Assembly: GCA_964419675.1 (NCBI GenBank)
Contig: CAYQPN010000003.1
Span: 11,985 to 75,984 of the forward strand
Length of the DNA stretch: 64,000 nucleotides
DNA from: an uncultured Candidatus Saccharibacteria bacterium
GTDB taxonomy: Bacteria; Patescibacteriota; Saccharimonadia; Saccharimonadales; SZUA-47
Reading direction: 5' to 3'
Shown: in pieces, positions 1-64,000 of the stretch
How positions within the stretch are numbered: position 1 is the stretch's first letter
Layout: each line of letters begins with the position of its first letter
The notes under the pieces: model-generated
Databases searched by the model: none
What the model was told of the DNA's origin: nothing
What the model saw: only the letters and a program-made list of their open reading frames with translations
Made by a program: the position numbers and the translations under genes

Positions 1-110
1 CAGATTTTGTGTGTATGGTGCTCAAATCCTTCAAATGACTTGAAATCTAAAACTACATCTGTTATTATTCATTAGTTACCGAAGACAGTGGCCGAACTAT
101 TATTCCTGCA

Positions 111-187
111 AGGGAAAAGAGCAGCCGGCACGACAGATTTATTCTGGCGTCCCGCGCGTTGAGGAAAACCGTAGGTTGTCCTCAAGA
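111..187 (+). promoter_or_regulatory. L10-leader-like structured element, distal copy (copy 1 of a tandem pair)
   Basis: About 77 nt, roughly 88% identical to 370-446, with a 45-nt identical core (119-163 = 378-422). Ends in a 9-10 bp hairpin (161-183). Followed by an ATGCC pseudo-start at 201 and a terminator hairpin at 251-274. The class assignment rests only on position upstream of rplJ and an AGCAGCC string reminiscent of the 23S GTPase-centre site; no covariance model was run. Confidence 0.35.
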
Positions 188-250
188 TTAGTTCTTAATC
201 ATGCCACCGAGGCGATATAGTAAAATATATTGTTTACGAGCACTAAGATG

Positions 251-274
251 CTACTTCGGAAGAAGTAGTTTTTT
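251..274 (+). terminator. Rho-independent terminator/attenuator hairpin downstream of leader copy 1
   Basis: CTACTTC-GGAA-GAAGTAG (7-bp stem, GGAA loop) followed by TTTTTT. Confidence 0.55.
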
Positions 275-369
275 AATTCTCGGTAACAAATCACTAAATA
301 AATAGGTCGATAATTAGTGAAAAACTAAGGACTAATTAAAGAAAGCTTAGCCTACAGCTCTGTAGCCAA

Positions 370-446
370 AGGGAAATGAGCAGCCGGCACGACAGATTTA
401 TTCTGGCGTCCCGCGCGTTGAGAAAAACCTTAGGTTTCTCTCAAAT
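370..446 (+). promoter_or_regulatory. L10-leader-like structured element, proximal copy (copy 2), immediately upstream of rplJ
   Basis: Same 45-nt core as copy 1. The terminal hairpin (423-445) keeps pairing through a G-C to A-U compensatory change relative to copy 1. It ends 22 nt before the rplJ ATG at 465. Confidence 0.4.
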
Positions 447-464
447 AGCGAAGCGGAAAGTATT

Positions 465-986
465 ATGCCTCTTACAAAAGATAAGAAGAACGAAATAGTA
501 GCTGAACTTAGTGATTTACTCAGTAAGTCAAAAATGACCGTCGTAGTTAAATACGAAGGCACAACTGTGAAGGCTATGCAAGAACTTAGACGTCGTGCAG
601 AGGACAACCACTCTAGCATTAAAGTTGTTAAAAATCGTCTTGTAAAAAAGACTTTTGAAGCGACTCCGTCACACAAAGACAGCGATACCAGTGCAATGCA
701 GGGAATGCTGATGTACGTTTTCAATACAGAAGACGAAGTTGCACCAGCACAGCTAGTTCACGAGATGGCTAAAACTGAGACTCAGCTTGAGTTTGTTGGA
801 GCGTATAACGCTGATGGCAAACTGCTAAGTGCAGACGAAGTAAAATCTCTTGCACAATTGCCAAGTAAAGACATAATGATTGCTACAGTAATCAATACAT
901 TAAAATCACCTGTAAATGGTGTAATGAGCGGTCTAAAAGGCAATATTCACGCCCTTCTAGACGCAGTAGCCGCACACGCAAACTAA
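465..986 (+). CDS. rplJ: 50S ribosomal protein uL10
   Basis: 173-aa ORF. N-terminus KKNEIVAELSDLL..MTVVVKYEGTTVKAMQELRRR..IKVVKNRL is typical of uL10. Directly followed by rplL. Confidence 0.95.
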   Translation: MPLTKDKKNEIVAELSDLLSKSKMTVVVKYEGTTVKAMQELRRRAEDNHSSIKVVKNRLVKKTFEATPSHKDSDTSAMQGMLMYVFNTEDEVAPAQLVHEMAKTETQLEFVGAYNADGKLLSADEVKSLAQLPSKDIMIATVINTLKSPVNGVMSGLKGNIHALLDAVAAHAN

Positions 987-1165
987 AGTTTGCAAAATTA
1001 ACAAATTATATATTAACGAAGATAAGTACTTATTTTCAGTGAGGCAGATTCGTTTGAGACGAGTACCGGAAGCAGAAACGTATATTTAATACGTTGACGC
1101 TCTACGGAACGGATTATCTAACGAATATGACCACTGATAAATATGTACGCAACTAAGGAGAATCT

Positions 1166-1543
1166 ATGGCAGACTTAAAAAAATTCGCAGAACAACTAGT
1201 AGGACTAACTGTTTTGGAAGTAAATGAACTACAAACAATACTAAAAGACGAATATAACATCGAACCAGCAGCAGCCACAGCAGTAGTTGCAGGCCCAGCA
1301 GCAGGCGATGGAGCTCCAGCAGCAGAAGAGAAAAGCGAATATGACGTTATTCTTAAAGATGCAGGAGCACAAAAAGTAGCAGTCATTAAAGCTGTTAAAG
1401 ACATCACAGGCTTAGGTCTTGGTGAAGCAAAAGCAATCGTAGACGGCGCACCAAAGCCAGTTTTGGAAAAAGCTAAAAAAGAAGACGCAGATAACGCTAA
1501 AAAAGTGCTAGAAGAAGCCGGCGCAACTGTAGAACTAGCTTAA
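1166..1543 (+). CDS. rplL: 50S ribosomal protein bL12 (L7/L12)
   Basis: 125 aa. Ala/Pro hinge ([23 protein letters not shown]) and C-terminal [30 protein letters not shown] signature. AAGGAG Shine-Dalgarno at 1155-1160. Confidence 0.97.
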
Positions 1544-1598
1544 GTTCGTATAGCGTAGTACGTATTTCGTATAACGTATAAGCTATTAGGGCTTAGGG

Positions 1599-1629
1599 AC
1601 CGCTCGAAAAAAAATCGAGCGGTTTTTTT
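1599..1629 (+). terminator. Rho-independent terminator after rplL
   Basis: ACCGCTCGA-AAAAAAA-TCGAGCGGT (9-bp stem) followed by a T7 run. Confidence 0.85.
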
Positions 1630-1634
1630 GTTAG

Positions 1635-1643
1635 TTATCCACA
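1635..1643 (+). promoter_or_regulatory. Perfect consensus DnaA box TTATCCACA
   Basis: Exact 9-mer match to the classical DnaA box, in the intergenic region after the rplL terminator. Confidence 0.5.
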
Positions 1644-1738
1644 GAATATGAGTATACTTTTGACATAATTAGTTGAGCATGGTACCGTTGGGGGGATAAT
1701 ATAAATTGCGAGAATAAATACAAAGACAGAGGCGAGAT

Positions 1739-2251
1739 ATGTCGGAGTTACCAGACAAACAGGCGAAAAGGTTAAGAGCACTCATAGAAGAGGCTGAGAC
1801 AAGTTTAGGGGCAGCTAAAGAGCTGTTAATTAGTTTAGTGGGAGAAGATCCTACGATGACCAAGTCAAATACTGAAGATAATATTGGAAAAGTTATAGAA
1901 GGAGTCTTTGACGGTCAGAATATGGCTGGTGGTGATGGTAAGATGTACCCTGTACCAGCAAACTACGCTAGCAAATCTAAATTGGTTCAAGGTGATATTT
2001 TAAAACTTACTATTGCGGATGACGGTTCGTTCTTATACAAGCAAATTGGACCTATAGCTAGAAAACAGGTTGTTGGTGCGCTAACCCAAAAAGAAGGGCA
2101 CTACGTTGTAACAGTAGGTAAAAAAGAATACCGAGTGCTACTTGCAAGCGTCACCTACTTCAAAGCAAAGCCAGGCGACCAAGTTAGTATTAATATCCCA
2201 GATGACGATTCAGTTGACGTTGAATGGGCAGCACTAGAAGCAGCACTGTAG
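1739..2251 (+). CDS. Hypothetical protein (170 aa)
   Basis: Intact ORF in a coding-dense region with no competing ORF. No motif recognised. Confidence 0.55.
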   Translation: MSELPDKQAKRLRALIEEAETSLGAAKELLISLVGEDPTMTKSNTEDNIGKVIEGVFDGQNMAGGDGKMYPVPANYASKSKLVQGDILKLTIADDGSFLYKQIGPIARKQVVGALTQKEGHYVVTVGKKEYRVLLASVTYFKAKPGDQVSINIPDDDSVDVEWAALEAAL

Positions 2252-2273
2252 AATATAGTACTCGTATTTATAT

Positions 2274-2834
2274 ATGACAGGACATCGAGAAACACTAGTA
2301 CTGATGGGTCTTGGTGGGGATAAAGTAGTCTCTAGACAAACAAGGTATATAAACTATTTAAATACAAAAAGATCAAAAGAGTCACAGATATTAATATTTT
2401 CAACGCTTTGGCAAACCGATGAAAAATACCCCGAAAAAAGAGCCCGTTTGAGCGCGTTTATAAAGAAACATCCGAATATAAAGATTGTCTATGGAATTAG
2501 CGCCGGAGCTTCACTTGCCATGAGCCTAGTCCCCGAAATGAACGAGGACACAGAATTCCATTTCATTAGTGGAAAACTAAGACGCCCAGAAACTATCGGA
2601 GAAGAACGAAGAATGCGTGCACCCGCACTATACGATTCAGTAGTGGCAAGTGAATCTGTAATTTCACTAACATCGTTTGATAATCTAATCGTGACGTGTC
2701 ATATTGGCTTTCTAGACGGTGTGCTTTCGCAACGTGACATGCGTGTACCAGGAATCCCCGTAAAGCGCATTCCGATGATTAACCACTCTGCAACTATAGC
2801 TCTTGCATATACAACGATTCTGAGCAAGATGTAA
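2274..2834 (+). CDS. Hypothetical protein, possible alpha/beta-hydrolase-like serine hydrolase
   Basis: 186-aa ORF with a GxSxG-type motif (YGISAGASLAMS) and N-terminal LVLMGLGG. Weak assignment. Confidence 0.4.
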   Translation: MTGHRETLVLMGLGGDKVVSRQTRYINYLNTKRSKESQILIFSTLWQTDEKYPEKRARLSAFIKKHPNIKIVYGISAGASLAMSLVPEMNEDTEFHFISGKLRRPETIGEERRMRAPALYDSVVASESVISLTSFDNLIVTCHIGFLDGVLSQRDMRVPGIPVKRIPMINHSATIALAYTTILSKM

Positions 2835-2884
2835 CAATAACTAGAAAAACTAATTATTGTTGTTGCCATTATGACTACGTTTAC

Positions 2885-2893
2885 TGTGGATAA
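2885..2893 (-). promoter_or_regulatory. Perfect consensus DnaA box (TGTGGATAA on + strand)
   Basis: Exact reverse complement of TTATCCACA, inside the 309-bp ORF-free spacer 2835-3143. Confidence 0.5.
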
Positions 2894-2923
2894 CAATTTT
2901 AGTTTCTTCTTCAGAAATAAAGT

Positions 2924-2932
2924 TTATGCACA
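2924..2932 (+). promoter_or_regulatory. DnaA box variant TTATGCACA (TTATNCACA)
   Basis: Matches the relaxed consensus. It starts 31 bp after the end of the inverted perfect box and precedes an AT-rich stretch (2941-2968). Confidence 0.4.
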
Positions 2933-3062
2933 ATAAGCATTATTGTATATAGAGTATTTAAATATTACACTTGCACCACATGTAGTGGTTAGAGTAAAGT
3001 TATGAGTACGAACATCGTGAGGTGTTAACAGCGAAACACTAGCAATAGTGGCTAGCGACAAA

Positions 3063-3088
3063 AAAGAACCCGTCAAAAGGTTCTTTTT
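3063..3088 (+). terminator. Rho-independent terminator with no upstream ORF (orphan)
   Basis: AAGAACC-N8-GGTTCTT followed by a T-run. The preceding ~230 nt has no ORF of 60 aa or more on either strand. Confidence 0.5.
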
Positions 3089-3143
3089 TGCTATTTATAC
3101 TAAACACTAGAAACAAACGCCTAAAATCTATATTCTGTATACA

Positions 3144-3716
3144 ATGGCAAAGTTATATTTTAGGTACGGGGCTATGAATAGCGGTAAAAGTACCGCAGTG
3201 CTTCAAGTAGCACACAATTATGAAGAAAGAGGTATGAAAGTGCTTCTTCTGAAACCGGCAATTGATACAAAAGGAGAAGATCAAATAACTTCTAGGCTGG
3301 GTAAATCTCGTAGGGCTGACCACATGCTGAAACCTGACGAAACCGTTAAAAGTATTTTGAATAAAAACGTCAAGATAGATTGCATTATTACTGACGAGGC
3401 TCAATTTTTTACGCCTACTCAAATTGAAGAATTCTTTGACATAGCTGTAGCACAAAACATCCCCGTCATTTGCTACGGAATTCGAACTGACTTTCAACGC
3501 AACCTTTTTCCTGGGAGTAAGAGGCTGTTCGAGCTTGCGCACTCGCTGGAAGAGTTGAAAACAATCTGTAGATGTGGCAAAAAAGCCATATTTAACGGTA
3601 GAAAAATAAATGACAAATTTGTGTTTGAAGGCTCTCAGGTAGCAATAGATGGGGCTGACAAAGTCACCTATGAAAGTCTGTGTGGCAATTGTTATATCAA
3701 GGAAAAGAAAAGTTAA
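3144..3716 (+). CDS. tdk: Thymidine kinase
   Basis: 190 aa. P-loop GAMNSGKST, DEAQFF, and the C-terminal Zn-ribbon cysteines (CRCGKK..CGNCY) of type II TK. Confidence 0.95.
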   Translation: MAKLYFRYGAMNSGKSTAVLQVAHNYEERGMKVLLLKPAIDTKGEDQITSRLGKSRRADHMLKPDETVKSILNKNVKIDCIITDEAQFFTPTQIEEFFDIAVAQNIPVICYGIRTDFQRNLFPGSKRLFELAHSLEELKTICRCGKKAIFNGRKINDKFVFEGSQVAIDGADKVTYESLCGNCYIKEKKS

Positions 3717-3789
3717 CCACAGTTATAATTAAACTGTTGTTATTTTCATACAAGATACTAGCTACCAGATACGATATACTAACTAGCAC

Positions 3790-5280
3790 ATGGGTAAGGC
3801 GCTTTACCGGAAATACCGGTCTAAATCACTAGACGAAGTTGTTGGTCAAGAACACATAACCAGCACCCTTAAAAATGCTCTTAAAAAAGGGGCTATTAGC
3901 CATGCGTATTTGTTTACAGGTCCAAGGGGCGTGGGAAAAACCAGTGTAGCAAGAATTTTGGCTTACGAAATTAACGGTCTGCCATACGATGAAGAGGCGA
4001 CACATCTAGATATTATTGAAATAGACGCAGCTAGCAACCGTAGAATAGATGAAATTCGCGATTTGCGTGAAAAAGTACATATTGCTCCAACTAGCGCTAA
4101 ATATAAGGTATATATTATTGACGAAGTCCACATGCTAACCCGAGAAGCCTTTAATGCATTATTAAAGACGCTTGAGGAGCCACCAGAGCACGTTGTATTC
4201 ATTTTAGCCACTACAGAGGCCCATAAGGTCCCTGAAACGATTATAAGTCGCACACAGCGCTTTAGCTTTAGACCCATTGGACAAGAACAAGCAATAGCAC
4301 ATTTAAAACAGATAGCTAAAAAAGAAAAGTTACCTATCGACGATGGAGCATTGACACTACTAGCTCAGCACGGCAAGGGAAGTTTCCGCGACAGCATAAG
4401 CATGCTTGATCAAATTGCCGGGTTTGGTGCTGATCAAATTACTGCTACTGACGTTGAGAGCTTACTAGGTGTTCCAAACCAAGATTTACTAATGTCTCTT
4501 TTAAGCTCCATAGCCAGTGGTAACGTTGACAAGCTATTTGAAACAACTACTCTACTGCGCGAACAAGGTGCCAATCCTGCAACAACTGCACAAGAATTAA
4601 TTTCTATTTTACGCAAACAGGTAATAGAACAGAGTGGCATTATTACTCCGTATGATGCTGTTGATTTAATGAAATCTTTACTAAGTTTAACCGGTAGCAA
4701 CAGTAGTTTTGTGGCAATAGAAGTTGGCTTACTAGACGCAATAAAATTCTCTCCGCAGAACAGCATAGAACTTAAAGAATTACGACCATTAGAACCTAAA
4801 AATTTAAAATCAGAGAATAATAAAATTGTAGAGGAAGAAAATATTCAACCTACTGCTGTAGAACGAAGCGAAGTTGAAGCACCTGAACTTATTGAAACAC
4901 AAGATGATGAGGTCGTTGAACCAGAAAAAGAATTGGTAAATATCTCAAACGGTAATTGGGAAGATGTATTAAATAGCCTGAAAGTCCAACACAACACACT
5001 ATACGGAGTGCTGAGAATGGCAAAAATTATAGAGAAAAAAGATAGCGTAATTTTAGAATTTAGATTTGCATTCCATAAAAAACAGCTAGATCACCCCAAA
5101 AATATGACTATTTTAAGACAATTTGTAACTGATCATCTCGGCAAAGCGTACAAGATTGAGTCTGTAGTCGCAGAAAGCAAAGACGACGAAAAGTCACAAA
5201 AAATAACAAAATCAGACCCAGAAACTTTAATTTCAAGCGTTAGCAATATCTTTGGTGGGGCAGAGTTGCTAGAATCTTAA
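3790..5280 (+). CDS. dnaX: DNA polymerase III subunit gamma/tau
   Basis: 496 aa. GQEHI..AYLFTGPRGVGKTS Walker A, IIDEVHML Walker B, SRTQRF sensor. Confidence 0.93.
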   Translation: MGKALYRKYRSKSLDEVVGQEHITSTLKNALKKGAISHAYLFTGPRGVGKTSVARILAYEINGLPYDEEATHLDIIEIDAASNRRIDEIRDLREKVHIAPTSAKYKVYIIDEVHMLTREAFNALLKTLEEPPEHVVFILATTEAHKVPETIISRTQRFSFRPIGQEQAIAHLKQIAKKEKLPIDDGALTLLAQHGKGSFRDSISMLDQIAGFGADQITATDVESLLGVPNQDLLMSLLSSIASGNVDKLFETTTLLREQGANPATTAQELISILRKQVIEQSGIITPYDAVDLMKSLLSLTGSNSSFVAIEVGLLDAIKFSPQNSIELKELRPLEPKNLKSENNKIVEEENIQPTAVERSEVEAPELIETQDDEVVEPEKELVNISNGNWEDVLNSLKVQHNTLYGVLRMAKIIEKKDSVILEFRFAFHKKQLDHPKNMTILRQFVTDHLGKAYKIESVVAESKDDEKSQKITKSDPETLISSVSNIFGGAELLES

Positions 5281-5294
5281 GTAATAGGGGAACT

Positions 5295-6656
5295 ATGGAC
5301 GATAAAAAATCCAACACACCACCGCAAAGTGTAGACATTGAAGCAAGTTTGCTTGGGTCTATAATTATTGACGCCGACGCTATTGTAAAAGTAGCAGACA
5401 TGATTAGGCCGAATGATTTTTATGATGCTAGGCACCGTGTTATTTATGAAGCCGCTCTTCGTTTGTATGAGCAACAGTCACCAATTGACGTACTGACACT
5501 AAGCGAAGAACTCCGCGTAGACGGAACATTGAAAGACATTGGTGGTAGCATTTATCTTACCGAACTTACTAACACCGTTCCAACAGCTACTCATGCCGAA
5601 CAATATGCAGCAATTATAACCACGAAATCTATTAGGCGTCGTTTAATTGCTGTTAGTCAAGAGATTGCTGAGATTGGTCATGACGAAAAACGCTCAATTT
5701 CCGAATTAGTTGAACAAGCAGAAACTAAACTATTTGAAGTTAGCCAAAGACACGTTGCAAACGATGTAGTTAGTTTAGAAACTATACTTTCTGAGAGTTT
5801 TGATAGATTAGATGCGCTTCACAAAGATAAGGGAGCAATTAGAGGTGTCTCTACCGGATATAAGGATCTTGATGCCACACTTGCTGGCTTTCAAAAAAGC
5901 GACCTAATAATCCTTGCTGCTCGACCTTCAATGGGCAAAACTGCAATGGCACTTAACTTGGCTCAAAATATCGCGCTAAAGGCTAAGATGCCAGCGCTAC
6001 TTTTCAGCTTAGAAATGAGTAAAGAACAGTTAGTAGATAGAATGCTTGCATCTGAGGCAGATGTAAATTCATGGAACTTACGAACAGGAAATTTATCAGA
6101 CAGCGATTTTGAAAAAATAGGTCATGCAATGGGCTCATTGAGTGAAGCTCAGCTATTCATTGATGATACGCCAGGAATTACAGTTAGTGAACTTCGTACA
6201 AAAGCAAGGCGAGAAGCCCACAAAAGAAACCTAGGACTAATTGTAGTCGACTACTTACAACTTATGAGCGGAGGCAGTAAATATGGCGGGGAAGCCAACC
6301 GCGTACAAGAGATTTCTGAAATTTCTAGAGGCTTAAAAGGAGTCGCCAGAGAGCTAAACGTGCCAATACTTGCCTTGAGCCAGTTAAGCCGTTCTGTTGA
6401 ATCGCGTAATCCACAGATTCCTCAACTTGCAGACTTGAGAGAGTCCGGCTCGATTGAGCAAGACGCCGATGTTGTAATGTTTTTATATCGAGAAGATTAC
6501 TACAACCCAGATAACTCAGAAAAACCAAATATTCTTGAAGTGTTTATCAAAAAACATCGAAACGGACCAACCGGAAAAGTTGAATTATACTTTGATAGAG
6601 AACGTCAAAAAATACTTAACCTTGATACAAAACACGCACCACCTTTTGATAACTAG
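5295..6656 (+). CDS. dnaB: Replicative DNA helicase
   Basis: 453 aa. PPQSVDIEASLLGS N-terminus, ARPSMGKTA Walker A, VVDYLQLM, SQLSR, ESGSIEQDAD motifs. Confidence 0.95.
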   Translation: MDDKKSNTPPQSVDIEASLLGSIIIDADAIVKVADMIRPNDFYDARHRVIYEAALRLYEQQSPIDVLTLSEELRVDGTLKDIGGSIYLTELTNTVPTATHAEQYAAIITTKSIRRRLIAVSQEIAEIGHDEKRSISELVEQAETKLFEVSQRHVANDVVSLETILSESFDRLDALHKDKGAIRGVSTGYKDLDATLAGFQKSDLIILAARPSMGKTAMALNLAQNIALKAKMPALLFSLEMSKEQLVDRMLASEADVNSWNLRTGNLSDSDFEKIGHAMGSLSEAQLFIDDTPGITVSELRTKARREAHKRNLGLIVVDYLQLMSGGSKYGGEANRVQEISEISRGLKGVARELNVPILALSQLSRSVESRNPQIPQLADLRESGSIEQDADVVMFLYREDYYNPDNSEKPNILEVFIKKHRNGPTGKVELYFDRERQKILNLDTKHAPPFDN

Positions 6657-6708
6657 CTGCTTAGAATTTTTGCGATAGCTGGAATCGGCAAACTGGAAAC
6701 TGTATACT

Positions 6709-7920
6709 ATGTTTAACGTGAAAGAAAAATTTCTTATATTCGCGAAATCAGCGCGAAAATTTATGATGCGCAGACAGACTGCCTACGGTTTGCTGCTAAT
6801 ATTGTTTCTTGTCTTCGTAGCCAGTCAATTGAGCTTGATACCTATAAACTCATCCAGAGTTGAGCTAGACTCAATCAATAGCGGCCTAAGCATCCCAAAA
6901 ATATCTGAAAATCCAACATCTCTACCGTATAAGGCTATTGTTTTTACCGTAGGGAGTTTCTTTAACAGCGTCAGATTCTTTAGAATAATAAGCATTATAT
7001 TCTTCGGTATTTGTGTTGTTGCCCTATATAGAGTTCTTAAGCGGTGGCACAGTGACAAAATTGCATTGTACGCAAGCAGTCTCTTTGCAACTAACGCCGT
7101 GGCGTTATCCGTTGCTCGGCTAGCCTCGCCGCTTGTACTGCTGTTTGGGTGGTCAATAATTATTTCACTCCTTCTCTGGGTTCAACATGGTCACTCAAAA
7201 AAACTCGCCCCGTTTTCTTTAGCAATATTCTCGGCAGCACTATTCTACATCCCAGGTGCTCCATACTTTTTCCTGCTTCTTATACTGTTGTTCTTCAATA
7301 AGCTTTCAAGATTATTAAAATTTACAAAGACATCAATGATAATACTTGGAGTTTTTGTAGGACTATTAATTATTAGCCCACTAGTACTTGGATTCATTCA
7401 AGATGTCGACACATTAAAGAACTGGCTACTAATTCCCAACTCGATTGATTGGGGTAATGTCCCAAGAGCAATCCTTAGAGTTCCATCAGCCTTAATATAT
7501 AGAATGCCAGTAGAACCACTTATAAACGTTGGCCGTCTACCGATATTTGACGTTGCCTCAGGGGGACTTTTCTTAATTGGTTTGTACGCGTATAAGCAAC
7601 ACATTAAACTTGAGAGAATTAAGATTATGACTGCGACTGCCATTTTTAGCATAATTCTTGGGGCTCTAGGCCAGTTAGTTATAGCTATTGTTATACTACT
7701 ACCATTTATTTATGTGGTTATTGCCGCCGGCTTAAGTTATTTACTGGGTGAATGGTACAAAGTTTTTCCACGGAATCCTTTTGCAAGAAGTTTTGGATTA
7801 ATATTAGTCACATTAATCGTCATTTTTAGCATGTATTATCAGCTTACAAGATTTCTAGTTGTCTGGCCTCAGGCACCAGAAACCCGAGCAACCTATGATC
7901 AATCACGAATTATTAATTAG
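6709..7920 (+). CDS. Polytopic membrane protein, possibly GT-C (ArnT/PMT-like) glycosyltransferase
   Basis: 403 aa with about 10 hydrophobic segments. Function is inferred from architecture only. A TATACT hexamer abuts the ATG, so the true start may lie further downstream. Confidence 0.45.
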   Translation: MFNVKEKFLIFAKSARKFMMRRQTAYGLLLILFLVFVASQLSLIPINSSRVELDSINSGLSIPKISENPTSLPYKAIVFTVGSFFNSVRFFRIISIIFFGICVVALYRVLKRWHSDKIALYASSLFATNAVALSVARLASPLVLLFGWSIIISLLLWVQHGHSKKLAPFSLAIFSAALFYIPGAPYFFLLLILLFFNKLSRLLKFTKTSMIILGVFVGLLIISPLVLGFIQDVDTLKNWLLIPNSIDWGNVPRAILRVPSALIYRMPVEPLINVGRLPIFDVASGGLFLIGLYAYKQHIKLERIKIMTATAIFSIILGALGQLVIAIVILLPFIYVVIAAGLSYLLGEWYKVFPRNPFARSFGLILVTLIVIFSMYYQLTRFLVVWPQAPETRATYDQSRIIN

Positions 7921-7967
7921 CTCTATAGGTTTGCTACAATATAATTTGACTTAAGAGGAGACAAAGA

Positions 7968-8261
7968 ATGAGTCGTTTTGACCAGGCAAAAATGCTAATG
8001 AAAGTACGTAAAGTACAAAAAGAACTTCAGAAAGAAATTGTTCGTGCAGAAGCTGGCGATGGAGCTGTTGCTGTAGAAATTAACGGGGAAATGAAAATTA
8101 AAAAAGTAACCATAGACCCAGAATCTGTTAATTTGGACGACATCGGACAATTAGAGCTATGGGTAGAAGAGGCTGTTCGAGAAGCTGTTTCTCAAAGCCA
8201 AAAATTAGCAGCAGAGAAAATGCAACCAATGATGGGCGCGCTGGGCAATTTGGGACTATAG
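7968..8261 (+). CDS. ybaB: Nucleoid-associated protein YbaB/EbfC
   Basis: 97 aa. MLMKVRKVQKELQKE..AGDGAVAVEINGEMKIKKVTIDPE pattern, adjacent to recR. Confidence 0.9.
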   Translation: MSRFDQAKMLMKVRKVQKELQKEIVRAEAGDGAVAVEINGEMKIKKVTIDPESVNLDDIGQLELWVEEAVREAVSQSQKLAAEKMQPMMGALGNLGL

Positions 8262-8293
8262 AAGACAATTAATCGATAAATGGCAAATGAAAT

Positions 8294-8899
8294 ATGAGGG
8301 TTTTACCAAAAGCGCTAGAAGAATTAATTGAGGCCCTGGGGCAATTGCCAGGTGTTGGACCTCGTAGTGCCGAACGATTTGCCTATTATTTACTGAAGGC
8401 TGATTCTTTTAAAAGTAGCAAGTTATCTAGGGCGATGGACAATCTCCATAACAGCGTTAAATTGTGCCCTGAGACTTATGCGCTAATTGACGAACAGGAA
8501 GAAGTTTCTGAGCTCTACAGTAATCCTGAAAGAAATAAACAAATGGTAGCTTTAGTAGCAGAACCTTTCGACATAGTAGCGCTAGAGAAAACCGCTTTAT
8601 TCAAGGGGACCTACCACGTTCTAGGTGGATTAATTTCTCCGCTAGATGGGATAGGACCAGACCAGCTACATATTCCAGAACTTATTAGTAGAATTAAAAA
8701 AGACAAAGTTACAGAAATAATTATGGCGACTAACGCCAGCGTAGAAGGGGAAACGACTGCACTCTACATTCAGCAACAACTAGAAGACCTAGGGGTCAAA
8801 ATAACTCGTCTGGCTCGTGGCCTACCCGTAGGTGTTGACCTTGAATACGCTGATCAAATAACACTAGGTCGAGCACTAGAAGGCCGTCAAAGTTTATAA
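8294..8899 (+). CDS. recR: Recombination protein RecR (zinc-finger cysteines degenerate)
   Basis: 201 aa. HhH (LPGVGPRSAERFA), Toprim (YHVLGGLISPLDGIGP, ATNASVEGETTA) and C-terminal LEYAD motifs. Only 1 of the 4 canonical zinc-finger cysteines is present. Confidence 0.9.
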   Translation: MRVLPKALEELIEALGQLPGVGPRSAERFAYYLLKADSFKSSKLSRAMDNLHNSVKLCPETYALIDEQEEVSELYSNPERNKQMVALVAEPFDIVALEKTALFKGTYHVLGGLISPLDGIGPDQLHIPELISRIKKDKVTEIIMATNASVEGETTALYIQQQLEDLGVKITRLARGLPVGVDLEYADQITLGRALEGRQSL

Positions 8900-8931
8900 C
8901 CAAGGTTTTAAACTGTTATACTTTATATTAA

Positions 8932-9930
8932 ATGAGTAAATACCAGGAAGTTAAATCTATAGTTGATGGGGCTAAACACATAGTTGTTTTGCAAGCAGAC
9001 AACCCTGATGGCGATTCCCTTGGGACGTCTCTTGCGCTGGAAGCTATTTTAACTGAATTAGGCAAAAACGTAACTCTGGTTTGTTCAGTAGACATACCAT
9101 CCTATATGCATTATTTAGAAGGGTGGAGCAGAGTTCAAAAAGAAGTCCCGACAAACTTTGACGCAACTATAATTGTTGATACCAGCACCGAAACCTTGTT
9201 CGAAAAATTAGCAAGCTCTGAGAGTTTTGGCTGGATTAAAACAAAACCAGTCATTGTATTAGATCATCACGCGGAGACAAGCGGCATATCGTTCGCTACA
9301 GTGACTGTAAACGAAACAGCTGTTGCCACAAGTGAAGTTGTTTATAGAATAGCAATTGAGTCTGGTTGGGAACTTCCATTCGACGCCTGTGAAATGCTAG
9401 CTGTAGCTATAATGTCTGACAGCTTAGGATTAGTTTCTGATGCTACTACCGCCGAGAGTATGCGTATAATGGCCGATTTGATTGAAAGAGGCGTGAGCTT
9501 AGCAAAACTTGACCAAGCCCGGCGCGAACTAATGCGCAAAGAACCAGAGCTCTTGCCATACAAAGGACAGCTACTTAGTAGAATAAAGTATGACGAAACA
9601 GGTAGAATCGCAATTGTTACCATACCCTGGAAAGAGATAGAACAATACAGTCCACTCTATAACCCATCAATGCTTGTCTTAGATGACATGCGTATGGTCA
9701 CTGGAGTTGACGTTGCTATAGCGTATAAATATTATGACAACGGGCGAATTACAGCAAAAATTAGATGTAACTTCGGTAAAGGCATAGCCGGCGAATTAGC
9801 CTCTGACTTTGGAGGTGGTGGCCATGCGTATGCATCTGGTTTTAGAATATCTGACGGAACTAAATTAGATGATTTAATCAAATCCGTAAACATCAAGGCG
9901 AATGAACTACTAGATAAAATAGGAGCGTAG
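8932..9930 (+). CDS. DHH/DHHA1 family phosphoesterase (NrnA-like)
   Basis: 332 aa. DNPDGDSLGT, VLDHH and GGGGHAYASG motifs. Confidence 0.85.
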   Translation: MSKYQEVKSIVDGAKHIVVLQADNPDGDSLGTSLALEAILTELGKNVTLVCSVDIPSYMHYLEGWSRVQKEVPTNFDATIIVDTSTETLFEKLASSESFGWIKTKPVIVLDHHAETSGISFATVTVNETAVATSEVVYRIAIESGWELPFDACEMLAVAIMSDSLGLVSDATTAESMRIMADLIERGVSLAKLDQARRELMRKEPELLPYKGQLLSRIKYDETGRIAIVTIPWKEIEQYSPLYNPSMLVLDDMRMVTGVDVAIAYKYYDNGRITAKIRCNFGKGIAGELASDFGGGGHAYASGFRISDGTKLDDLIKSVNIKANELLDKIGA

Positions 9931-11349
9931 GTGAAAATTTATAATTCTCTAACTAAAAAAGTTGAAGACTTTAAGCCAATTGAAGAAGGCAAAGTATCTC
10001 TATACAGCTGTGGACCTACTGTTTATAACAATTTGCACATTGGTAACCTGTCGGCATTCATATACGCCGATATTTTAAAACGGACTCTCCGTGGGGCAGG
10101 ATATAAAGTTAAACACGTTATGAACCTAACCGACGTTGATGACAAAACAATTCGTAATAGCAAACGTGATTATCCAAAGCTTGAACCAATCGAAGCACTC
10201 AATAAACTTACCGCCAAGTACTCAGAAGTGTTTTTAAACGACATTAAAAGCATTGGCGACGACGTAGATTCTATAGAATTCATAAAAGCTACAGACACTA
10301 TTGATGAAATGATAGCATTAACCCAAACTCTTTTAGATAACGGCGTGGGTTACATAGCAGACGATGGAGTGTACTTTTCTATCAAGGCCTACAAAGATAG
10401 CGGGTACAAATACGGTTTGCTCCAAAAAGTAGAAATATCCGAATCTCGGGCAAGAATATCTAATGATGAATATGATAAAGACAGTGCGAACGATTTTGTT
10501 CTATGGAAAGCGACTACAGACGGAGAACCTTCCTGGCCAGCTACGTTCAAAACGAAAGATAGGGAAATCTCAATGCCTGGACGACCCGGTTGGCACATTG
10601 AATGCTCAGCGATGAGCCAGAAGCTTTTGGGCGTGCCGTTCGACATACATACTGGGGGTATTGACCTTAAATTTCCGCATCATGAAAACGAAATTGCACA
10701 GAGTTGTGGGGCAGGCGCAAAAAAACTAGCCAACTATTTTGTACATAACAACCACATTTTAATTGACGGCAAAAAAATGAGCAAAAGCTTAGGAAACGTT
10801 TATACGCTTAGGGACTTAGACGAAAAAGGTTTTAGTCCAGAAGCCTTCAGGCTACTAGTGCTGGAAAGTCATTACACAAAAGAAAGTAATTTCTCTTGGG
10901 AGATCCTTGAAGCAGCTAATAATCGATTGAAAAATTATGAAGCTATGGCAGATCTAGTCTTTCAACCCACAAAAGGTAAGTTAGACGAAAAAACACTAAC
11001 ATTAATAACCGAAGATACGCCCAAAGAACTACTTTTAGCCTCACAGAATGATTTGGACACACCAAGGATGCTTAAAGCTCTTAGTATTTTAGAGACATCG
11101 CTTACGGACGGGGTAGGGGATGCCAGCGGACCATTATTAGAGCTTCTTAAACAAGTCGACGAATTACTAGGTACAAAATTATCTATGCGCGATGATATTA
11201 CAAATGAGCAAAAAACAATACTGCAAGCACGAGAAGCTTCCAGAGAAAAGAAGGACTGGGCCGAATCGGACAGGCTAAGAGATCAAATGCTAGAACAAGG
11301 CATAAATATCAGAGATTCAAAAAACGGTCAAATCTGGAATAGAATATAA
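9931..11349 (+). CDS. cysS: Cysteine--tRNA ligase
   Basis: 472 aa with a GTG start abutting the upstream stop. HIGN and KMSKS class I motifs, WHIECS zinc site. Confidence 0.95.
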   Translation: MKIYNSLTKKVEDFKPIEEGKVSLYSCGPTVYNNLHIGNLSAFIYADILKRTLRGAGYKVKHVMNLTDVDDKTIRNSKRDYPKLEPIEALNKLTAKYSEVFLNDIKSIGDDVDSIEFIKATDTIDEMIALTQTLLDNGVGYIADDGVYFSIKAYKDSGYKYGLLQKVEISESRARISNDEYDKDSANDFVLWKATTDGEPSWPATFKTKDREISMPGRPGWHIECSAMSQKLLGVPFDIHTGGIDLKFPHHENEIAQSCGAGAKKLANYFVHNNHILIDGKKMSKSLGNVYTLRDLDEKGFSPEAFRLLVLESHYTKESNFSWEILEAANNRLKNYEAMADLVFQPTKGKLDEKTLTLITEDTPKELLLASQNDLDTPRMLKALSILETSLTDGVGDASGPLLELLKQVDELLGTKLSMRDDITNEQKTILQAREASREKKDWAESDRLRDQMLEQGINIRDSKNGQIWNRI

Positions 11350-11352
11350 TTG

Positions 11353-12438
11353 TTATTTAACTTTTTCAGGAAGTTCTTGACGCTCTAGATAATCGTCAAT
11401 TAATACTTTGATACTTCCTGCAATCGGTATTGATAAAAATCCACCCAGTATTCCACCCAGCCCAATACCTAAAATAGCAGAGATAAAAACTAGCATTGGT
11501 GTTAGCTCTATTCCTCTGGATTGTATATACGGCTGCACGGTCGCATTTTCTATTTGCTGATAAACGACAAAGTACACTAGCATAGTAAGCGCCAGTGGTC
11601 CGCTGACGAAAAGGCAGAAAAGAAAGACAACCGAAATACTCAAGAAACTACCAACCGTTGGGATTAACCCGAACATAAATACTATTCCCGCCAATGCTAC
11701 AGCATTGATAGAAACGTTAAATATATTAGAAGCTATCAACATTGCAACTAGTGCAAAAGATGAACCGATTGCAGCAACAATTACTTGACCGTTCACGTAG
11801 GAAGTGACGACATTGTACATTTTTGTTGCAAGAATCTTAGCTCGGGGTCTCTTTTCTTCTGGCATATGTTTCCATATTTTAATCAACCATCCAGGCCCCT
11901 CCACAAGCATCATAAATGTCAAAACAAACACGACAATTATAGACACTATGTTAGAAACTATACGATTAGCGGTAGAAAGTACTGGACCACTGAACGAACC
12001 GATATTCTTAGACCAATCCTTTGCTAAATCTCCCACTTGTGTCTGCAAATCATATCTTCTTATAAAATTACCAACAGCGTTATCTTTTTGGTCCAAACTA
12101 TTTAGCGTATTGGGGACTTCTTTTATAAAATCTGTAGTTTGCGATATCAAAGGTGGTAATACTAGTGAAAAAAACGCCACTAGAAGAGTTGTAACTGTTA
12201 GATAGGCTATTGTAGTTGCCCGAACTCTACTCTTACTCTTAAACCTTCTAGAGACCCAATTGACTGCTGGGTTTAGAGCCATACTCAAGAAAAAAGATAC
12301 AAATATGAGTGTCAGCGGATGACGCATATTTTCAAACAGTCTAACCAGTAGACCAGTACCAACAATAAATGAAATTATGCGTATAATCGTTCTGTTAGAT
12401 ATTGTCATTTCTGTCGCTGCTTTAGCTCGTCCAAACAT
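11353..12438 (-). CDS. AI-2E family transporter (PerM-like permease)
   Basis: 361 aa with about 8 TM segments. Overall pattern including FGLIPTVGSF is typical of the family. Confidence 0.75.
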   Translation of the reverse strand: MFGRAKAATEMTISNRTIIRIISFIVGTGLLVRLFENMRHPLTLIFVSFFLSMALNPAVNWVSRRFKSKSRVRATTIAYLTVTTLLVAFFSLVLPPLISQTTDFIKEVPNTLNSLDQKDNAVGNFIRRYDLQTQVGDLAKDWSKNIGSFSGPVLSTANRIVSNIVSIIVVFVLTFMMLVEGPGWLIKIWKHMPEEKRPRAKILATKMYNVVTSYVNGQVIVAAIGSSFALVAMLIASNIFNVSINAVALAGIVFMFGLIPTVGSFLSISVVFLFCLFVSGPLALTMLVYFVVYQQIENATVQPYIQSRGIELTPMLVFISAILGIGLGGILGGFLSIPIAGSIKVLIDDYLERQELPEKVK

Positions 12439-12489
12439 AAGTCCTATTATGGCTATTTTTCACTCAACTTGCAACATAAATTACAAAAA

Positions 12490-13587
12490 TTAGTTAGTAT
12501 AGGTAGCGAGAAGTTTATTTACCACTAACTCTATATCATACTGTTTAGACTGAAGGTGTTGATCGTCACCGATAGCTTTGCGCAGACTTTTGTCATTTAT
12601 GAATTTCTCTAAAACACTTTTAAACCTATCCGTGTTTTTTGGATCAAATAGCACGTCGGGCCAAGGCGCAAGAACACTTGCGTAGCCTGGGTTATTACCC
12701 CCTAAAACAACGCCACTATGCGCAGCCATAGCCTCCACCAACACAATGCCAAACGACTCTCCACTGATAGAGGGGAACATTGCTATGTCTGCATTTGCCA
12801 GCTCCTGAGCTTTTCTTTCTTCCGTAATAAAACCAGGAAAGTCTATTTTAAGATCTAATTTATTGGACATACTTTGGCATTGCCCAAGTAGCGGCCCCTT
12901 GCCACACATAGTAAGTTTTGAATTGCCTCTAACTTTTTTATCCAAACTTGCATATGCATTTACTAATGCAACTACACCTTTTCGTTCGTCAAATCTACCA
13001 ACAAAAACTATTCTAGTTTTGCTATCGTCTGGTCTATCTTTCTTGGCAGAAGCAAAAAAATTGTAATCTATCGGGTTTGGTAATACTTGACCGTCAACTT
13101 TAAAGTTATTTTTCATAAACTCTAAAGCGGGCTTAGAGACTGCAAAGCATGCATCCAGACGCTTCAACGATTTACGCAAAAGTGCCCCAAGAATTCTTGT
13201 TCCGTAAGTGGCAATCTTGTTATAAGGAAGAATGTGAAACGTTCCGACAATCACTACATTTTTGGGCGCGCATCTGATTACTTTGCCACCCAGCATTGGA
13301 CTGAAGGGCATTTGTACATGAAGCGCGTCAAATTTAACTTCGCTAAACAACTTTTTTATGAGTTTAGCTGAAGAGGGCAGTGGCGTACGTACTGAATTTC
13401 CGTTAAATTTCATAGCAAGCGATTTTCCAACAACATGAATGTTAGGAATATCAGTTCTTAGCGTCGTTGGGACTATGTAGTGTATTTCATGCCCTAAACT
13501 ACGCAGTTTATTACCAATAGTAATTATGTTCTGCTGAACCCCATCAGCCACATCTAGAGTATCGTCCAAAACAAAACCAATTGTCAT
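12490..13587 (-). CDS. Glycosyltransferase family 4
   Basis: 365 aa. GT-B fold signature with the C-terminal EsFGivlvEAMA motif (GESFGIVLVEAMAAH). Confidence 0.85.
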   Translation of the reverse strand: MTIGFVLDDTLDVADGVQQNIITIGNKLRSLGHEIHYIVPTTLRTDIPNIHVVGKSLAMKFNGNSVRTPLPSSAKLIKKLFSEVKFDALHVQMPFSPMLGGKVIRCAPKNVVIVGTFHILPYNKIATYGTRILGALLRKSLKRLDACFAVSKPALEFMKNNFKVDGQVLPNPIDYNFFASAKKDRPDDSKTRIVFVGRFDERKGVVALVNAYASLDKKVRGNSKLTMCGKGPLLGQCQSMSNKLDLKIDFPGFITEERKAQELANADIAMFPSISGESFGIVLVEAMAAHSGVVLGGNNPGYASVLAPWPDVLFDPKNTDRFKSVLEKFINDKSLRKAIGDDQHLQSKQYDIELVVNKLLATYTN

Positions 13588-13688
13588 ATAACAAGTTTAC
13601 AGTAATTAGTTTACCGATCCCAGATGCAATTAGGTTATCTCGCCCAAAACAACCATATTATTGTCATTTCTAAGTATTAACTGTTTAA

Positions 13689-14804
13689 TTATTTTAAGTA
13701 TTTTCTGTACAAAGCTTCATACTGGTCTACTACTTTTTCGTAATCAAACTGCTTGACGTATTCTGCTGCCCAATCTTGCCAAATAGCCCGCAGGGCATCA
13801 TCTTCAAGAAGTAACTGAAGTCGGTCTGCATATGCTACCGAGTCTTTGGCATTAACAAGTGATAGCCGGCCGGTTTCTTTCATCACCCAAGAATATCCGT
13901 CGTTAGGATGGGCAACGATTGGTATTCCTAGTGACATTGCTTCAGCCAACACGATTCCAAAACTCTCCCCGTATAATGCAGGTGAGGTATAAACTCCACA
14001 AGTCGATAAATACTTCACTTTATCTTTAACCGAGATAAATCCAAGAAATACTACGTCATTTATGTCATTTCTAGCTACATACTGCATCAAAGAGCGCTTA
14101 AGGGGTCCATCCCCAGCAATAAGTAGTTGTGCTTCGGGCTTGCGTGACTTTAGTTCAGCAAATGCTTTGATTGCGTAAAGTGCGCCTTTCCTTTTTTCTA
14201 ATCTCCCCATGAAGAATATTTGGTTTCGGTTACGCTTGGCTGATTTTTTGTTTTTAAAAGTGGCTTCATGTATGCCATTAGGAACGTAGTTGATTGGAAG
14301 CTTATTAAAATCGTCTATAAATCCTATAGCAGCAGGAGAAACTGCCGTCACCACATCAACATGAGGAAGAACCGCTCTAGCATAAGTCTTATAAGAACCT
14401 ACCATAGACTTACCCAGTGCATTACCGGGTAGTGCAGCGTGAAAAGTGCCTACTCGAAGCGAAACTCCCTTAGAATTAGTCAAAAGCTGTCTAGCAAGCA
14501 CAGGAATCAAGGGTTCGTGCACATGGATAATATCGTAATTCTTATCAATTTCCTTTTGAAGAGATTCATTGTCAATAATTATTGAGACATCATTACTTGT
14601 AGCGCTAGGTGTCTTTACACGCGCAGAAGTTCCTAGAAAAACTACTCCCTTTGGGGCATCTTTAAAATCCTTGTCTCTAGGTCTTGGCGTGAGTATCGCA
14701 ACTTCATGCCCACGATTACGTAAAATCTCTGCTTGGTACTTAACGTGTTCTTGTACTCCTCCGTTAATAAATATATTGTAGGGGCAAAAAATCGCTATCT
14801 TCAC
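13689..14804 (-). CDS. Glycosyltransferase family 4
   Basis: 371 aa. GESFGIVLAEAMSLGIPIV motif. Paralogous architecture to 12490-13587. Confidence 0.85.
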   Translation of the reverse strand: MKIAIFCPYNIFINGGVQEHVKYQAEILRNRGHEVAILTPRPRDKDFKDAPKGVVFLGTSARVKTPSATSNDVSIIIDNESLQKEIDKNYDIIHVHEPLIPVLARQLLTNSKGVSLRVGTFHAALPGNALGKSMVGSYKTYARAVLPHVDVVTAVSPAAIGFIDDFNKLPINYVPNGIHEATFKNKKSAKRNRNQIFFMGRLEKRKGALYAIKAFAELKSRKPEAQLLIAGDGPLKRSLMQYVARNDINDVVFLGFISVKDKVKYLSTCGVYTSPALYGESFGIVLAEAMSLGIPIVAHPNDGYSWVMKETGRLSLVNAKDSVAYADRLQLLLEDDALRAIWQDWAAEYVKQFDYEKVVDQYEALYRKYLK

Positions 14805-15739
14805 TTTGATTCTCCATTTAATAGTTTTCTAAGACCAGCAGGTATTAGAGATGCAGCTTCTTCTTTGTCAGCCATTATGGAAGGAGCATGATTTGGCAGA
14901 ATAGCTTCTTCTCCCTCGTAATCATTAAATATTACTCGCATATGTTGTTCGACTACCTCAATGTTAAAGTATTGATCAATACCCGCCGCCACATGATGAA
15001 CCGATAAATTAACTTGAATATTGCAGTTGTTTAACGTGAACATTTCTAGGATTAAATACATGTAAGTACGCACATCGTTTGAACGCCAAAGTGTAACTTC
15101 GAATTCGGTAGCCGTTTTTGATTGTTCGCTACTAAGACCTTCAAATTTAGCCTTCGCATTATGTGTTTTACCGTAAGCTAACCTAATCAAAGTTGGGTGA
15201 AGTACTACATTATGGAAAAATGACGCTGTTAGGCTATGCTTAAAAATCGTAGCGAGGGTTCTATAAAACCAATAACGAGGTTTGGTAAACACAATATCGT
15301 ATCTATGAGAAAAGCCAACGAGACTTACTAACAAGTCAACTTGTTTCACCATCTCTGGATAGCGCTGCAACATTCTTGTTACGATTACAAAACCGAGTGA
15401 CATCCCAGCAATAGTAACTTTTTGTTTCTTATATTTTAATTTGATAAAAGATGCCAAGTAATCTGCATAGTTATCTATCGATGGTTTCATCCCGATACTA
15501 TAAAAACTTTCCATACCTCCAAATCCTGGCAAATCAGGCACCGTGACGTCTCCAAAATCAGAAAGAGCATCTGCAATTCCATATATTCGCTCCAAGCTTG
15601 AGTGGATTCCATAGACGAACAGTATTTTTCTATTCTTTCTTCCGCTATGAGAAATATTTAGCATACGACCTTTAAGACCGTTCATATTCAACGTCTTTAT
15701 ATTCTTCTGCATAGCAATCAGTTTTTTATCTATGTGCAT
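14801..15739 (-). CDS. Alpha/beta hydrolase
   Basis: 312 aa. GMSLGF nucleophile elbow, with FVYGIHSS and PGFGG motifs upstream. 4-nt overlap with the downstream GT4 gene. Confidence 0.7.
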   Translation of the reverse strand: MHIDKKLIAMQKNIKTLNMNGLKGRMLNISHSGRKNRKILFVYGIHSSLERIYGIADALSDFGDVTVPDLPGFGGMESFYSIGMKPSIDNYADYLASFIKLKYKKQKVTIAGMSLGFVIVTRMLQRYPEMVKQVDLLVSLVGFSHRYDIVFTKPRYWFYRTLATIFKHSLTASFFHNVVLHPTLIRLAYGKTHNAKAKFEGLSSEQSKTATEFEVTLWRSNDVRTYMYLILEMFTLNNCNIQVNLSVHHVAAGIDQYFNIEVVEQHMRVIFNDYEGEEAILPNHAPSIMADKEEAASLIPAGLRKLLNGESK

Positions 15740-15800
15740 AATTTATGTAATCTTTACCCAGAGCTTACCTTAAATTGTTCCAAAAAGGCAAGGGTCGATG

Positions 15801-15900
15801 GTTCGGATTACACAATATGCCAAAGTAGACTAAAAGCGAAGCGCAACCAGCCCATTGCTGGTGAAGCGGTCTACTGCGTGCATTTTGTGTGATTCGAATC
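15801..15900 (+). ncRNA. Candidate structured RNA: ~100-nt imperfect long hairpin
   Basis: Arms 15801-15830 and 15869-15900 pair over about 25 positions. All three arm mismatches are G-U wobbles only if the + strand is transcribed. There is an inner hairpin CCAGC-CCATT-GCTGG. Not matched to any RNA family. Confidence 0.3.
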
Positions 15901-15904
15901 AAGT

Positions 15905-16750
15905 TTATTTTGTGTACAAAACGTCAGTTCCGACCCAAACATATTCCCAGGCCTCGGGGTCAGGCCCTTGTGCATCAGCTCCTATTGGGTAACTCGGAAT
16001 AAATCCTAGCTCTTTAGCAACTTTATAGTTGTCAGCTTCAAGCCAAGTATTACAAGGCGAGTTTTTGAAATTTTCGAACGCGTAACCCGCACACTTTATA
16101 TCAAAAGTATACCCAGTATGATGTTTTGAATAGCCAGGTATTGAGGACGTTATTAATACTGAGTCAACAATATCGTCTTGATCGCCCCTAGCAATAGCCT
16201 CTGTTGATCCACCTGCTGCTGCTAGACGTGAAAGAAACAAACTTCTTTGATTATCGACAGATCTATATGTCGAAACAAGGCTTATCGTTAGGCCTGCTTT
16301 AGAGGCAGAATTTTTGAGATTTGTCCACGGTTGAATAACAGCTTCTTGAAGTTGAAAACCATCTACCGAAGGCAGGGTAACCGTCGGATTACTCCTAATT
16401 TTGTAGCCTCGCGCTTCCGCAATCTGTCGAATTCTAGTATCAGCAATTTCATTTCCAGTTATAGTCGGTGGCAAATCGATTTTGTCCAAGTTCGGCTGTT
16501 TGAGTTGATCATATAGCGTTCGAAACTCGTTTCCACTAAATGTTCTTAACCCTGGAGTAATAGTTTGCTCAGGCTCTATATTAGGCTTTGTGTTGACATC
16601 TGAAATGACAGGATCCGTGTCTATAATCGGACCTTCTGCTTTTCCGCTCCTAAATATAAAAATAGTAATTGCCAGGAGCGCTACAAATAAAACTAATCTT
16701 ATTTTAGATTTTCTTGTTTTTTCGTATTTTTTTGGTTCAATTATACGCAT
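15905..16750 (-). CDS. D-alanyl-D-alanine carboxypeptidase, VanY/M15B family, membrane-anchored
   Basis: 281 aa. N-terminal TM segment, then STYRSVDNQ and PGYSKHHTGYTFDI metal-site motifs. Confidence 0.8.
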   Translation of the reverse strand: MRIIEPKKYEKTRKSKIRLVLFVALLAITIFIFRSGKAEGPIIDTDPVISDVNTKPNIEPEQTITPGLRTFSGNEFRTLYDQLKQPNLDKIDLPPTITGNEIADTRIRQIAEARGYKIRSNPTVTLPSVDGFQLQEAVIQPWTNLKNSASKAGLTISLVSTYRSVDNQRSLFLSRLAAAGGSTEAIARGDQDDIVDSVLITSSIPGYSKHHTGYTFDIKCAGYAFENFKNSPCNTWLEADNYKVAKELGFIPSYPIGADAQGPDPEAWEYVWVGTDVLYTK

Positions 16751-16810
16751 AGCTACTGGCTTTATTATACCTTAATTAATCATTGTCTCTCTTAGCCTCT
16801 GTCAGTCACC

Positions 16811-17611
16811 TTATTCCTGTGAAGTATGTTCAGTTGTTTCTGGTTCGATGTATTTATGCAGCAGGTTTGTTGATAGACCAACAAAAAGTACCCCCATAAG
16901 TAACGAAAGCGTCAAGTAGTTAGCCTTAGTTTTATCTGTTACCTCATGGATGCTCGGCACAATATCGCTCAATGCGATATACAAGAAGAACCCGGCAACA
17001 AGTCCTAGAATAATGTCTAAAGGCAATGCTATTTGTTGTCCAAGCTTGAAAAACACAACTGCCGAAACTGTTGTTGCCACCGCGCTGATGATATTTACAA
17101 GAACGACGCTTTTTCTGCGCATGCCTTTTTTAATAAGTAGTCCAAAATCCCCAATTTCTTGAGGTATTTCGTGAGCCGCTACCGCAAGAGTTGTTGTTAT
17201 ACCAACAGGGATACTAACGATGAATGCCGCGGCGATTGCAATACCGTCGATTGCGTTATGAACTGTATCACCTGCAATAATTAATGGGATATTAGACTTG
17301 CTTAACTCTTTTTTATCAATTTCTTCATGCTCGTGATGATGATGAAACCAGCGTAGAAATCTTTCCAACAAAAAGAATATGAGAATCCCGCCCAATACCC
17401 CATATAATGCTTTTTCAATGTCGCCTTCTTTATTAGCTTCAACCAATAAGTCCAAGAAAGCCGCAGCAAGAAGGGCTCCAGCAGCAAAAGGTGTCGCATA
17501 AGATGCAAGACTATAGGCTTTCTTCTTATTTGAAATTAATAATAGACCACCAATGAGTGAAAAAATTCCGCCGATGAGTGAAAAAAATATTACATGTCCA
17601 AGATTTGCCAT
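16811..17611 (-). CDS. ZIP family metal transporter (ZupT-like)
   Basis: 266 aa. HNAIDGIAIAAAF and HEIPQEIGDF motifs, plus a His-rich loop HHHHEHEE. Confidence 0.88.
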   Translation of the reverse strand: MANLGHVIFFSLIGGIFSLIGGLLLISNKKKAYSLASYATPFAAGALLAAAFLDLLVEANKEGDIEKALYGVLGGILIFFLLERFLRWFHHHHEHEEIDKKELSKSNIPLIIAGDTVHNAIDGIAIAAAFIVSIPVGITTTLAVAAHEIPQEIGDFGLLIKKGMRRKSVVLVNIISAVATTVSAVVFFKLGQQIALPLDIILGLVAGFFLYIALSDIVPSIHEVTDKTKANYLTLSLLMGVLFVGLSTNLLHKYIEPETTEHTSQE

Positions 17612-17715
17612 TTAATTTACCTGTCTATTAGCAATAATTATCACCAATATGGGTTGATATAGCAAGTCCTATATCGTCAAAATCGAGTCAAAGCGTTTAT
17701 ACTTAAATAATGAAT

Positions 17716-17794
17716 CCCGTTAGAAACGTAAGGAATTAAAGATAGTTATAAAAATGATACTGGAAAAATTAACTGATTGGGGGTTTCTAACGGG
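17716..17794. repeat. 79-bp inverted-repeat element (MITE-like), copy A, inserted at a start codon
   Basis: Termini CCCGTTAGAAAC...GTTTCTAACGGG (12-bp perfect IR, 14 bp including flanking AT). Flanked by direct ATGAAT (17710-17715 and 17795-17800). Same length and termini as 54392-54470. Confidence 0.5.
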
Positions 17795-18166
17795 ATGAAT
17801 TCCGAAGATCCGTTTGAAAATTTAGTATCTGAAGCAATAGATAATATTCCAAAAATGTATCAGGATAAGATAAAAAACGTACTATTTTCTGTTGAAGACA
17901 TGCCTTCACTTGAGCAAAGAAAGAAGCTGGGTCTTCGTTCCTGTGATGCATTATTTGGTCTATATGAGGGCATCCCATTAACTAAGCGTAACGGGGCAGT
18001 TCACAGTATAGTACCCGATAAAATTACTGTGTTTCGCTACCCAATGATTAATATATTTACTGACACTAATGAACTAAAAAAGCAAGTCTACGAAACAATT
18101 TGGCACGAAGTGGCTCATTACTTTGGGCTTGACCACAAGCAAATACACTCAGCAAAAAACAATTAA
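17795..18166 (+). CDS. Zincin-like metallopeptidase family protein (HExxH)
   Basis: WHEVAHYFGLD HExxH motif. Small (~123 aa) protein of the Zincin_1 type. ATG 17795 is preferred over the TTG at 17777 in the ORF track. Confidence 0.75.
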   Translation: MNSEDPFENLVSEAIDNIPKMYQDKIKNVLFSVEDMPSLEQRKKLGLRSCDALFGLYEGIPLTKRNGAVHSIVPDKITVFRYPMINIFTDTNELKKQVYETIWHEVAHYFGLDHKQIHSAKNN

Positions 18167-26491: not shown

Positions 26492-27131
26492 TTCTTTTTA
26501 ACTCTGCAATGTTGCCTACGCCAATGGCTGCAAGATAGTTTGCCTTAAGTTTGTTTAGCTGTTTTTCAGTAGCACCTAACTTAATTAGATTGCTTCTCTC
26601 TTGGGCATATTCGGCCCACCGCTCCCAGGGGAAAACAATCCACTCTTCCGTGGTCATAGCATAAAAATCAGGTGGTCGCTTTGGTTTAGCAATGTCTTGT
26701 TTGGGCTTATACGCAATATCACCTTTTAATAATAATTCTGGTTCTTCTGCTGTAATTAATAGGTCTGCTTTATCTTCTGTAACCCCTGTGTGCCTAACGT
26801 CATCTAGCCACAAAACTACTTTTCCATAAATTTTCTCCGCTTCAGGCATTTGGCCACGAACTATTTCACCGGTTTGTTTGTCTCCCTCTCTTGTATTGAG
26901 AGTAAGGCCCTGTACTTTGTTCCCACTTAATTCAAGCATCTGAGAAACACAACTAACTACTTCTAAGCCCCCCTTCGGAGATCCTACGACCGTATCTATT
27001 TCTCTACCGTTTGCTTCCTGCCAATCTAAGACTTTTCCTCCAAGATCCATCAAGTAACCGTATGTAGTAGGTACATCAAAATATAATTTCCCAGGAACTG
27101 GCGCAAACTCACAAATTTCTAAGACTGGCAT
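26475..27131 (-). CDS. Phosphoribosyltransferase-domain protein
   Basis: 218 aa. PRPP-binding motif VVLWLDDVRHTGVT. The 3' end overlaps the convergent upstream gene by 17 nt. Confidence 0.6.
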   Translation of the reverse strand: MPVLEICEFAPVPGKLYFDVPTTYGYLMDLGGKVLDWQEANGREIDTVVGSPKGGLEVVSCVSQMLELSGNKVQGLTLNTREGDKQTGEIVRGQMPEAEKIYGKVVLWLDDVRHTGVTEDKADLLITAEEPELLLKGDIAYKPKQDIAKPKRPPDFYAMTTEEWIVFPWERWAEYAQERSNLIKLGATEKQLNKLKANYLAAIGVGNIAELKRITGRK

Positions 27132-27178
27132 TACTCAATAGTAACGTAACATGTTAATGTTTTTGATTGTATTATTTG

Positions 27179-28180
27179 CTACAGAATTAACATGGCGTCG
27201 CCAAATGAGTAGAAACGATATTTTTCGTTAATGGCGTGTTTGTATATTCTTTGCATTTCTTCTTCCGAACCCACAAAAGCTTCAACCATCAAGAGCAGAG
27301 AAGTGCCAGGCAAATGAAAATTCGTAATCAGACTATCCACAATCTTAAACTCATACCCAGGCTGAATAAATATATCCGTGTTACCACTTAAACCTTCATT
27401 AATAACTTGTCCCACCGGACTAGTAATTTTTGACTCTAAGGATTCTAAAGTGCGGGTTGTGGTGGTTCCGACAGCCGTGATGTGTTTGGCACTATTTAGT
27501 TTCGCAATTGTATTTGCGGATATTTCATATGTTTCGCTATGCAGACGACCGGTTTTGAAATTCTTGTCTGTCAAACCAGCAAATGTCCCAAGCCCCACAT
27601 GCAAAGTTAGCTCTACTATTTCATGACTGCGAGATATCTTATCAAGTAAAGTATCGGTAAAATGAAGCCCAGCAGTTGGTGCAGCTTTTGACCCGAGTGG
27701 TTTAGCATAGATTGTTTGATATTCTTTTGCAAGCTTGTCGTTCTGTTTAATATACGGTGGCAGAGGTACGTGCTCACAGACTTTAAACCTAGCATCGTCA
27801 TGCTTTACGTTTAACACAATTGTTCTTATCCCGTCACTGTCTATATTCGTAGTTACGGCACTTAGCCATTTATTAATTTTGCTTTTTTGATCAAGTCTAA
27901 ATTTTTTGCCAGGTCTAACAAGGGCTCGAATAGTGTGCTGGTCTAACTTTTCTAATACAAAAATCTCCGTCCTGCCTTCGTCAAACAACCATCTACAATT
28001 TTCTACTTTAGAGTTATTTAAGACTACAGTTGAGTTCTTGGGTAAAAATTTTGGAAGTTCTGAAAAAACAGTGTCTTTAATCTTCTTAGATTCTCTTTCA
28101 TACACTAGTAACCGCGCAGAATCTCGTGGGCTCGCCGGTTCTTGAGCTATCAACTGTTTGGGCAAGCCAAAATCTATCAT
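27179..28180 (-). CDS. queA: S-adenosylmethionine:tRNA ribosyltransferase-isomerase
   Basis: 333 aa. IAQEPASPRDSARLL, PLPPYIK, APTAGLHFT, AVGTTTTRTLES and TNFHLPGTSLL motifs. Confidence 0.93.
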   Translation of the reverse strand: MIDFGLPKQLIAQEPASPRDSARLLVYERESKKIKDTVFSELPKFLPKNSTVVLNNSKVENCRWLFDEGRTEIFVLEKLDQHTIRALVRPGKKFRLDQKSKINKWLSAVTTNIDSDGIRTIVLNVKHDDARFKVCEHVPLPPYIKQNDKLAKEYQTIYAKPLGSKAAPTAGLHFTDTLLDKISRSHEIVELTLHVGLGTFAGLTDKNFKTGRLHSETYEISANTIAKLNSAKHITAVGTTTTRTLESLESKITSPVGQVINEGLSGNTDIFIQPGYEFKIVDSLITNFHLPGTSLLLMVEAFVGSEEEMQRIYKHAINEKYRFYSFGDAMLIL

Positions 28181-28254
28181 TTGTTAAAGTGTATAGTAAA
28201 TCAGATAAATCAAATATATTGACGGCTGTTTTTAAATGTGTTATACTATAACTT

Positions 28255-28563
28255 ATGGATATATTTGTCCCTCATCATACAAAAGACAAAGTATTAATTG
28301 GTGAATATCCAAATCACCAAACCGGCGAACTTCGCGGATTATTAGATTTCAGTGGAATAGAAATTGATGGAGTAAGAAAGACAAATTTTCAAATATTAGA
28401 TCTCTGGGCTAAATCTATAGGCGCAGAAATTAGTGTGGAAGATGCTGTCACGGAAGAAGCAAGGCTTGCTAACCGAACATTGGAAATATATGTTGCTGAT
28501 AACAAATGGGTAGCAGATTGCTTCCTGAGTGCAGTTATTTTAGACACTACTCCTAGAGTATAA
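28255..28563 (+). CDS. Hypothetical protein (102 aa)
   Basis: ORF only. TGTTATACT extended -10-like motif 8 nt upstream. Confidence 0.4.
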   Translation: MDIFVPHHTKDKVLIGEYPNHQTGELRGLLDFSGIEIDGVRKTNFQILDLWAKSIGAEISVEDAVTEEARLANRTLEIYVADNKWVADCFLSAVILDTTPRV

Positions 28564-28571
28564 TTAATTTC

Positions 28572-29099
28572 ATGAAAACTATTGTTCTGGGTGCAGGGTG
28601 TTTTTGGTGTACAGAAGCCGTTTATCAGAGAGTTAAAGGCGTTGATAAGGTGGTTTCCGGATATGCAGGCGGTGGTACTGAAGCAGCCCCGGATTACGAA
28701 ATGATACACTCTGGTGCGTACAATCACGCCGAAGTTATCGAGGTAAGCTACAATCCAGATGTTATATCTTTAGAAAAAATACTGGAGATATTCTTCTATA
28801 CGCATGATCCGACAACGCAGAATCAGCCTGGTACAGCGGATGATGGTAGTGAATATCGCTCTATTATACTTTGCGTCAAGGATGAATTAGAATTAGCTAA
28901 TGTAGCAAAAGATAAAGCTCAAAAGTTATGGGATCGACCAATTATTACTGAAATTACTGAGATTGACAGGTTTTATCCAGCAGAAGCTAACCACCAAAAC
29001 TTCTACAACGAGAACCCAAACGTAGGTTACTGCCAAGTTATAATTAACCCCAAAATCGCTAAGTTTGAAGCAAAGTTTTCAAAATACTTAAAGCATTAA
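28572..29099 (+). CDS. msrA: Peptide-methionine (S)-S-oxide reductase
   Basis: 175 aa. GAGCFWCTEAVY active-site motif, plus HAEVIEV and HDPTT. Confidence 0.95.
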   Translation: MKTIVLGAGCFWCTEAVYQRVKGVDKVVSGYAGGGTEAAPDYEMIHSGAYNHAEVIEVSYNPDVISLEKILEIFFYTHDPTTQNQPGTADDGSEYRSIILCVKDELELANVAKDKAQKLWDRPIITEITEIDRFYPAEANHQNFYNENPNVGYCQVIINPKIAKFEAKFSKYLKH

Positions 29100-29845
29100 T
29101 GTTTCTGTTTCAAATAATCTAAAAGTCTGGAAGCCATTGGTTCGACGGGTGTGATTTGTGCAGCATAGGAAGTTACTCCGTTTACAGTATCGTTTATCAT
29201 GTCAATTCTCAGGAGATCAATAAAGTCTTCAATAAAGTTTGCGAGCGATTGTTGCAATTTTTTATCTTTATCTATCCTATTAGAATCATCAATATAAAAT
29301 CCTCTAAAGATTGCACTTCCTTCATGATGCCAGGGTAGTCTAATTATAATCTGGTCAGTGAACTCATCTACTCCACTAAGGGATTTTTGGTGCATCATTC
29401 GTTCGAAATCTCCATAGCCGGATAGATGTAAGGCAACAAAGCCAGGCTCAAGTAGCTGATGAAGCCCGTCATTATCATCTACAAGTAGCGGGATATTATC
29501 AAAAAAACATACTGTAAGTTCGTCAATTGGTAGTTCCGGTGTTCTAACCCAATAAACATTATCTTCTATTTCTTCTTCATCTTCTTCGTTCTCTTCTACT
29601 TCTTCATTTACCATAATTCGTTCGGTGTCTGGTACAGCAACAATTTCAAGTAGTGGCGGGTCAATAGTTTCGTCCAGTAGTGTTGCTTCATAATTATCCA
29701 AACAGTACGAATGCAGCAACTCTTGTGACCGCCAACACAACTCGTCTAGTTCGCCGGCAACTTGGTTTCGCTCAACAACAAAATCTTTATCAAACTCTGG
29801 GAAAGACATAACCCATATCTTCTTACTAAAGTAACATTTTTGCAA
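29096..29845 (-). CDS. Hypothetical acidic protein (249 aa)
   Basis: ORF with a Glu-rich tract (EEVEENEEDEEEIED). No motif recognised. The start may be M13. Confidence 0.45.
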   Translation of the reverse strand: MQKCYFSKKIWVMSFPEFDKDFVVERNQVAGELDELCWRSQELLHSYCLDNYEATLLDETIDPPLLEIVAVPDTERIMVNEEVEENEEDEEEIEDNVYWVRTPELPIDELTVCFFDNIPLLVDDNDGLHQLLEPGFVALHLSGYGDFERMMHQKSLSGVDEFTDQIIIRLPWHHEGSAIFRGFYIDDSNRIDKDKKLQQSLANFIEDFIDLLRIDMINDTVNGVTSYAAQITPVEPMASRLLDYLKQKH

Positions 29846-29872
29846 GCATAACTAACATCTTAGACTATAATA

Positions 29873-32800
29873 ATGAATATGAAGGTCATGTTAAACAACG
29901 AGCAGCAAAAAGCTGTAGATCATATCTATGGTCCTCTTTTAGTGCTGGCGGGGCCAGGAACAGGCAAGACTCAGCTACTTTCTGCCCGCATTGCCAACAT
30001 TCTGCAGAAAACCGATGCCAATCCGCAGAATATTTTGTGTCTGACATTCACTGAAAATGCAGCTCAAAATATGCGCGAACGGCTTACTAGTATGATTGGC
30101 GACGGAGCATACGACGTACATATCAACACCTATCACGGCTTTGGAAGTGACATTATTCGGCAGTATCCAGAATTTTTTGAAAACATAAACCTAGAAACAG
30201 GCGAAGATTCACGACTAGAGCGACCTATTGATGCTTTAAGGCAAATTCAGATAGTAGAAGAGATTATAGGCAAACTTCCATATTCTAGCCCTCTTATAGG
30301 CGCTAGACACTACATTAAAAACGTATCTAGCACTATTAGTGAGTTAAAACGTGGGTTAGTTACACCATCGTCACTGCGAAAATTAGCTAAGAGTAACCTG
30401 GCCCAAGTACAAAAATTATCTCCTAAGATTGCTGAACACTTGGCTGAGTTGGTCCGCTTTCCTTCAAGTGCAGAAAAATCAATTGAGCTTTTTGGTGGAA
30501 TTTCCGGCATACTAGAAAACCAAGACGGGTTAGCCGAAATTGCACATGAAGAGTTGCAAACTGCTATGGCTGAGGCTAGCGACATGGGCAAATCAACGCC
30601 ACTTACTTCCTGGAAAAACAAGTGGCTCAGCAAAGATAGTGATAATCAATTTAGATTTACGAACGAAGAGCAGCATTTTCGAATGAGTGAGCTTGCTGAT
30701 GTTTACGAAAATTATCAAAAAGAACTGGCGAGTAATCAATTATACGATTTTGACGACATGATTTTGCGAGTTATTGACGCACTCGAAAATCAAGATGAAC
30801 TACGCTTTAACTTGCAGGAAAAATACCAGTTTATTCTGCTTGATGAATTTCAGGACACTAACGCAGCCCAGTTTGAGCTAGTTAAACAACTAGCCGACAA
30901 CCCCGTACATGAAGGTCAACCTAATGTTTTTGCCGTTGGCGATGACGACCAAGCAATTTATGCATTTCAAGGAGCTCGCGTTAGTAATATGCTTTCCTTT
31001 AAAAACGCATACCGTGAAGTTAGGGTAATCAACCTGACAGAAAACTACCGCTCTCATCCAGACATTATTCACACAGCTCACAACATAGCAAAACAAATTG
31101 AATCTCGATTGCATTTGCAGATTGAAGGAATTGAAAAAACGCTGAGCGCTAGTGCAACTAACTTACCTAAGAATTCAATTCTCGAGCGGCATGAGTTTGA
31201 CGGTGAGGCCAATGAATACTCATGGGTGGCCAGCCGAATTAAAAAGTTAATAGTCGGTGGCGTGCATCCAAGTGAAATTGCCATTCTTGCCCCCAAACAT
31301 AAATACCTTGAGTCTGTTGTGCCCTTTTTGGTTAAGAATGACGTGCCAGTTACATACGAAAAACGCGAGAATATTTTGCGTACACCAATGCTCCAAGCCT
31401 TCCGATTAATGAGTAGGCTAATTTTGGCTTGCAACAGAGAAGATAAGTACCAAATGAACGAATTATTCCCACAGGTGTTAAGTCTAGAATTTTTTAGCAT
31501 TCCAGTTAAAGAAATTTGGGCGATAAATTGGAAAAATAGAAGTGCTGATTCTAAAGGGAAAAGTTGGGCAGAGTTAGCTCTGCAAAACCCATTACTTGAA
31601 CCACACATTTTATTTTTCTTAGGTCTAGGCCTAAGAGCAGAAAACGAACCTCTTGAATATATGCTGGATTATCTTACCGGCAGTACTTCACTAAAATTGG
31701 ACAAAGACACTAGATACAGCTCACCGCTAAAAACTTACTATTTTGCTGACAGCACCAAAAACACTCTGCAGTATTTTGAGCTGTTGACCAATCTCAGTGC
31801 TATTCGAGAACATTTACGTGCTCACCAAGCTCAAGAAGAATATTTACTAAACTTGCAAAACTTTATTGATTTTATACAGGCTTATGAAACGGCCGAACAG
31901 CCATTAATCAATACACACCCAATTGCTCAGAGTGCTGAATCAGTACAAGTTATGACAGTTTACAAAGCCAAGGGACTAGAGTTTGAGCACGTATTTCTGC
32001 TGTCTGTTCAGGACGATGTATGGGGCAAAAAAGCCCGGAGTAACACCTCTAAGCTAGACCTGCCAGCAAATCTGCAGCATATTCGCTATCAGGGCAGTAG
32101 TGAAGATGAACTTAGAAGGTTATTATTTGTGGCCATTACTCGTGCAAAGCATGGTTTGTATATTACAAGTCATGCCAGCAAAGATAACGGTAAATCAACA
32201 GAACCCGTAAAGTACTTGCTGGAATATAAAGACGGGGACACAAGGAAAAGCACCGTTTTGCCTGAAACAAACCAGACAGTACACGAAACGCACTTCAGCC
32301 CAACAGAGACAATGCAGGCGATTGATACTATGTGGCATAGTCGACATTTGGAAATAACGACCGATTTGAAGAGCTTGTTGCAAGAACGGCTGACAAAATA
32401 TGTGATGAGCCCAACGCACCTAAATACTTTTATAGATACAGAGCACGGCGGACCAGAGGTATTCTTGCTTCAAACACTATTACGATTTCCGCAAGCGCCA
32501 AGTGAGAATGGAGAATTTGGCACCGCTATACACAACACTCTAGACTGGTATCAGAAACACGCAATAGTTAGCAAATCTCCCACCATTACTTCCGTACTCA
32601 AGACCTACGACGAGCAGCTAAAAAGACGCTACATCCCTAAAGAACATAAGGATGATTATCGTAATCGAGGACACAACTCGCTCAAGAGTTATTTGTCAGC
32701 GACAGATAGTATGTGGCTCAAAACCGCTAAGAGCGAGGTTGATTTCAGAAACGAAGGTGTAATACTCGGAGAGGCACGGTTAACGGGTAAGATTGACCGC

Positions 32801-33112
32801 CTAGAGATTGACGAAAAAAATAAAACTGTTGATATAGTTGATTTCAAAACAGGCAAACCGCTAACAAAATGGGATACTTCAATTAAGGCTCTAAAATACA
32901 AACAACAACTATATTTTTACAAACTGCTAATCGAAGACTCACACACTTGGAGCGGATACAAAGTAAATTCAGCTCGTCTAGAATTCGTAGAGCCCGATTT
33001 AAGAGGAAAAGCCATTCCTCCATTATTCATAGACTTTAATGTTAAAGAGGAAGATGAAATTAAGTTGCTAATTACTAGTACATGGACCAAAATTCAAGAT
33101 TTAGATCTTTAA
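29873..33112 (+). CDS. UvrD/PcrA-type superfamily 1 helicase fused to a C-terminal PD-(D/E)xK (RecB-like) nuclease
   Basis: 1079 aa. GPGTGKT, LLDEFQDTN, TENYRS, VYKAKGLEFEHVFL and FVAITRAK motifs, with a C-terminal GKIDRLEID..VDIVDFKTGK nuclease motif. Confidence 0.85.
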   Translation: MNMKVMLNNEQQKAVDHIYGPLLVLAGPGTGKTQLLSARIANILQKTDANPQNILCLTFTENAAQNMRERLTSMIGDGAYDVHINTYHGFGSDIIRQYPEFFENINLETGEDSRLERPIDALRQIQIVEEIIGKLPYSSPLIGARHYIKNVSSTISELKRGLVTPSSLRKLAKSNLAQVQKLSPKIAEHLAELVRFPSSAEKSIELFGGISGILENQDGLAEIAHEELQTAMAEASDMGKSTPLTSWKNKWLSKDSDNQFRFTNEEQHFRMSELADVYENYQKELASNQLYDFDDMILRVIDALENQDELRFNLQEKYQFILLDEFQDTNAAQFELVKQLADNPVHEGQPNVFAVGDDDQAIYAFQGARVSNMLSFKNAYREVRVINLTENYRSHPDIIHTAHNIAKQIESRLHLQIEGIEKTLSASATNLPKNSILERHEFDGEANEYSWVASRIKKLIVGGVHPSEIAILAPKHKYLESVVPFLVKNDVPVTYEKRENILRTPMLQAFRLMSRLILACNREDKYQMNELFPQVLSLEFFSIPVKEIWAINWKNRSADSKGKSWAELALQNPLLEPHILFFLGLGLRAENEPLEYMLDYLTGSTSLKLDKDTRYSSPLKTYYFADSTKNTLQYFELLTNLSAIREHLRAHQAQEEYLLNLQNFIDFIQAYETAEQPLINTHPIAQSAESVQVMTVYKAKGLEFEHVFLLSVQDDVWGKKARSNTSKLDLPANLQHIRYQGSSEDELRRLLFVAITRAKHGLYITSHASKDNGKSTEPVKYLLEYKDGDTRKSTVLPETNQTVHETHFSPTETMQAIDTMWHSRHLEITTDLKSLLQERLTKYVMSPTHLNTFIDTEHGGPEVFLLQTLLRFPQAPSENGEFGTAIHNTLDWYQKHAIVSKSPTITSVLKTYDEQLKRRYIPKEHKDDYRNRGHNSLKSYLSATDSMWLKTAKSEVDFRNEGVILGEARLTGKIDRLEIDEKNKTVDIVDFKTGKPLTKWDTSIKALKYKQQLYFYKLLIEDSHTWSGYKVNSARLEFVEPDLRGKAIPPLFIDFNVKEEDEIKLLITSTWTKIQDLDL

Positions 33113-33178
33113 ATGCTATCCCGCAATCAGAAATAAACAGAGACAATGGTTAAAAATTATAGTATTTTACGAATCGAC

Positions 33179-33206
33179 TTGACATATGTGCTAGATGTCC
33201 TATAAT
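33179..33206 (+). promoter_or_regulatory. Near-consensus sigma70-type promoter
   Basis: TTGACA (33179-33184), 16-nt spacer, TATAAT (33201-33206). Confidence 0.6.
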
Positions 33207-33212
33207 ATACTT

Positions 33213-33401
33213 ATGGGTCCGTGAAACGGGCCTGCTCGCAAGTAAGCATACAGTGACTTTGGTGAGCACCGAAACAGCATTGCCCAAGACGAAGAGCGGT
33301 TTCTAGAACAGAATTTTCTAGGCGCCTCCGCGTTAGGCCTAAGCAATCGCAAACTAAGGCGATAGTTTAACAAACCTAACAATATAAGGAGGTGTTTTTT
33401 T
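33213..33401 (+). promoter_or_regulatory. Long (~190 nt) structured 5' leader or candidate cis-regulatory RNA
   Basis: Lies between the promoter and the AAGGAGG Shine-Dalgarno (33386-33392). Several hairpins (GGUCCG-UGAAA-CGGGCC, UUUGGUG/CACCGAA, CUAGAA/UUCUAG, AUCGC/GCGAU). No ORF in sense. Confidence 0.35.
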
Positions 33402-33749
33402 ATGGCAAGAAATAATTTTAACCCAATATACCCTATAGCAGGAGGTCTGGTTGGTGCTTTGGCTGGTAACTTAATCGGCACTATTAGTGATCTTAACGAC
33501 GAAAAAAGACTTGGCGACAAAAGAGTAGCCCTAGTACAAAAATATAACAGAGAACTATTTGGTCAGTTGTCAGATAGTTATGAAGTTGATGATCTTTCGT
33601 TAAACGATGAGAGTAAATCATATGTGTTTACGTCGTCACCTGAAGGCCTGGAGCCAATGACATGTCGTGGTGAATATACCGTAGAAGACGATATTGCGCA
33701 CGCAGTTGGAACAATTGCCTGTACAACAGAACAAACGATTGAAAAATAA
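33402..33749 (+). CDS. Small protein with an N-terminal glycine-zipper TM segment (115 aa)
   Basis: IAGGLVGALAGNLIGTI glycine zipper. Strong Shine-Dalgarno. Confidence 0.55.
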   Translation: MARNNFNPIYPIAGGLVGALAGNLIGTISDLNDEKRLGDKRVALVQKYNRELFGQLSDSYEVDDLSLNDESKSYVFTSSPEGLEPMTCRGEYTVEDDIAHAVGTIACTTEQTIEK

Positions 33750-33769
33750 GTAAATAATAGGAGAAAATC

Positions 33770-34072
33770 ATGGAAAAACTAAATCTAAAAAAAATAATAG
33801 GGTTGAGCGCTATAGGCGCAGGAGTTCTTGCGATGAGCGGATGTGCTGGTACCTACACGGAACCAACAAATGAGCAGCTCCAAAAAGACGGCCAGTTCTT
33901 TGAACTTGAACGTCCCGATGGAAGCAAGATGGATTGTTGGTCATATTCAGCAAGTGGTTCTTCAGGTTACGCTGGCTACTCTTGGCTAACCGTAACCTGC
34001 GATTGGGACGGTCAGCAAATCAACGAACCAATCACAACCCAAACAACACTGCCTAGTGGTGAAGGTCTTTAA
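33770..34072 (+). CDS. Small lipoprotein (100 aa)
   Basis: Signal peptide with lipobox LAMSGC. AGGAG Shine-Dalgarno upstream. Confidence 0.6.
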   Translation: MEKLNLKKIIGLSAIGAGVLAMSGCAGTYTEPTNEQLQKDGQFFELERPDGSKMDCWSYSASGSSGYAGYSWLTVTCDWDGQQINEPITTQTTLPSGEGL

Positions 34073-34082
34073 TACTAGGACT

Positions 34083-34120
34083 TAGAGCGGTTCAAAAATG
34101 AATCGCTCTATTTTTGTTTT
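34083..34120 (+). terminator. Rho-independent terminator
   Basis: TAGAGCG-N14-CGCTCTA followed by TTTTTGTTTT. Confidence 0.65.
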
Positions 34121-34195
34121 AACAATTCTTTATTCAAGGTACTAGCATAAGCACGGCTTTTTTAGGTATAATAGTATCAATTCCTTGGAGGGAAA

Positions 34196-35629
34196 ATGTC
34201 TGATATTGATGACACAAAAGCGAGTGGAGACAGCGTATCCGTGTTGAGCGATGTTAAAAAGCGTTTTTCTGGTATTAAAAAACCGAAATTTAGCTTTAAA
34301 AAACTAAAAAAACTTAATAAGAACTTTTACTTGGCAGGTGGACTAGCAGTGCTACTAATCATCATTGGTATCACAGCGCTACTAATCACCAAGGACAAGA
34401 AAGTTGATACACCTGAGGAAGTAGTTAATACAGCAATTACTGACCCTGCAACGGAACAAACTGCTAAGATCACGCTTAAAGAGGGGACTCTTGAGATTAA
34501 AAAAGACGGCGAATGGGTTAACGCAACTTTTGAGGACGTAGTTGGTTCTTCAACTGCGTTAAAAACCGTAGGCGCTGCGTCTAGAGCCGAAATTACGATT
34601 GAAGACGGAAGTGTAGTGCGCCTTGACGCTAATACCGAAATCGAATTTGAATATTTGACCTTAAACAGAATTTTTATTAGACAATTAACAGGCTACGTCT
34701 ATAACCGCGTAACTTCATCTGCAACTCGAACCTACATTGTGAGCACAGAAGATGCACAATTTGAGGCTGCGGGGACTGCCTTTAGAACGATTAATAGTGG
34801 GGACGAGCAAGCGGTTGAGATATATCAAAGCTCAGTTCATGAAACAAGCACTAATAAAAAGCCCGTGGAAGGTGAAAAGTTAATTGTCGTTAGCAAAAGT
34901 AGCCCTGCAAAAAATAAGACAATAGAAAAACTTGATATAGAGATACTAAAGGCAGACACATTTTTAATGTGGAATCGTCAGCTTGATGAGAGTAATAATG
35001 TTTTTAAGAACAGCCTAGGATTTTTGAAAGATATTGATGGACCAGAAATTAACATTACAGATCCTCTTGAAAACTCAACTGTATTCGTTGAACCTACGGA
35101 TACCGAAGGGGTTGTCGAGATAAAAGGTACAACAGAGAAGGGCACAACGCTAACTGTTCAGTCTAAATCGGTAGCCGGTTCTCAAGCCCTGCCTGTCACC
35201 GTTGGTGACGATGGAACATTTTCTACTCCGGTTCTTACTGCACCTCTAGGTAGCTCCGTATTTGAATTTATTGGTAAAGACCGGATAGGGAACAAGACAA
35301 CCAAAAATATCCGCATTAGTTTTCAGCGTAAAAGCCAGCCAGTCGAATCTCCAAAGATTAGTTTATCTGTAACAATTACCGGCACAAAAGCTGACCTAAG
35401 TTGGGGCTACTCTGGGGGACTTTCAGCTCCAGACGGCGTAAAAATAATGTACAAAAACGACGACAACCCCTCATTCCCTGGAGATGTAAATGGATTTGAG
35501 CCGTCTGACTCAGAGCATACGATTAACGGCCTAACAGTCGGAAAAGAATACCACTTTCAAGTTTGCGTATATGACGCCACTGAAGATGACTGTACCGTCT
35601 ATAGCAACGTAGTTATAAAATCAACATAA
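34196..35629 (+). CDS. Membrane-anchored FecR-domain protein with Ig/FN3-like C-terminal repeats
   Basis: 477 aa. Single TM segment near residue 50, a FecR-like segment (EDGSVVRLDANTEIEF), and a beta-rich C-terminus. Confidence 0.5.
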   Translation: MSDIDDTKASGDSVSVLSDVKKRFSGIKKPKFSFKKLKKLNKNFYLAGGLAVLLIIIGITALLITKDKKVDTPEEVVNTAITDPATEQTAKITLKEGTLEIKKDGEWVNATFEDVVGSSTALKTVGAASRAEITIEDGSVVRLDANTEIEFEYLTLNRIFIRQLTGYVYNRVTSSATRTYIVSTEDAQFEAAGTAFRTINSGDEQAVEIYQSSVHETSTNKKPVEGEKLIVVSKSSPAKNKTIEKLDIEILKADTFLMWNRQLDESNNVFKNSLGFLKDIDGPEINITDPLENSTVFVEPTDTEGVVEIKGTTEKGTTLTVQSKSVAGSQALPVTVGDDGTFSTPVLTAPLGSSVFEFIGKDRIGNKTTKNIRISFQRKSQPVESPKISLSVTITGTKADLSWGYSGGLSAPDGVKIMYKNDDNPSFPGDVNGFEPSDSEHTINGLTVGKEYHFQVCVYDATEDDCTVYSNVVIKST

Positions 35630-35633
35630 GAAA

Positions 35634-35665
35634 AAGAGGCCCCGATTTAAGGCCTCTTACTTTTT
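35634..35665 (+). terminator. Rho-independent terminator
   Basis: AAGAGGCC-N9-GGCCTCTT followed by ACTTTTT. Confidence 0.7.
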
Positions 35666-35700
35666 ACACATATAATACGCTATAGCGTATTATATGTGTA
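35665..35700. repeat. 36-bp perfect palindrome
   Basis: TACACATATAATACGCTA|TAGCGTATTATATGTGTA with no mismatch, between convergent genes. Confidence 0.9.
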
Positions 35701-35710
35701 CTAGGTCAAT

Positions 35711-36355
35711 TTATTTTTTTCTTTTTGAGCTACTTGCTGGTGCCAAGAACATGCTATAAACGTTCATACCCAGAACTGCCCCTAGTAGGGGTGCAAGTAC
35801 GGTTGTTCTATCCCAGGCGTTGTTAGCAAGGGCGACTGCTGGATTTACAAATCCCGGTGCTGCAAGTGCTGCTACTAAAATACCCAGCATTAATGAAGCT
35901 CCAACCGTAAATGCCAGTTGAAAACCTTCAAATTTTTGCATAACCGCGGCGGCGACTCCAAATCCAAACACTGCGGCACCGACCATTTCGGCTACAAATA
36001 CTCTAGAATCAAAAGTACTCATACCAACTGATGCAATATCTGCATTCCTAACATACTGTACAAAGGCAAGCGCCGCTGCGCCACCAAGTAGCTGTGAGGC
36101 TACCATGACAATTGCTTGCGGGCTTGGCACTTTTTTTAGAGTCCAAAGACCCAAAGTTATTGCTGGGTTAACGTGTGCTCCAGACACCCGCCCAATCACT
36201 CCTACTAGTGTAGCCATTGCCACACCCACGGCGACTGCGGTATACCACGGTGCCGTAAAATTAAAATAGCCAGCGCTGGCGATGGCTACCGTTGCAAGCA
36301 CAGCTGTGCCGAAAAATTCGGCTACAATCAGGCCAACTTTATTTTTATCTAACAT
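35711..36355 (-). CDS. MIP-family channel (aquaporin/glycerol facilitator)
   Basis: 214 aa with two NPA boxes (HVNPAITLG, VNPAVALA). Confidence 0.92.
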   Translation of the reverse strand: MLDKNKVGLIVAEFFGTAVLATVAIASAGYFNFTAPWYTAVAVGVAMATLVGVIGRVSGAHVNPAITLGLWTLKKVPSPQAIVMVASQLLGGAAALAFVQYVRNADIASVGMSTFDSRVFVAEMVGAAVFGFGVAAAVMQKFEGFQLAFTVGASLMLGILVAALAAPGFVNPAVALANNAWDRTTVLAPLLGAVLGMNVYSMFLAPASSSKRKK

Positions 36356-36515
36356 GAACCCTCCTTTAGGCGCTTTAGTCTCTAGTTAAAACGCTTTAGT
36401 TTACATGTTTAGTATACAACCAATGTCAATGGGGCACTAAATATCAGAAACTACCCTCTCCAAACCGCTTTTAGTCTGATATTGTGGCTTCCAATATTTT
36501 GCTTAAGAGGAGTAA

Positions 36516-36944
36516 CTATCTTCGGTTGTGACGGCGTTTTAGGCCTGCGACTTGAAGCCTTACAGATGAACGGTCAACAAGGCTTTGTGCATGCGCTAGA
36601 GAGACTTCGTCTTTGGCCTCTGCCTTCAGCTTCTGGGCTAGCTCGTAAGCTTTTTGGGCCCCTGCTTCGCTAATTTCGTCTGCATGATCTGCCTCATCAA
36701 CTAACACCGTTAACTTGTTATCTGCTACCTCAATAACTCCGCCGTTTATAGCAAAATAATCTATCATGTCGTCTTTATCTGTAGGTTTTCTGCGAATTCC
36801 TACTACGCCGTGCGTAGCTACACTAATTAACGGCATATGCCCTGGCAAAACGCCAATTTGTCCGTCAAGGGTAGGCAAGAGCACTTCGTATACGTCTTCA
36901 CTAAACTTAACCCCTCCCAAGCTGACAAGTTCAAACAGTATCAT
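36516..36944 (-). CDS. atpC: ATP synthase F1 subunit epsilon
   Basis: 142 aa. VPGHMPLI-type motif (LPGHMPLISV) and a C-terminal helical hairpin. Last gene of the operon. Confidence 0.92.
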   Translation of the reverse strand: MILFELVSLGGVKFSEDVYEVLLPTLDGQIGVLPGHMPLISVATHGVVGIRRKPTDKDDMIDYFAINGGVIEVADNKLTVLVDEADHADEISEAGAQKAYELAQKLKAEAKDEVSLAHAQSLVDRSSVRLQVAGLKRRHNRR

Positions 36945-37407
36945 TAGATGCTACCCGGGGTAACACCACGAAAAGTTGCTAAATATTCAGCGGGTGCTCC
37001 AGTGACTATTGAACCTGTGTGATGCGGGTATACTGGACTAGTATTAGGGTTATCAACAGAATGTAGTATCACGCCGCCCATCTGCGTTCTTGTAGCTGTG
37101 TAATCATCACCATTCACTGTTACAATTTTAGGTTCAGTTGTGTCAGCATCTACTAAGCGACCTTCGCCGGGTTGAGGGGTTTCTTCAGACCCTACAATAT
37201 ACCCCCCTAATGCACCGACCGGGACGAAGAAATACTTACCGCTAGCTCTTACCTCACGATCTTTCTCCCTAGCTTCTCGTGCTTTTTCTCTTCTTGATAC
37301 CGCACCATGCCTTAAAACAAATCTTAGAAAGGGCGAAAGTGGTGCTCCACCAAGACTACAATCTAGGGGTTCATTATCATCCAGGAATCCATTATCCGCT
37401 TCAACCA

Positions 37408-37408
<1 letters not shown>
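36944..37408 (-). CDS. Unknown ORF (154 aa) inserted between atpD and atpC
   Basis: The start overlaps the atpD stop (TAATG, 37406-37410) and the stop overlaps the atpC start (TAATG, 36942-36946). No motif recognised. Confidence 0.55.
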
Positions 37409-38980
<1,572 letters not shown>

Positions 38981-38981
<1 letters not shown>

Positions 38982-39175
38982 TATTCTATAGCCTCACCTG
39001 TAGTAGCTTGTGTTGGAGGAAGTTCAGGTACCGTGTCTTTTGCCGGATCAATAACTGCGTGGTACATTGCGTCGCGTGCTGCAAGGTCTACGAGTCCTGC
39101 TGCCATCGATGGTGAGTGTGGTCTAATACGCCTAGGCAGTTCTTCACCTACATATTTTCCATTTATTTCGTTCAT
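38981..39175 (-). CDS. Unknown small ORF (64 aa) immediately downstream of atpG
   Basis: ATGA overlap with the atpG stop (39172-39175). Weak similarity to the 58-aa ORF (PRR near the N-terminus; LPPTQATTGEAIE versus [12 protein letters not shown] at the C-terminus). Confidence 0.5.
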
Positions 39176-40038
39176 TTCATTGCCTCCGCTCCACCCGTTA
39201 TTTCTGCTAATTCTTGTGTAATTGCTGATTGCCGGGCAGTGTTGAATGCTAGGGTTAAATCATCTATTAAGTCTGATGCGTTATCCGTAGCACTTTTCAT
39301 AGCCATCATTCGCATTGAATGTTCACTGGCGATACTCTCAAGCAAAGCCTGCCAAAGCTGAACTTCTAGTAGACGTTCTGTAACATTGTCTAAAACAATC
39401 CCAACAGACGGCTCAAAAGTTACGTTGTCTAAACTACTGACATTTTCTGTTGTCTCGTAGCGTGCTGGCAAAAGCGGTAATTTAGTAGCAACCTGTACTA
39501 AGTTAGATTTGAAATCTGTATATAGCAAAACTACGTCGTCAACTTGTTTGTTTTTATAAAGTTGAGATGCGGTATCTAGTAGTGGACGAACATCATTAGC
39601 CGTTGGCTGATCTCCAAAAGATTCGTAAGCGGCCAATAACTCCACACCTTCAAGCCGACGTGCAAAATTTGCAACTTGTTTACCAATGGCTATGACTTTT
39701 ATATCTAGACCAGCTTTTGTATCTTCAATAACTGATTTTGTAAGTAAACGCAAGATGTTAGCATTATATGCGCCAGCCAAACCACGGTTGGACGTAATGG
39801 CTATATACATACGATTTTTAACTTCACGTTGCACAAAAAGTGGGTGTTCATTAACTTCTGTTATCGCGCTTAAACGAGTGAGCAGGGAATAGGCAGCTTC
39901 GCGGTATGTTCGGCCGGATTTTGCATATTCTTGAGCCCGGCGCATCTTACTAGCCGCAACTAATTCCATAGCTTTAGTAATCTGCTTGGTGTTTTTAACC
40001 GAGCCAATCCGCCGCTTAAGAGTAATTGCATTAGCCAT
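39172..40038 (-). CDS. atpG: ATP synthase F1 subunit gamma
   Basis: 288 aa. N-terminus LKRRIGSVKNTKQITKAMELVAASKMRRAQ and C-terminus ITQELAEITGGAEA. Confidence 0.96.
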   Translation of the reverse strand: MANAITLKRRIGSVKNTKQITKAMELVAASKMRRAQEYAKSGRTYREAAYSLLTRLSAITEVNEHPLFVQREVKNRMYIAITSNRGLAGAYNANILRLLTKSVIEDTKAGLDIKVIAIGKQVANFARRLEGVELLAAYESFGDQPTANDVRPLLDTASQLYKNKQVDDVVLLYTDFKSNLVQVATKLPLLPARYETTENVSSLDNVTFEPSVGIVLDNVTERLLEVQLWQALLESIASEHSMRMMAMKSATDNASDLIDDLTLAFNTARQSAITQELAEITGGAEAMK

Positions 40039-40357
40039 TAATATAACCTTCTCTTTGAAATTCTTGCGATGCTATTAAACAACCTACTCTTATCCCGTTA
40101 CCGGCTGCCCAAAGTGCAGTAGCATAAACTTCATTATAATTCGCATCAAAATCATCATCATCAATTCCAACACAACTTACACCAGTAAATACTTCTACTG
40201 CGACTTCGCCAGCTATTCGATGGGCGTCTTCTTTAATTCTAAGCTGTGCAACGGGTATTTCAATATCAAATATGCGACCGGGAGTAAAATTGGCAGGATC
40301 CCGTAAATAAGAACATGCACTAGGCAAATCCATAGGATACTTGACTGCGGTTCTCAT
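40031..40357 (-). CDS. Unknown ORF (108 aa) inserted between atpA and atpG
   Basis: ATGA overlap with the atpA stop (40354-40357). Its stop lies inside the atpG start (ATGGCTAA, 40031-40038). No motif recognised. Confidence 0.55.
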
Positions 40358-41946
40358 GATTTCTTTCCTTTTTTATCTGTGTTTTTTTCAGCTACTTCGG
40401 AAGAGACATCTTCGGTTTTATAGCTGTCGGCGATTTTGTGGGCTAGTTTGACGATTTTTTCTTTAAGTTTTTCGTCTGGTTCGTCACCTGAGTTTAGCTT
40501 TTCAACTTCTTTAGGGTAGTCATGCTTAAGTTCACGAAGTAAGTTAGCTTCTGCTGTTTTAATTTTGTCTAGGGCAACGTTATCAAAACAACCTTCTGTT
40601 GCTGCAAGCAATACAGCGTACATCTGCCAAATGGAGTAGGGGCTATACTGTGGCTGTTTTAGAAGTTCTGTTAATCTTTGACCGCGCTCAATACGATGGC
40701 GAGTATCAGCGTCTAGGTCTGTTGAGAATTGACTAAAAGCTGCTAATTCGCGGAACTGTGCAAGTTCAATACGCAGTGATTTGGCAACACTTTTTACGGC
40801 CTTAGTCTGCGCTGCACCACCAACACGTGATACAGACAAACCAACTGAAATAGCCGGGCGAATACCCTGATAAAACAAGTTAGTTTCCATAAAAATCTGA
40901 CCATCGGTAATAGAAATTACGTTAGTAGGAATATAGGCGCTAATATCACCAGCTTGCGTTTCAATGATTGGTAGGGCAGTCAAAGATCCGGCACCAAGTT
41001 CATCACTTAATTTAGCTGCTCTCTCAAGTAAACGAGAGTGCAAGTAGAATACATCACCCGGATACGCTTCACGACCCGGTGGGCGTCTTAGTAACAGCGA
41101 CATTTGACGGTAGGCAACAGCGTGCTTTGTAAGGTCATCGTAAACGATTAATGCATGTTGTTTATTATCTCTAAAATACTCACCAATTGTTGCACCAGTA
41201 TACGGCGCAAGGTACTGCATGCTAGCAGGGTCGGCGGCGCTGGTGGCAACTACAATAGTTTGGTCCATTACGCCTTCACGCTTCAAGCGTTCTACTAAAC
41301 GGGCAACCTTGCTAAGCTTTTGACCGATAGCCACGTAAATGTTTATAACACCGGTGTTTTGCTTGTGCTGGTTAATCATAGTATCAACAGCAATGGCAGT
41401 TTTACCCGTCTGGCGGTCACCAATAATAAGCTCACGCTGGCCACGGCCAATTGGCACCATTGCATCCACTGCGGTAATACCTGTCATTAGCGGTTCGTGC
41501 ACACTTTTTCGAGCCAACACACCAGGGGCAATCTGCTCAACTCGTGCAGATCTGGTAGCTTTAATAGCACCTTTACCGTCAATCGGTACACCAAGTGGGC
41601 TAACTACGCGTCCGATAAGCTCTGGACCAACCGGCACTTCAAGAACTTTATTAGTAAGTTTTGCAGTTGCGCCAGCTTTAATTTGAGTATCGTCACCCAA
41701 AACAACCGCACCAATTTCGTCAGTGCTTAAGTTGAAGGCAAATGCTGTAATAGCCTCACCATCATTTGCTTCAATGCTTATCATTTCGTTATAGCCACAA
41801 GACGTCAGACCATAAATCCAGGCTACACCATCACCAATACGAGTAACTACGCCGGTATTCTCAATTTCCGGACGCTTTTTTAGAGCCTCAATGGCTGAGC
41901 GGATATCACCTGCAAGCTCTTTTATTGAAATATCACTGCTGTTCAT
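40354..41946 (-). CDS. atpA: ATP synthase F1 subunit alpha
   Basis: 530 aa. GDRQTGKT Walker A. Has a ~30-aa Lys/Glu-rich C-terminal tail beyond the usual end. Confidence 0.98.
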
Positions 41947-41948
41947 TT

Positions 41949-42353
41949 TTATTCCTTCCCGGACGCCACTTGACGTTTAAATAAGTTCAATTTACTAAAT
42001 ATTGATAAATCCAGCTGTGCGCCAGGGAACTCTAGTTTCACTCCGCCAACTACGTAAGGATCAATGCGCTCGTCAATGGAATAAGATTTTGCATCAGGAT
42101 ATTCAGCGACCAGCAATTCTTTGATGTCTGTTAAATCTTGACCGCTTAATTTATGCGCACTTATAACGTCAACTTCAACAATCCCTTGTTCCAGCCGATA
42201 CTTCATAACGTCACGCATTATTGAGTCTAAATCTGAGGTAAGGTTTTCTTCCAATAAGTAAGCGGCTATTTCGCTAACCAATTTTGACTTATCTGTAATG
42301 TGCAACGTTCGTTGACAGATAAGATCAACTAAACCTTTTCTGGACTTACTCAT
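41949..42353 (-). CDS. atpH: ATP synthase F1 subunit delta (short form)
   Basis: 134 aa. C-terminal [22 protein letters not shown] matches the OSCP/delta C-terminal domain. Shorter than the usual ~180 aa. Confidence 0.8.
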
Positions 42354-42886
42354 TATTTGTTGCGACCTTTCAAAATTTTGTCAATAAGTTCAGCATCCTT
42401 TTTAGGATCCACTTTTTCGCCAACTAGCGCTTCGGTCGCTTCAGAGATTAAACCAACAATATCTTTTTCAAGTCCGCGACGTGCACGGTCTGATTCTTCA
42501 TGAATTCTTGTGTCTGCTTCTGCAAGCATTGACTCTACTTTACGGGCGGTGGTCTTCTCAGACTCTCTCATAACTTCTCGGGCTTCTTTATGACCGGTAG
42601 CTACAATTTTGTCGGCTTCAATTCGAGCTTCTTTCTTTATCTCGGCTATTTCTTTTTCTTGTCTGGCTTTTTCTTCTTCAAGTTTTAAGCCCATTTTGAC
42701 TCCGTCATCAATGACTTGGCGACGTTCTTCAAGCATCTTAACTATAGGTTTTACTGCAAACTTATTAAATAACAGAACAACGATGACAAAAGTAATCAGC
42801 TGTACCACAAAAGCTTCAGCACTTATGCCCAGAGCACCTATGCCCGTTGCCTCTGCCTGCTCACTCGCAAATATGAATGGAACCAT
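42353..42886 (-). CDS. atpF: ATP synthase Fo subunit b
   Basis: One TM segment followed by a long charged helix. Start placed at ATG 42886 (AAGGA Shine-Dalgarno upstream) to avoid overlapping atpE. TAATG overlap with atpH. Confidence 0.85.
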   Translation of the reverse strand: MVPFIFASEQAEATGIGALGISAEAFVVQLITFVIVVLLFNKFAVKPIVKMLEERRQVIDDGVKMGLKLEEEKARQEKEIAEIKKEARIEADKIVATGHKEAREVMRESEKTTARKVESMLAEADTRIHEESDRARRGLEKDIVGLISEATEALVGEKVDPKKDAELIDKILKGRNK

Positions 42887-42908
42887 GTATATATCCTTTG
42901 AATGATCG

Positions 42909-43145
42909 TTATTTAATAATGAATAGAGACGCAAATACTAATAGTGCCATCAACTCTACGATAGCCACAAACACAAGAATCTGACCCAAGAACTTAGCTG
43001 ATTCAGGGTTTCTACCAACTGAATTCATGAAGGCCATACCAATCAAACCAATACCAATTCCGGGCCCTAACATACCAAGGCCAAGCATAAGACCCTTACC
43101 GACGATTTCTACGTTTCCTGTTAATTCTGCTAATATGTTGAACAT
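42909..43145 (-). CDS. atpE: ATP synthase Fo subunit c
   Basis: 78 aa. GPGIGIGLIG glycine motif and the conserved carboxylate in AIVELMAL. Confidence 0.93.
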   Translation of the reverse strand: MFNILAELTGNVEIVGKGLMLGLGMLGPGIGIGLIGMAFMNSVGRNPESAKFLGQILVFVAIVELMALLVFASLFIIK

Positions 43146-43197
43146 TTTCTCCTACTTTCGTTTAATAATTAATTACTTTAATTTTCTAAAGGACCAT

Positions 43198-44019
43198 CTA
43201 CATTTTCATCTCCGTTGCTATCGTCTCAAGCTCATCTGACTCGTCGTGCCCATGATGGACAGCTAGAGACAAATAAGTGACAGATAACATCACAAAAATA
43301 TAGGCTTGAAGAAGTGCTACTCCTAGTTCTAGGAATAGGAAAGGGAAAGATGTAATCGGTGCAGCAGATTTACCCAAATATGAAAAAACCGAAATAATAA
43401 TTTCACCGATAGCAACGTTTAAAAATAGCCTCAGCGCTAGACTAAATACTCTGACAAGTTCGTTAAAAACCTCATAAATACCAATTACGTAAGTTAACGG
43501 GTTCCATAGCTTGCCAGCAAAGTAGTGGCGCATATGCTTAATAGGGCCAGATTCTTGCACAGCGAAATACTGAATCATAATCATTGAAACTAGTGCTGCT
43601 GCGAAAGTTCCATTCAAGTCTGCTGTGAAGGCCCGAAACACCGGGGTACCGTTATGAGTTAAAGCTTCGCCAACTCCTGGCAGTAAACCTAAAATGTTGC
43701 TAAACGCAATAAGAAAGAATATTGAAACAAAGTATGGGCCATATTTAAGGGCTTTTTTACGGTCGCCTAGACTATTTTCAAGTAGATTAACTATAAAATC
43801 TGTCCCAATCTCAACCAACTGAGTAAAGCCGCCCTTCGGTTTTATTGTCATCTTCTTACTAATGTAGATAAAAAGAATAAGCAAAAGGGCAAAACTAACC
43901 CAGGCGTAGACCATAGAATTAGTAATTTCAAAACCCATGAATTCAAACAAACCACCTGGAGCAATATGCACTGTTGGGCCGGCATCTGTGGCCGCAAATC
44001 TGATCAAACTATTTAACAC
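43198..44019 (-). CDS. atpB: ATP synthase Fo subunit a
   Basis: 273 aa polytopic protein. LALRLFLNVAIGE contains the essential Arg. Confidence 0.93.
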   Translation of the reverse strand: MLNSLIRFAATDAGPTVHIAPGGLFEFMGFEITNSMVYAWVSFALLLILFIYISKKMTIKPKGGFTQLVEIGTDFIVNLLENSLGDRKKALKYGPYFVSIFFLIAFSNILGLLPGVGEALTHNGTPVFRAFTADLNGTFAAALVSMIMIQYFAVQESGPIKHMRHYFAGKLWNPLTYVIGIYEVFNELVRVFSLALRLFLNVAIGEIIISVFSYLGKSAAPITSFPFLFLELGVALLQAYIFVMLSVTYLSLAVHHGHDESDELETIATEMKM

Positions 44020-44335
44020 TACTTATCTCCTTTTTATCTGCTTCTTTTTGCTCTTTGCTGACTTGCTTAATGGTGTTCCAGACTATAGAGGCCGCTCCAC
44101 CGGCTGCAATGACTAGTGCTGCAAGTGTATAGGAAGGGGAACTATCAAAATGGTTATCAAGTCCTGCCCCTATGAAGACCGGTATTAATACTGCTCCGGC
44201 TAGTTGCCAACCCATATTCATTGATGAGATCAAGAACTGGCGCTTTGGGTTAAAAACTTCTAGTGCTTTTTGCACCACGTCAGTGTTATCTGTCACCCCA
44301 CCGTCGGGGGAGACTATTTTTGTCGTTTTTCCCAT
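44009..44335 (-). CDS. AtpI/AtpZ-like small membrane protein, first gene of the atp operon
   Basis: 108 aa with two TM segments. Position and size match AtpI/AtpZ. 11-nt overlap with atpB. Confidence 0.65.
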   Translation of the reverse strand: MGKTTKIVSPDGGVTDNTDVVQKALEVFNPKRQFLISSMNMGWQLAGAVLIPVFIGAGLDNHFDSSPSYTLAALVIAAGGAASIVWNTIKQVSKEQKEADKKEISSVK

Positions 44336-44492
44336 TCAATTAATTGTATCAGAAAGTCCTGGGGTGCTTCAAGATGTAAATCCTTGCCTATTTTTCGTAC
44401 ATTATTTTCACGGAGATAAAAGTGTGATTTTTAGCACATATAGTGTTCTGATTTGTTCTACTACACCATATATGTTAGAGTATAAGTGCTTT

Positions 44493-45032
44493 ATGGGCTT
44501 AGAGGAACTCCGAGTAACAAGCCAAGATGACGCGAGTTTTAGACAAAATCTCGCTCTTGTTCAAGGTGGGCTAATATTCGGTAGGATAACAGGACTATTA
44601 ATTAGACCGGCTAATTTTAGTGGCAATAATCTCATTGGTAGAATGAGTTCTGTTGATGTCGAAGCTATTGTTAATCAAAAAGGAGTTGTTGCTAGGGAAG
44701 GTAGACATAGAACAACTTCTGCAGAAATAGTGAAGGCTGTTCTACGAGAGACTCACCGAAGCCTAGGTGTACTTATGTTAAATGAAACCATAGATGACAC
44801 TGATAGAAAATTTACAGAATACGAACGGCTTAACCCCGAGCATGATATTACATTAAAAGTTGCAATAGAAGAGCAAGCTGATATATCGCAAAATACGGAT
44901 CTTATTCGTGGAATAGATGCTTTCGCAGAGGCAACTTCCGATTATTGGGGACGAGTATATGACGACACGCTACTAGAACCAGCAAAGAGATTTGCCATCT
45001 GGTTGATATGCCTAGAACGCAATGAAGTATAG
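44493..45032 (+). CDS. Hypothetical protein (~179 aa)
   Basis: The ORF-track start (44172) runs antisense through the atpI-like gene, so it was trimmed to ATG 44493 (alternative 44472). Confidence 0.4.
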   Translation: MGLEELRVTSQDDASFRQNLALVQGGLIFGRITGLLIRPANFSGNNLIGRMSSVDVEAIVNQKGVVAREGRHRTTSAEIVKAVLRETHRSLGVLMLNETIDDTDRKFTEYERLNPEHDITLKVAIEEQADISQNTDLIRGIDAFAEATSDYWGRVYDDTLLEPAKRFAIWLICLERNEV

Positions 45033-45077
45033 CCAATTAAATATCTGAAAAAACTGCTTTATTTATTTGTGCTTTTA

Positions 45078-45086
45078 TGCTATAAT
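45078..45086 (+). promoter_or_regulatory. Extended -10 promoter TGCTATAAT, 7 nt before an ATG (leaderless arrangement)
   Basis: Exact TGnTATAAT. ATG at 45094. Confidence 0.5.
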
Positions 45087-45093
45087 ATGGGCT

Positions 45094-45684
45094 ATGAGTG
45101 ATCAGCTATTATTAGAGAGAATAGACTATCTTTCTGGTACACCTGCCTCTAGTCGGGCAGTACAGTTACTCCAACCTGAGTTTTTTCACGATAAAAGTCC
45201 AGAAGAAATCGATTTTGAGTTAGGACGTTTAGTTTGTAATGTTTTTTTAGATCCAGACAATAGCGATGTAGTGGCAGTAAGTGTTCTCAACCCTAACCTT
45301 GACAGGGGAGATATTTTACTAGAATACTTAGTCGTTGATCCAGTAAAGCAAGGGATGGGCTATGGTAGGGAGGCGGTTAAGTTGACGCTTGCTGTAGCTT
45401 CTGACATGACATCCGACCCGAAAGCAGCGCTAAAGGGAGTCGCGCTAGCAGATGCACTGTCCTTCTACACTGCTTTAGGAGCAGAATTTGACCCAGATGA
45501 AGGTACGTTCTTTTTTCCGCTTGGCACAGACCAGGATGGTCATATCATCGAGTATACTAATGATTTGGAAGACGAAACTGTAGACCCCGACGACGCACAA
45601 CCAAAACTAACAGATGATGAATATCCGTATGATGCGTCCGAACTCGATGACGCTGCCATTTGGCTTGCTTCACTCAATACATAG
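45094..45684 (+). CDS. GNAT-family acetyltransferase-like protein with an acidic C-terminal tail
   Basis: YLVVDPVKQGMGYGREAVK resembles the GNAT motif A (Q/RxxGxG/A). Start chosen at 45094. Confidence 0.55.
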   Translation: MSDQLLLERIDYLSGTPASSRAVQLLQPEFFHDKSPEEIDFELGRLVCNVFLDPDNSDVVAVSVLNPNLDRGDILLEYLVVDPVKQGMGYGREAVKLTLAVASDMTSDPKAALKGVALADALSFYTALGAEFDPDEGTFFFPLGTDQDGHIIEYTNDLEDETVDPDDAQPKLTDDEYPYDASELDDAAIWLASLNT

Positions 45685-45731
45685 AAACGCACAAAATATC
45701 ACTGATAAAAAATATAAGTTATACTTTTGAC

Positions 45732-46307
45732 ATGGCGTTTGAAGATTTTAAGACTAAAAAATCTGTTGTGGTTGTCTATACCGGGGAAGGCAAGGGTAAG
45801 ACTAGCGCCAGCGTCGGTTTAATGGCAAGAGCATTAGGAAGAGACTGGAAAGTAGCTTACATACAGTTTGTTAAGACTTGGGAAACTGGAGAGTCAAAAT
45901 TCATAGATAAGATTATTAGGGCTAACATCTACGGAGAAAGCTTATTTTATTATCGAGGTGGCAAGGGCTTTTATAACGCGGGAGACATTAGCGCCAAGGG
46001 TGTTACAGAGGCAGAACATAAAAAAGCAGCGAAAGACACTTTCAAAATAGCTCTAGAAAAAGCCACATCAGGCAAATATGATTTGGTAATTTGTGATGAA
46101 ATTAACAATTCCGTACATGATGGTCTACTTTCGATCAATAAAATGAAAGATTTGCTGACAAAACGATCAGCTAATACCAGTGTTTGTGTTACCGGTCGTA
46201 ATTTTCCAAAGGATTTAATTAAGTTTACGGATATCGCAACGGACATGACAAAAATAAAGCACCACTTCGACGATAAATTCCTCGCGAACAAAGGCATCGA
46301 CTATTGA
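45732..46307 (+). CDS. cobO: Cob(I)yrinic acid a,c-diamide / corrinoid adenosyltransferase (CobA/CobO/BtuR family)
   Basis: VVVYTGEGKGKTSASVGLMARALG..VAYIQFVK..GE and DLVICDEIN motifs. Start at ATG 45732. Confidence 0.82.
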   Translation: MAFEDFKTKKSVVVVYTGEGKGKTSASVGLMARALGRDWKVAYIQFVKTWETGESKFIDKIIRANIYGESLFYYRGGKGFYNAGDISAKGVTEAEHKKAAKDTFKIALEKATSGKYDLVICDEINNSVHDGLLSINKMKDLLTKRSANTSVCVTGRNFPKDLIKFTDIATDMTKIKHHFDDKFLANKGIDY

Positions 46308-46339
46308 TTTACTAGATATTTATTGTATAATCTAGAACA

Positions 46340-46891
46340 ATGATTACCCTAAGGTCTGTTACTAGCCTTACTGCTATAGAAAAAGCTGCAAATAGTTCTT
46401 TTGAACTGCTCGAAGCTAGACAGATTCCAATACTCGACGATAGGCTTCGGTCACTTACTCATATCTCCATGAAACAGGCAGAGCACTTATTACAAGACAG
46501 TTATTCCCGTGCTTTACTCGGATTAGCAATTGCTGATACATCTTATATCGCTCTCGGTGCCAGGGATGCTCTAGCTTCTGCAGGTGTATCCCCTACAGAT
46601 ATACCGTCCGCTATCAAAGCTAGTAAACCTAACCTATTAACGCTTAGCGATTTACACGAACCAACACTCCGAGATTTACAGTTTCTTTGGAGTAGCAGGT
46701 ACAGCAGCGATATGTCCAGACTTCCGACACAAGTGCAGGAAGTTAATGTTACTCCTTTTGCGACAGTATGCTTCACAGAATCCGCTTTGGACGAAATAAA
46801 CAATGGTATGAGGTCTGGGGATGGTTGCCCAGCAAGAGGAGCAATTATGGACAGGTTTTTTGATCGTTTTGTCGATGTTGTTCTAGTTTAG
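46340..46891 (+). CDS. Hypothetical protein (183 aa)
   Basis: ORF only. TATAAT hexamer 10 nt upstream. Confidence 0.4.
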   Translation: MITLRSVTSLTAIEKAANSSFELLEARQIPILDDRLRSLTHISMKQAEHLLQDSYSRALLGLAIADTSYIALGARDALASAGVSPTDIPSAIKASKPNLLTLSDLHEPTLRDLQFLWSSRYSSDMSRLPTQVQEVNVTPFATVCFTESALDEINNGMRSGDGCPARGAIMDRFFDRFVDVVLV

Positions 46892-46900
46892 TTGTCGGTG

Positions 46901-47212
46901 CTACAAATCGCCTGCTAGGCGTTCTATCGCGTCCAATACTCTTTTGAGGGGTTTTTGGTGCAAATTAAGAGTATAAAACACTCTTAAATGGTCATGTGTA
47001 CGGTCAGCAGCAAGTAAGCCAACTTCAACCAATAGTTTTAACTTCTTGCTAAGTGTTGCTGGATTAATGTCTAGCTCTTCTTTTAACTCAGTGAACGTCT
47101 TCTCTCCAAACCTATCAAGTTCATATAATATCTTTAAACATGCATCATCACCGATTACATAGAATGAGCGGTAGAGAGTAACTAATTGCTGTTCTGTAAG
47201 CTGTCTTTTCAT
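46901..47212 (-). CDS. ArsR/SmtB-type winged-helix transcriptional regulator
   Basis: 103 aa. LKILYEL..FTELKEELDINPATLSKKLKLLVEVGLL helix-turn-helix. Confidence 0.8.
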   Translation of the reverse strand: MKRQLTEQQLVTLYRSFYVIGDDACLKILYELDRFGEKTFTELKEELDINPATLSKKLKLLVEVGLLAADRTHDHLRVFYTLNLHQKPLKRVLDAIERLAGDL

Positions 47213-47319
47213 TTGTATACTTTCTATACTAATTCATTATCACTACTGATTCATAATCTATAGTACTACATAATGCTTATCTTTTATGCTACGATTCAGA
47301 AAAGAACTGAGGGCAAATA

Positions 47320-47949
47320 ATGAGACAAACTACATTCAATAACTTAGTCTGGGGAATATTTGGGATATCAGTTTTATTACCGTTAATCTCTTGGGGGAGT
47401 GGGCTAGAGTGGGCCTTAGGCGAGCTGAGTATTTACCAGTGGTTTCCGCTGTTTGGAATGGTTGCTTGGATGATAATGTGGACCCATTTCTTTACCTATG
47501 CATTGCGAACTAAATTAGGAGACCTAAAAACACCTAAACATTACTCTCAGATTACTGGATATGTAGTTTTATCTGCAATTTTGTTACACCCGGGGCTTCT
47601 GGCTTATGCCCAATGGCGTAACGGGGAAGGATTGCCCACTGGTAGTTACTACGCCTACGCTGGGGAAAGCCTGAAGTTAGCGATTGCTATGGGAATGACG
47701 GGGCTATTAATTTTCTTGAGTTTTGAGTTTTTTAACCGAATGCGCAAAAACTTAACCGTGAAGAAGTACTGGACATTAGTATCACTGAGTCAAAGCCTGG
47801 CTATGACTTTAATTTTCTTTCATGCGCTCCGCTTAGGGGTTAATCTAGGTTCAGGCTGGTTTAAAGGTGTTTGGATAATCTACGGCATAGCCCTAATTCC
47901 ATGTTTTTACATTATTCACAAACGGGATTTTTCTAAAAAGACAGACTGA
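47320..47949 (+). CDS. Integral membrane protein (209 aa, ~6 TM segments)
   Basis: Hydrophobic profile with conserved His residues in the TM segments. Divergent from the ArsR-type regulator. Confidence 0.5.
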   Translation: MRQTTFNNLVWGIFGISVLLPLISWGSGLEWALGELSIYQWFPLFGMVAWMIMWTHFFTYALRTKLGDLKTPKHYSQITGYVVLSAILLHPGLLAYAQWRNGEGLPTGSYYAYAGESLKLAIAMGMTGLLIFLSFEFFNRMRKNLTVKKYWTLVSLSQSLAMTLIFFHALRLGVNLGSGWFKGVWIIYGIALIPCFYIIHKRDFSKKTD

Positions 47950-48034
47950 TAGTACTTTTTTGGTGGCTTTTCGCGCCACACGACGACCTACTTTCTTGTA
48001 TCAACCAGAAAGTAGGCAAAGAAATGACAGCCGG

Positions 48035-48178
48035 ACAAGAAAAACGCAATAACAAACTATGAAAATGTACTGCGCCCTGAGGACGGCAAGCGGTCCAAAG
48101 TAGTTTAAGAGTGGAAGACTTTGGACTAGCTCAGGGCTTGATTCAGTATATTTTCATAGTTTGTTTTGGTTTTCTTGT
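48035..48178 (+). ncRNA. Candidate structured RNA or element: 144-nt rod-like hairpin
   Basis: Three coaxial helices: 48035-48071/48144-48178, 48074-48081/48130-48137 (GCCCTGAG/CTCAGGGC) and 48093-48101/48118-48126 (GTCCAAAGT/ACTTTGGAC). One arm mismatch is a G-U only on the + strand. No family assigned. Confidence 0.3.
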
Positions 48179-48250
48179 TTTATGGCTGGTTTGGCTACTA
48201 ACTAATGCGAACTACTAGATACTAAATACTAGAGCGGGTATACTGTTTCC

Positions 48251-48760
48251 ATGAAACCAACACTGCATCTGTTAATGGGTTTGCCCGGGTCAGGCAAAAC
48301 GACTCTAGGAAAAATTATCCAAAAACTTACTAAAGCCGTGAGACTCTCATCTGACGATTACCGTCTATTTATCTTCCCGGAACCAACGTTCAGCCAGAAA
48401 GAACACGACAGCCTTTACGGTATGCTTGATCACAATATAGAACATCTATTGCAGGCTGGGCACGACGTGGTGTACGACGCGAATTTAAACCGACGCAAAC
48501 ACCGAGACGAAAAATATGCACTTGCCAAAAAGTATAATGCCAACGTTGTACTTTGGTACTTAAGTACTTCGAAAACTATGTCTAAAAAACGCAGAATGGA
48601 AGAGCAAGACTATACTCTAGTACCAGAAGGCGAAACACCAGAGCGAATGTTTGACAGAATTGCCGACATTATTGAAGTGCCTGAGTCTGATGAAAAACAT
48701 TTTGATATTGACGGAACAGATATAGAAGTTGCCGAGATAAAAAAACTTCTGAATCTATAG
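48251..48760 (+). CDS. P-loop kinase (AAA_33/polynucleotide-kinase-like)
   Basis: 169 aa. Walker A GLPGSGKTT. Size and fold are typical of small ATP-binding kinases. Confidence 0.65.
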   Translation: MKPTLHLLMGLPGSGKTTLGKIIQKLTKAVRLSSDDYRLFIFPEPTFSQKEHDSLYGMLDHNIEHLLQAGHDVVYDANLNRRKHRDEKYALAKKYNANVVLWYLSTSKTMSKKRRMEEQDYTLVPEGETPERMFDRIADIIEVPESDEKHFDIDGTDIEVAEIKKLLNL

Positions 48761-49303
48761 AGTAAACTGGCTACTAATCGCTACTACTACGTAATACATT
48801 TGACTACTGCCGTTTGATTCTACGTGATCAAAGGGAAGAACGCTAAGACCGATATACTCAGTTTTTGCACTTAACATACATTCTTTATGCCCAGCGCTAC
48901 TTGCTAGCCAGTCATTAATTGCCCCTAAGCCACTTTCATCAACTATTAAATCAAGATTTTCGCAACTGAAGCCTGAGGTAATCCCAACTTTTTCAAGTAG
49001 AGAATCATAAAATTTGCCGTCTGCCATCGTGTGGGAGTATTTACCCTGAACAATCATGTCTGTTGCGCGTTTTCGTGCAATTGTATCAAGTGTTGGGTCA
49101 GATTTAAGCCTTGTGAGCCCGTTTAAGGCTCTAGAATCATTAATTTTGGCCAATACTGGACTTTCTACTACTTTTTCAATAACAGCACCAGCGACCGCCG
49201 GTTGAGCGTTTACAGTCTCAACTGTTGCTTCATATGGTTTGAAATATAAAATTGACGCCGAAAGTAGCGCTAGGCCGAAGATGAATACCAACCAATTCTT
49301 CAT
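48755..49303 (-). CDS. Secreted CAP/SCP (YkwD-like) domain protein
   Basis: 182 aa. Signal anchor followed by INDSRALNGL..YSHT..CENL..W..SAGHKECML pattern. Confidence 0.75.
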   Translation of the reverse strand: MKNWLVFIFGLALLSASILYFKPYEATVETVNAQPAVAGAVIEKVVESPVLAKINDSRALNGLTRLKSDPTLDTIARKRATDMIVQGKYSHTMADGKFYDSLLEKVGITSGFSCENLDLIVDESGLGAINDWLASSAGHKECMLSAKTEYIGLSVLPFDHVESNGSSQMYYVVVAISSQFTL

Positions 49304-49309
49304 AACTAT

Positions 49310-49318
49310 ATTATAGCA
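49310..49318 (-). promoter_or_regulatory. Extended -10 promoter TGCTATAAT, 6 nt before an ATG (leaderless arrangement)
   Basis: The reverse complement of 49310-49318 is TGCTATAAT. ATG at 49303. Confidence 0.5.
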
Positions 49319-49346
49319 TAGTTCTAGTGCTTATGTCAATATTATG

Positions 49347-50192
49347 CTATTTTAATAGCTTCTTTTTCAGAATCAAAAACAAATCTAGAGGAAAGAGTAG
49401 AATAGCGCTCAAGAGCATGGCAAGGGCTGTTAGAACTCCCCAAATTCTACCCGGGAAGGTTTTAAAGCGCCCAAGCCCGATAAATTTTTTTGACTTAAAT
49501 GTACCTAACATTTTATGACGTCTTTTTGTGCTTAAGTACAAAAAATAATAATATAAACTCTTAGGTAAAAACCTGTAAGAATCTTCATCTGTGGTGATTA
49601 ATAGATTGTTAACCTGGATAATCTTTAAACCTGAAGAAGCCATACATAATGACAAATCTTGGTCTTCGTGAACAATTCTGTCATCGTTACAGACTTCATC
49701 TTTAACTTGCTCCCACGCGCTTTTACGAATTGCCATATTGGCGCCCCACATAGTAATGGTGTTAAAACCAGCGTGCACGAAACGGTAATATCCACGAGAG
49801 ATAATTGTAGATTTTGGATTTTTCATATTAGGTAAAAATGCTGTCATACCCAATCCTGTGATCCCGTAAATGCTCTCGTCATTATTAAACTCATAAAGTG
49901 TAGATTCTACCCAATTGCTGGAGATTCGGCTGTCGGCATCTATTCTACCGATAATTTCTCCATGCGCAGCCTCAAATCCGGCCGAGCGTGCCCAGCCACG
50001 TCCTTGCCGAGTTTCTTTAATAACTCTGACAAAAGGGTAGGTTTTGGCAATTTCAATTGTCTTATCGGTGCAGTTATTGTCAACAATTATCACTTCATCG
50101 GGCATAATTGTTTGCTTCTCTACCGCGTTTAAACAGCCTTTTATATGGCTCTCCTCGTTGAAAACTGGTATAACTAATGTAAACTTAAGCAT
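49347..50192 (-). CDS. Glycosyltransferase family 2
   Basis: LVIPVFNEE..VIIVDNNCTDKT and a DxD region (IDADS). Start taken at M13 of the track ORF (50192). Confidence 0.82.
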   Translation of the reverse strand: MLKFTLVIPVFNEESHIKGCLNAVEKQTIMPDEVIIVDNNCTDKTIEIAKTYPFVRVIKETRQGRGWARSAGFEAAHGEIIGRIDADSRISSNWVESTLYEFNNDESIYGITGLGMTAFLPNMKNPKSTIISRGYYRFVHAGFNTITMWGANMAIRKSAWEQVKDEVCNDDRIVHEDQDLSLCMASSGLKIIQVNNLLITTDEDSYRFLPKSLYYYFLYLSTKRRHKMLGTFKSKKFIGLGRFKTFPGRIWGVLTALAMLLSAILLFPLDLFLILKKKLLK

Positions 50193-50210
50193 AATGATGG
50201 ATATTTCTAA

Positions 50211-51344
50211 TTGAAGCATAGCAAACAAGACACCAAGCCCAAAAAGTCACATCAATCGGGCAGATTAAAAAAGTTGTATCAACTGAGAAACTGGTTGAAG
50301 CAAATTCTTTGGAGAAAACGCTCAAAGCTCGGCAAAACCATGGTTATATTAGCCATGATTTTTGCATTTCTTGTAAGTAGTGCTTACGGAATCGCTCAGT
50401 GGTATATTCTACGTCACCGAAATGAACCTTTTACTTATGGTGCAACCTTTGTACCCAATTATGCAAAATACTTTGACCTAGACCCGAAAGAGACATTTCA
50501 GGCAATGATTTCCGACTTAGGACTAAAACGTTTTAGGCTTGTAAGTTACTGGAAAGACATTGAGCCGGAGCCCGGAGTTTACAATTTTGACGAATTGGAT
50601 TGGCAGTTTGAAATGGCTGAGCAGGCAGGCGTGGAGATTTCTTTGGCAATTGGGCTACGTCAACCTAGGTGGCCAGAATGTCATGGGCCACAGTGGGCAA
50701 TGGCAAAACCAATGAGTCAGTGGCGCGAGGATTTAAAAATATTCATGGCGAAGGTGATAGACAGATACAAAAGTAGCCCGGTACTGAAAGAATATCAGTT
50801 AGAAAATGAGTTTTTCTTGAGCGTATTTGGTGAATGTCCAGATTTTAGTAGAGATAGATTAGTAGACGAATATAATTTTGTTAAGTCCAAAGACTCAGTT
50901 CATCCCATAATTGTTAGTAGGAGTAATAATGCCATTGGATTTCCGATTGGCGACCCAGTACCAGATCAATATGCGGTAAGTGTTTATAAACGTGTTTGGG
51001 ATAAGACATTGACGAAACGATATTACGAATATCCATTCCCAGCGTGGTTCTATGGATTTCTTGCTGGAGGTGGCGAACTTATTAGTGGCAAAAAAATGAT
51101 TATTCATGAACTTCAGACCGAAGCGTGGTTGGCTGAAGGCTTTAATATGAGGGATGCTCCGATTGAAGAGCTATACAAATCGTTAAGTCCGGAACGCTTG
51201 CATGACAGGATAAATTACGGCAAAGCAACCGGAATGCGTCAAGTTGATTTGTGGGGAGTAGAGTGGTGGTATCAAATGAAAGTCAAACGAAACGCTCCAG
51301 AACTTTGGAACACAGCTAAGAAGGAATTGGAACTCTACAGATAA
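50211..51344 (+). CDS. Membrane-anchored glycoside hydrolase, clan GH-A TIM barrel (GH5/GH42-like)
   Basis: 377 aa. WKDIEPEPGVYNFDELD and the QLENEF acid/base motif. The TTG start is uncertain. Confidence 0.6.
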   Translation: MKHSKQDTKPKKSHQSGRLKKLYQLRNWLKQILWRKRSKLGKTMVILAMIFAFLVSSAYGIAQWYILRHRNEPFTYGATFVPNYAKYFDLDPKETFQAMISDLGLKRFRLVSYWKDIEPEPGVYNFDELDWQFEMAEQAGVEISLAIGLRQPRWPECHGPQWAMAKPMSQWREDLKIFMAKVIDRYKSSPVLKEYQLENEFFLSVFGECPDFSRDRLVDEYNFVKSKDSVHPIIVSRSNNAIGFPIGDPVPDQYAVSVYKRVWDKTLTKRYYEYPFPAWFYGFLAGGGELISGKKMIIHELQTEAWLAEGFNMRDAPIEELYKSLSPERLHDRINYGKATGMRQVDLWGVEWWYQMKVKRNAPELWNTAKKELELYR

Positions 51345-51357
51345 ATTAGAGTCACGA

Positions 51358-52227
51358 CTATCTTTTTGTGGCATTTCTTTTAGCTAAGTCTGGGCGACGG
51401 GCGAAAAGTTCTTTTTTGTCCAGAGGCTGAGGTCCCTTTACGATTTCACTCCAATACCTCAACTGTTTAGCCATATTAATCGGTCCCAAACCGTGCGTAT
51501 GGTGTACAGCAAGCAGAGGGTCCCTAATAATTATCAGACCGTTGGAAAGTGCCCTTGCCGCAAAAGCGGTATCTTCGCCGCCTGACTCATATCTTTCGTC
51601 AAACCCACCGAGTTCTGCCCAGACAGCTTTTGAAATTGAAGCCGTTGTTGCTCCCATCACCCCAATACCTGCTTTCCTGATTCTAGCCAGTTCCAGCGTA
51701 TTTGGAAATCTAATAGACAAGACCCTCTCGGTTAAGCTTGCGTTACTGTTAGGTAAAGTGATCCCGAAGACACCAGCTGTAGTTCTGTTGGCGAATTGTC
51801 TAGCGGCCGCAACTAAAGTCTGTCTATTCGACAACAAGGCATGACCAACAGTTAGGTATACTACTTCGTTATCTGCTGCCTCAACACCAAGATTCATGGA
51901 CCTAGGGTAGCTGAATTCGTCCCTTGCTAGCGTGACAACTTGTGCACCGAAACACTTTGCCACCTTAGCGGTATGATCAGTCGATTCATTGTCAACTACA
52001 ATAACTTGAGCATCGCTAAATCTACGCTGTTGCTCTAAGTCTTCAAGTAGCTTCGCTAAAGAGCCTTCTTCGTTAAAGGCTCGAATAACAACCGAAACAG
52101 TAGGAAGACGAAGAGACGAGCAGGCCGCTGTCTCGCCCGCGATACTACTGATCTTATCTGCAATTAGGCCACCGTTAATTGGCATGAGGTCAAAGAGTTC
52201 AGGATGTAGAAGATGCGACGAATTCAT
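51358..52227 (-). CDS. Glycosyltransferase family 2
   Basis: 289 aa. VSVVIRAFNEE..VIVVDNESTDHT motif. Confidence 0.85.
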   Translation of the reverse strand: MNSSHLLHPELFDLMPINGGLIADKISSIAGETAACSSLRLPTVSVVIRAFNEEGSLAKLLEDLEQQRRFSDAQVIVVDNESTDHTAKVAKCFGAQVVTLARDEFSYPRSMNLGVEAADNEVVYLTVGHALLSNRQTLVAAARQFANRTTAGVFGITLPNSNASLTERVLSIRFPNTLELARIRKAGIGVMGATTASISKAVWAELGGFDERYESGGEDTAFAARALSNGLIIIRDPLLAVHHTHGLGPINMAKQLRYWSEIVKGPQPLDKKELFARRPDLAKRNATKR

Positions 52228-52236
52228 TTATGTAAT

Positions 52237-52245
52237 ATTATAGCA
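52237..52245 (-). promoter_or_regulatory. Extended -10 promoter TGCTATAAT, 9 nt before an ATG
   Basis: The reverse complement is TGCTATAAT. ATG at 52227. Confidence 0.45.
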
Positions 52246-52293
52246 TTATTTTTAGCTCTTGTCTATAACCATAACCTCTGTTAGAATATAGTT

Positions 52294-52758
52294 ATGGCAA
52301 AGAAGAAGCGCCCGTCCACGGGCAAAATTAGCAACAAACGCGCGCGGTTCGATTACGAATTGGGTGACAGTTTTGTCGTGGGCATTGTTTTGAACGGTCG
52401 TGAGACAAAAAATTTACGCATGAGCCATGGGCAACTACGTGGCGCATACGTCACTGTCAAAGACAACGAACTTTGGCTTATTAACGCTTCAATTACCGGA
52501 ACTATTGGCATACCTATTGAAGAATCTGAAGTAACACAAGCTCGAAAGTTATTAGCCAAGAGAAAAGAAATTGACACCATTATTGAAGCCAAAAAACAGG
52601 GAAGAACGGTTGTACCAACTGATATTTTAATTAAAGGTCGCTACATTAAACTCCGAATATCTCTAGGTGTAGGAAAAAAGAACTACGACAAAAGACAAAC
52701 TCTAAAAGCTCGCGACGACAAACGCAATACCCAGCGCGAAATCAGAAACCACTCATAA
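52294..52758 (+). CDS. smpB: SsrA-binding protein
   Basis: 154 aa. NKRARFDYEL, LNGRETKNLR and the basic C-terminal tail are typical of SmpB. Confidence 0.95.
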   Translation: MAKKKRPSTGKISNKRARFDYELGDSFVVGIVLNGRETKNLRMSHGQLRGAYVTVKDNELWLINASITGTIGIPIEESEVTQARKLLAKRKEIDTIIEAKKQGRTVVPTDILIKGRYIKLRISLGVGKKNYDKRQTLKARDDKRNTQREIRNHS

Positions 52759-52769
52759 CAGTGCTAAAT

Positions 52770-53051
52770 CTAGAGTCCGGTCGGATCCTGGTGTAGAATC
52801 ACTGAAACTGCTAAAACTGCTACTCCTAAGCCACCCAACACACTTGATCCTATTTCATGGCACCGTGCTTCGTCAGGTAGTTCTTTATTAAGTCGGTCAC
52901 CGGCACTATCATATAAATCGGCCATGAACCTCCAGGCGACGACTGAAAATAGTCCGATAACTTCTCTTACCGTAGTTCTTCTTCCGTCTGGGTCATTAAT
53001 AGCCAAGCTATCAGAACCAGTACTTTGATTTGCCGGAATTTCACCATCCAT
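52770..53051 (-). CDS. Hypothetical small protein (93 aa) with a C-terminal TM segment
   Basis: ORF with TGCTATAAT 6 nt upstream. No motif recognised. Confidence 0.4.
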   Translation of the reverse strand: MDGEIPANQSTGSDSLAINDPDGRRTTVREVIGLFSVVAWRFMADLYDSAGDRLNKELPDEARCHEIGSSVLGGLGVAVLAVSVILHQDPTGL

Positions 53052-53057
53052 AATTAT

Positions 53058-53066
53058 ATTATAGCA
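53058..53066 (-). promoter_or_regulatory. Extended -10 promoter TGCTATAAT, 6 nt before an ATG (leaderless arrangement)
   Basis: The reverse complement is TGCTATAAT. ATG at 53051. Confidence 0.5.
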
Positions 53067-53079
53067 TATTTAAGCTATG

Positions 53080-53793
53080 TTAGTCAATAAGGGTACCAAC
53101 TATCTCGCCTCTAATTGCGCGCGTGATATTGCCTGATGGCTCTAGTTTGCAGACGACTATTGGCATTCCGTGATCCATAGCAAGTCCCATGGCTGCTTTA
53201 TCCATTATTTTAATTTCAGAGTTTTCTACAGCTTGTTGATAGCTTACTTTTTCAAATTTTTTAGCATCTTGATGTTTTTCAGGGTCTTTATCAAAAACAC
53301 CATCAACTTTAGTGGTTTTAATGACTACGTCGCATCCAAGCTCGAGCGCAAGACTTACTGCAGCTGTGTCTGTGGTCAGATATGGTCGGCCAATTCCGCC
53401 AGCAACAATTACAATTCTGCCAGCTGCCAGATGCTTTTCGGCTAAACGGTGAATGAACGGTTCAGCGACTTGATCAGCAAAAATGTTACTCAAACATCTA
53501 GTTGAAACATCTTGAGCTTCAAACACATCCGTCAACGCCAGTGCATTCATCATTGTACCTAGCATTCCCATATGATCAGCTGTAACACGCTTAATCCCAT
53601 GGCCTGCAATTTGCGCACCCCGCACATAATTGCCACCGCCAACCATTATCACAACCTGGGCACCGGTTGAGCTTGCTTGTTTTATTTCGTTAGCTAACCA
53701 ATTACCAATTTCAGGGTCAAAACCACTATCATGCTTACCAGATAACTGTTCACCGGACAGCTTTAGTAAAATTCTTTTATACATTAACCCCAA
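53080..53793 (-). CDS. pyrH: UMP kinase
   Basis: 237 aa. YKRILLKLSGE, VVGGGN and TKVDGVFDKDP motifs. Confidence 0.95.
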   Translation of the reverse strand: MGLMYKRILLKLSGEQLSGKHDSGFDPEIGNWLANEIKQASSTGAQVVIMVGGGNYVRGAQIAGHGIKRVTADHMGMLGTMMNALALTDVFEAQDVSTRCLSNIFADQVAEPFIHRLAEKHLAAGRIVIVAGGIGRPYLTTDTAAVSLALELGCDVVIKTTKVDGVFDKDPEKHQDAKKFEKVSYQQAVENSEIKIMDKAAMGLAMDHGMPIVVCKLEPSGNITRAIRGEIVGTLID

Positions 53794-53818
53794 TTATAGC
53801 ACCCAGACAGAGAAGTTG

Positions 53819-54319
53819 TTACTGCTCAGCAAAAAGAGCATTTATATCTATCGTTGCTCTTGCACGATTAATAAAAAACTTTTCACAGATCGCCGTCATT
53901 AACAGACAGGCTACATCTTGCTGGCCACGATAGTCTAGTTCTAGGGGTACGATACTACTAGACCCGTCCATAAGGCTAATTACTCTTGCGTCCTCATCAC
54001 TAACCCTCAGTGATTGAAATGGAGACTTTGTTCTCACTCGTCTTTGGAAAATTTCTATCCCATCAACATCCCTGGGTAGTGTGAAGTCAACCGATATCTT
54101 AGGCATAGTAGGGTTGTCTTCAAAAACGCCTAATTTTTTTACAAGAACATTTCCCAAAACTCGTGAAGCTTCGCGCGCGGTAAAACCGTTAAAGGCAAGG
54201 TAGTTATTCATAATCGGAGCACTTTGGTACCAAGATAGTTCGGGACCGGCAACAAATATATCACCTGCCTTTCGACCAAAATATCTAGGGAACAACGGCG
54301 GAGTAGAAGTCAATGGCAC
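53819..54319 (-). CDS. Hypothetical protein (166 aa)
   Basis: ORF upstream of pyrH on the same strand. No motif recognised. Confidence 0.45.
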   Translation of the reverse strand: MPLTSTPPLFPRYFGRKAGDIFVAGPELSWYQSAPIMNNYLAFNGFTAREASRVLGNVLVKKLGVFEDNPTMPKISVDFTLPRDVDGIEIFQRRVRTKSPFQSLRVSDEDARVISLMDGSSSIVPLELDYRGQQDVACLLMTAICEKFFINRARATIDINALFAEQ

Positions 54320-54391
54320 AATAATATGTATTATACTACATATTTATTATTTTTGCAAGTCACTTGCTTATGTTAAATTATAGATATGAAT

Positions 54392-54470
54392 CCCGTTAGA
54401 GTTAAAAGTGCTAACCACCATATTATTTCGACTATACTGATACTTATTTACCTAGGAGGACTCTAACGGG
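54392..54470. repeat. 79-bp inverted-repeat element (MITE-like), copy B, inserted at a start codon
   Basis: Termini CCCGTTAGAG...CTCTAACGGG. Flanked by ATGAA(T/A) at 54386-54391 and 54471-54476. Carries an AGGAGG Shine-Dalgarno (54464-54469 region) for xth. Confidence 0.5.
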
Positions 54471-55268
54471 ATGAAATTGTACAGTTGGAACGTTAATGGC
54501 ATTAGGGCTGTCTGGAACAAGGGCATGTTTCAAAAATTTATTGAAGAACACGACCCGGATATTTTGTGTTTACAAGAGACAAAAGCTCAACCAGATCAGT
54601 CGCCCGTTGATTTACCAAACTACATAGAATACTGGAATAGTGCCGAAAGAAAAGGTTACTCCGGAACGGCTATTTTCAGTAAAGAAATGCCGCTAGAAAT
54701 TCGTAACGGATTTTCTGACGTTGTTCAGAATTATTTTGAATTTCCAGATAATTTTGGAGACCCCACATGTGAGGGCAGGCTACTGAGCGCAAGGTTTAAG
54801 AATTTTTGGGTGGTAACGGTGTATACCCCAAACAGTAAGGATAAGTTAGAACGTTTGAACTTGAGGCACAAAGTTTGGGACCCAGCCTTCTTGATGCATG
54901 TCAAAGAATTAGAACGAGAACTGCCGGTACTTATTTGCGGAGATTTTAATGTTGCTCACCAAGAAATTGACTTAGCAAGACCAAAAGAGAATCAAGACAA
55001 GCACGGTTTTACCCTTGAAGAGCGTGAGGGTTTTGACGAAATGATTCAAGCTGGTTTCATAGATACTTTCCGAGCACTTCACCCAGACCAGAAAGACGCC
55101 TACACCTGGTGGACAGCGTGGGGCGGAACAAGAGATCGGAACGTCGGCTGGCGCATAGACTATTGGATGGCCAGTAAAGAGCTATTTGGCAAAATCACAG
55201 AGGCAAAAATTCACCCAGACGTAATGGGCTCTGACCACTGCCCAGTGAGCATCGAAATAGACATTTAA
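54471..55268 (+). CDS. xth: Exodeoxyribonuclease III
   Basis: 265 aa. SWNVNGIRA, LCLQETK, GDFNVAH and SDHCPV motifs. Confidence 0.95.
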   Translation: MKLYSWNVNGIRAVWNKGMFQKFIEEHDPDILCLQETKAQPDQSPVDLPNYIEYWNSAERKGYSGTAIFSKEMPLEIRNGFSDVVQNYFEFPDNFGDPTCEGRLLSARFKNFWVVTVYTPNSKDKLERLNLRHKVWDPAFLMHVKELERELPVLICGDFNVAHQEIDLARPKENQDKHGFTLEEREGFDEMIQAGFIDTFRALHPDQKDAYTWWTAWGGTRDRNVGWRIDYWMASKELFGKITEAKIHPDVMGSDHCPVSIEIDI

Positions 55269-55430
55269 GCACGAGACTCGAATCCACCAGCTAGCGGACC
55301 AAAAAACAAACAAACTCAAAATTCCAATGTTAAAAATTGTAAGCTATAATTATGGTTATGTTTAGGTGGATCAAATATATTATTGCGCCTTGTACTCAGC
55401 ATGAGGGCAGGTTTGGTGGCGAGGTGCGCT

Positions 55431-56162
55431 ATGGGTAAGCAGTTTGCAGTATTTGATATAGATGGGACTATTGCACGAACTAGTCTGCTTCAGCTCCTAG
55501 TCCGTGAACTGGTAAACCGTGGCAAATTAGACATTGGCGTTGGCCAACAAATAGAAATTATGCTTCACGATTATCGTCAAAGAATTACTGACGATGATTT
55601 TGGTGATTACATGAAGAAAGCCGTAGATATGATGTTCAAGGCTATACCAAAAGGTCTAAGAATTGATGAATATGATGAGATAATCGACGCTGTGGTTAAA
55701 ATGTCTCTTACACACACATACGTTTATACCCGCCAGTTATTACAAACCCTTAAACGAAACGGCTACTTCTTAATTTCTATTTCAGGTTCGGAGCTAAGAG
55801 TTGTTAGTACCTTTTCTAAAGCACTTGGTTTTGATGCTTGGGTAGGTAAGGTTAGCTATCTTGAAAAAGACGGCAAGTTAACGGGTGAAGTAAGGTCGTT
55901 AACTCAACCCAAAGATGAAATTCTTAAAACAATTATTAATAAATTTGGGCTAGATACTAAACAGAGCATGGCGGTTGGTGACACTAGCAGTGATATACCG
56001 ATCCTATCAATGGTTGAAAACCCGATTGTCTTTAATCCTAATCAGTCACTATTTAAAGAAGCTCGTGCAAAGAATTGGATGGTAGTGATAGAGCGCAAAG
56101 ACATGGTTTACGGCTTGGTGCAAGAAAATGGTCAGTATATTCTAAAGCAGGTTAATATCTAA
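55431..56162 (+). CDS. HAD-IB family hydrolase (SerB-like phosphatase)
   Basis: FAVFDIDGTIA motif I, ISGS motif II, GDTSSDIP motif IV. Start at ATG 55431. Confidence 0.8.
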   Translation: MGKQFAVFDIDGTIARTSLLQLLVRELVNRGKLDIGVGQQIEIMLHDYRQRITDDDFGDYMKKAVDMMFKAIPKGLRIDEYDEIIDAVVKMSLTHTYVYTRQLLQTLKRNGYFLISISGSELRVVSTFSKALGFDAWVGKVSYLEKDGKLTGEVRSLTQPKDEILKTIINKFGLDTKQSMAVGDTSSDIPILSMVENPIVFNPNQSLFKEARAKNWMVVIERKDMVYGLVQENGQYILKQVNI

Positions 56163-56169
56163 ACTCTGG

Positions 56170-57348
56170 CTAATTGACGTCTTTGGGTAAAAAACCCTGG
56201 TCTGGCTTGAAGTCGGCTTCCCACTTGTAGTTCTTACCATATTCTAAATCACTCATGAGTTTAGTTGGTGCGTTTCGTAAATGTAGTGGGACAGATGCAT
56301 TTGGAAAGTCCGCCACTTGAGCTTTTGCTTTGTTCATTAAATCGGCAACTTCACGCGATTTTGGTGACTTTGCCATTGCAACTGCCGAGTGGCTAAGCGC
56401 ATATTCAGCTTCTGGCAAACCAACACGTTCTACGGCTTGAAAAGCTGCTACAGCTAAGGTTAACGCGTACGGAGCAGCCATACCAATGTCTTCACTTGCA
56501 AAAATTACCATCCTGCGGGCGATAAACAGCGGATCTTCGCCACCCACAATCAGACGGTGCAGGTAATACAAACTGGCTTCAGCATTGCTACCGCGCATAG
56601 ATTTTATAAAGGCGGACGCCAAGTTATAGTGCTCGTCACCAGACTTATCAAATTGGTAATTAGTTCTCTGCAAGACAGTTTTTATGTGCTCTGAGCTAAT
56701 CTTTTCTTTAACTTTTGCTAGCTGAGAGGCCACTTCAATAGCTTGTATTGCAGTACGCGCGTCGCCACCAGATAACTTGGCAAGCAATTTTACAGCTTTA
56801 GGATCAATAGTTCGATTCATTTGCTTGGCAGATTTTTTGATTAATTTCTCTAAAGAATCTACGTCTAGTGGATTTAAGACAACAACCCTTGTTCGACTAA
56901 GCAAAGCGTTATTTACCTCAAAGCTTGGATTTTCAGTTGTAGCGCCTATTAGCACCAGTTCACCGGACTCGATATGGGGTAAAAAGGCATCTTGCTGTGA
57001 TTTATTAAAACGATGAACCTCATCTACAAACAATACTGTTTGCTGGCCAAGCCTCCGATTAGATTTAGCTCTTTCAACAACGGCTCGAACGTCTTTAACA
57101 CCCGACGTAACGGCACTTAATTCTACAAAATCTACTTCACCCCAGGCCTCTTTTAAGATTCTGGCTACAGTTGTTTTACCAGTGCCAGGAGGCCCCCACA
57201 GAATTAGACTTGTAGGGCGACCGTTCTTAACTAATAAATCTAATAATCCACCAGGTTTGGTAAGGTGGTCTTGACCAATAAGCTCCAAAATTGTCTTTGG
57301 CCGCATTCTCTCAGCTAATGGTGTATATACTTGCTCCATCACTAACAT
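56170..57348 (-). CDS. rarA: Replication-associated recombination protein A (AAA+ ATPase)
   Basis: 392 aa. [28 protein letters not shown] and the C-terminal MgsA domain. Confidence 0.93.
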
Positions 57349-57505
57349 TATAGCTCCTCAAATCCATGTTAAAACCGAAAATAAATATGATGCTCACGGT
57401 CTATTAATTTTAATAATGCAAGAAAAACAAAGAATAAATTGAGCGCTTTCTAATTATTTACTGCGCAGAATACTGTTTTTGTGCCTAAAGGAAGCAAGTA
57501 ATTAC

Positions 57506-58153
57506 TTATCCTCTCATTCTCCGAGGTAGCCTTATTTTGCTAAACGTACCCGGTACTCTTAGATATAATAGATCGGCCCATATCGGCCAGGTTGCTTTAA
57601 AATTTTTTATCTTGGCAGTAATATCACTGAACCTATCTGGAGCGCTTGAAGCCACACCCTCTACACCCAAGTAATCAATAGTAACTCTTGCAACACAGCC
57701 TAAAGATTTTAAAAATAAAGTTTTTAGCTCAGCATCTCTGAACTCCGGCATTCTATTATGAAATTCTGGTGGCAGATTAAGGTCCAAGGTGTGGTCATCG
57801 ATGTTCATTTTAACCCCGCATACGTCCAGTAACCCACAATCTAAAATATGCCTTGTTGTATGTTGCGTATATGCTAATTGATCCTTTGCTAATCTCCTTC
57901 CGGTATCGATGCCTAGTAATAAGCCATATGAAACAGCACTTGCTTCAGGGTGTGTGACGTTTTCAGCTAAGAAAGCAGCGTCGACTGTGCTTGTGATCAG
58001 ACTACGAGATGCTTTATAAAACGGCTCTTCAACTTCTCTTGCAAAGAAGTGGACAGCCGAAGCTGGGGTTAGTTCGCTAGCGAGGCCAACCAGAGCGTCC
58101 GTAAACATGGGCTGATAATCAATTTGGTAAGCCGGTTTCTGATTGTCACTCAT
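57506..58153 (-). CDS. Hypothetical protein (215 aa)
   Basis: ORF only. No motif recognised. Confidence 0.45.
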   Translation of the reverse strand: MSDNQKPAYQIDYQPMFTDALVGLASELTPASAVHFFAREVEEPFYKASRSLITSTVDAAFLAENVTHPEASAVSYGLLLGIDTGRRLAKDQLAYTQHTTRHILDCGLLDVCGVKMNIDDHTLDLNLPPEFHNRMPEFRDAELKTLFLKSLGCVARVTIDYLGVEGVASSAPDRFSDITAKIKNFKATWPIWADLLYLRVPGTFSKIRLPRRMRG

Positions 58154-58195
58154 TAGTAGATTTATACCACGTCCTTATTAATATATACTAGGTTC

Positions 58196-58927
58196 ATGAA
58201 GAGGAAGTTTGCGGTTTTTGATATTGACGGAACCTACTTCCGCTCGCATCTCTATTGGGAGACAACCTTGGCACTGGCGCGTGATGGCAAATTGCCTAAA
58301 GACATAAGCAAGTTTGCACTTGAATTGCACGATAAGTGGAAGAAACGCGTCCATACCCGAGCGTTTGAAGATTTTGACTATCAAACAGTTCGTAAATTAA
58401 ATGAACTCTTACATGAGATTAATCCTATACATCTAGATGAAACAATAAAAACAGTACTCAAACCAATGTTGGATTATGTGTACGTGTATCCGAAAAAGTT
58501 AAAAGAGAAGCTACAAAAAGAAGGCTACTTTATATTAGCCATTTCTGGCTCCAGAAAAGAAGAAGTCGAGCTTTTTTGTAAACATCATAAATTTGATGAC
58601 TGGATTGGGCAAACCTGGCACAGAACCTCAGACGGAAAGAAATTTACCGGAGAAGTTCATTCAACTTATAAAGACAAGCATCTTTTTTTAGATGATTTTA
58701 TTTCCAAACACAACTTAACAATGAAGGGTAGCGTAGCAGTTGGTGATACGGGGGGAGATATTTCAATTCTTGAGCTTGTAGATAACCCAATTGCTTTTAA
58801 CCCCAACCCTGATTTGCTTGCACATGCTCAAGAAAACGGCTGGACAATTGTCTTGGAACGTAAAAGCATTGCTTATACTCTGGAGAACCAAAATGGCGCA
58901 TACCTATTGGCAAAAACAGACGTCTGA
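58196..58927 (+). CDS. HAD-IB family hydrolase, paralog of 55431-56162
   Basis: FAVFDIDGTYF, ISGS and GDTGGDISIL motifs. Same architecture as 55431-56162. Confidence 0.8.
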   Translation: MKRKFAVFDIDGTYFRSHLYWETTLALARDGKLPKDISKFALELHDKWKKRVHTRAFEDFDYQTVRKLNELLHEINPIHLDETIKTVLKPMLDYVYVYPKKLKEKLQKEGYFILAISGSRKEEVELFCKHHKFDDWIGQTWHRTSDGKKFTGEVHSTYKDKHLFLDDFISKHNLTMKGSVAVGDTGGDISILELVDNPIAFNPNPDLLAHAQENGWTIVLERKSIAYTLENQNGAYLLAKTDV

Positions 58928-59672
58928 ACCACTTTTTCCGGATATTCTGTGGAGTAGGCCTGAATCAAAGTCTGTGGCAGGCAAGCTAGCTATTATAGGC
59001 GGGAATGCGCACGCATTTGGGGCTCCCGGCGTAGCCTATGCCACGGCTACGAGCTCAGGTATTGGACATGTAAAGGTATTATTGCCTGATGCAATCAAAA
59101 AAACCGTGAAGCACGTGTTGCCAGATGCAGATTTTGCCCCGAGTAACCCTAGCGGCAGTTTTTCGACTCAAGCGTTAAGCAGTTTTTTAGACATTGCCGA
59201 TTGGTCAGACGCCACAATATTGGCAGGCGATTTTGGTAGAAATAGCGAAACTGCCGTTTTGATTGAAAGTTTTATTGAAAAATATACCGGACTGCTTTGT
59301 ATCACCCAGGACACTGCTGATTATTTTAAAACAATAACCCAAAAACTATTTTCCAGACAAAATACCCTACTAGTAGTTAGCCTGGCACAGTTGCAGAAAA
59401 TGTATATTAATTTACCTAGTATTATCCCAATTACTTATGGTATGGAATCACCTCAGCTCGCCGAAGCAATGCATATTATCACACTAGAAAAACCAATTTG
59501 CTTAGTTACTAAGCATCATGACCAAATATTCGTAGCCCAGGGCGGGGAAGTTGTGTCCAACCCAGCTCCTGAAAACCCCTGGCGCGTAAAAACCGCCTCT
59601 AGAGCCACCGTTTTTTGGCTCCAAAACAAAGATAATGCTACAGAAGCAATATCAAGTAGCTTGTTTGTTTAG
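58893..59672 (+). CDS. YjeF C-terminal / NAD(P)HX-dehydratase-like carbohydrate-kinase-fold protein (divergent)
   Basis: The N-terminus RPESKSVAGKLAIIGGNAHAFGAPGVA resembles the family. The C-terminal GxGD motif was not seen. Start at ATG 58893, overlapping the upstream gene by 35 nt. Confidence 0.45.
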   Translation: MAHTYWQKQTSEPLFPDILWSRPESKSVAGKLAIIGGNAHAFGAPGVAYATATSSGIGHVKVLLPDAIKKTVKHVLPDADFAPSNPSGSFSTQALSSFLDIADWSDATILAGDFGRNSETAVLIESFIEKYTGLLCITQDTADYFKTITQKLFSRQNTLLVVSLAQLQKMYINLPSIIPITYGMESPQLAEAMHIITLEKPICLVTKHHDQIFVAQGGEVVSNPAPENPWRVKTASRATVFWLQNKDNATEAISSSLFV

Positions 59673-59710
59673 CCAGTACTTGTGTATACATTATTAATAT
59701 TGTATAATGT

Positions 59711-60787
59711 ATGTTAAATATGCATACAGCTACTACGCCGGAGTACAGTGGATTTCATGTTTTCGAAGACACACAAAGCCCTGAAGCTATGCTGGCGCGA
59801 GTATATTTATCCGGAACATCTAGAGACCTAGGGTCTGCGGTCCTGACAGAGTTAGGCCACAGACTTATTGACCAGCCAAACAACGAATATAGATACTTTG
59901 GTGCTTGGGCACTTTTAGAATCTGCTTTTCCAACTTATTTTAGTTTGGACCAATCTACAGAATCTGACCCAGGCAATGTTGATTTAATGCATGATTCCGG
60001 TAATGTTGGTTTTACTACCGGTGCACTACTAGAATCATTTAGGGTATTCGAAGGTATTGAAAGAAAAACTAAACACATAACTGAGATATCGGACGTTAGG
60101 AGAATTGATGATGAGACTATTCGTCAATTTGATCTTAGCATGAGAGCAGGACTGGTTATGGGATTAAAGCCTTTCTTTTTGCCGAAAACAACGACGCCCA
60201 TCAAGACTTACCGTGGTAACGGCGAGATAAGAACAGCCGATGCAGTTACCGAAGAATACTCCGTACGATGCAAAGTATTACGAAAACAAATAAATCACCT
60301 TATGGGTCTCCAAGACCAGCTACTAGCTGCTAATACAGATAAGAAAAAGTGGCCTGGAATTACATTTATCCAAGATATGCTCCGATTGGCACTGGGGAGT
60401 GAAGCTGAACTCAGACTCATAGGTTCGATTTGGCACGCAAAATCTAAAAATCAAGCCGGCGGACTTATCGCTGTACCGGCACCAATACGTCTTGACCTAG
60501 CATTTGGGCATAGAGAGCCACAAGCAGATGTTGTTCTGAGCAATCCCGATAGTGAAAAGAAGCTCGGTATCGACATGAAAAGGCACCGAAATCAACAAGG
60601 TGACAATATTCCCGGCCTATTAATAAAGTCAGATGGACACTTTCCGGTTTTAAAAGTTTCAGCGGATAAAATATTAAGATTTAGTAGAGCAGTAAGGGGC
60701 AGGGGTGTTCCGCCGTTTGAAGGGTTTGACGAACATCAAACAATCCCGATTGCACTAGCATTTGCAAATAGAATACAGGAACTATAG
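59711..60787 (+). CDS. Hypothetical protein (358 aa)
   Basis: ORF only. A TATAAT hexamer at 59703-59708 suggests the real start may be ATG 59720. Ends 12 nt from the 3' end of tRNA-Leu. Confidence 0.45.
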   Translation: MLNMHTATTPEYSGFHVFEDTQSPEAMLARVYLSGTSRDLGSAVLTELGHRLIDQPNNEYRYFGAWALLESAFPTYFSLDQSTESDPGNVDLMHDSGNVGFTTGALLESFRVFEGIERKTKHITEISDVRRIDDETIRQFDLSMRAGLVMGLKPFFLPKTTTPIKTYRGNGEIRTADAVTEEYSVRCKVLRKQINHLMGLQDQLLAANTDKKKWPGITFIQDMLRLALGSEAELRLIGSIWHAKSKNQAGGLIAVPAPIRLDLAFGHREPQADVVLSNPDSEKKLGIDMKRHRNQQGDNIPGLLIKSDGHFPVLKVSADKILRFSRAVRGRGVPPFEGFDEHQTIPIALAFANRIQEL

Positions 60788-60799
60788 GTGTTGTATAGT

Positions 60800-60884
60800 T
60801 GGTGGGCGAGGAGGGAATCGAACCCTCAATCCGTTAGGAACACGATTTTGAGTCGTGCGCGTATACCAGTTCCGCCACTCGCCC
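60800..60884 (-). tRNA. tRNA-Leu (anticodon CAA)
   Basis: Hand-folded 85-nt class II tRNA. Acceptor GGGCGAG/CUCGCCC, anticodon stem CACGA/UCGUG with loop CUCAAAA, long variable arm, T-arm GAGGG-UUCGAUU-CCCUC, encoded ACCA. Confidence 0.9.
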
Positions 60885-61007
60885 AAGGTGACTAAAATAC
60901 TAAGAAATTATACTACATCTAATCTGTTTAAAGTAGTGTTTAGAGTCCTAGTTACCCAGATTTCAGATGCTAGCCCCTAGTCCCCAAGATGTTATACTAT
61001 AAGCAAT

Positions 61008-62465
61008 ATGGCAACATCGGTAACTGCACCCTTATTAAATGAGGACGATGAGGATAAAAAGCCCCAAAAAAGGAAGGAGCTTTATCAAAAGCCGCTTCGT
61101 GGCGACGAGTTAAAAGACCAACTCGTAAAAGATAGAGCTACTAACGAATTGTTGCTTGCAGAACTATCAAAGAAGACCGCCGAGCTAGCAGAACAAGTTA
61201 AGGGTAAAGACACGCCCGAAGACAGAGTTTTGAAACTTGACGAACCCGACGATGAGGAGCCGAAAGATATATTCGAAAAACTCGACAAGATTTCTGAATC
61301 CGAAATGGCAGAACCAGAACCGAAAAAGTCTAGTGATGTTAATGCGGCAGTCGACCTTATCCGTAACAAACTTAATAACTTGTATGTGAAGGAGCCTGAT
61401 ACCGCAGAAGAAGCTGCTGAATCTATTGAGGCAGGCTCACACCGCTCAAAACATCAGCAATTCATGTATGATCTTACAACTTCGGGAAAATCACTAGCAG
61501 ATATCCAAACACAGTGGCATAACTATTATGTCGAACTACCGAACGAGGAGAAGCATGAAGTTTGGCAAGAATTCTACAGAGATCAAGAGTCAACTTCTCA
61601 ATATGTAAAGGCTCTTAACAGAGAAGGCACAAACAGAAATAATCGCTCCAAAAAATTGGTGCAAGGAACAACAAAAGCAAGCCCCAATGCACCAGAAACT
61701 AGAAGCATAGCGGAAATTAAGAATCAGCTAATGAACAAGGTTACGGCTGGCGGTAGACTCAAGCCTATACACCATATAAAATCTGCATTATTTGGTCTAG
61801 GGCTGGCAGGTATAGTTGGGCTCTTAGTTACATTTACGTTATTTAACGAAGTGTTTATTGCTCCGTTTATTAGCCCTAGTCGCTCCGTTAGCGCAACGCC
61901 AATTATAGGTGATGTCGAGGGCCCTGTAGGACCTGAGCCAAAAATAATAATTCCGAAGATTAATCTTGAGGTACCGGTTGTCTACGGTGGAATAACAGAC
62001 GAAAATGCTATACAGAAAGCATTAGAGGAAGGTGTAGTGCATTATGGAGGGTCTCCGACTCCCGGGCAACAGGGTAATGTAGTTATCGTTGGTCATTCGA
62101 GCAATAACATTTTAAACGCCGGCAAATATAAATTTGCTTTTGTTTTGTTAAAAAGGCTAGAGGTTGAAGATACCTTCTTTGTTCATAAAGACGGCGTAAG
62201 ATACACATACAAAATTTATGAAAAGAAAATTGTAAAACCAGAAGATACGTCAGTTCTGGGCCCTGCCCAAAAACCAAATTCAATAACGCTAATTACTTGT
62301 GACCCGCCTGGTACGTCGTTGAATAGGCTTATAGTTGTTGCTGAACAGATAACTCCTGACCCACTAGCAAACATCGCGCCTACAATTGAGGTTGACCAGG
62401 CACCTCCTGCAGAGTTACCTAGCAATGCACCAAGCCTATGGTCACGACTAACTGGCTGGCTATAA
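61008..62465 (+). CDS. Sortase with a long N-terminal charged cytoplasmic extension
   Basis: 485 aa. TM segment near residue 260, then the catalytic His (VIVGHSS) and the TLITCDPPG Cys motif. Confidence 0.85.
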   Translation: MATSVTAPLLNEDDEDKKPQKRKELYQKPLRGDELKDQLVKDRATNELLLAELSKKTAELAEQVKGKDTPEDRVLKLDEPDDEEPKDIFEKLDKISESEMAEPEPKKSSDVNAAVDLIRNKLNNLYVKEPDTAEEAAESIEAGSHRSKHQQFMYDLTTSGKSLADIQTQWHNYYVELPNEEKHEVWQEFYRDQESTSQYVKALNREGTNRNNRSKKLVQGTTKASPNAPETRSIAEIKNQLMNKVTAGGRLKPIHHIKSALFGLGLAGIVGLLVTFTLFNEVFIAPFISPSRSVSATPIIGDVEGPVGPEPKIIIPKINLEVPVVYGGITDENAIQKALEEGVVHYGGSPTPGQQGNVVIVGHSSNNILNAGKYKFAFVLLKRLEVEDTFFVHKDGVRYTYKIYEKKIVKPEDTSVLGPAQKPNSITLITCDPPGTSLNRLIVVAEQITPDPLANIAPTIEVDQAPPAELPSNAPSLWSRLTGWL

Positions 62466-62544
62466 AGAAGTAGATAACAGGTCTATTATCCTTCCTGACC
62501 TTGAGCTTGAGCCTGTAACCTATTGACAGAGCCTAGCGCCGAGC

Positions 62545-63993
62545 CTATCTGTCTGCTGGAACGAGCATGTTCGTAATAGTCAGCTGGGGTTGAGTCACAA
62601 CTACACCTTTCTCGTTCAAGATAGGTGGATTTAGCGCATACAATAATTTAAAATCTTTGGAAAAGAACCCACCAAAAACATTAGTTGAAGAAACCAATGA
62701 ATACCGATTGCTCCCATCGAAATCCATAATATTTTGAACCCCCATACCACTAAATAAGAAGTGCTGTCCATCTAACCAGCGGACATTCTGATTCAGATTT
62801 AGCTCTTCTCCAACAGAAAAATTATATGACCTGTCAGCGTTAAATTCATGGCTTGCAAAATTTTTCGCACCCCACGCCATCACAACACTCGAGTCATCTG
62901 AAATGCTTATACCTAGCGGGGTTTCTACACGAAGAACTGTTGTAGCAACCGGGATAGCAGAGTTAGAGTTATGATTAAGATAGTCTTCTGGGTCGTTATA
63001 GACAACCACTCGATTTTCTACCGGTGAGCCAATTGCCATTATTGGAGCAGTCCCTATTCTTGAAAGCTCAAGTAAATAATTTTTATCTTCTCTCAATTTT
63101 TTTATTAATATGTCTTTATCCTCACGCATAAACCTTGCTTCAACATACCCAGACTCTGTGCTGGAAGTAATATATATGACCCAGTCCGCACCAAAAGTCT
63201 TATATTCAATAACATTTGTCAGTAAAGGGGAGGGTGAAATACCAGAACTTAGGGTTGCAATACTCAGACTTTTTGTCTGCGAATCGTATGCAAAAAAGGA
63301 ATCTCTCTTTCTGTCTTGAAGGCTAATTTTTACTTTATTGTTACCCAGGGCGTTCCCGACGTTTATAGTTTGAGCAGGGTTTTCCCGGTCGATAAGTAGA
63401 TAGTCAGTTGAAACAGAATTCTCATAAGAAGCTAGGAAATACCTGTTGTCTTCAGCCCATTCAATAACTTTTAGTACGCCATCGTCCCCTTTAGTTACGA
63501 CAGTGGAGGGTATCGTCATATTAACTGGAGCTACGTCTGGCAGAGATGTATCCAGCAAGTCCAGCTTTAACGGTTCTTCAATATATGATACAACAACCCA
63601 TTTCCTATCAATACTCTGGCTCGAATTAGCGGGCAGGGTTCTCAGAGTTGAACCTAATGAGGTCTCTAATGATTCCGGAATAAGCCTTGCGTAGGTAAGG
63701 CTACGCAAACTTCCACCTTCTAAAGTCAGCGACCTACTCCAATTCCTATACCCATCCTTACTAAGCCCAAAATTATAAGTCCCCGATGGTATAACAAGCC
63801 TTGCGTCAGTTCTGCCACGCTGAAGTACTCCGTTCAGAGTAATTTTCGCACCTCCAGGTTTTGAGTCCAAATAAACAAGACCATTTTGAATAACTTCACC
63901 AGTATTTCGGTCGATATAATAACCATTTGCTAGGTACACGAGTATAGTAGTTGCGAATGCTATGGCTATACCAAATAAGACATAACCTATCAA
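62545..63993 (-). CDS. Membrane-anchored PEGA-domain protein with a beta-rich extracellular region (5' end possibly outside the window)
   Basis: 482 aa. N-terminal TM segment and a PEGA-like segment (GAKITLNG..IPSGTYNFGLSKDGY). The track start is a TTG at 63993 and the frame stays open to the window edge. Confidence 0.55.
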   Translation of the reverse strand: MIGYVLFGIAIAFATTILVYLANGYYIDRNTGEVIQNGLVYLDSKPGGAKITLNGVLQRGRTDARLVIPSGTYNFGLSKDGYRNWSRSLTLEGGSLRSLTYARLIPESLETSLGSTLRTLPANSSQSIDRKWVVVSYIEEPLKLDLLDTSLPDVAPVNMTIPSTVVTKGDDGVLKVIEWAEDNRYFLASYENSVSTDYLLIDRENPAQTINVGNALGNNKVKISLQDRKRDSFFAYDSQTKSLSIATLSSGISPSPLLTNVIEYKTFGADWVIYITSSTESGYVEARFMREDKDILIKKLREDKNYLLELSRIGTAPIMAIGSPVENRVVVYNDPEDYLNHNSNSAIPVATTVLRVETPLGISISDDSSVVMAWGAKNFASHEFNADRSYNFSVGEELNLNQNVRWLDGQHFLFSGMGVQNIMDFDGSNRYSLVSSTNVFGGFFSKDFKLLYALNPPILNEKGVVVTQPQLTITNMLVPADR

Positions 63994-64000
63994 TAGTCTT

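Follow-up and report, generated by a model that had tools for sequence, protein, structure and literature searches.

In the stretch of DNA analysed in this study (64 kb, hereafter the window), a Zincin_1 metallopeptidase gene and the exodeoxyribonuclease III gene xth, both on the forward strand, each begin directly 3′ of an inverted-repeat pair of 79 bp, located at 17716-17794 (copy A) and 54392-54470 (copy B). The latter, of identical length, had been reported by an earlier note on this DNA and is present. The 9-mers that end the pairs, CCCGTTAGA and TCTAACGGG, have exactly four occurrences in the 64 kb, solely as these two pairs, compared with a chance expectation of ~0.5 occurrences for a 9-mer such as CCCGTTAGA, and a scan of the window for degenerate copies revealed none besides A and B. 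ATGAAT stands 5′ of both copies, and ATGAA with a real ORF stands 3′ of both. The inverted repeat is perfect over 12 bp (copy A) or 11 bp (copy B), with two flanking pairs in addition. Past the common 9-bp core the stems differ (AAC/GTT in copy A, GT/AC in copy B), and the interiors of the two copies are essentially unrelated in sequence. Folded as RNA, a check that the earlier note had proposed, both are predicted to form stable hairpins (-22.9 kcal/mol for copy A and -22.5 kcal/mol for copy B; z = -4.1 and -3.4, respectively). The features of the two loci are as follows.

17674..17703, + strand: promoter-like TCGTCA-18 nt-TATACT, the -10 hexamer ending 6 nt before the upstream ATG
17710..17739, + strand: mini-ORF MNPVRNVRN* (9 codons); the old start codon now reads into the left arm
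17711..17714, unstranded: left TGAA target-site duplication of copy A (family-wide TNNA duplication)
17715..17795, unstranded: copy A, 81 bp with the terminal T...A; identical sequence on ENA contig L001
17716-17727 and 17783-17794: core repeat arms of copy A, CCCGTTAGAAAC and GTTTCTAACGGG
17779..17783, + strand: SD-like GGGGG at the loop-facing side of the right arm, 11 nt 5′ of the working ATG
17796..17799, unstranded: right TGAA duplication of copy A, which with the terminal A (17795) rebuilds ATGAA
17795..18166, + strand: Zincin_1 (PF06262) metallopeptidase gene, intact from the downstream ATG
54386..54466, + strand: uORF of copy B, MNPVRVKSANHHIISTILILIYLGGL* (26 codons), spanning the whole element
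54387..54390, unstranded: left TGAA duplication of copy B (compare the empty orthologous site L134)
54391..54471, unstranded: copy B, 81 bp with T...A; a diverged 100-nt copy lies at the same site in L132
54392-54402 and 54460-54470: arms of copy B, CCCGTTAGAGT and ACTCTAACGGG
54454..54459, + strand: Shine-Dalgarno-like hexamer AGGAGG in copy B, 11 nt before the xth ATG
54472..54475, unstranded: right TGAA duplication of copy B
54471..55268, + strand: exodeoxyribonuclease III gene (xth, PF03372), its N-terminus MKLYSWNVNG complete from the downstream ATG

Both window copies have their insertion point at A/TGAA/N of the start codon of a leaderless-type gene. The TGAA duplication and the terminal A of the element, which in both copies is the A of the working ATG, rebuild ATGAA downstream and leave the ORF intact, and the old start codon and promoter are retained 85 nt upstream of the working ATG. 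The hairpins extend over the A and the T of the working ATG; the start codon does adjoin the stem, as had been noticed before, and the 9-codon uORF described at the old peptidase start exists as listed. The right arm supplies the TAA that ends the uORF of copy B, 4 nt ahead of the xth ATG. Leaderless-type starts are widespread in the window: TAnnnT peaks 6-7 nt before ATG (17 hexamer matches, 62 ORFs), and an SD-like run is present at just 13 of the 62 ORFs. The earlier note had stated that the same -10/ATG geometry recurs elsewhere in the window, and this holds window-wide. The promoter-like stretch 5′ of copy A is probably the original leaderless promoter of the peptidase gene.

The wider family, its termini and its target sites

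We scanned a viral collection and a collection with one genome per species for the family pattern CCCGTTAGA-N-TCTAACGGG. Five loci matched in the viral collection and at least 120 in the genome collection; these are the further paired copies that the earlier note had thought worth seeking. The hosts, among the matches listed, are mainly Patescibacteria of many classes (63 loci), followed by Planctomycetota (16), Desulfobacterota/'delta' (13) and Omnitrophota (6 loci), with further matches in Nitrospirota, WOR-3, KSB1 and unclassified MAGs; the window is itself Saccharibacteria DNA. When the spacing was relaxed, at least 161 elements of 23-168 nt, bare hairpins included, were found in 126 loci, and elements were found nested inside other elements. 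Copies that are almost the same in sequence occur in Jorgensenbacteria MFKK01 (three of 78 nt, L025) and in Saccharibacteria CAYHEP01 (L042). Rfam returned nothing on the element in the window, at the gathering score or at a relaxed E-value, and no match at the gathering score in 18 family loci. Literature searches on the 9-mers of the element retrieved only primers and shRNAs, and those on CPR MITEs or palindromic elements nothing relevant. The family appears to be undescribed, and the statement in the earlier note that it matched no described repeat family is consistent with these negative searches.

The termini of the element read 5′-Y CCCGTTAGA...TCTAACGGG R-3′, and position counts together with register tests give the full layout as R - TNNA - [Y CCCGTTAGA NNN … NNN TCTAACGGG R] - TNNA - Y. 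Its terminal repeat has no mismatch over about 10-14 bp, with a modal length of 12 bp (69/137 copies among the matches listed), and the variable positions of the terminal stem stay complementary. The interior is freely variable (5-150 nt) and the elements are non-coding. Single unpaired arm sites are rare; the idea that they are the ends of a partner element was rejected, and they are decayed short copies.

Among the matches listed, 74 of 138 non-nested copies are flanked by an exact 4-bp TNNA repeat, compared with 8.9 expected from shuffled flanks. The identification of a terminal-inverted-repeat element with a target-site duplication, made in the earlier note from the window copies, is upheld by more than 160 further copies with the same termini and by flanking repeats far above chance. 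Its reading of the duplication itself needs correction: the direct repeat stands, and its size does not. The duplicated core is 4 bp by register tests, and 5-bp duplications are rare (L121 and the inner copies in L097 and L122). Several start-codon copies (L029, L105, L059 and L092) have ATG as the upstream start but GTG downstream, and the Y/R pair beside CCC/GGG is therefore the element's own. A 6-bp ATGAAT duplication was rejected in favour of a 4-bp TGAA and an element-borne terminal T/A; from the register tests and the family-wide statistics, the window duplication is therefore TGAA and the element is 81 bp long. The preferred targets are TTYA/TRAA, and the fully palindromic targets TTAA, TATA, TGCA and TCGA are depleted about seven-fold. 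About 30% of copies among the matches listed have no recognisable duplication, and nine duplication-free copies carry a constant left flank, AC[CT]TGT. A candidate class with inverted flanks was dropped, being at chance level (5 observed vs 9.1 expected).

Covariation was examined in two alignable subfamilies, a UUCG-type hairpin (12 sequences) and a 63-nt T-shaped group (10 sequences). Five to six stem pairs per subfamily have changes on both sides, and in the UUCG-type group the internal hairpin is compensated as well. The element lies in either orientation relative to transcription of the host gene, and G·U pairs are no more favoured than A·C, which suggests that pairing is kept at the DNA level. 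It would be maintained as a folded single strand, or by homogenisation of the repeats, and seemingly not for one RNA.

Orthologous loci, gene context and expression

The element is polymorphic at orthologous sites, with Zincin_1 and xth orthologues empty and one xth orthologue filled. Five Zincin_1 loci lack the element and represent three or four distinct orthologues (L127 and L128 encode the same protein and have identical upstream sequence), with protein identities of 78-81% for P0003-P0005 and 74% for P0019. Most of these loci have a -10-like hexamer 6 nt before the ATG; L129, for example, reads TATACT-TAATAT-ATG, compared with TATACT-TAAATA-ATG at the upstream ATG of the window. The -10/6-nt/ATG layout of L129 and of L130, both element-free, matches that of the region at 17674..17703. 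For xth, five orthologues (L133-L136 and L138) are empty and leaderless-type, and the empty site in L134 reads …TTTAAAAT ATGAAT TTATAC. The leaderless geometry that the earlier note had assigned to the upstream ATG is thus found in element-free orthologues of both genes, with the -10-like hexamer 6-7 nt before the ATG. Empty sites, which would be expected of a mobile element and which the earlier note had suggested looking for, were found in diverged orthologues at 78-83% protein identity; exact empty junctions of either window copy (predicted as …TAAATAATGAATTCCGAAG… and …TAGATATGAAATTGTAC…) were not found in JGI metagenomes.

The filled xth orthologue, L132 (77% identity), has a 100-nt copy at the position of the window copy. 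It has the same arm variant as copy B (…AGAGT/ACTCT…) with one left-arm mutation, an SD-like GAGGG in place of the AGGAGG of the window, and a uORF terminated by the TAA of the arm. In a single-gene xth tree, each of the two filled loci clusters with empty ones and they do not form a sister pair; therefore either the site was hit twice or the element was precisely lost several times.

Start codons are a frequent site of insertion in the family. Among the matches listed, 39 of 137 classifiable copies adjoin the start codon of an ORF with 80 or more codons, and in Patescibacteria 29 of 75 copies lie on a start codon. Just 4.6% of the RTNNAY sites outside ORFs are start codons, as are 15% of the RTGAAY sites; start-codon copies are therefore enriched roughly 4-7-fold, which may reflect insertion preference or survival. 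The family termini also occur at -35 boxes. By a strict criterion, at least 14 copies lie inside long ORFs. These in-ORF copies read in frame as …(I/V/M)(N/D/H) PVR … SNG (I/V/M)…, and in RsmH such a copy forms an insertion of ~20 residues between blocks that align to PDB entry 1m6y. Length is divisible by 3 in 16 of 20 in-ORF copies vs 35% of intergenic copies, and 19 of 20 are in phase 0. Part of this phase bias arises because the target sites themselves favour phase 0 (55% of RTNNAY sites in ORFs); one other frame meets a TAG in the arm. The window copies, at 79 nt and on start codons, are not of the in-ORF type. T4 gene-60-type bypassing and inteins were also considered and were dropped, there being no supporting features.

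For the start-codon copies we infer from the sequence an effect on expression that would combine a leaderless mini-ORF, a hairpin leader and then an SD-like run or stop-start coupling. Transcription would still start at the old leaderless ATG, which now opens the mini-ORF MNPVR..., and a hairpin of about -22 kcal/mol would immediately precede the gene's own ATG. A ribosome moving along the mini-ORF would open the hairpin and permit re-initiation, and initiation would be aided by the SD-like purines that the element supplies 11 nt upstream. In the xth copy, where the mini-ORF stops at the arm TAA 4 nt before the ATG, stop-start coupling is possible. The suggestion of the earlier note that the element converts leaderless genes into leadered ones controlled by a hairpin or uORF seems reasonable on this basis and is backed in part by the comparison of orthologues.

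The frames of the right end, TCTAACGGG(A)TGA, bear on this model. One frame is open (SNG-M), the second has a TAA 4 nt before the ATG and the third a TGA overlapping ATGA. A ribosome from the old start therefore either continues, when the length is ≡ 0 mod 3, or stops, 4 nt before the ATG when it is ≡ 1 and on the ATG when it is ≡ 2. This rule is followed, with no earlier stop, by 16 of the 29 start-codon copies that retain an upstream start, and by both xth copies (window and L132) despite their 21-nt difference in length. Of 45 start-codon copies, 10 have an SD-like run on the side nearest the gene, vs 3 on the mirror side. Selection for uORF coupling is not demonstrated, because the frame through the element is not significantly more often open in start-codon copies (14/26) than in controls (46/106; p = 0.38). 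Avoidance of stops in the interior is weak (48% vs 36% in shuffles).

Competing readings and comparison with known systems

We interpret both window sequences as copies of a non-coding, hairpin-forming miniature transposable element of MITE-like type, with a probability of about 0.8. That the element is mobile is well supported. Of the features of MITEs, terminal inverted repeats, a duplication of fixed length, small dispersed non-coding copies and presence/absence polymorphism are seen. What counts against an ordinary MITE are the compensatory stem changes and the conservation of internal hairpins, which suggest that a folded strand is under selection; double-strand cut-and-paste does not need folding.

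This folding is also what a palindromic element of the single-strand (HUH/Y1) type would explain, whether a RAYT-mobilised REPIN or an IS200/IS605-derived PATE, in which the hairpin is the enzyme's substrate on single-stranded DNA. The perfect, compensated stems and the T-shaped or multi-hairpin interiors occur whatever the transcription strand, as this would predict, and element flanks of the TTAC and TTGAT-like kind recall the targets of IS608/ISDra2. However, such families make no duplication, and here a variable 4-bp duplication is exact in more than half of the non-nested copies among the matches listed; no position of the element co-varies with the target except the terminal pair, which leaves an IS608-type guide unsupported; and neither a REP-like GTAG motif nor, among the 633 neighbouring ORFs clustered, a RAYT or TnpA gene was seen. 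We therefore regard this explanation as unlikely. A removal at the RNA level would account for the same position at the start codon in another way: the hairpin would be an intervening sequence, cut or trimmed out to restore a leaderless mRNA from the downstream AUG. Nine class-2 copies have a -10-like box and an AUG adjoining the stem, the class-2 copies lack an upstream start codon and mostly an SD, and the duplicated ATGAA would leave the boundaries of excision ambiguous. Against this, the in-ORF copies are in frame and free of stops in the proportions given above, which would be needless if they were removed from the RNA, and no ribozyme or intron family was matched; it is a very improbable account.

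If only the two window loci were considered, a cis-regulatory RNA leader that evolved locally and is common to the two genes (a riboswitch, thermosensor or attenuator) would be suggested by the location in the 5′ region of both, the stable hairpin that occludes the start codon and the adjacent SD-like run. The interiors of the two copies are unrelated, however, orthologues lack the element, the same termini lie within ORFs, at -35 boxes and in other phyla together with target duplications, and Rfam offers no match. This reading is already largely refuted and we give it hardly any credence. As for the view that the inverted repeats arose by chance, or are paired sites for protein binding or DNA uptake, the identity of the 9-bp sequence is all that speaks for it. 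The 9-mer occurs only in pairs with identical spacing, the family has the large number of further paired copies with extended stems and duplications described above, and single unpaired sites are rare, so that its probability is negligible. DNA uptake sequences in particular were dropped, since the sites are only paired and are rare.

Within the mobile-element reading, a more specific and tentative possibility, which we consider doubtful, is that the copies belong to a distinct class of element that moves as a folded single strand (hairpin or T-shaped) and nevertheless makes a 4-bp duplication, with an enzyme possibly like that of piggyBac/IS1380 and with hosts in several phyla and phages. If this is true, 'translation-proof' ends would let the element colonise leaderless start codons and ORF interiors in gene-dense, reduced genomes, and the repeated filled and empty states of xth would mark either a hot spot at leaderless starts melted by the promoter or excision that leaves no footprint.

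CPR/Patescibacteria have small genomes tightly packed with genes, in which little mobile DNA is believed to occur. The family illustrates how selfish DNA persists in reduced genomes, through rebuilt start codons and in-frame read-through. It also matters for annotation, as the element gives rise to false N-terminal extensions and misassigned starts, such as a TTG-start ORF ('MGVSNG…') at 17777 and a 288-aa xth call (P0168). Leaderless genes that have repeatedly been made leadered, with a uORF and a hairpin, could serve as a natural experiment on translation initiation in organisms that are not yet genetically manipulable. The conserved 10-nt termini and the covariation that preserves structure provide a handle for finding the transposition system, and the element may mark horizontal exchange among CPR bacteria, other phyla and phages.

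A search of ~0.97 Mb of flanking DNA brought up neither a transposase nor a complete parent element bounded by these termini. Candidate autonomous partners in the form of long L…R pairs whose duplications match proved to be coincidences only, and the clustering of 633 neighbouring ORFs gave no recurrent transposase family, the top clusters looking like housekeeping genes on inspection of their sequences. IS1380 elements have 4-5-bp repeats and CC ends, and the element, with a 4-5-bp duplication and CC(C) termini, resembles both them and piggyBac. IS1380 has been used as the prokaryotic outgroup of piggyBac (PMC10813416), which itself has a 13-bp repeat (5′-CCCTAGAAAGATA), a TTAA target and precise excision (PMC5861402). 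The likeness to piggyBac extends to a 4-bp duplication of the form T…A (TTAA in piggyBac, TNNA in the element), to a 13-bp repeat that starts with CCC and contains TAGAAA (5′-CCCTAGAAAGATA in piggyBac, CCCGTTAGAAAT in the element) and to empty orthologous sites without a footprint. In contrast to piggyBac, TTAA is depleted among the targets of the element, and an extra Y/R pair separates its duplication from CCC. The similarity covers little sequence and may be a coincidence, and by this analogy mobilisation of the piggyBac/IS1380 type is suggested as a lead only.

The other parallels are with families of small repeats. Integron attC sites likewise have conserved short termini (GTT/AAC cores), a variable structured middle and conserved pairing. 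Identity with attC was nevertheless dropped on account of the inverted order of the boxes, R''(RYYYAAC)...R'(GTTRRRY) in attC as opposed to GTTAGA...TCTAAC in the element, whose copies are moreover dispersed with duplications and come without cassette ORFs, cassette arrays or an integrase. REP/REPIN-RAYT and IS200/IS605 PATE families are similar in being short hairpin repeats that conserve structure rather than sequence, but they have no target duplication and do have a linked HUH transposase family. The Correia elements of Neisseria (CREE/NEMIS) belong to one genus and have a single conserved body, with repeats of 26 bp and a duplicated TA. Like the present family, they are non-coding terminal-repeat elements with a target duplication in 5′ regions; they form hairpins when co-transcribed and can supply sequence resembling a promoter or RBS (PMC10969869). 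Unlike them, the element conserves ~10 nt per terminus, has unrelated interiors and rebuilds the start codon.

The Rickettsia palindromic elements (RPEs) are small palindromes found in frame in protein-coding genes (Ogata et al., 2000, cited in PMC10969869). They too are palindromic selfish DNA in unrelated genes that is read through as an extra peptide, an analogy drawn from behaviour and not from sequence. RPEs are about 100-150 bp long, compared with about 23-170 nt here, and are found in one genus, whereas the element is found in Patescibacteria and other phyla and not in Rickettsia; it also differs in its defined terminal repeat of 10-13 bp, 4-bp duplication and frequent start-codon sites. 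The kind of element is thus already known, namely a MITE or palindromic selfish DNA with RPE-like in-frame insertion. What is unusual in this family is the conservation of ~10 nt per terminus over several phyla and phage contigs, the covarying pairing, and the strong association with start codons, in which the start codon is rebuilt by the insertion.

Target sites and copies without a duplication

Across 160 copies drawn from the whole family of these miniature hairpin-forming inverted-repeat elements, the palindromic tetranucleotides TTAA, TATA, TGCA and TCGA make up 3% of the element flanks, as against 23% of background TNNA sites. Fully palindromic targets are either avoided at insertion, or the insertions made into them are quickly lost. 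Nine copies lack the target duplication (the 4-bp TNNA direct repeat that flanks an element) and have in common a constant left flank, AC[CT]TGT, as well as a start codon located immediately 3′ of the right of their two paired terminal arms:

L038, L052, L054, L087, L102, L005 and L078: the copy at each locus
L058 and L094: the inner copy

In several of the nine, a -10-like box lies 6-15 nt upstream, which would place the start of the transcript at the hairpin. None of the models tried accounts for these nine copies.

Reading frames through the element

Mechanical ORF listing and gene callers run ORFs on into the element. For the Zincin_1 peptidase whose start is occupied by copy A, mechanical listing returns a TTG-start frame, 'MGVSNG-MNSEDP…' (window 17777-18166), and the public call for an xth orthologue with a diverged 100-nt copy (P0168, 288 aa; L132 868-1734) has its N-terminus inside the element ('…IIRGNSNG-MKLYSW'). 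N-termini with an 'SNG' that derives from the element should therefore be watched for as artefacts of annotation. Copies within ORFs usually read PVR at the left arm and SNG at the right; the only one seen with a PLE/LTG frame instead is a 66-nt copy in a Pirellulales dTDP-glucose 4,6-dehydratase (L012, about 1878-2984), which is read in the other open frame as …A PLE IPRRLDILKKPNKQEF LTG R….

Long repeats, palindromes and other structured sites

At L023, a 92-nt element copy lies inside a ~320-bp inverted repeat (2046-2369 and 4832-5155, 89-95% complementary), the halves of which enclose a gene for a 686-aa secreted protein. The long repeat recurs elsewhere in this MAG, on further contigs (see also L018, L081 and L043), and may represent an invertible or composite unit. 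A Parcubacteria contig with two element copies (L066) also contains a group I intron, which scores 57.8 bits against Rfam RF00028 and lies at 3154-3454. Two further structured sites lie in the window:

35665-35700, both directions with TATAAT: perfect 36-bp palindrome, TACACATATAATACGCTA|TAGCGTATTATATGTGTA
48028-48188, intergenic: 45-nt imperfect inverted repeat, 78% complementary

The palindrome, which has a terminator-like hairpin on one side and the start of the minus-strand gene 35714-36355 on the other, could serve as a symmetric promoter or operator. The intergenic repeat holds a GC-rich, self-pairing 71-nt centre (GCCCTGAG…CTCAGGGC) and is not covered by any Rfam match.

tRNA genes beside arms or repeats

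In a Saccharibacteria MAG (L056 4950-5130), a complete tRNA-Thr(CGT) lies directly between two arms, as CCCGTTAGA + tRNA + TCTAACGGG. A second tRNA-like gene, almost identical to the first, holds this unit in the region of its D-arm and is itself followed by a further TCTAACGGG. The element appears either to have captured a tRNA as cargo or to have mediated a tRNA duplication. The window has a tRNA gene among repeats of its own:

25156-25230, minus strand: tRNA-Gln(TTG), within the region 25111-25258

It is bordered on either side by a 21-nt inverted repeat (25139-25159 / 25238-25258, 95% complementary), and ~20 nt of its 3′ end (TGGCTGGGGAGGAGGGATTT) are directly repeated 45 bp off, at 25113-25132. 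The repeats of this region resemble the att-site remnant of an integrated element.

Follow-up and report, generated by a model that had tools for sequence, protein, structure and literature searches.

Few bacterial gene arrays are as conserved as the F1Fo ATP synthase operon, in which the F1 order alpha-gamma-beta-epsilon is normally uninterrupted. In the stretch of DNA analyzed here (the window, 64,000 nucleotides of a Saccharibacteria (TM7) genome), an open reading frame of 108 codons, orf108, is embedded in this operon between atpA and atpG. The question raised by this locus is whether orf108 is a gene and, if so, whether its product has anything to do with the enzyme whose genes surround it. 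The features of the operon are given in Table 1.

Table 1. ATP synthase operon of the window and sequence features at the edges of orf108
Feature	Position	Strand	Evidence and remarks
Fo/stalk half: atpI-like, atpB, atpE, atpF, atpH	41949..44335	minus	Tight junctions, no filler ORFs
atpI-like / ATPase_gene1, upstream of atpB	44335..44009	minus	PF09527, E=1e-08
atpA (F1 alpha, 530 aa)	40354..41946	minus	PF00006, 3.9e-82; PF00306, 4.3e-41
Shine-Dalgarno-like AAGGAAAG for orf108	40363..40370	minus	Putative, sequence reading; within atpA 3' end, 8 nt upstream of ATG
ATGA overlap, atpA TGA stop and orf108 ATG	40354..40357	minus	Termination-reinitiation type junction; orf108 ATG at 40357..40355, atpA TGA at 40356..40354
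orf108, between atpA and atpG	40031..40357	minus	108 codons; ORF call
Shine-Dalgarno-like GAGAAGG for atpG	40047..40053	minus	Putative, sequence reading; in last orf108 codons, 8 nt upstream of atpG ATG
8-nt overlap ATGGCTAA, atpG start codon and orf108 stop codon	40031..40038	minus	Sequence; atpG ATG at 40038..40036, orf108 TAA at 40033..40031
atpG (F1 gamma, 288 aa)	39172..40038	minus	PF00231, 2.5e-87
orf64, first of two gamma|beta fillers	38981..39175	minus	4-nt overlap with atpG stop; net charge -4; no family match
orf58, second gamma|beta filler	38805..38981	minus	1 nt shared with orf64, 1 nt with atpD; net charge -5; no family match
atpD (F1 beta, 465 aa)	37408..38805	minus	
orf154, beta|epsilon filler	36944..37408	minus	1 nt shared with each neighbor; net charge -6; no family match
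atpC (F1 epsilon, 142 aa, N- and C-terminal domains)	36516..36944	minus	PF02823, 5.6e-19; PF00401, 3.1e-05

The gap from the atpA stop to the atpG start is wholly filled by orf108, with no non-coding DNA at either edge. The original prediction had the frame starting on the atpA stop in an ATGA overlap, and the exact coordinates on the minus strand agree. It also had the frame ending within the atpG start codon region; an 8-nt overlap with atpG is present, but the stop falls just past the start codon rather than in it. Many relatives share this +8 end, as the codons for the conserved M-A-N that opens AtpG contain TAA in the +2 frame. Neither direct or inverted repeats nor recombination sites were found flanking orf108, and promoter and terminator signals within the operon did not rise above chance level. 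The start/stop overlaps suggest co-transcription of orf108 with the rest of the operon, and translation by ribosomes moving from alpha to gamma. Three other ORFs fill F1 junctions in the window (orf64, orf58 and orf154). The Fo/stalk half serves as an internal control, since its junctions are tight and carry no such fillers.

An ORF of this size could be a chance reading frame in an expanded intergenic spacer, and the lack of a match in any family library, together with its status as a singleton cluster, would fit that explanation. The coding signature is strong, however: the per-codon coding score of orf108 (0.217, compared to 0.181 for atpA) is among the highest of the 66 genes in the window. 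The frame also fits exactly from stop to start, while antisense ORFs lack conservation and span only 55% of such gaps, and a homolog lies at the same junction in another genome (P0002, E=5e-15). Between the window and the P0002 genome, identity is 45% for orf108, 53-58% for AtpG and 52% for AtpC. The corresponding dN values are 0.575, 0.396 and 0.414, to be read only relative to one another because synonymous sites are saturated and dN/dS is unusable for this pair. The divergence of orf108 is only slightly above that of AtpG and AtpC. Homologs, divergence pattern and coding score thus refute the chance ORF, which we regard as extremely improbable. GC3 is 0.21 in orf108 compared to a window median of 0.34, which could reflect a foreign origin. 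The original prediction was staked on homologs at this position and on codon and substitution patterns; homologs were found in two other Saccharibacteria lineages, and the patterns are clearly those of coding sequence. orf108 is a genuine gene; it encodes a small, soluble and acidic protein, and purifying selection acts on it.

Among ~15 billion proteins, the orf108 family consists of three singleton members: orf108, P0002 (locus L082) and P0005 (L019/L084-88). P0002 was found in a search of 1.8 billion proteins. P0005 is 29% identical to orf108, and its link is weak alone (hhalign E=0.003; 85 bits against a three-sequence profile that includes P0005 itself). Both lie at the alpha|gamma junction in other Saccharibacteria, and P0005 is carried in Hainich groundwater samples. 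All three members share the location between atpA and atpG, a start at the atpA stop (an ATGA overlap in L019/L084, 2 nt past the stop in L082) and the C-terminal block A-L/Y-x-x-A-x-x-G-I-x-V/L-G. A word-indexed search, with the single sequence and with two- and three-sequence profiles, and an exhaustive HMMER scan found only P0002 and P0005, and a scan of metagenome contigs found no orf108 relatives. Comparison with the other alpha|gamma filler families by hhalign was not significant, except weakly for L019. Two further matches, both to giant proteins, were discarded. P0003 (5'-nucleotidase C-terminal PF02872, E=3.8e-6) was inflated by nine near-identical repeats; a single repeat gave 24.6 bits, the hhalign probability was 2.4%, PF02872 does not match orf108, and no 5'-nucleotidase appears among the PDB matches. 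The match to P0004 was also inflated by repeats. Known members of the orf108 family occur only at the alpha|gamma junction.

The orf108 protein has 108 aa and a net charge of -7. As predicted, it has no transmembrane segment (the maximum Kyte-Doolittle 19-residue window, KD19, is 1.35, compared to a threshold of 1.6) and no known motif (no Pfam or NCBIfam match at E<=1); PHROGs and PADLOC gave nothing either. Two features singled out by eye are present but are not hallmarks of the family. The acidic DDDD run, at residues 66-69, corresponds to DDELD in P0002 but has no acidic counterpart in P0005, so its conservation is partial, and of the three Cys residues, at 15, 62 and 93, only Cys15 is kept in P0002. 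The conserved blocks are PxACxYLxDPAN, RIFDIExP, AHRxA, DDxxDxNYNEVYA and AAxxGIxxG. In the best AF2 model (pLDDT 67), residues 34-63 and 74-102 are predicted to be the two helices of a hairpin whose turn holds the DDDD run. The first model, from two sequences (pLDDT 50), is alpha/beta and at odds with it. Judging by the better model, orf108 is probably a helical-hairpin protein. Foldseek found no match in the PDB for either model (best E=4.5), and the best PDB sequence matches (E=0.28-0.39, none at E<0.1) are noise.

Several known identities were considered, and none found support. A canonical F-type subunit (alpha, beta, gamma, delta, epsilon, a, b or c) is contradicted by the complete lack of Pfam and NCBIfam matches at E<=1, while the neighbors match strongly, and by the absence of orf108 from some enzyme-bearing genomes. 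AtpI, ATPase_gene1 and AtpZ do not fit, given no PF09527 match and a KD19 below the threshold. For a known F1 inhibitor (epsilon C-terminal domain PF00401, zeta or IF1) there was no Pfam, PDB sequence (E<0.1) or Foldseek match. The four-helix bundle of PF05635 (23S_rRNA_IVP, bAvd; ~115-135 aa) matches neither orf108 nor P0002 nor P0005, and the orf108 model has two long helices. The size, acidity and hairpin model of orf108 bring to mind WXG100/ESAT-6-like hairpins; its turn has no WxG, and neither PF06013 nor any other Pfam family matches at E<=1. Finally, a mobile element or free-standing homing-endonuclease cassette was rejected, as orf108 has no nuclease or transposase domain and no flanking repeats.

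The alpha|gamma (A|G), gamma|beta (G|D) and beta|epsilon (D|C) junctions were surveyed in 82 Saccharibacteria loci, counting fillers of at least 50 aa. This yielded 144 fillers. In these loci, F1 junctions are either tight or filled end to end by same-strand ORFs with start/stop overlaps (-4/-1/+1/+4/+8). Same-strand ORFs span 97% of 125 gaps, and G at the first codon position is as frequent in fillers (40%) as in atp genes (39%), compared to 20% in antisense ORFs. The fillers are 50 to 312 aa long, soluble, acidic, lysine-poor, non-hydrophobic and fast-evolving. In the one pair with dS still measurable (L055/L056), dN/dS is 0.11. No description of filler ORFs at F1 junctions was found in the literature.

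The distribution of fillers is uneven. In the filled clade, 45% of genomes have inserts at A|G, 74% at G|D and 64% at D|C. Fo-side inserts are present in only 1-3 of ~65 genomes per junction. All three F1 junctions are empty in 9 genomes (2.7 expected), in at least four independent lineages; presence or absence at one F1 junction is correlated with that at the others. Around half of the 82 loci have an empty alpha|gamma junction (<=15 nt). One of these is the closest relative, L002 (83% AtpG identity), which has a 12-nt gap and no orf108, and the gene is therefore dispensable. Filler presence showed no convincing correlation with the length of alpha, gamma, beta or epsilon or with the charge of the alpha tail. 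The nominal correlations, uncorrected for 13 tests, are small: genomes with a filled G|D junction have an AtpA that exceeds that of the others by 4.5 aa (p=0.008), and alpha-tail charge gives p=0.046.

F1 subunits are 70-90% identical across the surveyed genomes, while fillers are mostly unrecognizable between the same genomes. A BLAST relative was found for only 38 of 195 fillers and a profile relative for 57 of 144, and among co-filled junction pairs from genomes with 80-90% AtpG identity, 2 of 20 have BLAST-related fillers. The profile families do reach across deep branches. Filler families are junction-specific, PF05635 excepted, and tandem arrays keep their order. A G-hydrophobic-x-hydrophobic-G motif near the C-terminus occurs in 9 of 35 alpha|gamma fillers and in none of the 109 others. 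Presence and absence vary between close relatives, and at one junction sister lineages have different families (the orf108 family in the window, the PPLP family in L004). Pfam matches only three of the 144 fillers, all to PF05635, and the PADLOC and PHROG sets gave two Avd-like matches and no others. Marginal matches to NADH_oxidored (E=0.0011) and SspC (E=0.00025) were treated as noise. PF05635 members are found at four different junctions (A|G in L031, D|C in L032 and L076, H|A in L082), and at least some fillers therefore move. No filler relatives were detected outside the operon, in the locus flanks or the rest of the window. The 3.8-kb beta|epsilon insert of L045 gave no mobile-element clue, as it holds ordinary genes (a Crp-like regulator, a histidine kinase and a response regulator). 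The original prediction had implied a real gene tied to its place between alpha and gamma. The gene is real and sits at the same junction in two other lineages, but it is not a one-off: orf108 is one of many genes for small acidic proteins, junction-specific, fast-evolving and variable in presence, that are found across one Saccharimonadales subclade.

Our best guess, offered tentatively from the sequence evidence, is that orf108 encodes an accessory protein of the F1 sector, dispensable and lineage-restricted. If orf108 is co-transcribed and ribosomes pass from alpha through orf108 to gamma, the protein would be made beside nascent alpha and gamma. It may bind alpha, gamma or an alpha3-beta3-gamma assembly intermediate, where it would likely aid assembly or stability or modulate ATP hydrolysis, rather than act as a core subunit. 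The confinement of the family to one junction and the F1-side specificity of inserts argue for this role, as does the module-like behavior of fillers (junction-specific families, array order, correlated emptiness). On the other side, divergence beyond recognition is odd for proteins docking on a conserved F1 surface, fillers show no link to F1 subunit length, and the hairpin model is moderately confident and contradicted by the two-sequence model. The absence of orf108 in L002, the unrelated families (including PF05635) at the same junctions and the low GC3 also count against it. Its position inside an essential operon may be kept partly by inertia, because the gene was already inserted there. 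A broader version, in which the subclade expanded the F1 half with one set per junction of rapidly evolving, acidic F1-binding proteins (new peripheral subunits, assembly factors or hydrolysis regulators) and orf108 represents the alpha|gamma set, seems somewhat unlikely.

The closest rival, which we find possible but doubtful, is that orf108 and the other fillers are "cloud" genes with functions unrelated to ATP synthase (such as immunity/antitoxin-like, anti-defense or host-interaction roles). They would be lodged in a strongly, constitutively expressed operon of a promoter-poor, streamlined genome and kept because imprecise deletion would harm essential neighbors. Immunity/antitoxin-type proteins are typically small, acidic and soluble orphans. 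The extreme turnover of fillers, their differing presence between close relatives, the unrelated families in sister lineages, the mobility of PF05635 and the low GC3 of orf108 all suit such passengers. Moreover, species-level unknown genes are the norm in Patescibacteria, where they make up 45,788 of 54,343 Patescibacteria-specific unknown clusters (PMC9132574). Against this reading, the orf108 family is found nowhere but at the alpha|gamma junction, other families except PF05635 stay at their own, and inserts hardly ever occur on the Fo side of the operon. The correlated losses, the lack of flanking repeats or recombination sites and the lack of PADLOC/PHROG matches other than Avd-like ones also speak against it.

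Another possible explanation, quite unlikely in our view, is that translation through the junction sets alpha:gamma:beta:epsilon output (3:1:3:1) by serial termination-reinitiation, and the polypeptide need only be harmless (soluble, acidic, quickly degraded). Each of the three junctions that fillers occupy marks a change in F1 stoichiometry, gaps are filled stop to start with overlap codons, the Shine-Dalgarno-like motif of the downstream gene lies inside the filler 3' end, and both the fast evolution over such varied lengths and the uniformly acidic, lysine-poor, non-hydrophobic composition would fit selection for benign products. Yet RIFDIExP and NYNEVYA are kept at 45% identity despite saturated synonymous sites, the sole measurable dN/dS is low and profile families span deep branches. 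Many relatives also achieve the same stoichiometry with tight junctions, and the delta|alpha junction (1:3) is unfilled. As for origin, orf108 could be a cassette exchanged between lineages, with the conserved atpA and atpG sequences on either side serving for homologous recombination; transfer rather than descent would then explain its patchy distribution. This is compatible with any functional reading, and we consider it unlikely. None of the three carrier lineages has another as its closest relative, nearer relatives have either an empty junction or a different family, orf108 and P0002 are unusually similar for fillers at such phylogenetic distance, and the low GC3 again fits. But the 45% identity of orf108 and P0002 is below that of AtpG, which is what a slightly faster gene would show if inherited vertically; order-conserving tandem arrays fit an ancestral array with differential loss, and a tree test would need more than three sequences.

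One Saccharibacteria clade thus has dozens of unrelated-looking small-protein genes, under selection, at three F1 junctions and apparently translationally coupled to the F1 genes through their overlaps. Should the products bind F1, a textbook enzyme would gain new regulators or assembly factors, in a phylum with poorly understood energy metabolism; for the Candidate Phyla Radiation, an expanded F1-binding set in these episymbionts would reveal a side of ATP synthase biology not yet recognized. Should they not bind it, the junctions are a clear case from nature of genes being added and replaced within essential operons of streamlined genomes. The orf108 family, with three members, one fixed position and clear conserved motifs, is a concrete entry point.

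Among known systems, small helical F1 regulators include the epsilon C-terminal hairpin, alphaproteobacterial zeta, mitochondrial IF1 and cyanobacterial AtpTheta. Like orf108, for which a hairpin is predicted, these are ~50-110 aa, helical, dispensable for catalysis and lineage-restricted. orf108 resembles none of them in sequence or fold, and zeta, IF1 and AtpTheta are encoded outside the operon. The epsilon of the window retains its own C-terminal domain, and F1 binding by orf108 is hypothetical. The genes of the atpI/ATPase_gene1 (PF09527) and atpZ types are also small, non-catalytic, inside the atp operon and co-expressed, but they encode widely conserved membrane proteins at the 5' (Fo) end, whereas orf108 is soluble, lies between F1 genes and is known from three genomes; Pfam and NCBIfam show no sequence similarity between them. 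PF05635/bAvd proteins resemble orf108 as small helical proteins at the same kind of atp junctions in relatives. They differ in being spread over several junctions and, as their name implies, rRNA intervening sequences, while the orf108 family keeps to one junction. The unknown clusters of Patescibacteria are likewise species- or genus-restricted and have no known domain. Their catalogue makes no mention of "ATP synthase" or "ATPase", whereas the fillers described here are concentrated at three junctions of one essential operon.

The 108-aa ORF between atpA and atpG (orf108) is a real small-protein gene under selection, fixed at the alpha/gamma junction, with start and stop codons that overlap its neighbors. 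On a codon-position log-odds scale trained on the long ORFs of the window, it scored 0.217 per codon, compared to 0.181 for atpA and 0.157 for atpG, placing it among the highest of 66 genes. ATGA is common to the atpA stop and the orf108 ATG, and the orf108 stop, TAA, lies 8 nt into atpG (ATGGCTAA). SD-like motifs can be read in the sequence 8 nt 5' of both start codons: AAGGAAAG before orf108 and GAGAAGG, within the last codons of orf108, before atpG. The original prediction described the position of the ORF, its ATGA start, a DDDD run, three Cys residues, and the lack of a hydrophobic segment or family match. All of these were confirmed (maximum KD19 1.35; no match at E≤1 in Pfam or NCBIfam). 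No repeats flanking orf108 and no Rfam families in its region were found.

Homologs at the same junction, together with the coding score, also bear out the prediction that the gene is real. Among 5.8 billion clusters searched by word index, orf108 itself was the only match. Scanning 1.84 billion representatives exhaustively with HMMER recovered P0002 (110 aa, 45% identity, E=5e-15), encoded at the atpA/atpG junction of another Saccharibacteria MAG, L082. The L082 operon has further extra ORFs at gamma/beta (111 aa) and beta/epsilon (119 aa), and a PF05635 protein at delta/alpha. Identity between the window and L082 was 72% for AtpA, 82% for AtpD, 53% for AtpG, 52% for AtpC, and 45% for orf108. 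With synonymous sites saturated, dN was 0.575 for orf108, 0.396 for AtpG, and 0.414 for AtpC. Since its dN and identity are close to those of AtpG and AtpC, orf108 is conserved almost on par with two bona fide subunits. The conserved blocks are PxACxYLxDPAN, RIFDIExP, AHRxA, DDxxDxNYNEVYA, and a C-terminal AAxxGIxxG; among the three Cys residues, only Cys15 is conserved. A third member, P0005, is the shorter (87 aa) alpha/gamma filler, as we call an ORF occupying a junction, of locus L019. It aligns with the C-terminal two-thirds of orf108 (29% identity; hhalign E=0.003), and ALxxAxNGIxVG is common to both. Several groundwater samples yielded P0005 on 8 contigs in all, each time in the atpA/atpG position with an ATGA start. 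Neither searches with profiles nor a scan of metagenome contigs yielded relatives beyond P0002 and P0005, and every family member is a singleton cluster. A chance ORF is therefore excluded by the coding score, the same-junction homologs, and conservation near that of AtpG and AtpC.

The fold of orf108 is tentative because the two AlphaFold2 models disagree. From two sequences the result was a poor alpha/beta fold (pLDDT 50). Three gave a helical hairpin (H34-63, H74-102; pLDDT 67, pTM 0.57; residues 40-100 at 73-84), in which the acidic run would form the turn and the GIRVG motif would lie in helix 2. Foldseek against the PDB found no match for either model (best E 0.18 and 4.5), nor did PDB sequence searches. 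HMMER also matched a giant protein containing nine 5'-nucleotidase-C repeats; this match was rejected as a repeat artifact (single repeat 24.6 bits, hhalign probability 2.4%).

All genes of the atp operon are on the minus strand; subunit identities were taken from Pfam (see table). Three ORFs overlooked in the original prediction, orf64, orf58, and orf154, occupy the remaining two F1 junctions in the same manner as orf108. They overlap their neighbors by 1-4 nt, are all acidic, have no family match, and are all singleton clusters in a 15-billion-protein collection. GC3 is 0.21 for orf108 and 0.21-0.29 for the four window fillers, against a window median of 0.34. Inside the operon, promoter-like matches (17 vs 16.8 expected) and terminator-like matches (5 vs 7.5 expected) were at chance level. 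The operon's best sigma-70-like match, TTGAAA-16-TAGAAT (10/12), falls inside orf108 (40236-40263, minus), ~200 nt upstream of atpG, and may be meaningless since the total of such matches equals chance.

Genes of the atp operon in the window and selected fillers of related Saccharibacteria loci (L numbers)
Feature	Coordinates	Strand	Remark
atpI-like	44335..44009	minus	first in operon
atpB, atpE, atpF		minus	in this order between atpI-like and atpH
atpH	42353..41949	minus	
atpA	41946..40354	minus	
orf108	40357..40031	minus	
atpG	40038..39172	minus	
orf64	39175..38981	minus	gamma/beta junction
orf58	38981..38805	minus	gamma/beta junction
atpD	38805..37408	minus	
orf154	37408..36944	minus	beta/epsilon junction
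atpC	36944..36516	minus	
PF05635 gene	L082:312-719		atpH/atpA junction
PF05635 gene	L031:1315-1521		atp junction
PF05635 gene	L032:3963-4334		atp junction
PF05635 gene	L076:3617-4006		atp junction
PPLP-type filler	L004:6542-6994		alpha/gamma; 128-151 aa across the five
PPLP-type filler	L068:6292-6675		alpha/gamma
PPLP-type filler	L062:6554-6997		alpha/gamma
PPLP-type filler	L065:6578-6997		alpha/gamma
PPLP-type filler	L029:6578-6997		alpha/gamma

orf108 is one of a variable set of filler genes that is specific to F1 and extends across a clade. Scanning GTDB species representatives with AtpG as the seed gave 80 Saccharibacteria loci (83-48% AtpG identity). Most distances at the alpha/gamma, gamma/beta, and beta/epsilon junctions were either at most 15 nt or roughly 100-1200 nt; a few fell between, at 40-90 nt. 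In the 125 gaps that reached 90 nt or more, same-strand ORFs covered 97% of the sequence, compared to 55% for antisense ORFs. Fillers start at -4/-1/+2 from the preceding stop and end at +1/+4/+8 from the next start. Properties were counted on 144 non-overlapping fillers, each at least 50 aa. Their codon-position composition is that of real genes (G1 40%; GC1/2/3 0.60/0.41/0.35, vs 0.60/0.40/0.44 for atp genes and flat values for antisense ORFs). They are acidic (89-96% net negative; Lys 2.9% vs 6.0% in atp genes) and soluble (a TM-like stretch in 3/144). As a control, the Fo-side junctions of the same operon had inserts in just 1-3 of ~65 loci each. In L045, an insert of 3.8 kb (9335-13043) sets atpC apart from atpD, so the F1 gene array is breakable at beta/epsilon. 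It carries ordinary genes, most of them on the opposite strand, for a membrane protein and for regulatory proteins (histidine kinase, response regulator, and Crp-like regulator).

Only three fillers matched Pfam, all to PF05635 (23S rRNA-IVS protein); two matched a PHROG Avd family, and PADLOC gave no credible match. BLAST found a relative in another locus for 38 of 195 fillers, and decoy-controlled iterative profiles placed 57/144 in families. These families are junction-specific except PF05635, a bAvd-like four-helix bundle found at alpha/gamma, beta/epsilon, and delta/alpha. It is the only filler family observed at differing junctions, which suggests that it is mobile. Families are probably larger than automated clustering indicates, because 'RPPLP...' and 'LLxxVxDHGS' blocks are common by eye to five PPLP-type fillers, of which BLAST and profiles join only L004 and L068.

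Fillers turn over rapidly. At 80-90% AtpG identity, only 2/20 co-filled junction pairs had BLAST-related fillers. Related fillers were 46% and 65% identical in L016/L017 (AtpG 90%) and 71% in L055/L056 (AtpG 89%); orf108/P0002 is a comparatively slow-evolving pair. In an AtpA+AtpG+AtpD tree, basal lineages have tight junctions and one large subclade is filled; a compact operon is therefore ancestral. Within the filled subclade, families are scattered over distant branches with a consistent tandem-array order (e.g., F7, F13, F2, F4 at gamma/beta). Sister lineages can carry unrelated families at the same junction (the orf108 family in the window vs the PPLP family in L004; likewise L082 vs L068). 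This history fits an ancestral multi-gene array followed by differential loss and rapid divergence, with cassette exchange via conserved flanks a conceivable alternative.

Filler presence was accompanied by no convincing change in alpha, gamma, beta, or epsilon length. AtpA was ~4.5 aa longer in gamma/beta-filled genomes (p=0.008, uncorrected), and the epsilon C-terminal domain is retained. Distant relatives L066, L070, and L077 were left out of the length tests; their computed atpA-atpG distances (about -870 to -888 nt) probably reflect start/stop mis-assignment (e.g., in-frame extension), not true overlap. Saccharibacterial AtpA has a variable Lys-rich C-terminal tail of ~20-25 residues (window 40354-40430; equivalents in L002-L082), found in filled and empty genomes alike. 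The median net charge of the last 25 AtpA residues was 0 where junctions are filled and +1 where they are empty (p=0.046, uncorrected). Divergent from the operon, a 286-aa ORF (44172-45032, plus strand) scores reasonably as coding sequence and matches nothing in Pfam. One start is probably wrong, since this ORF and the atpI-like ORF (44009-44335) overlap by ~160 nt at the 5' end of the latter. Downstream of atpC, the window and the L019 lineage (L084-L087) are syntenic, with a MIP-family channel (35711-36355) and then a UvrD/PD-(D/E)XK AddA-like helicase-nuclease (29873-33112). Elsewhere in the window, two convergent genes overlap by 6 nt (48251-49303), one Zeta-toxin/AAA_33 kinase-like (169 aa) and the other of the CAP/SCP family (cysteine-rich secretory protein), and a ribosomal protein L10 leader (RF00557; 61-284; 48.3 bits, gathering score 44) lies 5' of rplJ/rplL.

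From the overlapping start and stop codons, orf108 would be translationally coupled to the F1 genes. We tentatively favor a role as a dispensable F1-associated accessory protein, because the orf108 family occurs only in the alpha/gamma context, next to the alpha and gamma genes with which it would be co-translated, and because fillers prefer F1 over Fo junctions. Junction specificity, of families and of a motif, points the same way. G-hydrophobic-x-hydrophobic-G, defined post hoc, occurs in the last 45 residues of 9/35 alpha/gamma fillers from five BLAST-unrelated groups and 0/109 others (shuffle mean 0.9). It lies anywhere from 11 to 25 aa before the C-terminus, and this variation speaks for a constraint on the protein and not on the RNA. 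Loss is also correlated across junctions: ignoring phylogeny, 9 genomes are all-empty vs 2.7 expected and 18 all-filled vs 11.3, and the all-empty genomes are spread over at least four separate lineages.

Counting against an accessory role are the very rapid filler turnover beside highly conserved F1 subunits, the absence of orf108 from the nearest relatives, and the tendency of a gene to keep its place inside an essential operon. A close alternative is that orf108 is a passenger with a function unrelated to ATP synthase. A pure translation spacer is unlikely given the conserved internal motifs and a dN/dS well below 1 (0.11 for the single measurable filler pair).

We found no paper that describes additional ORFs separating the F1 genes of Saccharibacteria or other CPR, and no description of this kind of F1 gene array interleaving. 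Patescibacteria-specific gene clusters without assigned function are mostly species-level in the AGNOSTOS study (PMC9132574), which does not mention ATP synthase. The orf108 family matches no known family. On its own, orf108 is an orphan; the clade-wide pattern it exposes is unexpected and directly testable. The closest known kind is that of atpI/atpZ, small accessory genes in atp operons; orf108 is like them solely in being embedded in the operon.

Follow-up and report, generated by a model that had tools for sequence, protein, structure and literature searches.

A MITE-like mobile element that probably rebuilds the start codon of xth in a Candidatus Saccharibacteria genome

The gene for exodeoxyribonuclease III (xth) in this Candidatus Saccharibacteria genome carries an 81-bp palindromic element at its start codon. 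This element, referred to here as copy B, is probably mobile and MITE-like, and on insertion it would have rebuilt the start codon it interrupted. The family to which it belongs is large, non-autonomous and found mainly in CPR/Patescibacteria, and its members have an unconstrained interior (~40-100 bp). A second member, copy A, lies in the same window, by which is meant the whole stretch of 64,000 nucleotides that was analysed.

The genomes of CPR/Patescibacteria are tiny and gene-dense, and they are thought to be poor in mobile DNA. The element described here is identical in its 10-nt ends across many records with different candidate-phylum labels. This points to a transposition activity common to the CPR radiation, whose enzyme was not found in the loci searched. 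The element appears to survive by landing where it is least harmful. It also seems to carry signals that keep the interrupted gene translatable, namely the A of the ATG, stop codons at the new start and, often, a ribosome-binding site.

The insertion at the start codon of xth

The features on which the analysis of copies A and B rests are listed by their positions in the window.

54371-54379, + strand: likely extended -10 box of xth, TGtTAAATT, read from the sequence, 6 nt before the old ATG
54386-54390, + strand: old start codon and left target duplication (A + TGAA), from the sequence and from the empty sites of orthologues, which have ATGAAA once
54386-54466, + strand: 26-codon uORF (MNPVRVKSANHHIISTILILIYLGGL, then stop), from the old ATG through the whole element, its stop 4 nt before the xth ATG
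54391-54471, + strand: copy B of the element, 81 bp, with ends TCCCGTTAGA ... TCTAACGGGA
54391-54403, + strand: left arm of copy B, 13 nt, TCCCGTTAGAGTT, from an inverted-repeat search and the fold
54454-54459, + strand: Shine-Dalgarno-like AGGAGG, 11 nt ahead of the xth ATG, at the inner edge of the right arm
54459-54471, + strand: right arm of copy B, 13 nt, GACTCTAACGGGA, holding the uORF stop TAA at 54464-54466
54471-55268, + strand: xth (exodeoxyribonuclease III; Pfam Exo_endo_phos, 9.7e-29), its start codon rebuilt by the insertion
54472-54475, + strand: right target duplication TGAA, in codons 1-2 of xth, from the sequence
17715-17795, + strand: copy A of the element, 81 bp, ends as in copy B, with TGAA duplications at 17711-17714 and 17796-17799

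The final base of the right arm of copy B is the A of the xth ATG (54471). With A as the last base of the element, ATGAA is restored at the right junction and the coding sequence is left intact. Across positions 54386-54475 the junctions read ATGAA / TCCCGTTAGAGTT ... GACTCTAACGGGA / TGAA, where slashes mark the edges of the element, and the left TGAA duplication occupies 54387-54390. The inverted-repeat tool called 54390-54402 with 54460-54472 (13 nt, 100% complementary). The core CCCGTTAGA is found at 54392-54400 and its complement at 54462-54470, giving 79 bp from core to core. A preliminary description of this DNA had reported such a 79-bp unit at the xth start codon, flanked by ATGAAT and ATGAAA, and the sequence is as it was described. 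The core pair stands; the limits of the element do not, since the true inverted repeat extends one base further on each side (T...A), which makes 81 bp. Orthologues of xth have the N-terminus MKLYSWNVNG. Gene callers extend or mis-start genes that carry such an insertion, an example being the 288-aa Xth that is called through the element.

The RNA of copy B is predicted to fold into a long stem (-22.5 kcal/mol, z -2.3), in which the A and U of the xth AUG, its first two bases, would be paired. Two other roles were considered for this locus and rejected. The hairpin is not followed by a T-run, as a terminator would be. Nor does the element suit the role of promoter of a new leaderless transcript, because what lies 7-12 nt ahead of the new ATG is conserved arm sequence, which is unlike a -10 box.

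Copy A has the same outer structure. Its junctions read ATGAA / TCCCGTTAGAAAC ... GTTTCTAACGGGA / TGAA, its core pair is at 17716-17794, and it is located at the ATG (17795) of a gene for a Zincin_1 metallopeptidase, with a TATACT box 6 nt before the old ATG (17710). A long-stem fold is predicted for its RNA as well (z -3.6). In the window, CCCGTTAGA has four exact matches against 0.35 expected, and these form two inverted pairs, one in each copy, in agreement with the earlier claim of a shared terminal core. The compensatory change that had been noted in the arms was confirmed and proved wider than claimed: at arm position 11 copy A has A-T where copy B has G-C, and at position 12 the two have A-T and T-A, respectively. 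The interiors are largely diverged, as had been stated; they are unlike each other and unlike any of 126 other copies. The ATACTG that had been singled out as common to both is no more than chance would give in two AT-rich interiors of 60 nt and was rejected as an internal motif. Copies A and B stand ~37 kb apart, at single sites at housekeeping genes. The only further candidate in the window (31501-31559) has three mismatches and no duplication and is therefore probably a chance match.

A family with constant ends and free interiors

Further copies were sought in one genome per species with the pattern TCCCGTTAGA-N45-75-TCTAACGGGA, exact ends being required, so that the matches are a sample and not a census. 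This two-ended 20-base pattern matched at least 119 genomic loci, of which fewer than 20 are estimated by us to be chance matches. The element is thus not peculiar to the two genes of the window. CPR/Patescibacteria labels (Saccharibacteria or others) were present on at least 60 of the 80 listed records (~75%). The other listed records are from unnamed bacteria or carry the MAG labels Omnitrophota, Planctomycetota, WOR-3 and 'Gammaproteobacteria'. The element was also found on five viral (IMG/VR) contigs.

Family statistics were obtained from 128 copies, in which positions 1-10 of the ends are fixed by the search. The ends consist of T or C, then CCCGTTAGA, then three variable paired bases, and together form a 13-bp inverted repeat; in the variant with C the outermost pair is C...G in place of T...A. 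Arm positions 11-13 vary and are Watson-Crick paired in 87-96% of copies (null 40-55%), which carries the compensatory change noted in copies A and B over to the family as a whole. Pairing falls to random at position 14, which sets the arms at exactly 13 bp. Copies found independently of the end search have 0-1 mismatch in their ends. Termini and length had both been expected to be conserved among copies. This holds for the termini; the length varies, from 65 to 95 bp (mode 78) in the 128 copies and from 49 to 122 bp in copies beyond the searched range.

In a GC-rich subfamily, a Y-shaped fold is conserved with compensatory changes. Between two orthologous copies (L107 and L111), compensatory changes resemble a flip of the hairpin, so template switching in palindromes may explain some of the covariation without selection. 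At the gathering score, no Rfam family matched the elements in the window or in 18 loci, and at E<=10 the region 54300-54560 gave nothing but chance mir-234 matches outside the element. The literature on the end sequences, on MITEs and palindromic elements in CPR and on leaderless Patescibacteria genes was searched, and the element family was not found described there.

Evidence for mobility

The copies are flanked by short direct repeats. Exact 4-bp repeats, mostly T..A, flank 86 of the 128 copies; the repeat is 3 bp long in 11 copies and 2 bp in 15. The duplications are specific to the copy and include TGAA, TGGA, TTGA, TGAG, TAAA/TTTA, TCAA and others. From the 86 copies the target was reconstructed as A/T-N-N-A/(T), with A at -1 in 72 and T as the first duplicated base in 82. 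At sites other than starts the target is often GGA/TNNA/TCC, a mimic of the element's own ends. One copy was found inside the arm of another with TTAG duplicated, and further nested copies were seen. Thirteen start-class copies have only a 2-bp (TG) repeat and the left flank AC(C or T)TG; L017 and L112, at least, are nested copies that were mis-paired, and the others fit no explanation given here.

The start of xth provides a direct comparison of sites with and without the element. Orthologous loci were fetched through the protein and are therefore unbiased for the element ends. About 40 orthologues have a clean empty site, in which a -10 box is followed after 6-7 nt by ATGAAA, present once. 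Four sites are filled (the window, L123, L126 and L121), and these are not monophyletic on the protein tree. At the xth loci the element is either absent or nearly intact (0-1 end mismatch), with no decayed copy seen, and few turned up when decayed copies were sought by fuzzy matching in 1.2 Mb of loci. Taken together, the inverted repeats, the target duplications, the nesting and the empty and filled sites indicate a MITE-like transposable element. The 10-nt ends are invariant or perfect while the interiors have diverged beyond recognition. Perfect ends, unrelated interiors and the lack of decayed xth copies are not expected of a purely neutral relic, and suggest recent repeated insertion, selection in place on the ends, or both.

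An autonomous copy was sought as a pair of ends 0.3-4 kb apart in the 1.2 Mb of loci, and no such pair was found except two separate small copies. All-against-all clustering of 995 ORFs from the loci gave only housekeeping families and no recurrent transposase or neighbour family. As the loci searched yielded neither a transposase nor an autonomous copy, mobility is deduced from footprints alone.

Bacterial MITEs such as the Neisseria Correia element/NEMIS, RUP and Nezha are short, have terminal inverted repeats and a target duplication and carry no transposase gene; they also occur in many copies, show empty and filled orthologous sites, are co-transcribed with neighbours and form a long stem-loop (PMC3184786). 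The present element resembles Correia, RUP and Nezha in size class, inverted ends, duplication, lack of a transposase gene, number of copies, empty and filled sites and stem-loop, and probably in co-transcription with neighbours. Its 13-bp inverted repeats, its target duplication of fixed length and its empty and filled orthologous sites place it among MITEs. It differs from them in its 4-bp A/TNNA duplication and its 13-bp ends, 10 of which are identical across many candidate phyla; two thirds of the sampled copies lie on a start codon, which is rebuilt, and no parent IS with these ends was found in the loci searched. Three features set it apart from the MITEs compared: the start codon is rebuilt from the terminal base, the arm has stops in two frames, and the ends are constant across CPR labels.

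DDE transposons of the IS5 and piggyBac/IS1380 types generate 4-bp duplications of the T...A type (YTAR in IS5, TTAA in piggyBac). Compared with these types as they are generally known, the element differs in that its ends start with T or C followed by CCC and its target, A/TNNA, has free middle bases. The 13-bp piggyBac end, which we take to be CCCTAGAAAG..., resembles the element end CCCGTTAGAAA..., and this is a lead only.

The excess of copies at start codons

The link between the insertion and start codons extends well beyond the two genes from which it was first suggested. In 85 of the 128 copies, the terminal A and the duplicated TG form the start of an ORF that is 50 codons or longer; the old ATG is retained in 62 of these copies. 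A crude site census in 925 kb counted 356 ATGNA gene starts and 7643 other non-coding ATNNA sites, of which ~70 and ~31, respectively, are occupied, an excess of ~50-fold per site. A second class of sites was found in promoters. Ten copies duplicate TTGA, and about eight of them are exactly on the TTGA of TTGACA-N17-TAnnnT promoters, where the -35 box is rebuilt; at least two of the ten (L003, L048) instead lie in frame inside genes. Some copies are located at the 3' ends of genes, with the stop codon in the duplicated target or with the TAG of the arm (TCC CGT TAG) ending the gene.

The excess at start codons is most likely the product of the A/TNNA target motif and strong purifying selection in very compact genomes, to which an active preference for gene starts may be added. 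This reading rests on the organisation of genomes that are 80-90% coding, in which promoters abut the ATG and nearly every other 5'-proximal insertion disrupts a promoter or a frame. Hardly any 5'-proximal position but the ATG itself can take such an insertion without harm, and insertion at A/TGNA of an element that ends in A is silent.

A possible but less likely alternative is active homing, in which a transposase, or a host factor that it uses, guides the element to start codons or to the points where transcription begins. It could do so through melted or destabilised promoter DNA 6-7 nt upstream in leaderless genes. Directed insertion would account for the ~50-fold over-occupancy of start sites relative to other non-coding ATNNA sites, for start sites that lack the GGA/TNNA/TCC flank preference found elsewhere, and for the filling of the same xth ATG in lineages that are not monophyletic. 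The copies placed exactly on the TTGA of promoters and the -10 box found 5-8 nt upstream of 24 of the 62 old ATGs point in the same direction. However, 11 of the 62 targets are Shine-Dalgarno-led genes without a nearby -10 box, some copies are found deep within genes or at stop codons, and start sites show no conserved motif beyond A/TNNA. In genomes as densely coding as these, selection alone could remove most of the alternative sites. Selection acting on a weak A/TNNA motif is thus ranked as more likely than targeting, and the data do not decide between the two.

Translation of the interrupted genes

How might xth be expressed from behind the element? In orthologues with an empty site, an extended -10 box (TGcTAnnnT) is followed by 6-7 nt and then the ATG. 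In the window, the corresponding box lies 6 nt before the old ATG, which makes a leaderless layout of xth likely as judged from sequence; a strict consensus promoter scan did not list this box. TANNNT precedes the start by 6-7 nt in 17 of the 71 genes of the window, and ~26 genes have a Shine-Dalgarno-like motif at 5-8 nt.

A mechanism can be proposed on this basis. The element would have been inserted, by an enzyme acting in trans, into A/TGAA, within the opening two codons of xth, which appears to be leaderless in relatives. The insertion probably made the leaderless xth mRNA start with 85 nt that consist of the old AUG and the hairpin. The old ATG stays at the left junction and would head the 26-codon uORF through the hairpin. 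Ribosomes starting at the old AUG would melt the 13-bp stem, in which the first two bases of the xth AUG are otherwise predicted to be paired. They would then stop at the UAA of the right arm, which is separated from the xth AUG by CGGG (4 nt), and could reinitiate at that AUG with the help of the AGGAGG inside the element. With a start at the old AUG and a stop-free interior, ribosomes would always be delivered to the new AUG. The step of reinitiation after the uORF, taken alone, is given about an even chance.

The 26-codon uORF and its stop just before the xth ATG had been pointed out in the preliminary description, which proposed that this geometry suits termination-reinitiation; both the uORF and its stop were confirmed. 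In one frame, which is that of copy B, the right arm TCTAACGGGATGA supplies a TAA separated from the ATG by 4 nt, and in the other frames it supplies a TGA overlapping the ATG (ATGA) or reads S-N-G-M into the gene. Across the family, three outcomes are seen for an open uORF: an end at -7 with TAA, an end at +1 with ATGA, or in-frame fusion. Of the 62 copies that retain the old ATG, 34 have a uORF that runs open through the interior, compared with 13.7 expected from shuffled interiors, and with 9 and 14 in the other two frames; the geometry is thus a property of the family, which lends the proposal inferential support only. A Shine-Dalgarno-like motif is present just inside the gene-proximal arm in 21 of 85 start-class copies, compared with 2 of 85 on the control side, and a purine tract occupies the position of the AGGAGG in all four xth copies. 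The uORF stops early in the remaining 28 of the 62, including copy A, and 22 of those have no Shine-Dalgarno-like motif, so reinitiation cannot be the only route.

The arrangement resembles known uORF termination-reinitiation and translational coupling in that the stop is 4 nt before the start or overlaps it, a Shine-Dalgarno-like motif is located upstream, and the start codon lies in a stem that the uORF ribosome would open. It differs in that the signals, to judge by their position, belong to the terminal repeat of a mobile element and would be delivered with every insertion. For organisms that are difficult to culture, such insertions may offer a natural experiment that compares leaderless with leadered initiation and also bears on reinitiation.

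The start-class copies also share an internal motif. CGGG(A) is present on the coding strand in 36 of 85 of them, and its complement in 4 of 85. The motif nearly repeats the right end, is usually found close to the left arm and can pair with it. A local hairpin of this kind could compete with the long stem and free the start codon.

These observations can be combined with homing into a broader reading, which is doubtful at present. The element would be a start-codon-seeking, translationally 'transparent' transposon that is actively directed to starts or promoters and whose ends are then kept by selection. Its 13-bp ends would re-create the ATG at A/TGNA and provide stops in two frames and S-N-G-M in the third; the internal motif would pair with the left arm and so free the start, and genes would come to depend on the hairpin leader. 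If true, this would give leaderless genes of CPR a general route to structured, uORF-coupled leaders.

It is unlikely that the element is primarily a host cis-regulatory hairpin, its arms being kept for a trans-acting protein or RNase or for stabilising or gating the mRNA, with mobility as no more than its means of spread. Such a role would fit invariant 10-nt ends around free interiors, the protein-fetched xth copies with 0-1 end mismatch and no decay, the strand bias of CGGG(A) and the pairing of the first two bases of the AUG. Against it, the genes with copies are functionally unrelated (xth, Zincin_1, tyrS, ruvC, rarA and others) and have no function in common, close orthologues of xth manage without the element, and no Rfam family was matched. 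The covariation in the arms carries less weight here, since in palindromes it can come from template switching without selection. The shared regulatory device that had been suggested from copies A and B is likewise improbable, because the carrier genes are unrelated and the insertion sites are heterogeneous, the same element being found in coding sequence, in the -35 boxes of promoters and at stop codons and 3' ends.

Comparison with other repeat systems

Mycobacterial MIRUs and Neisseria REP2 have small ORFs that bridge stop and start codons (PMC3184786). With the element, as with these, translation would stay coupled in spite of the inserted repeat. MIRUs are tandem units between the genes of operons and REP2 is without terminal inverted repeats, whereas here a single hairpin splits the start codon and re-creates the ATG from its own terminal base.

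Movement as a single-strand hairpin by an HUH or tyrosine enzyme, as in REPIN/RAYT, PATE derived from IS200/IS605 or attC-like elements, is very improbable. The whole element does fold as a hairpin with a covarying structure, Y-shaped in the GC-rich subfamily, and has no transposase between its ends. However, those systems leave no duplications, whereas the duplications here are 4 bp long and specific to each copy. REPIN/RAYT and IS200/IS605 PATE, which are characterised by a fixed flanking target and an associated Y1/HUH gene, were rejected on these duplications and on the absence of a recurrent, RAYT-like gene beside the copies. Integron attC, with R''(RYYYAAC)...R'(GTTRRRY), was rejected on its base order, which is AAC...GTT and so the reverse of the GTT...AAC seen here on both strands, and on the location of the copies at single sites with no cassette arrays.

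Copies inside coding genes

Eleven copies (~9%) are located in frame inside housekeeping genes, where they read x-PVR...SNG-x. The host genes encode RsmH, GatB, UvrC, PepA, PurD, LipA, MetRS, DUF711 (two orthologues), an alcohol dehydrogenase and a glycosyltransferase. Rickettsia palindromic elements (RPE) are palindromes in frame inside coding genes that are read as extra peptide (PMC3184786). Compared by description, the 11 intragenic members of the present family are like RPE in being in frame with an added peptide, and copies A and B, at start codons, are not. The family as a whole differs from RPE in that its intragenic copies are a minority, in its length (65-95 bp compared with ~105-146 bp) and in belonging to another phylum.

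Each of the 11 robust intragenic copies is stop-free and has a length that is 2 mod 3, as do 41% of all copies, and the in-frame copies add 22-29 residues to conserved enzymes. Being in frame and free of stops, they appear to be translated and not skipped. In programmed bypass, the gap is undecoded, so that frame and stops inside it are irrelevant, and a stop follows the take-off codon. Skipping of the element, by ribosomal bypassing as in T4 gene 60 and the mitochondrial 'byps' or by RNA-level removal between direct repeats, is suggested by the identical 4-6 nt on either side of a stable hairpin, which would provide a take-off codon and a landing codon to match (in L003, ATTGAT flanks the element twice), yet it is rejected as extremely improbable, since an open frame in all 11 copies is needed only if they are translated and no stop follows the putative take-off codon. 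The insert in RsmH is visible as ~20 extra loop residues relative to the solved structure of the T. maritima homologue.

Gene calls and encoded peptides

The open reading frame of the mobile hairpin element has affected the annotation of a neighboring gene. At a filled xth site outside the window (L121), the public call for the exodeoxyribonuclease III Xth (868-1734, protein P0048, 288 aa) begins within the element and reads ...RGNSNG-MKLYSW. This call is an annotation artefact, made possible because the frame of the element is open. In-frame copies are also found in a DUF711 gene, where they are orthologous:

L107 782-846, internal hairpin GACATC-AAA-GATGTC
L111 7081-7145, internal hairpin GGTATC-TTT-GATACC

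Between these two copies the internal hairpin is flipped, which alters the encoded peptide and preserves the nucleic-acid structure.

Variants of the element and the contigs that carry them

A sub-family of the element was found in which the outermost base pair is C...G and not T...A (CCCCGTTAGA...TCTAACGGGG). The sub-family retains the 4-bp duplication and was located at the following sites:

L078 6834-6903, C...G copy
L029 5908-6009, C...G copy
L030 and L117, C...G copies in the flanks

In L030 and L117 the copies are nested, with T...A copies lying within C...G copies. Nine further copies (L010, L013, L015, L024, L028, L034, L056, L065, and L079) have a repeat of only 2 bp, TG. Their left junction lacks the upstream ATG and consists of a conserved AC[CT]TG abutting TCCCG. 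Of the cases resembling these nine, two (L017 and L112) proved to be nested copies that had been mis-paired.

The element is also present on five IMG/VR contigs (L203-L207), viral by database classification, which may represent phages of Patescibacteria (CPR) or misclassified cellular DNA. Separately, a Parcubacteria contig holding two elements (L019) has a group I intron match (3154-3454, 57.8 bits).

Gene starts and other inverted repeats in the window

In about a quarter of window genes, a -10 box, frequently TGnTAnnnT, lies 6-7 nt upstream of the ATG, as in these examples:

28255, 28572, 48251, and 52294, gene starts with a near -10 box
49303 and 53051, minus strand, gene starts with a near -10 box

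The arrangement is the one seen in leaderless mRNAs. The remaining genes have Shine-Dalgarno-like motifs at a spacing of 5-8 nt.

The window contains other inverted repeats:

48028-48188, near-perfect hairpin of 160 nt, with 45-nt arms and inner stems
35665-35700, perfect, loopless, AT-rich palindrome of 36 bp (TACACATATAATACGCTA directly followed by TAGCGTATTATATGTGTA)
25139-25258, inverted repeat of 21 nt, 95% complementary

The long hairpin lies within an unusually large intergenic gap of 300 bp. RNA folding gave an MFE of -76 kcal/mol (z -8.4), and an Rfam search of the hairpin returned no match; it may be a further repeat element or a structured RNA. Two convergent genes flank the palindrome. 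The 21-nt repeat encloses tRNA-Gln (25156-25230, minus strand) and may form a precursor-processing stem.
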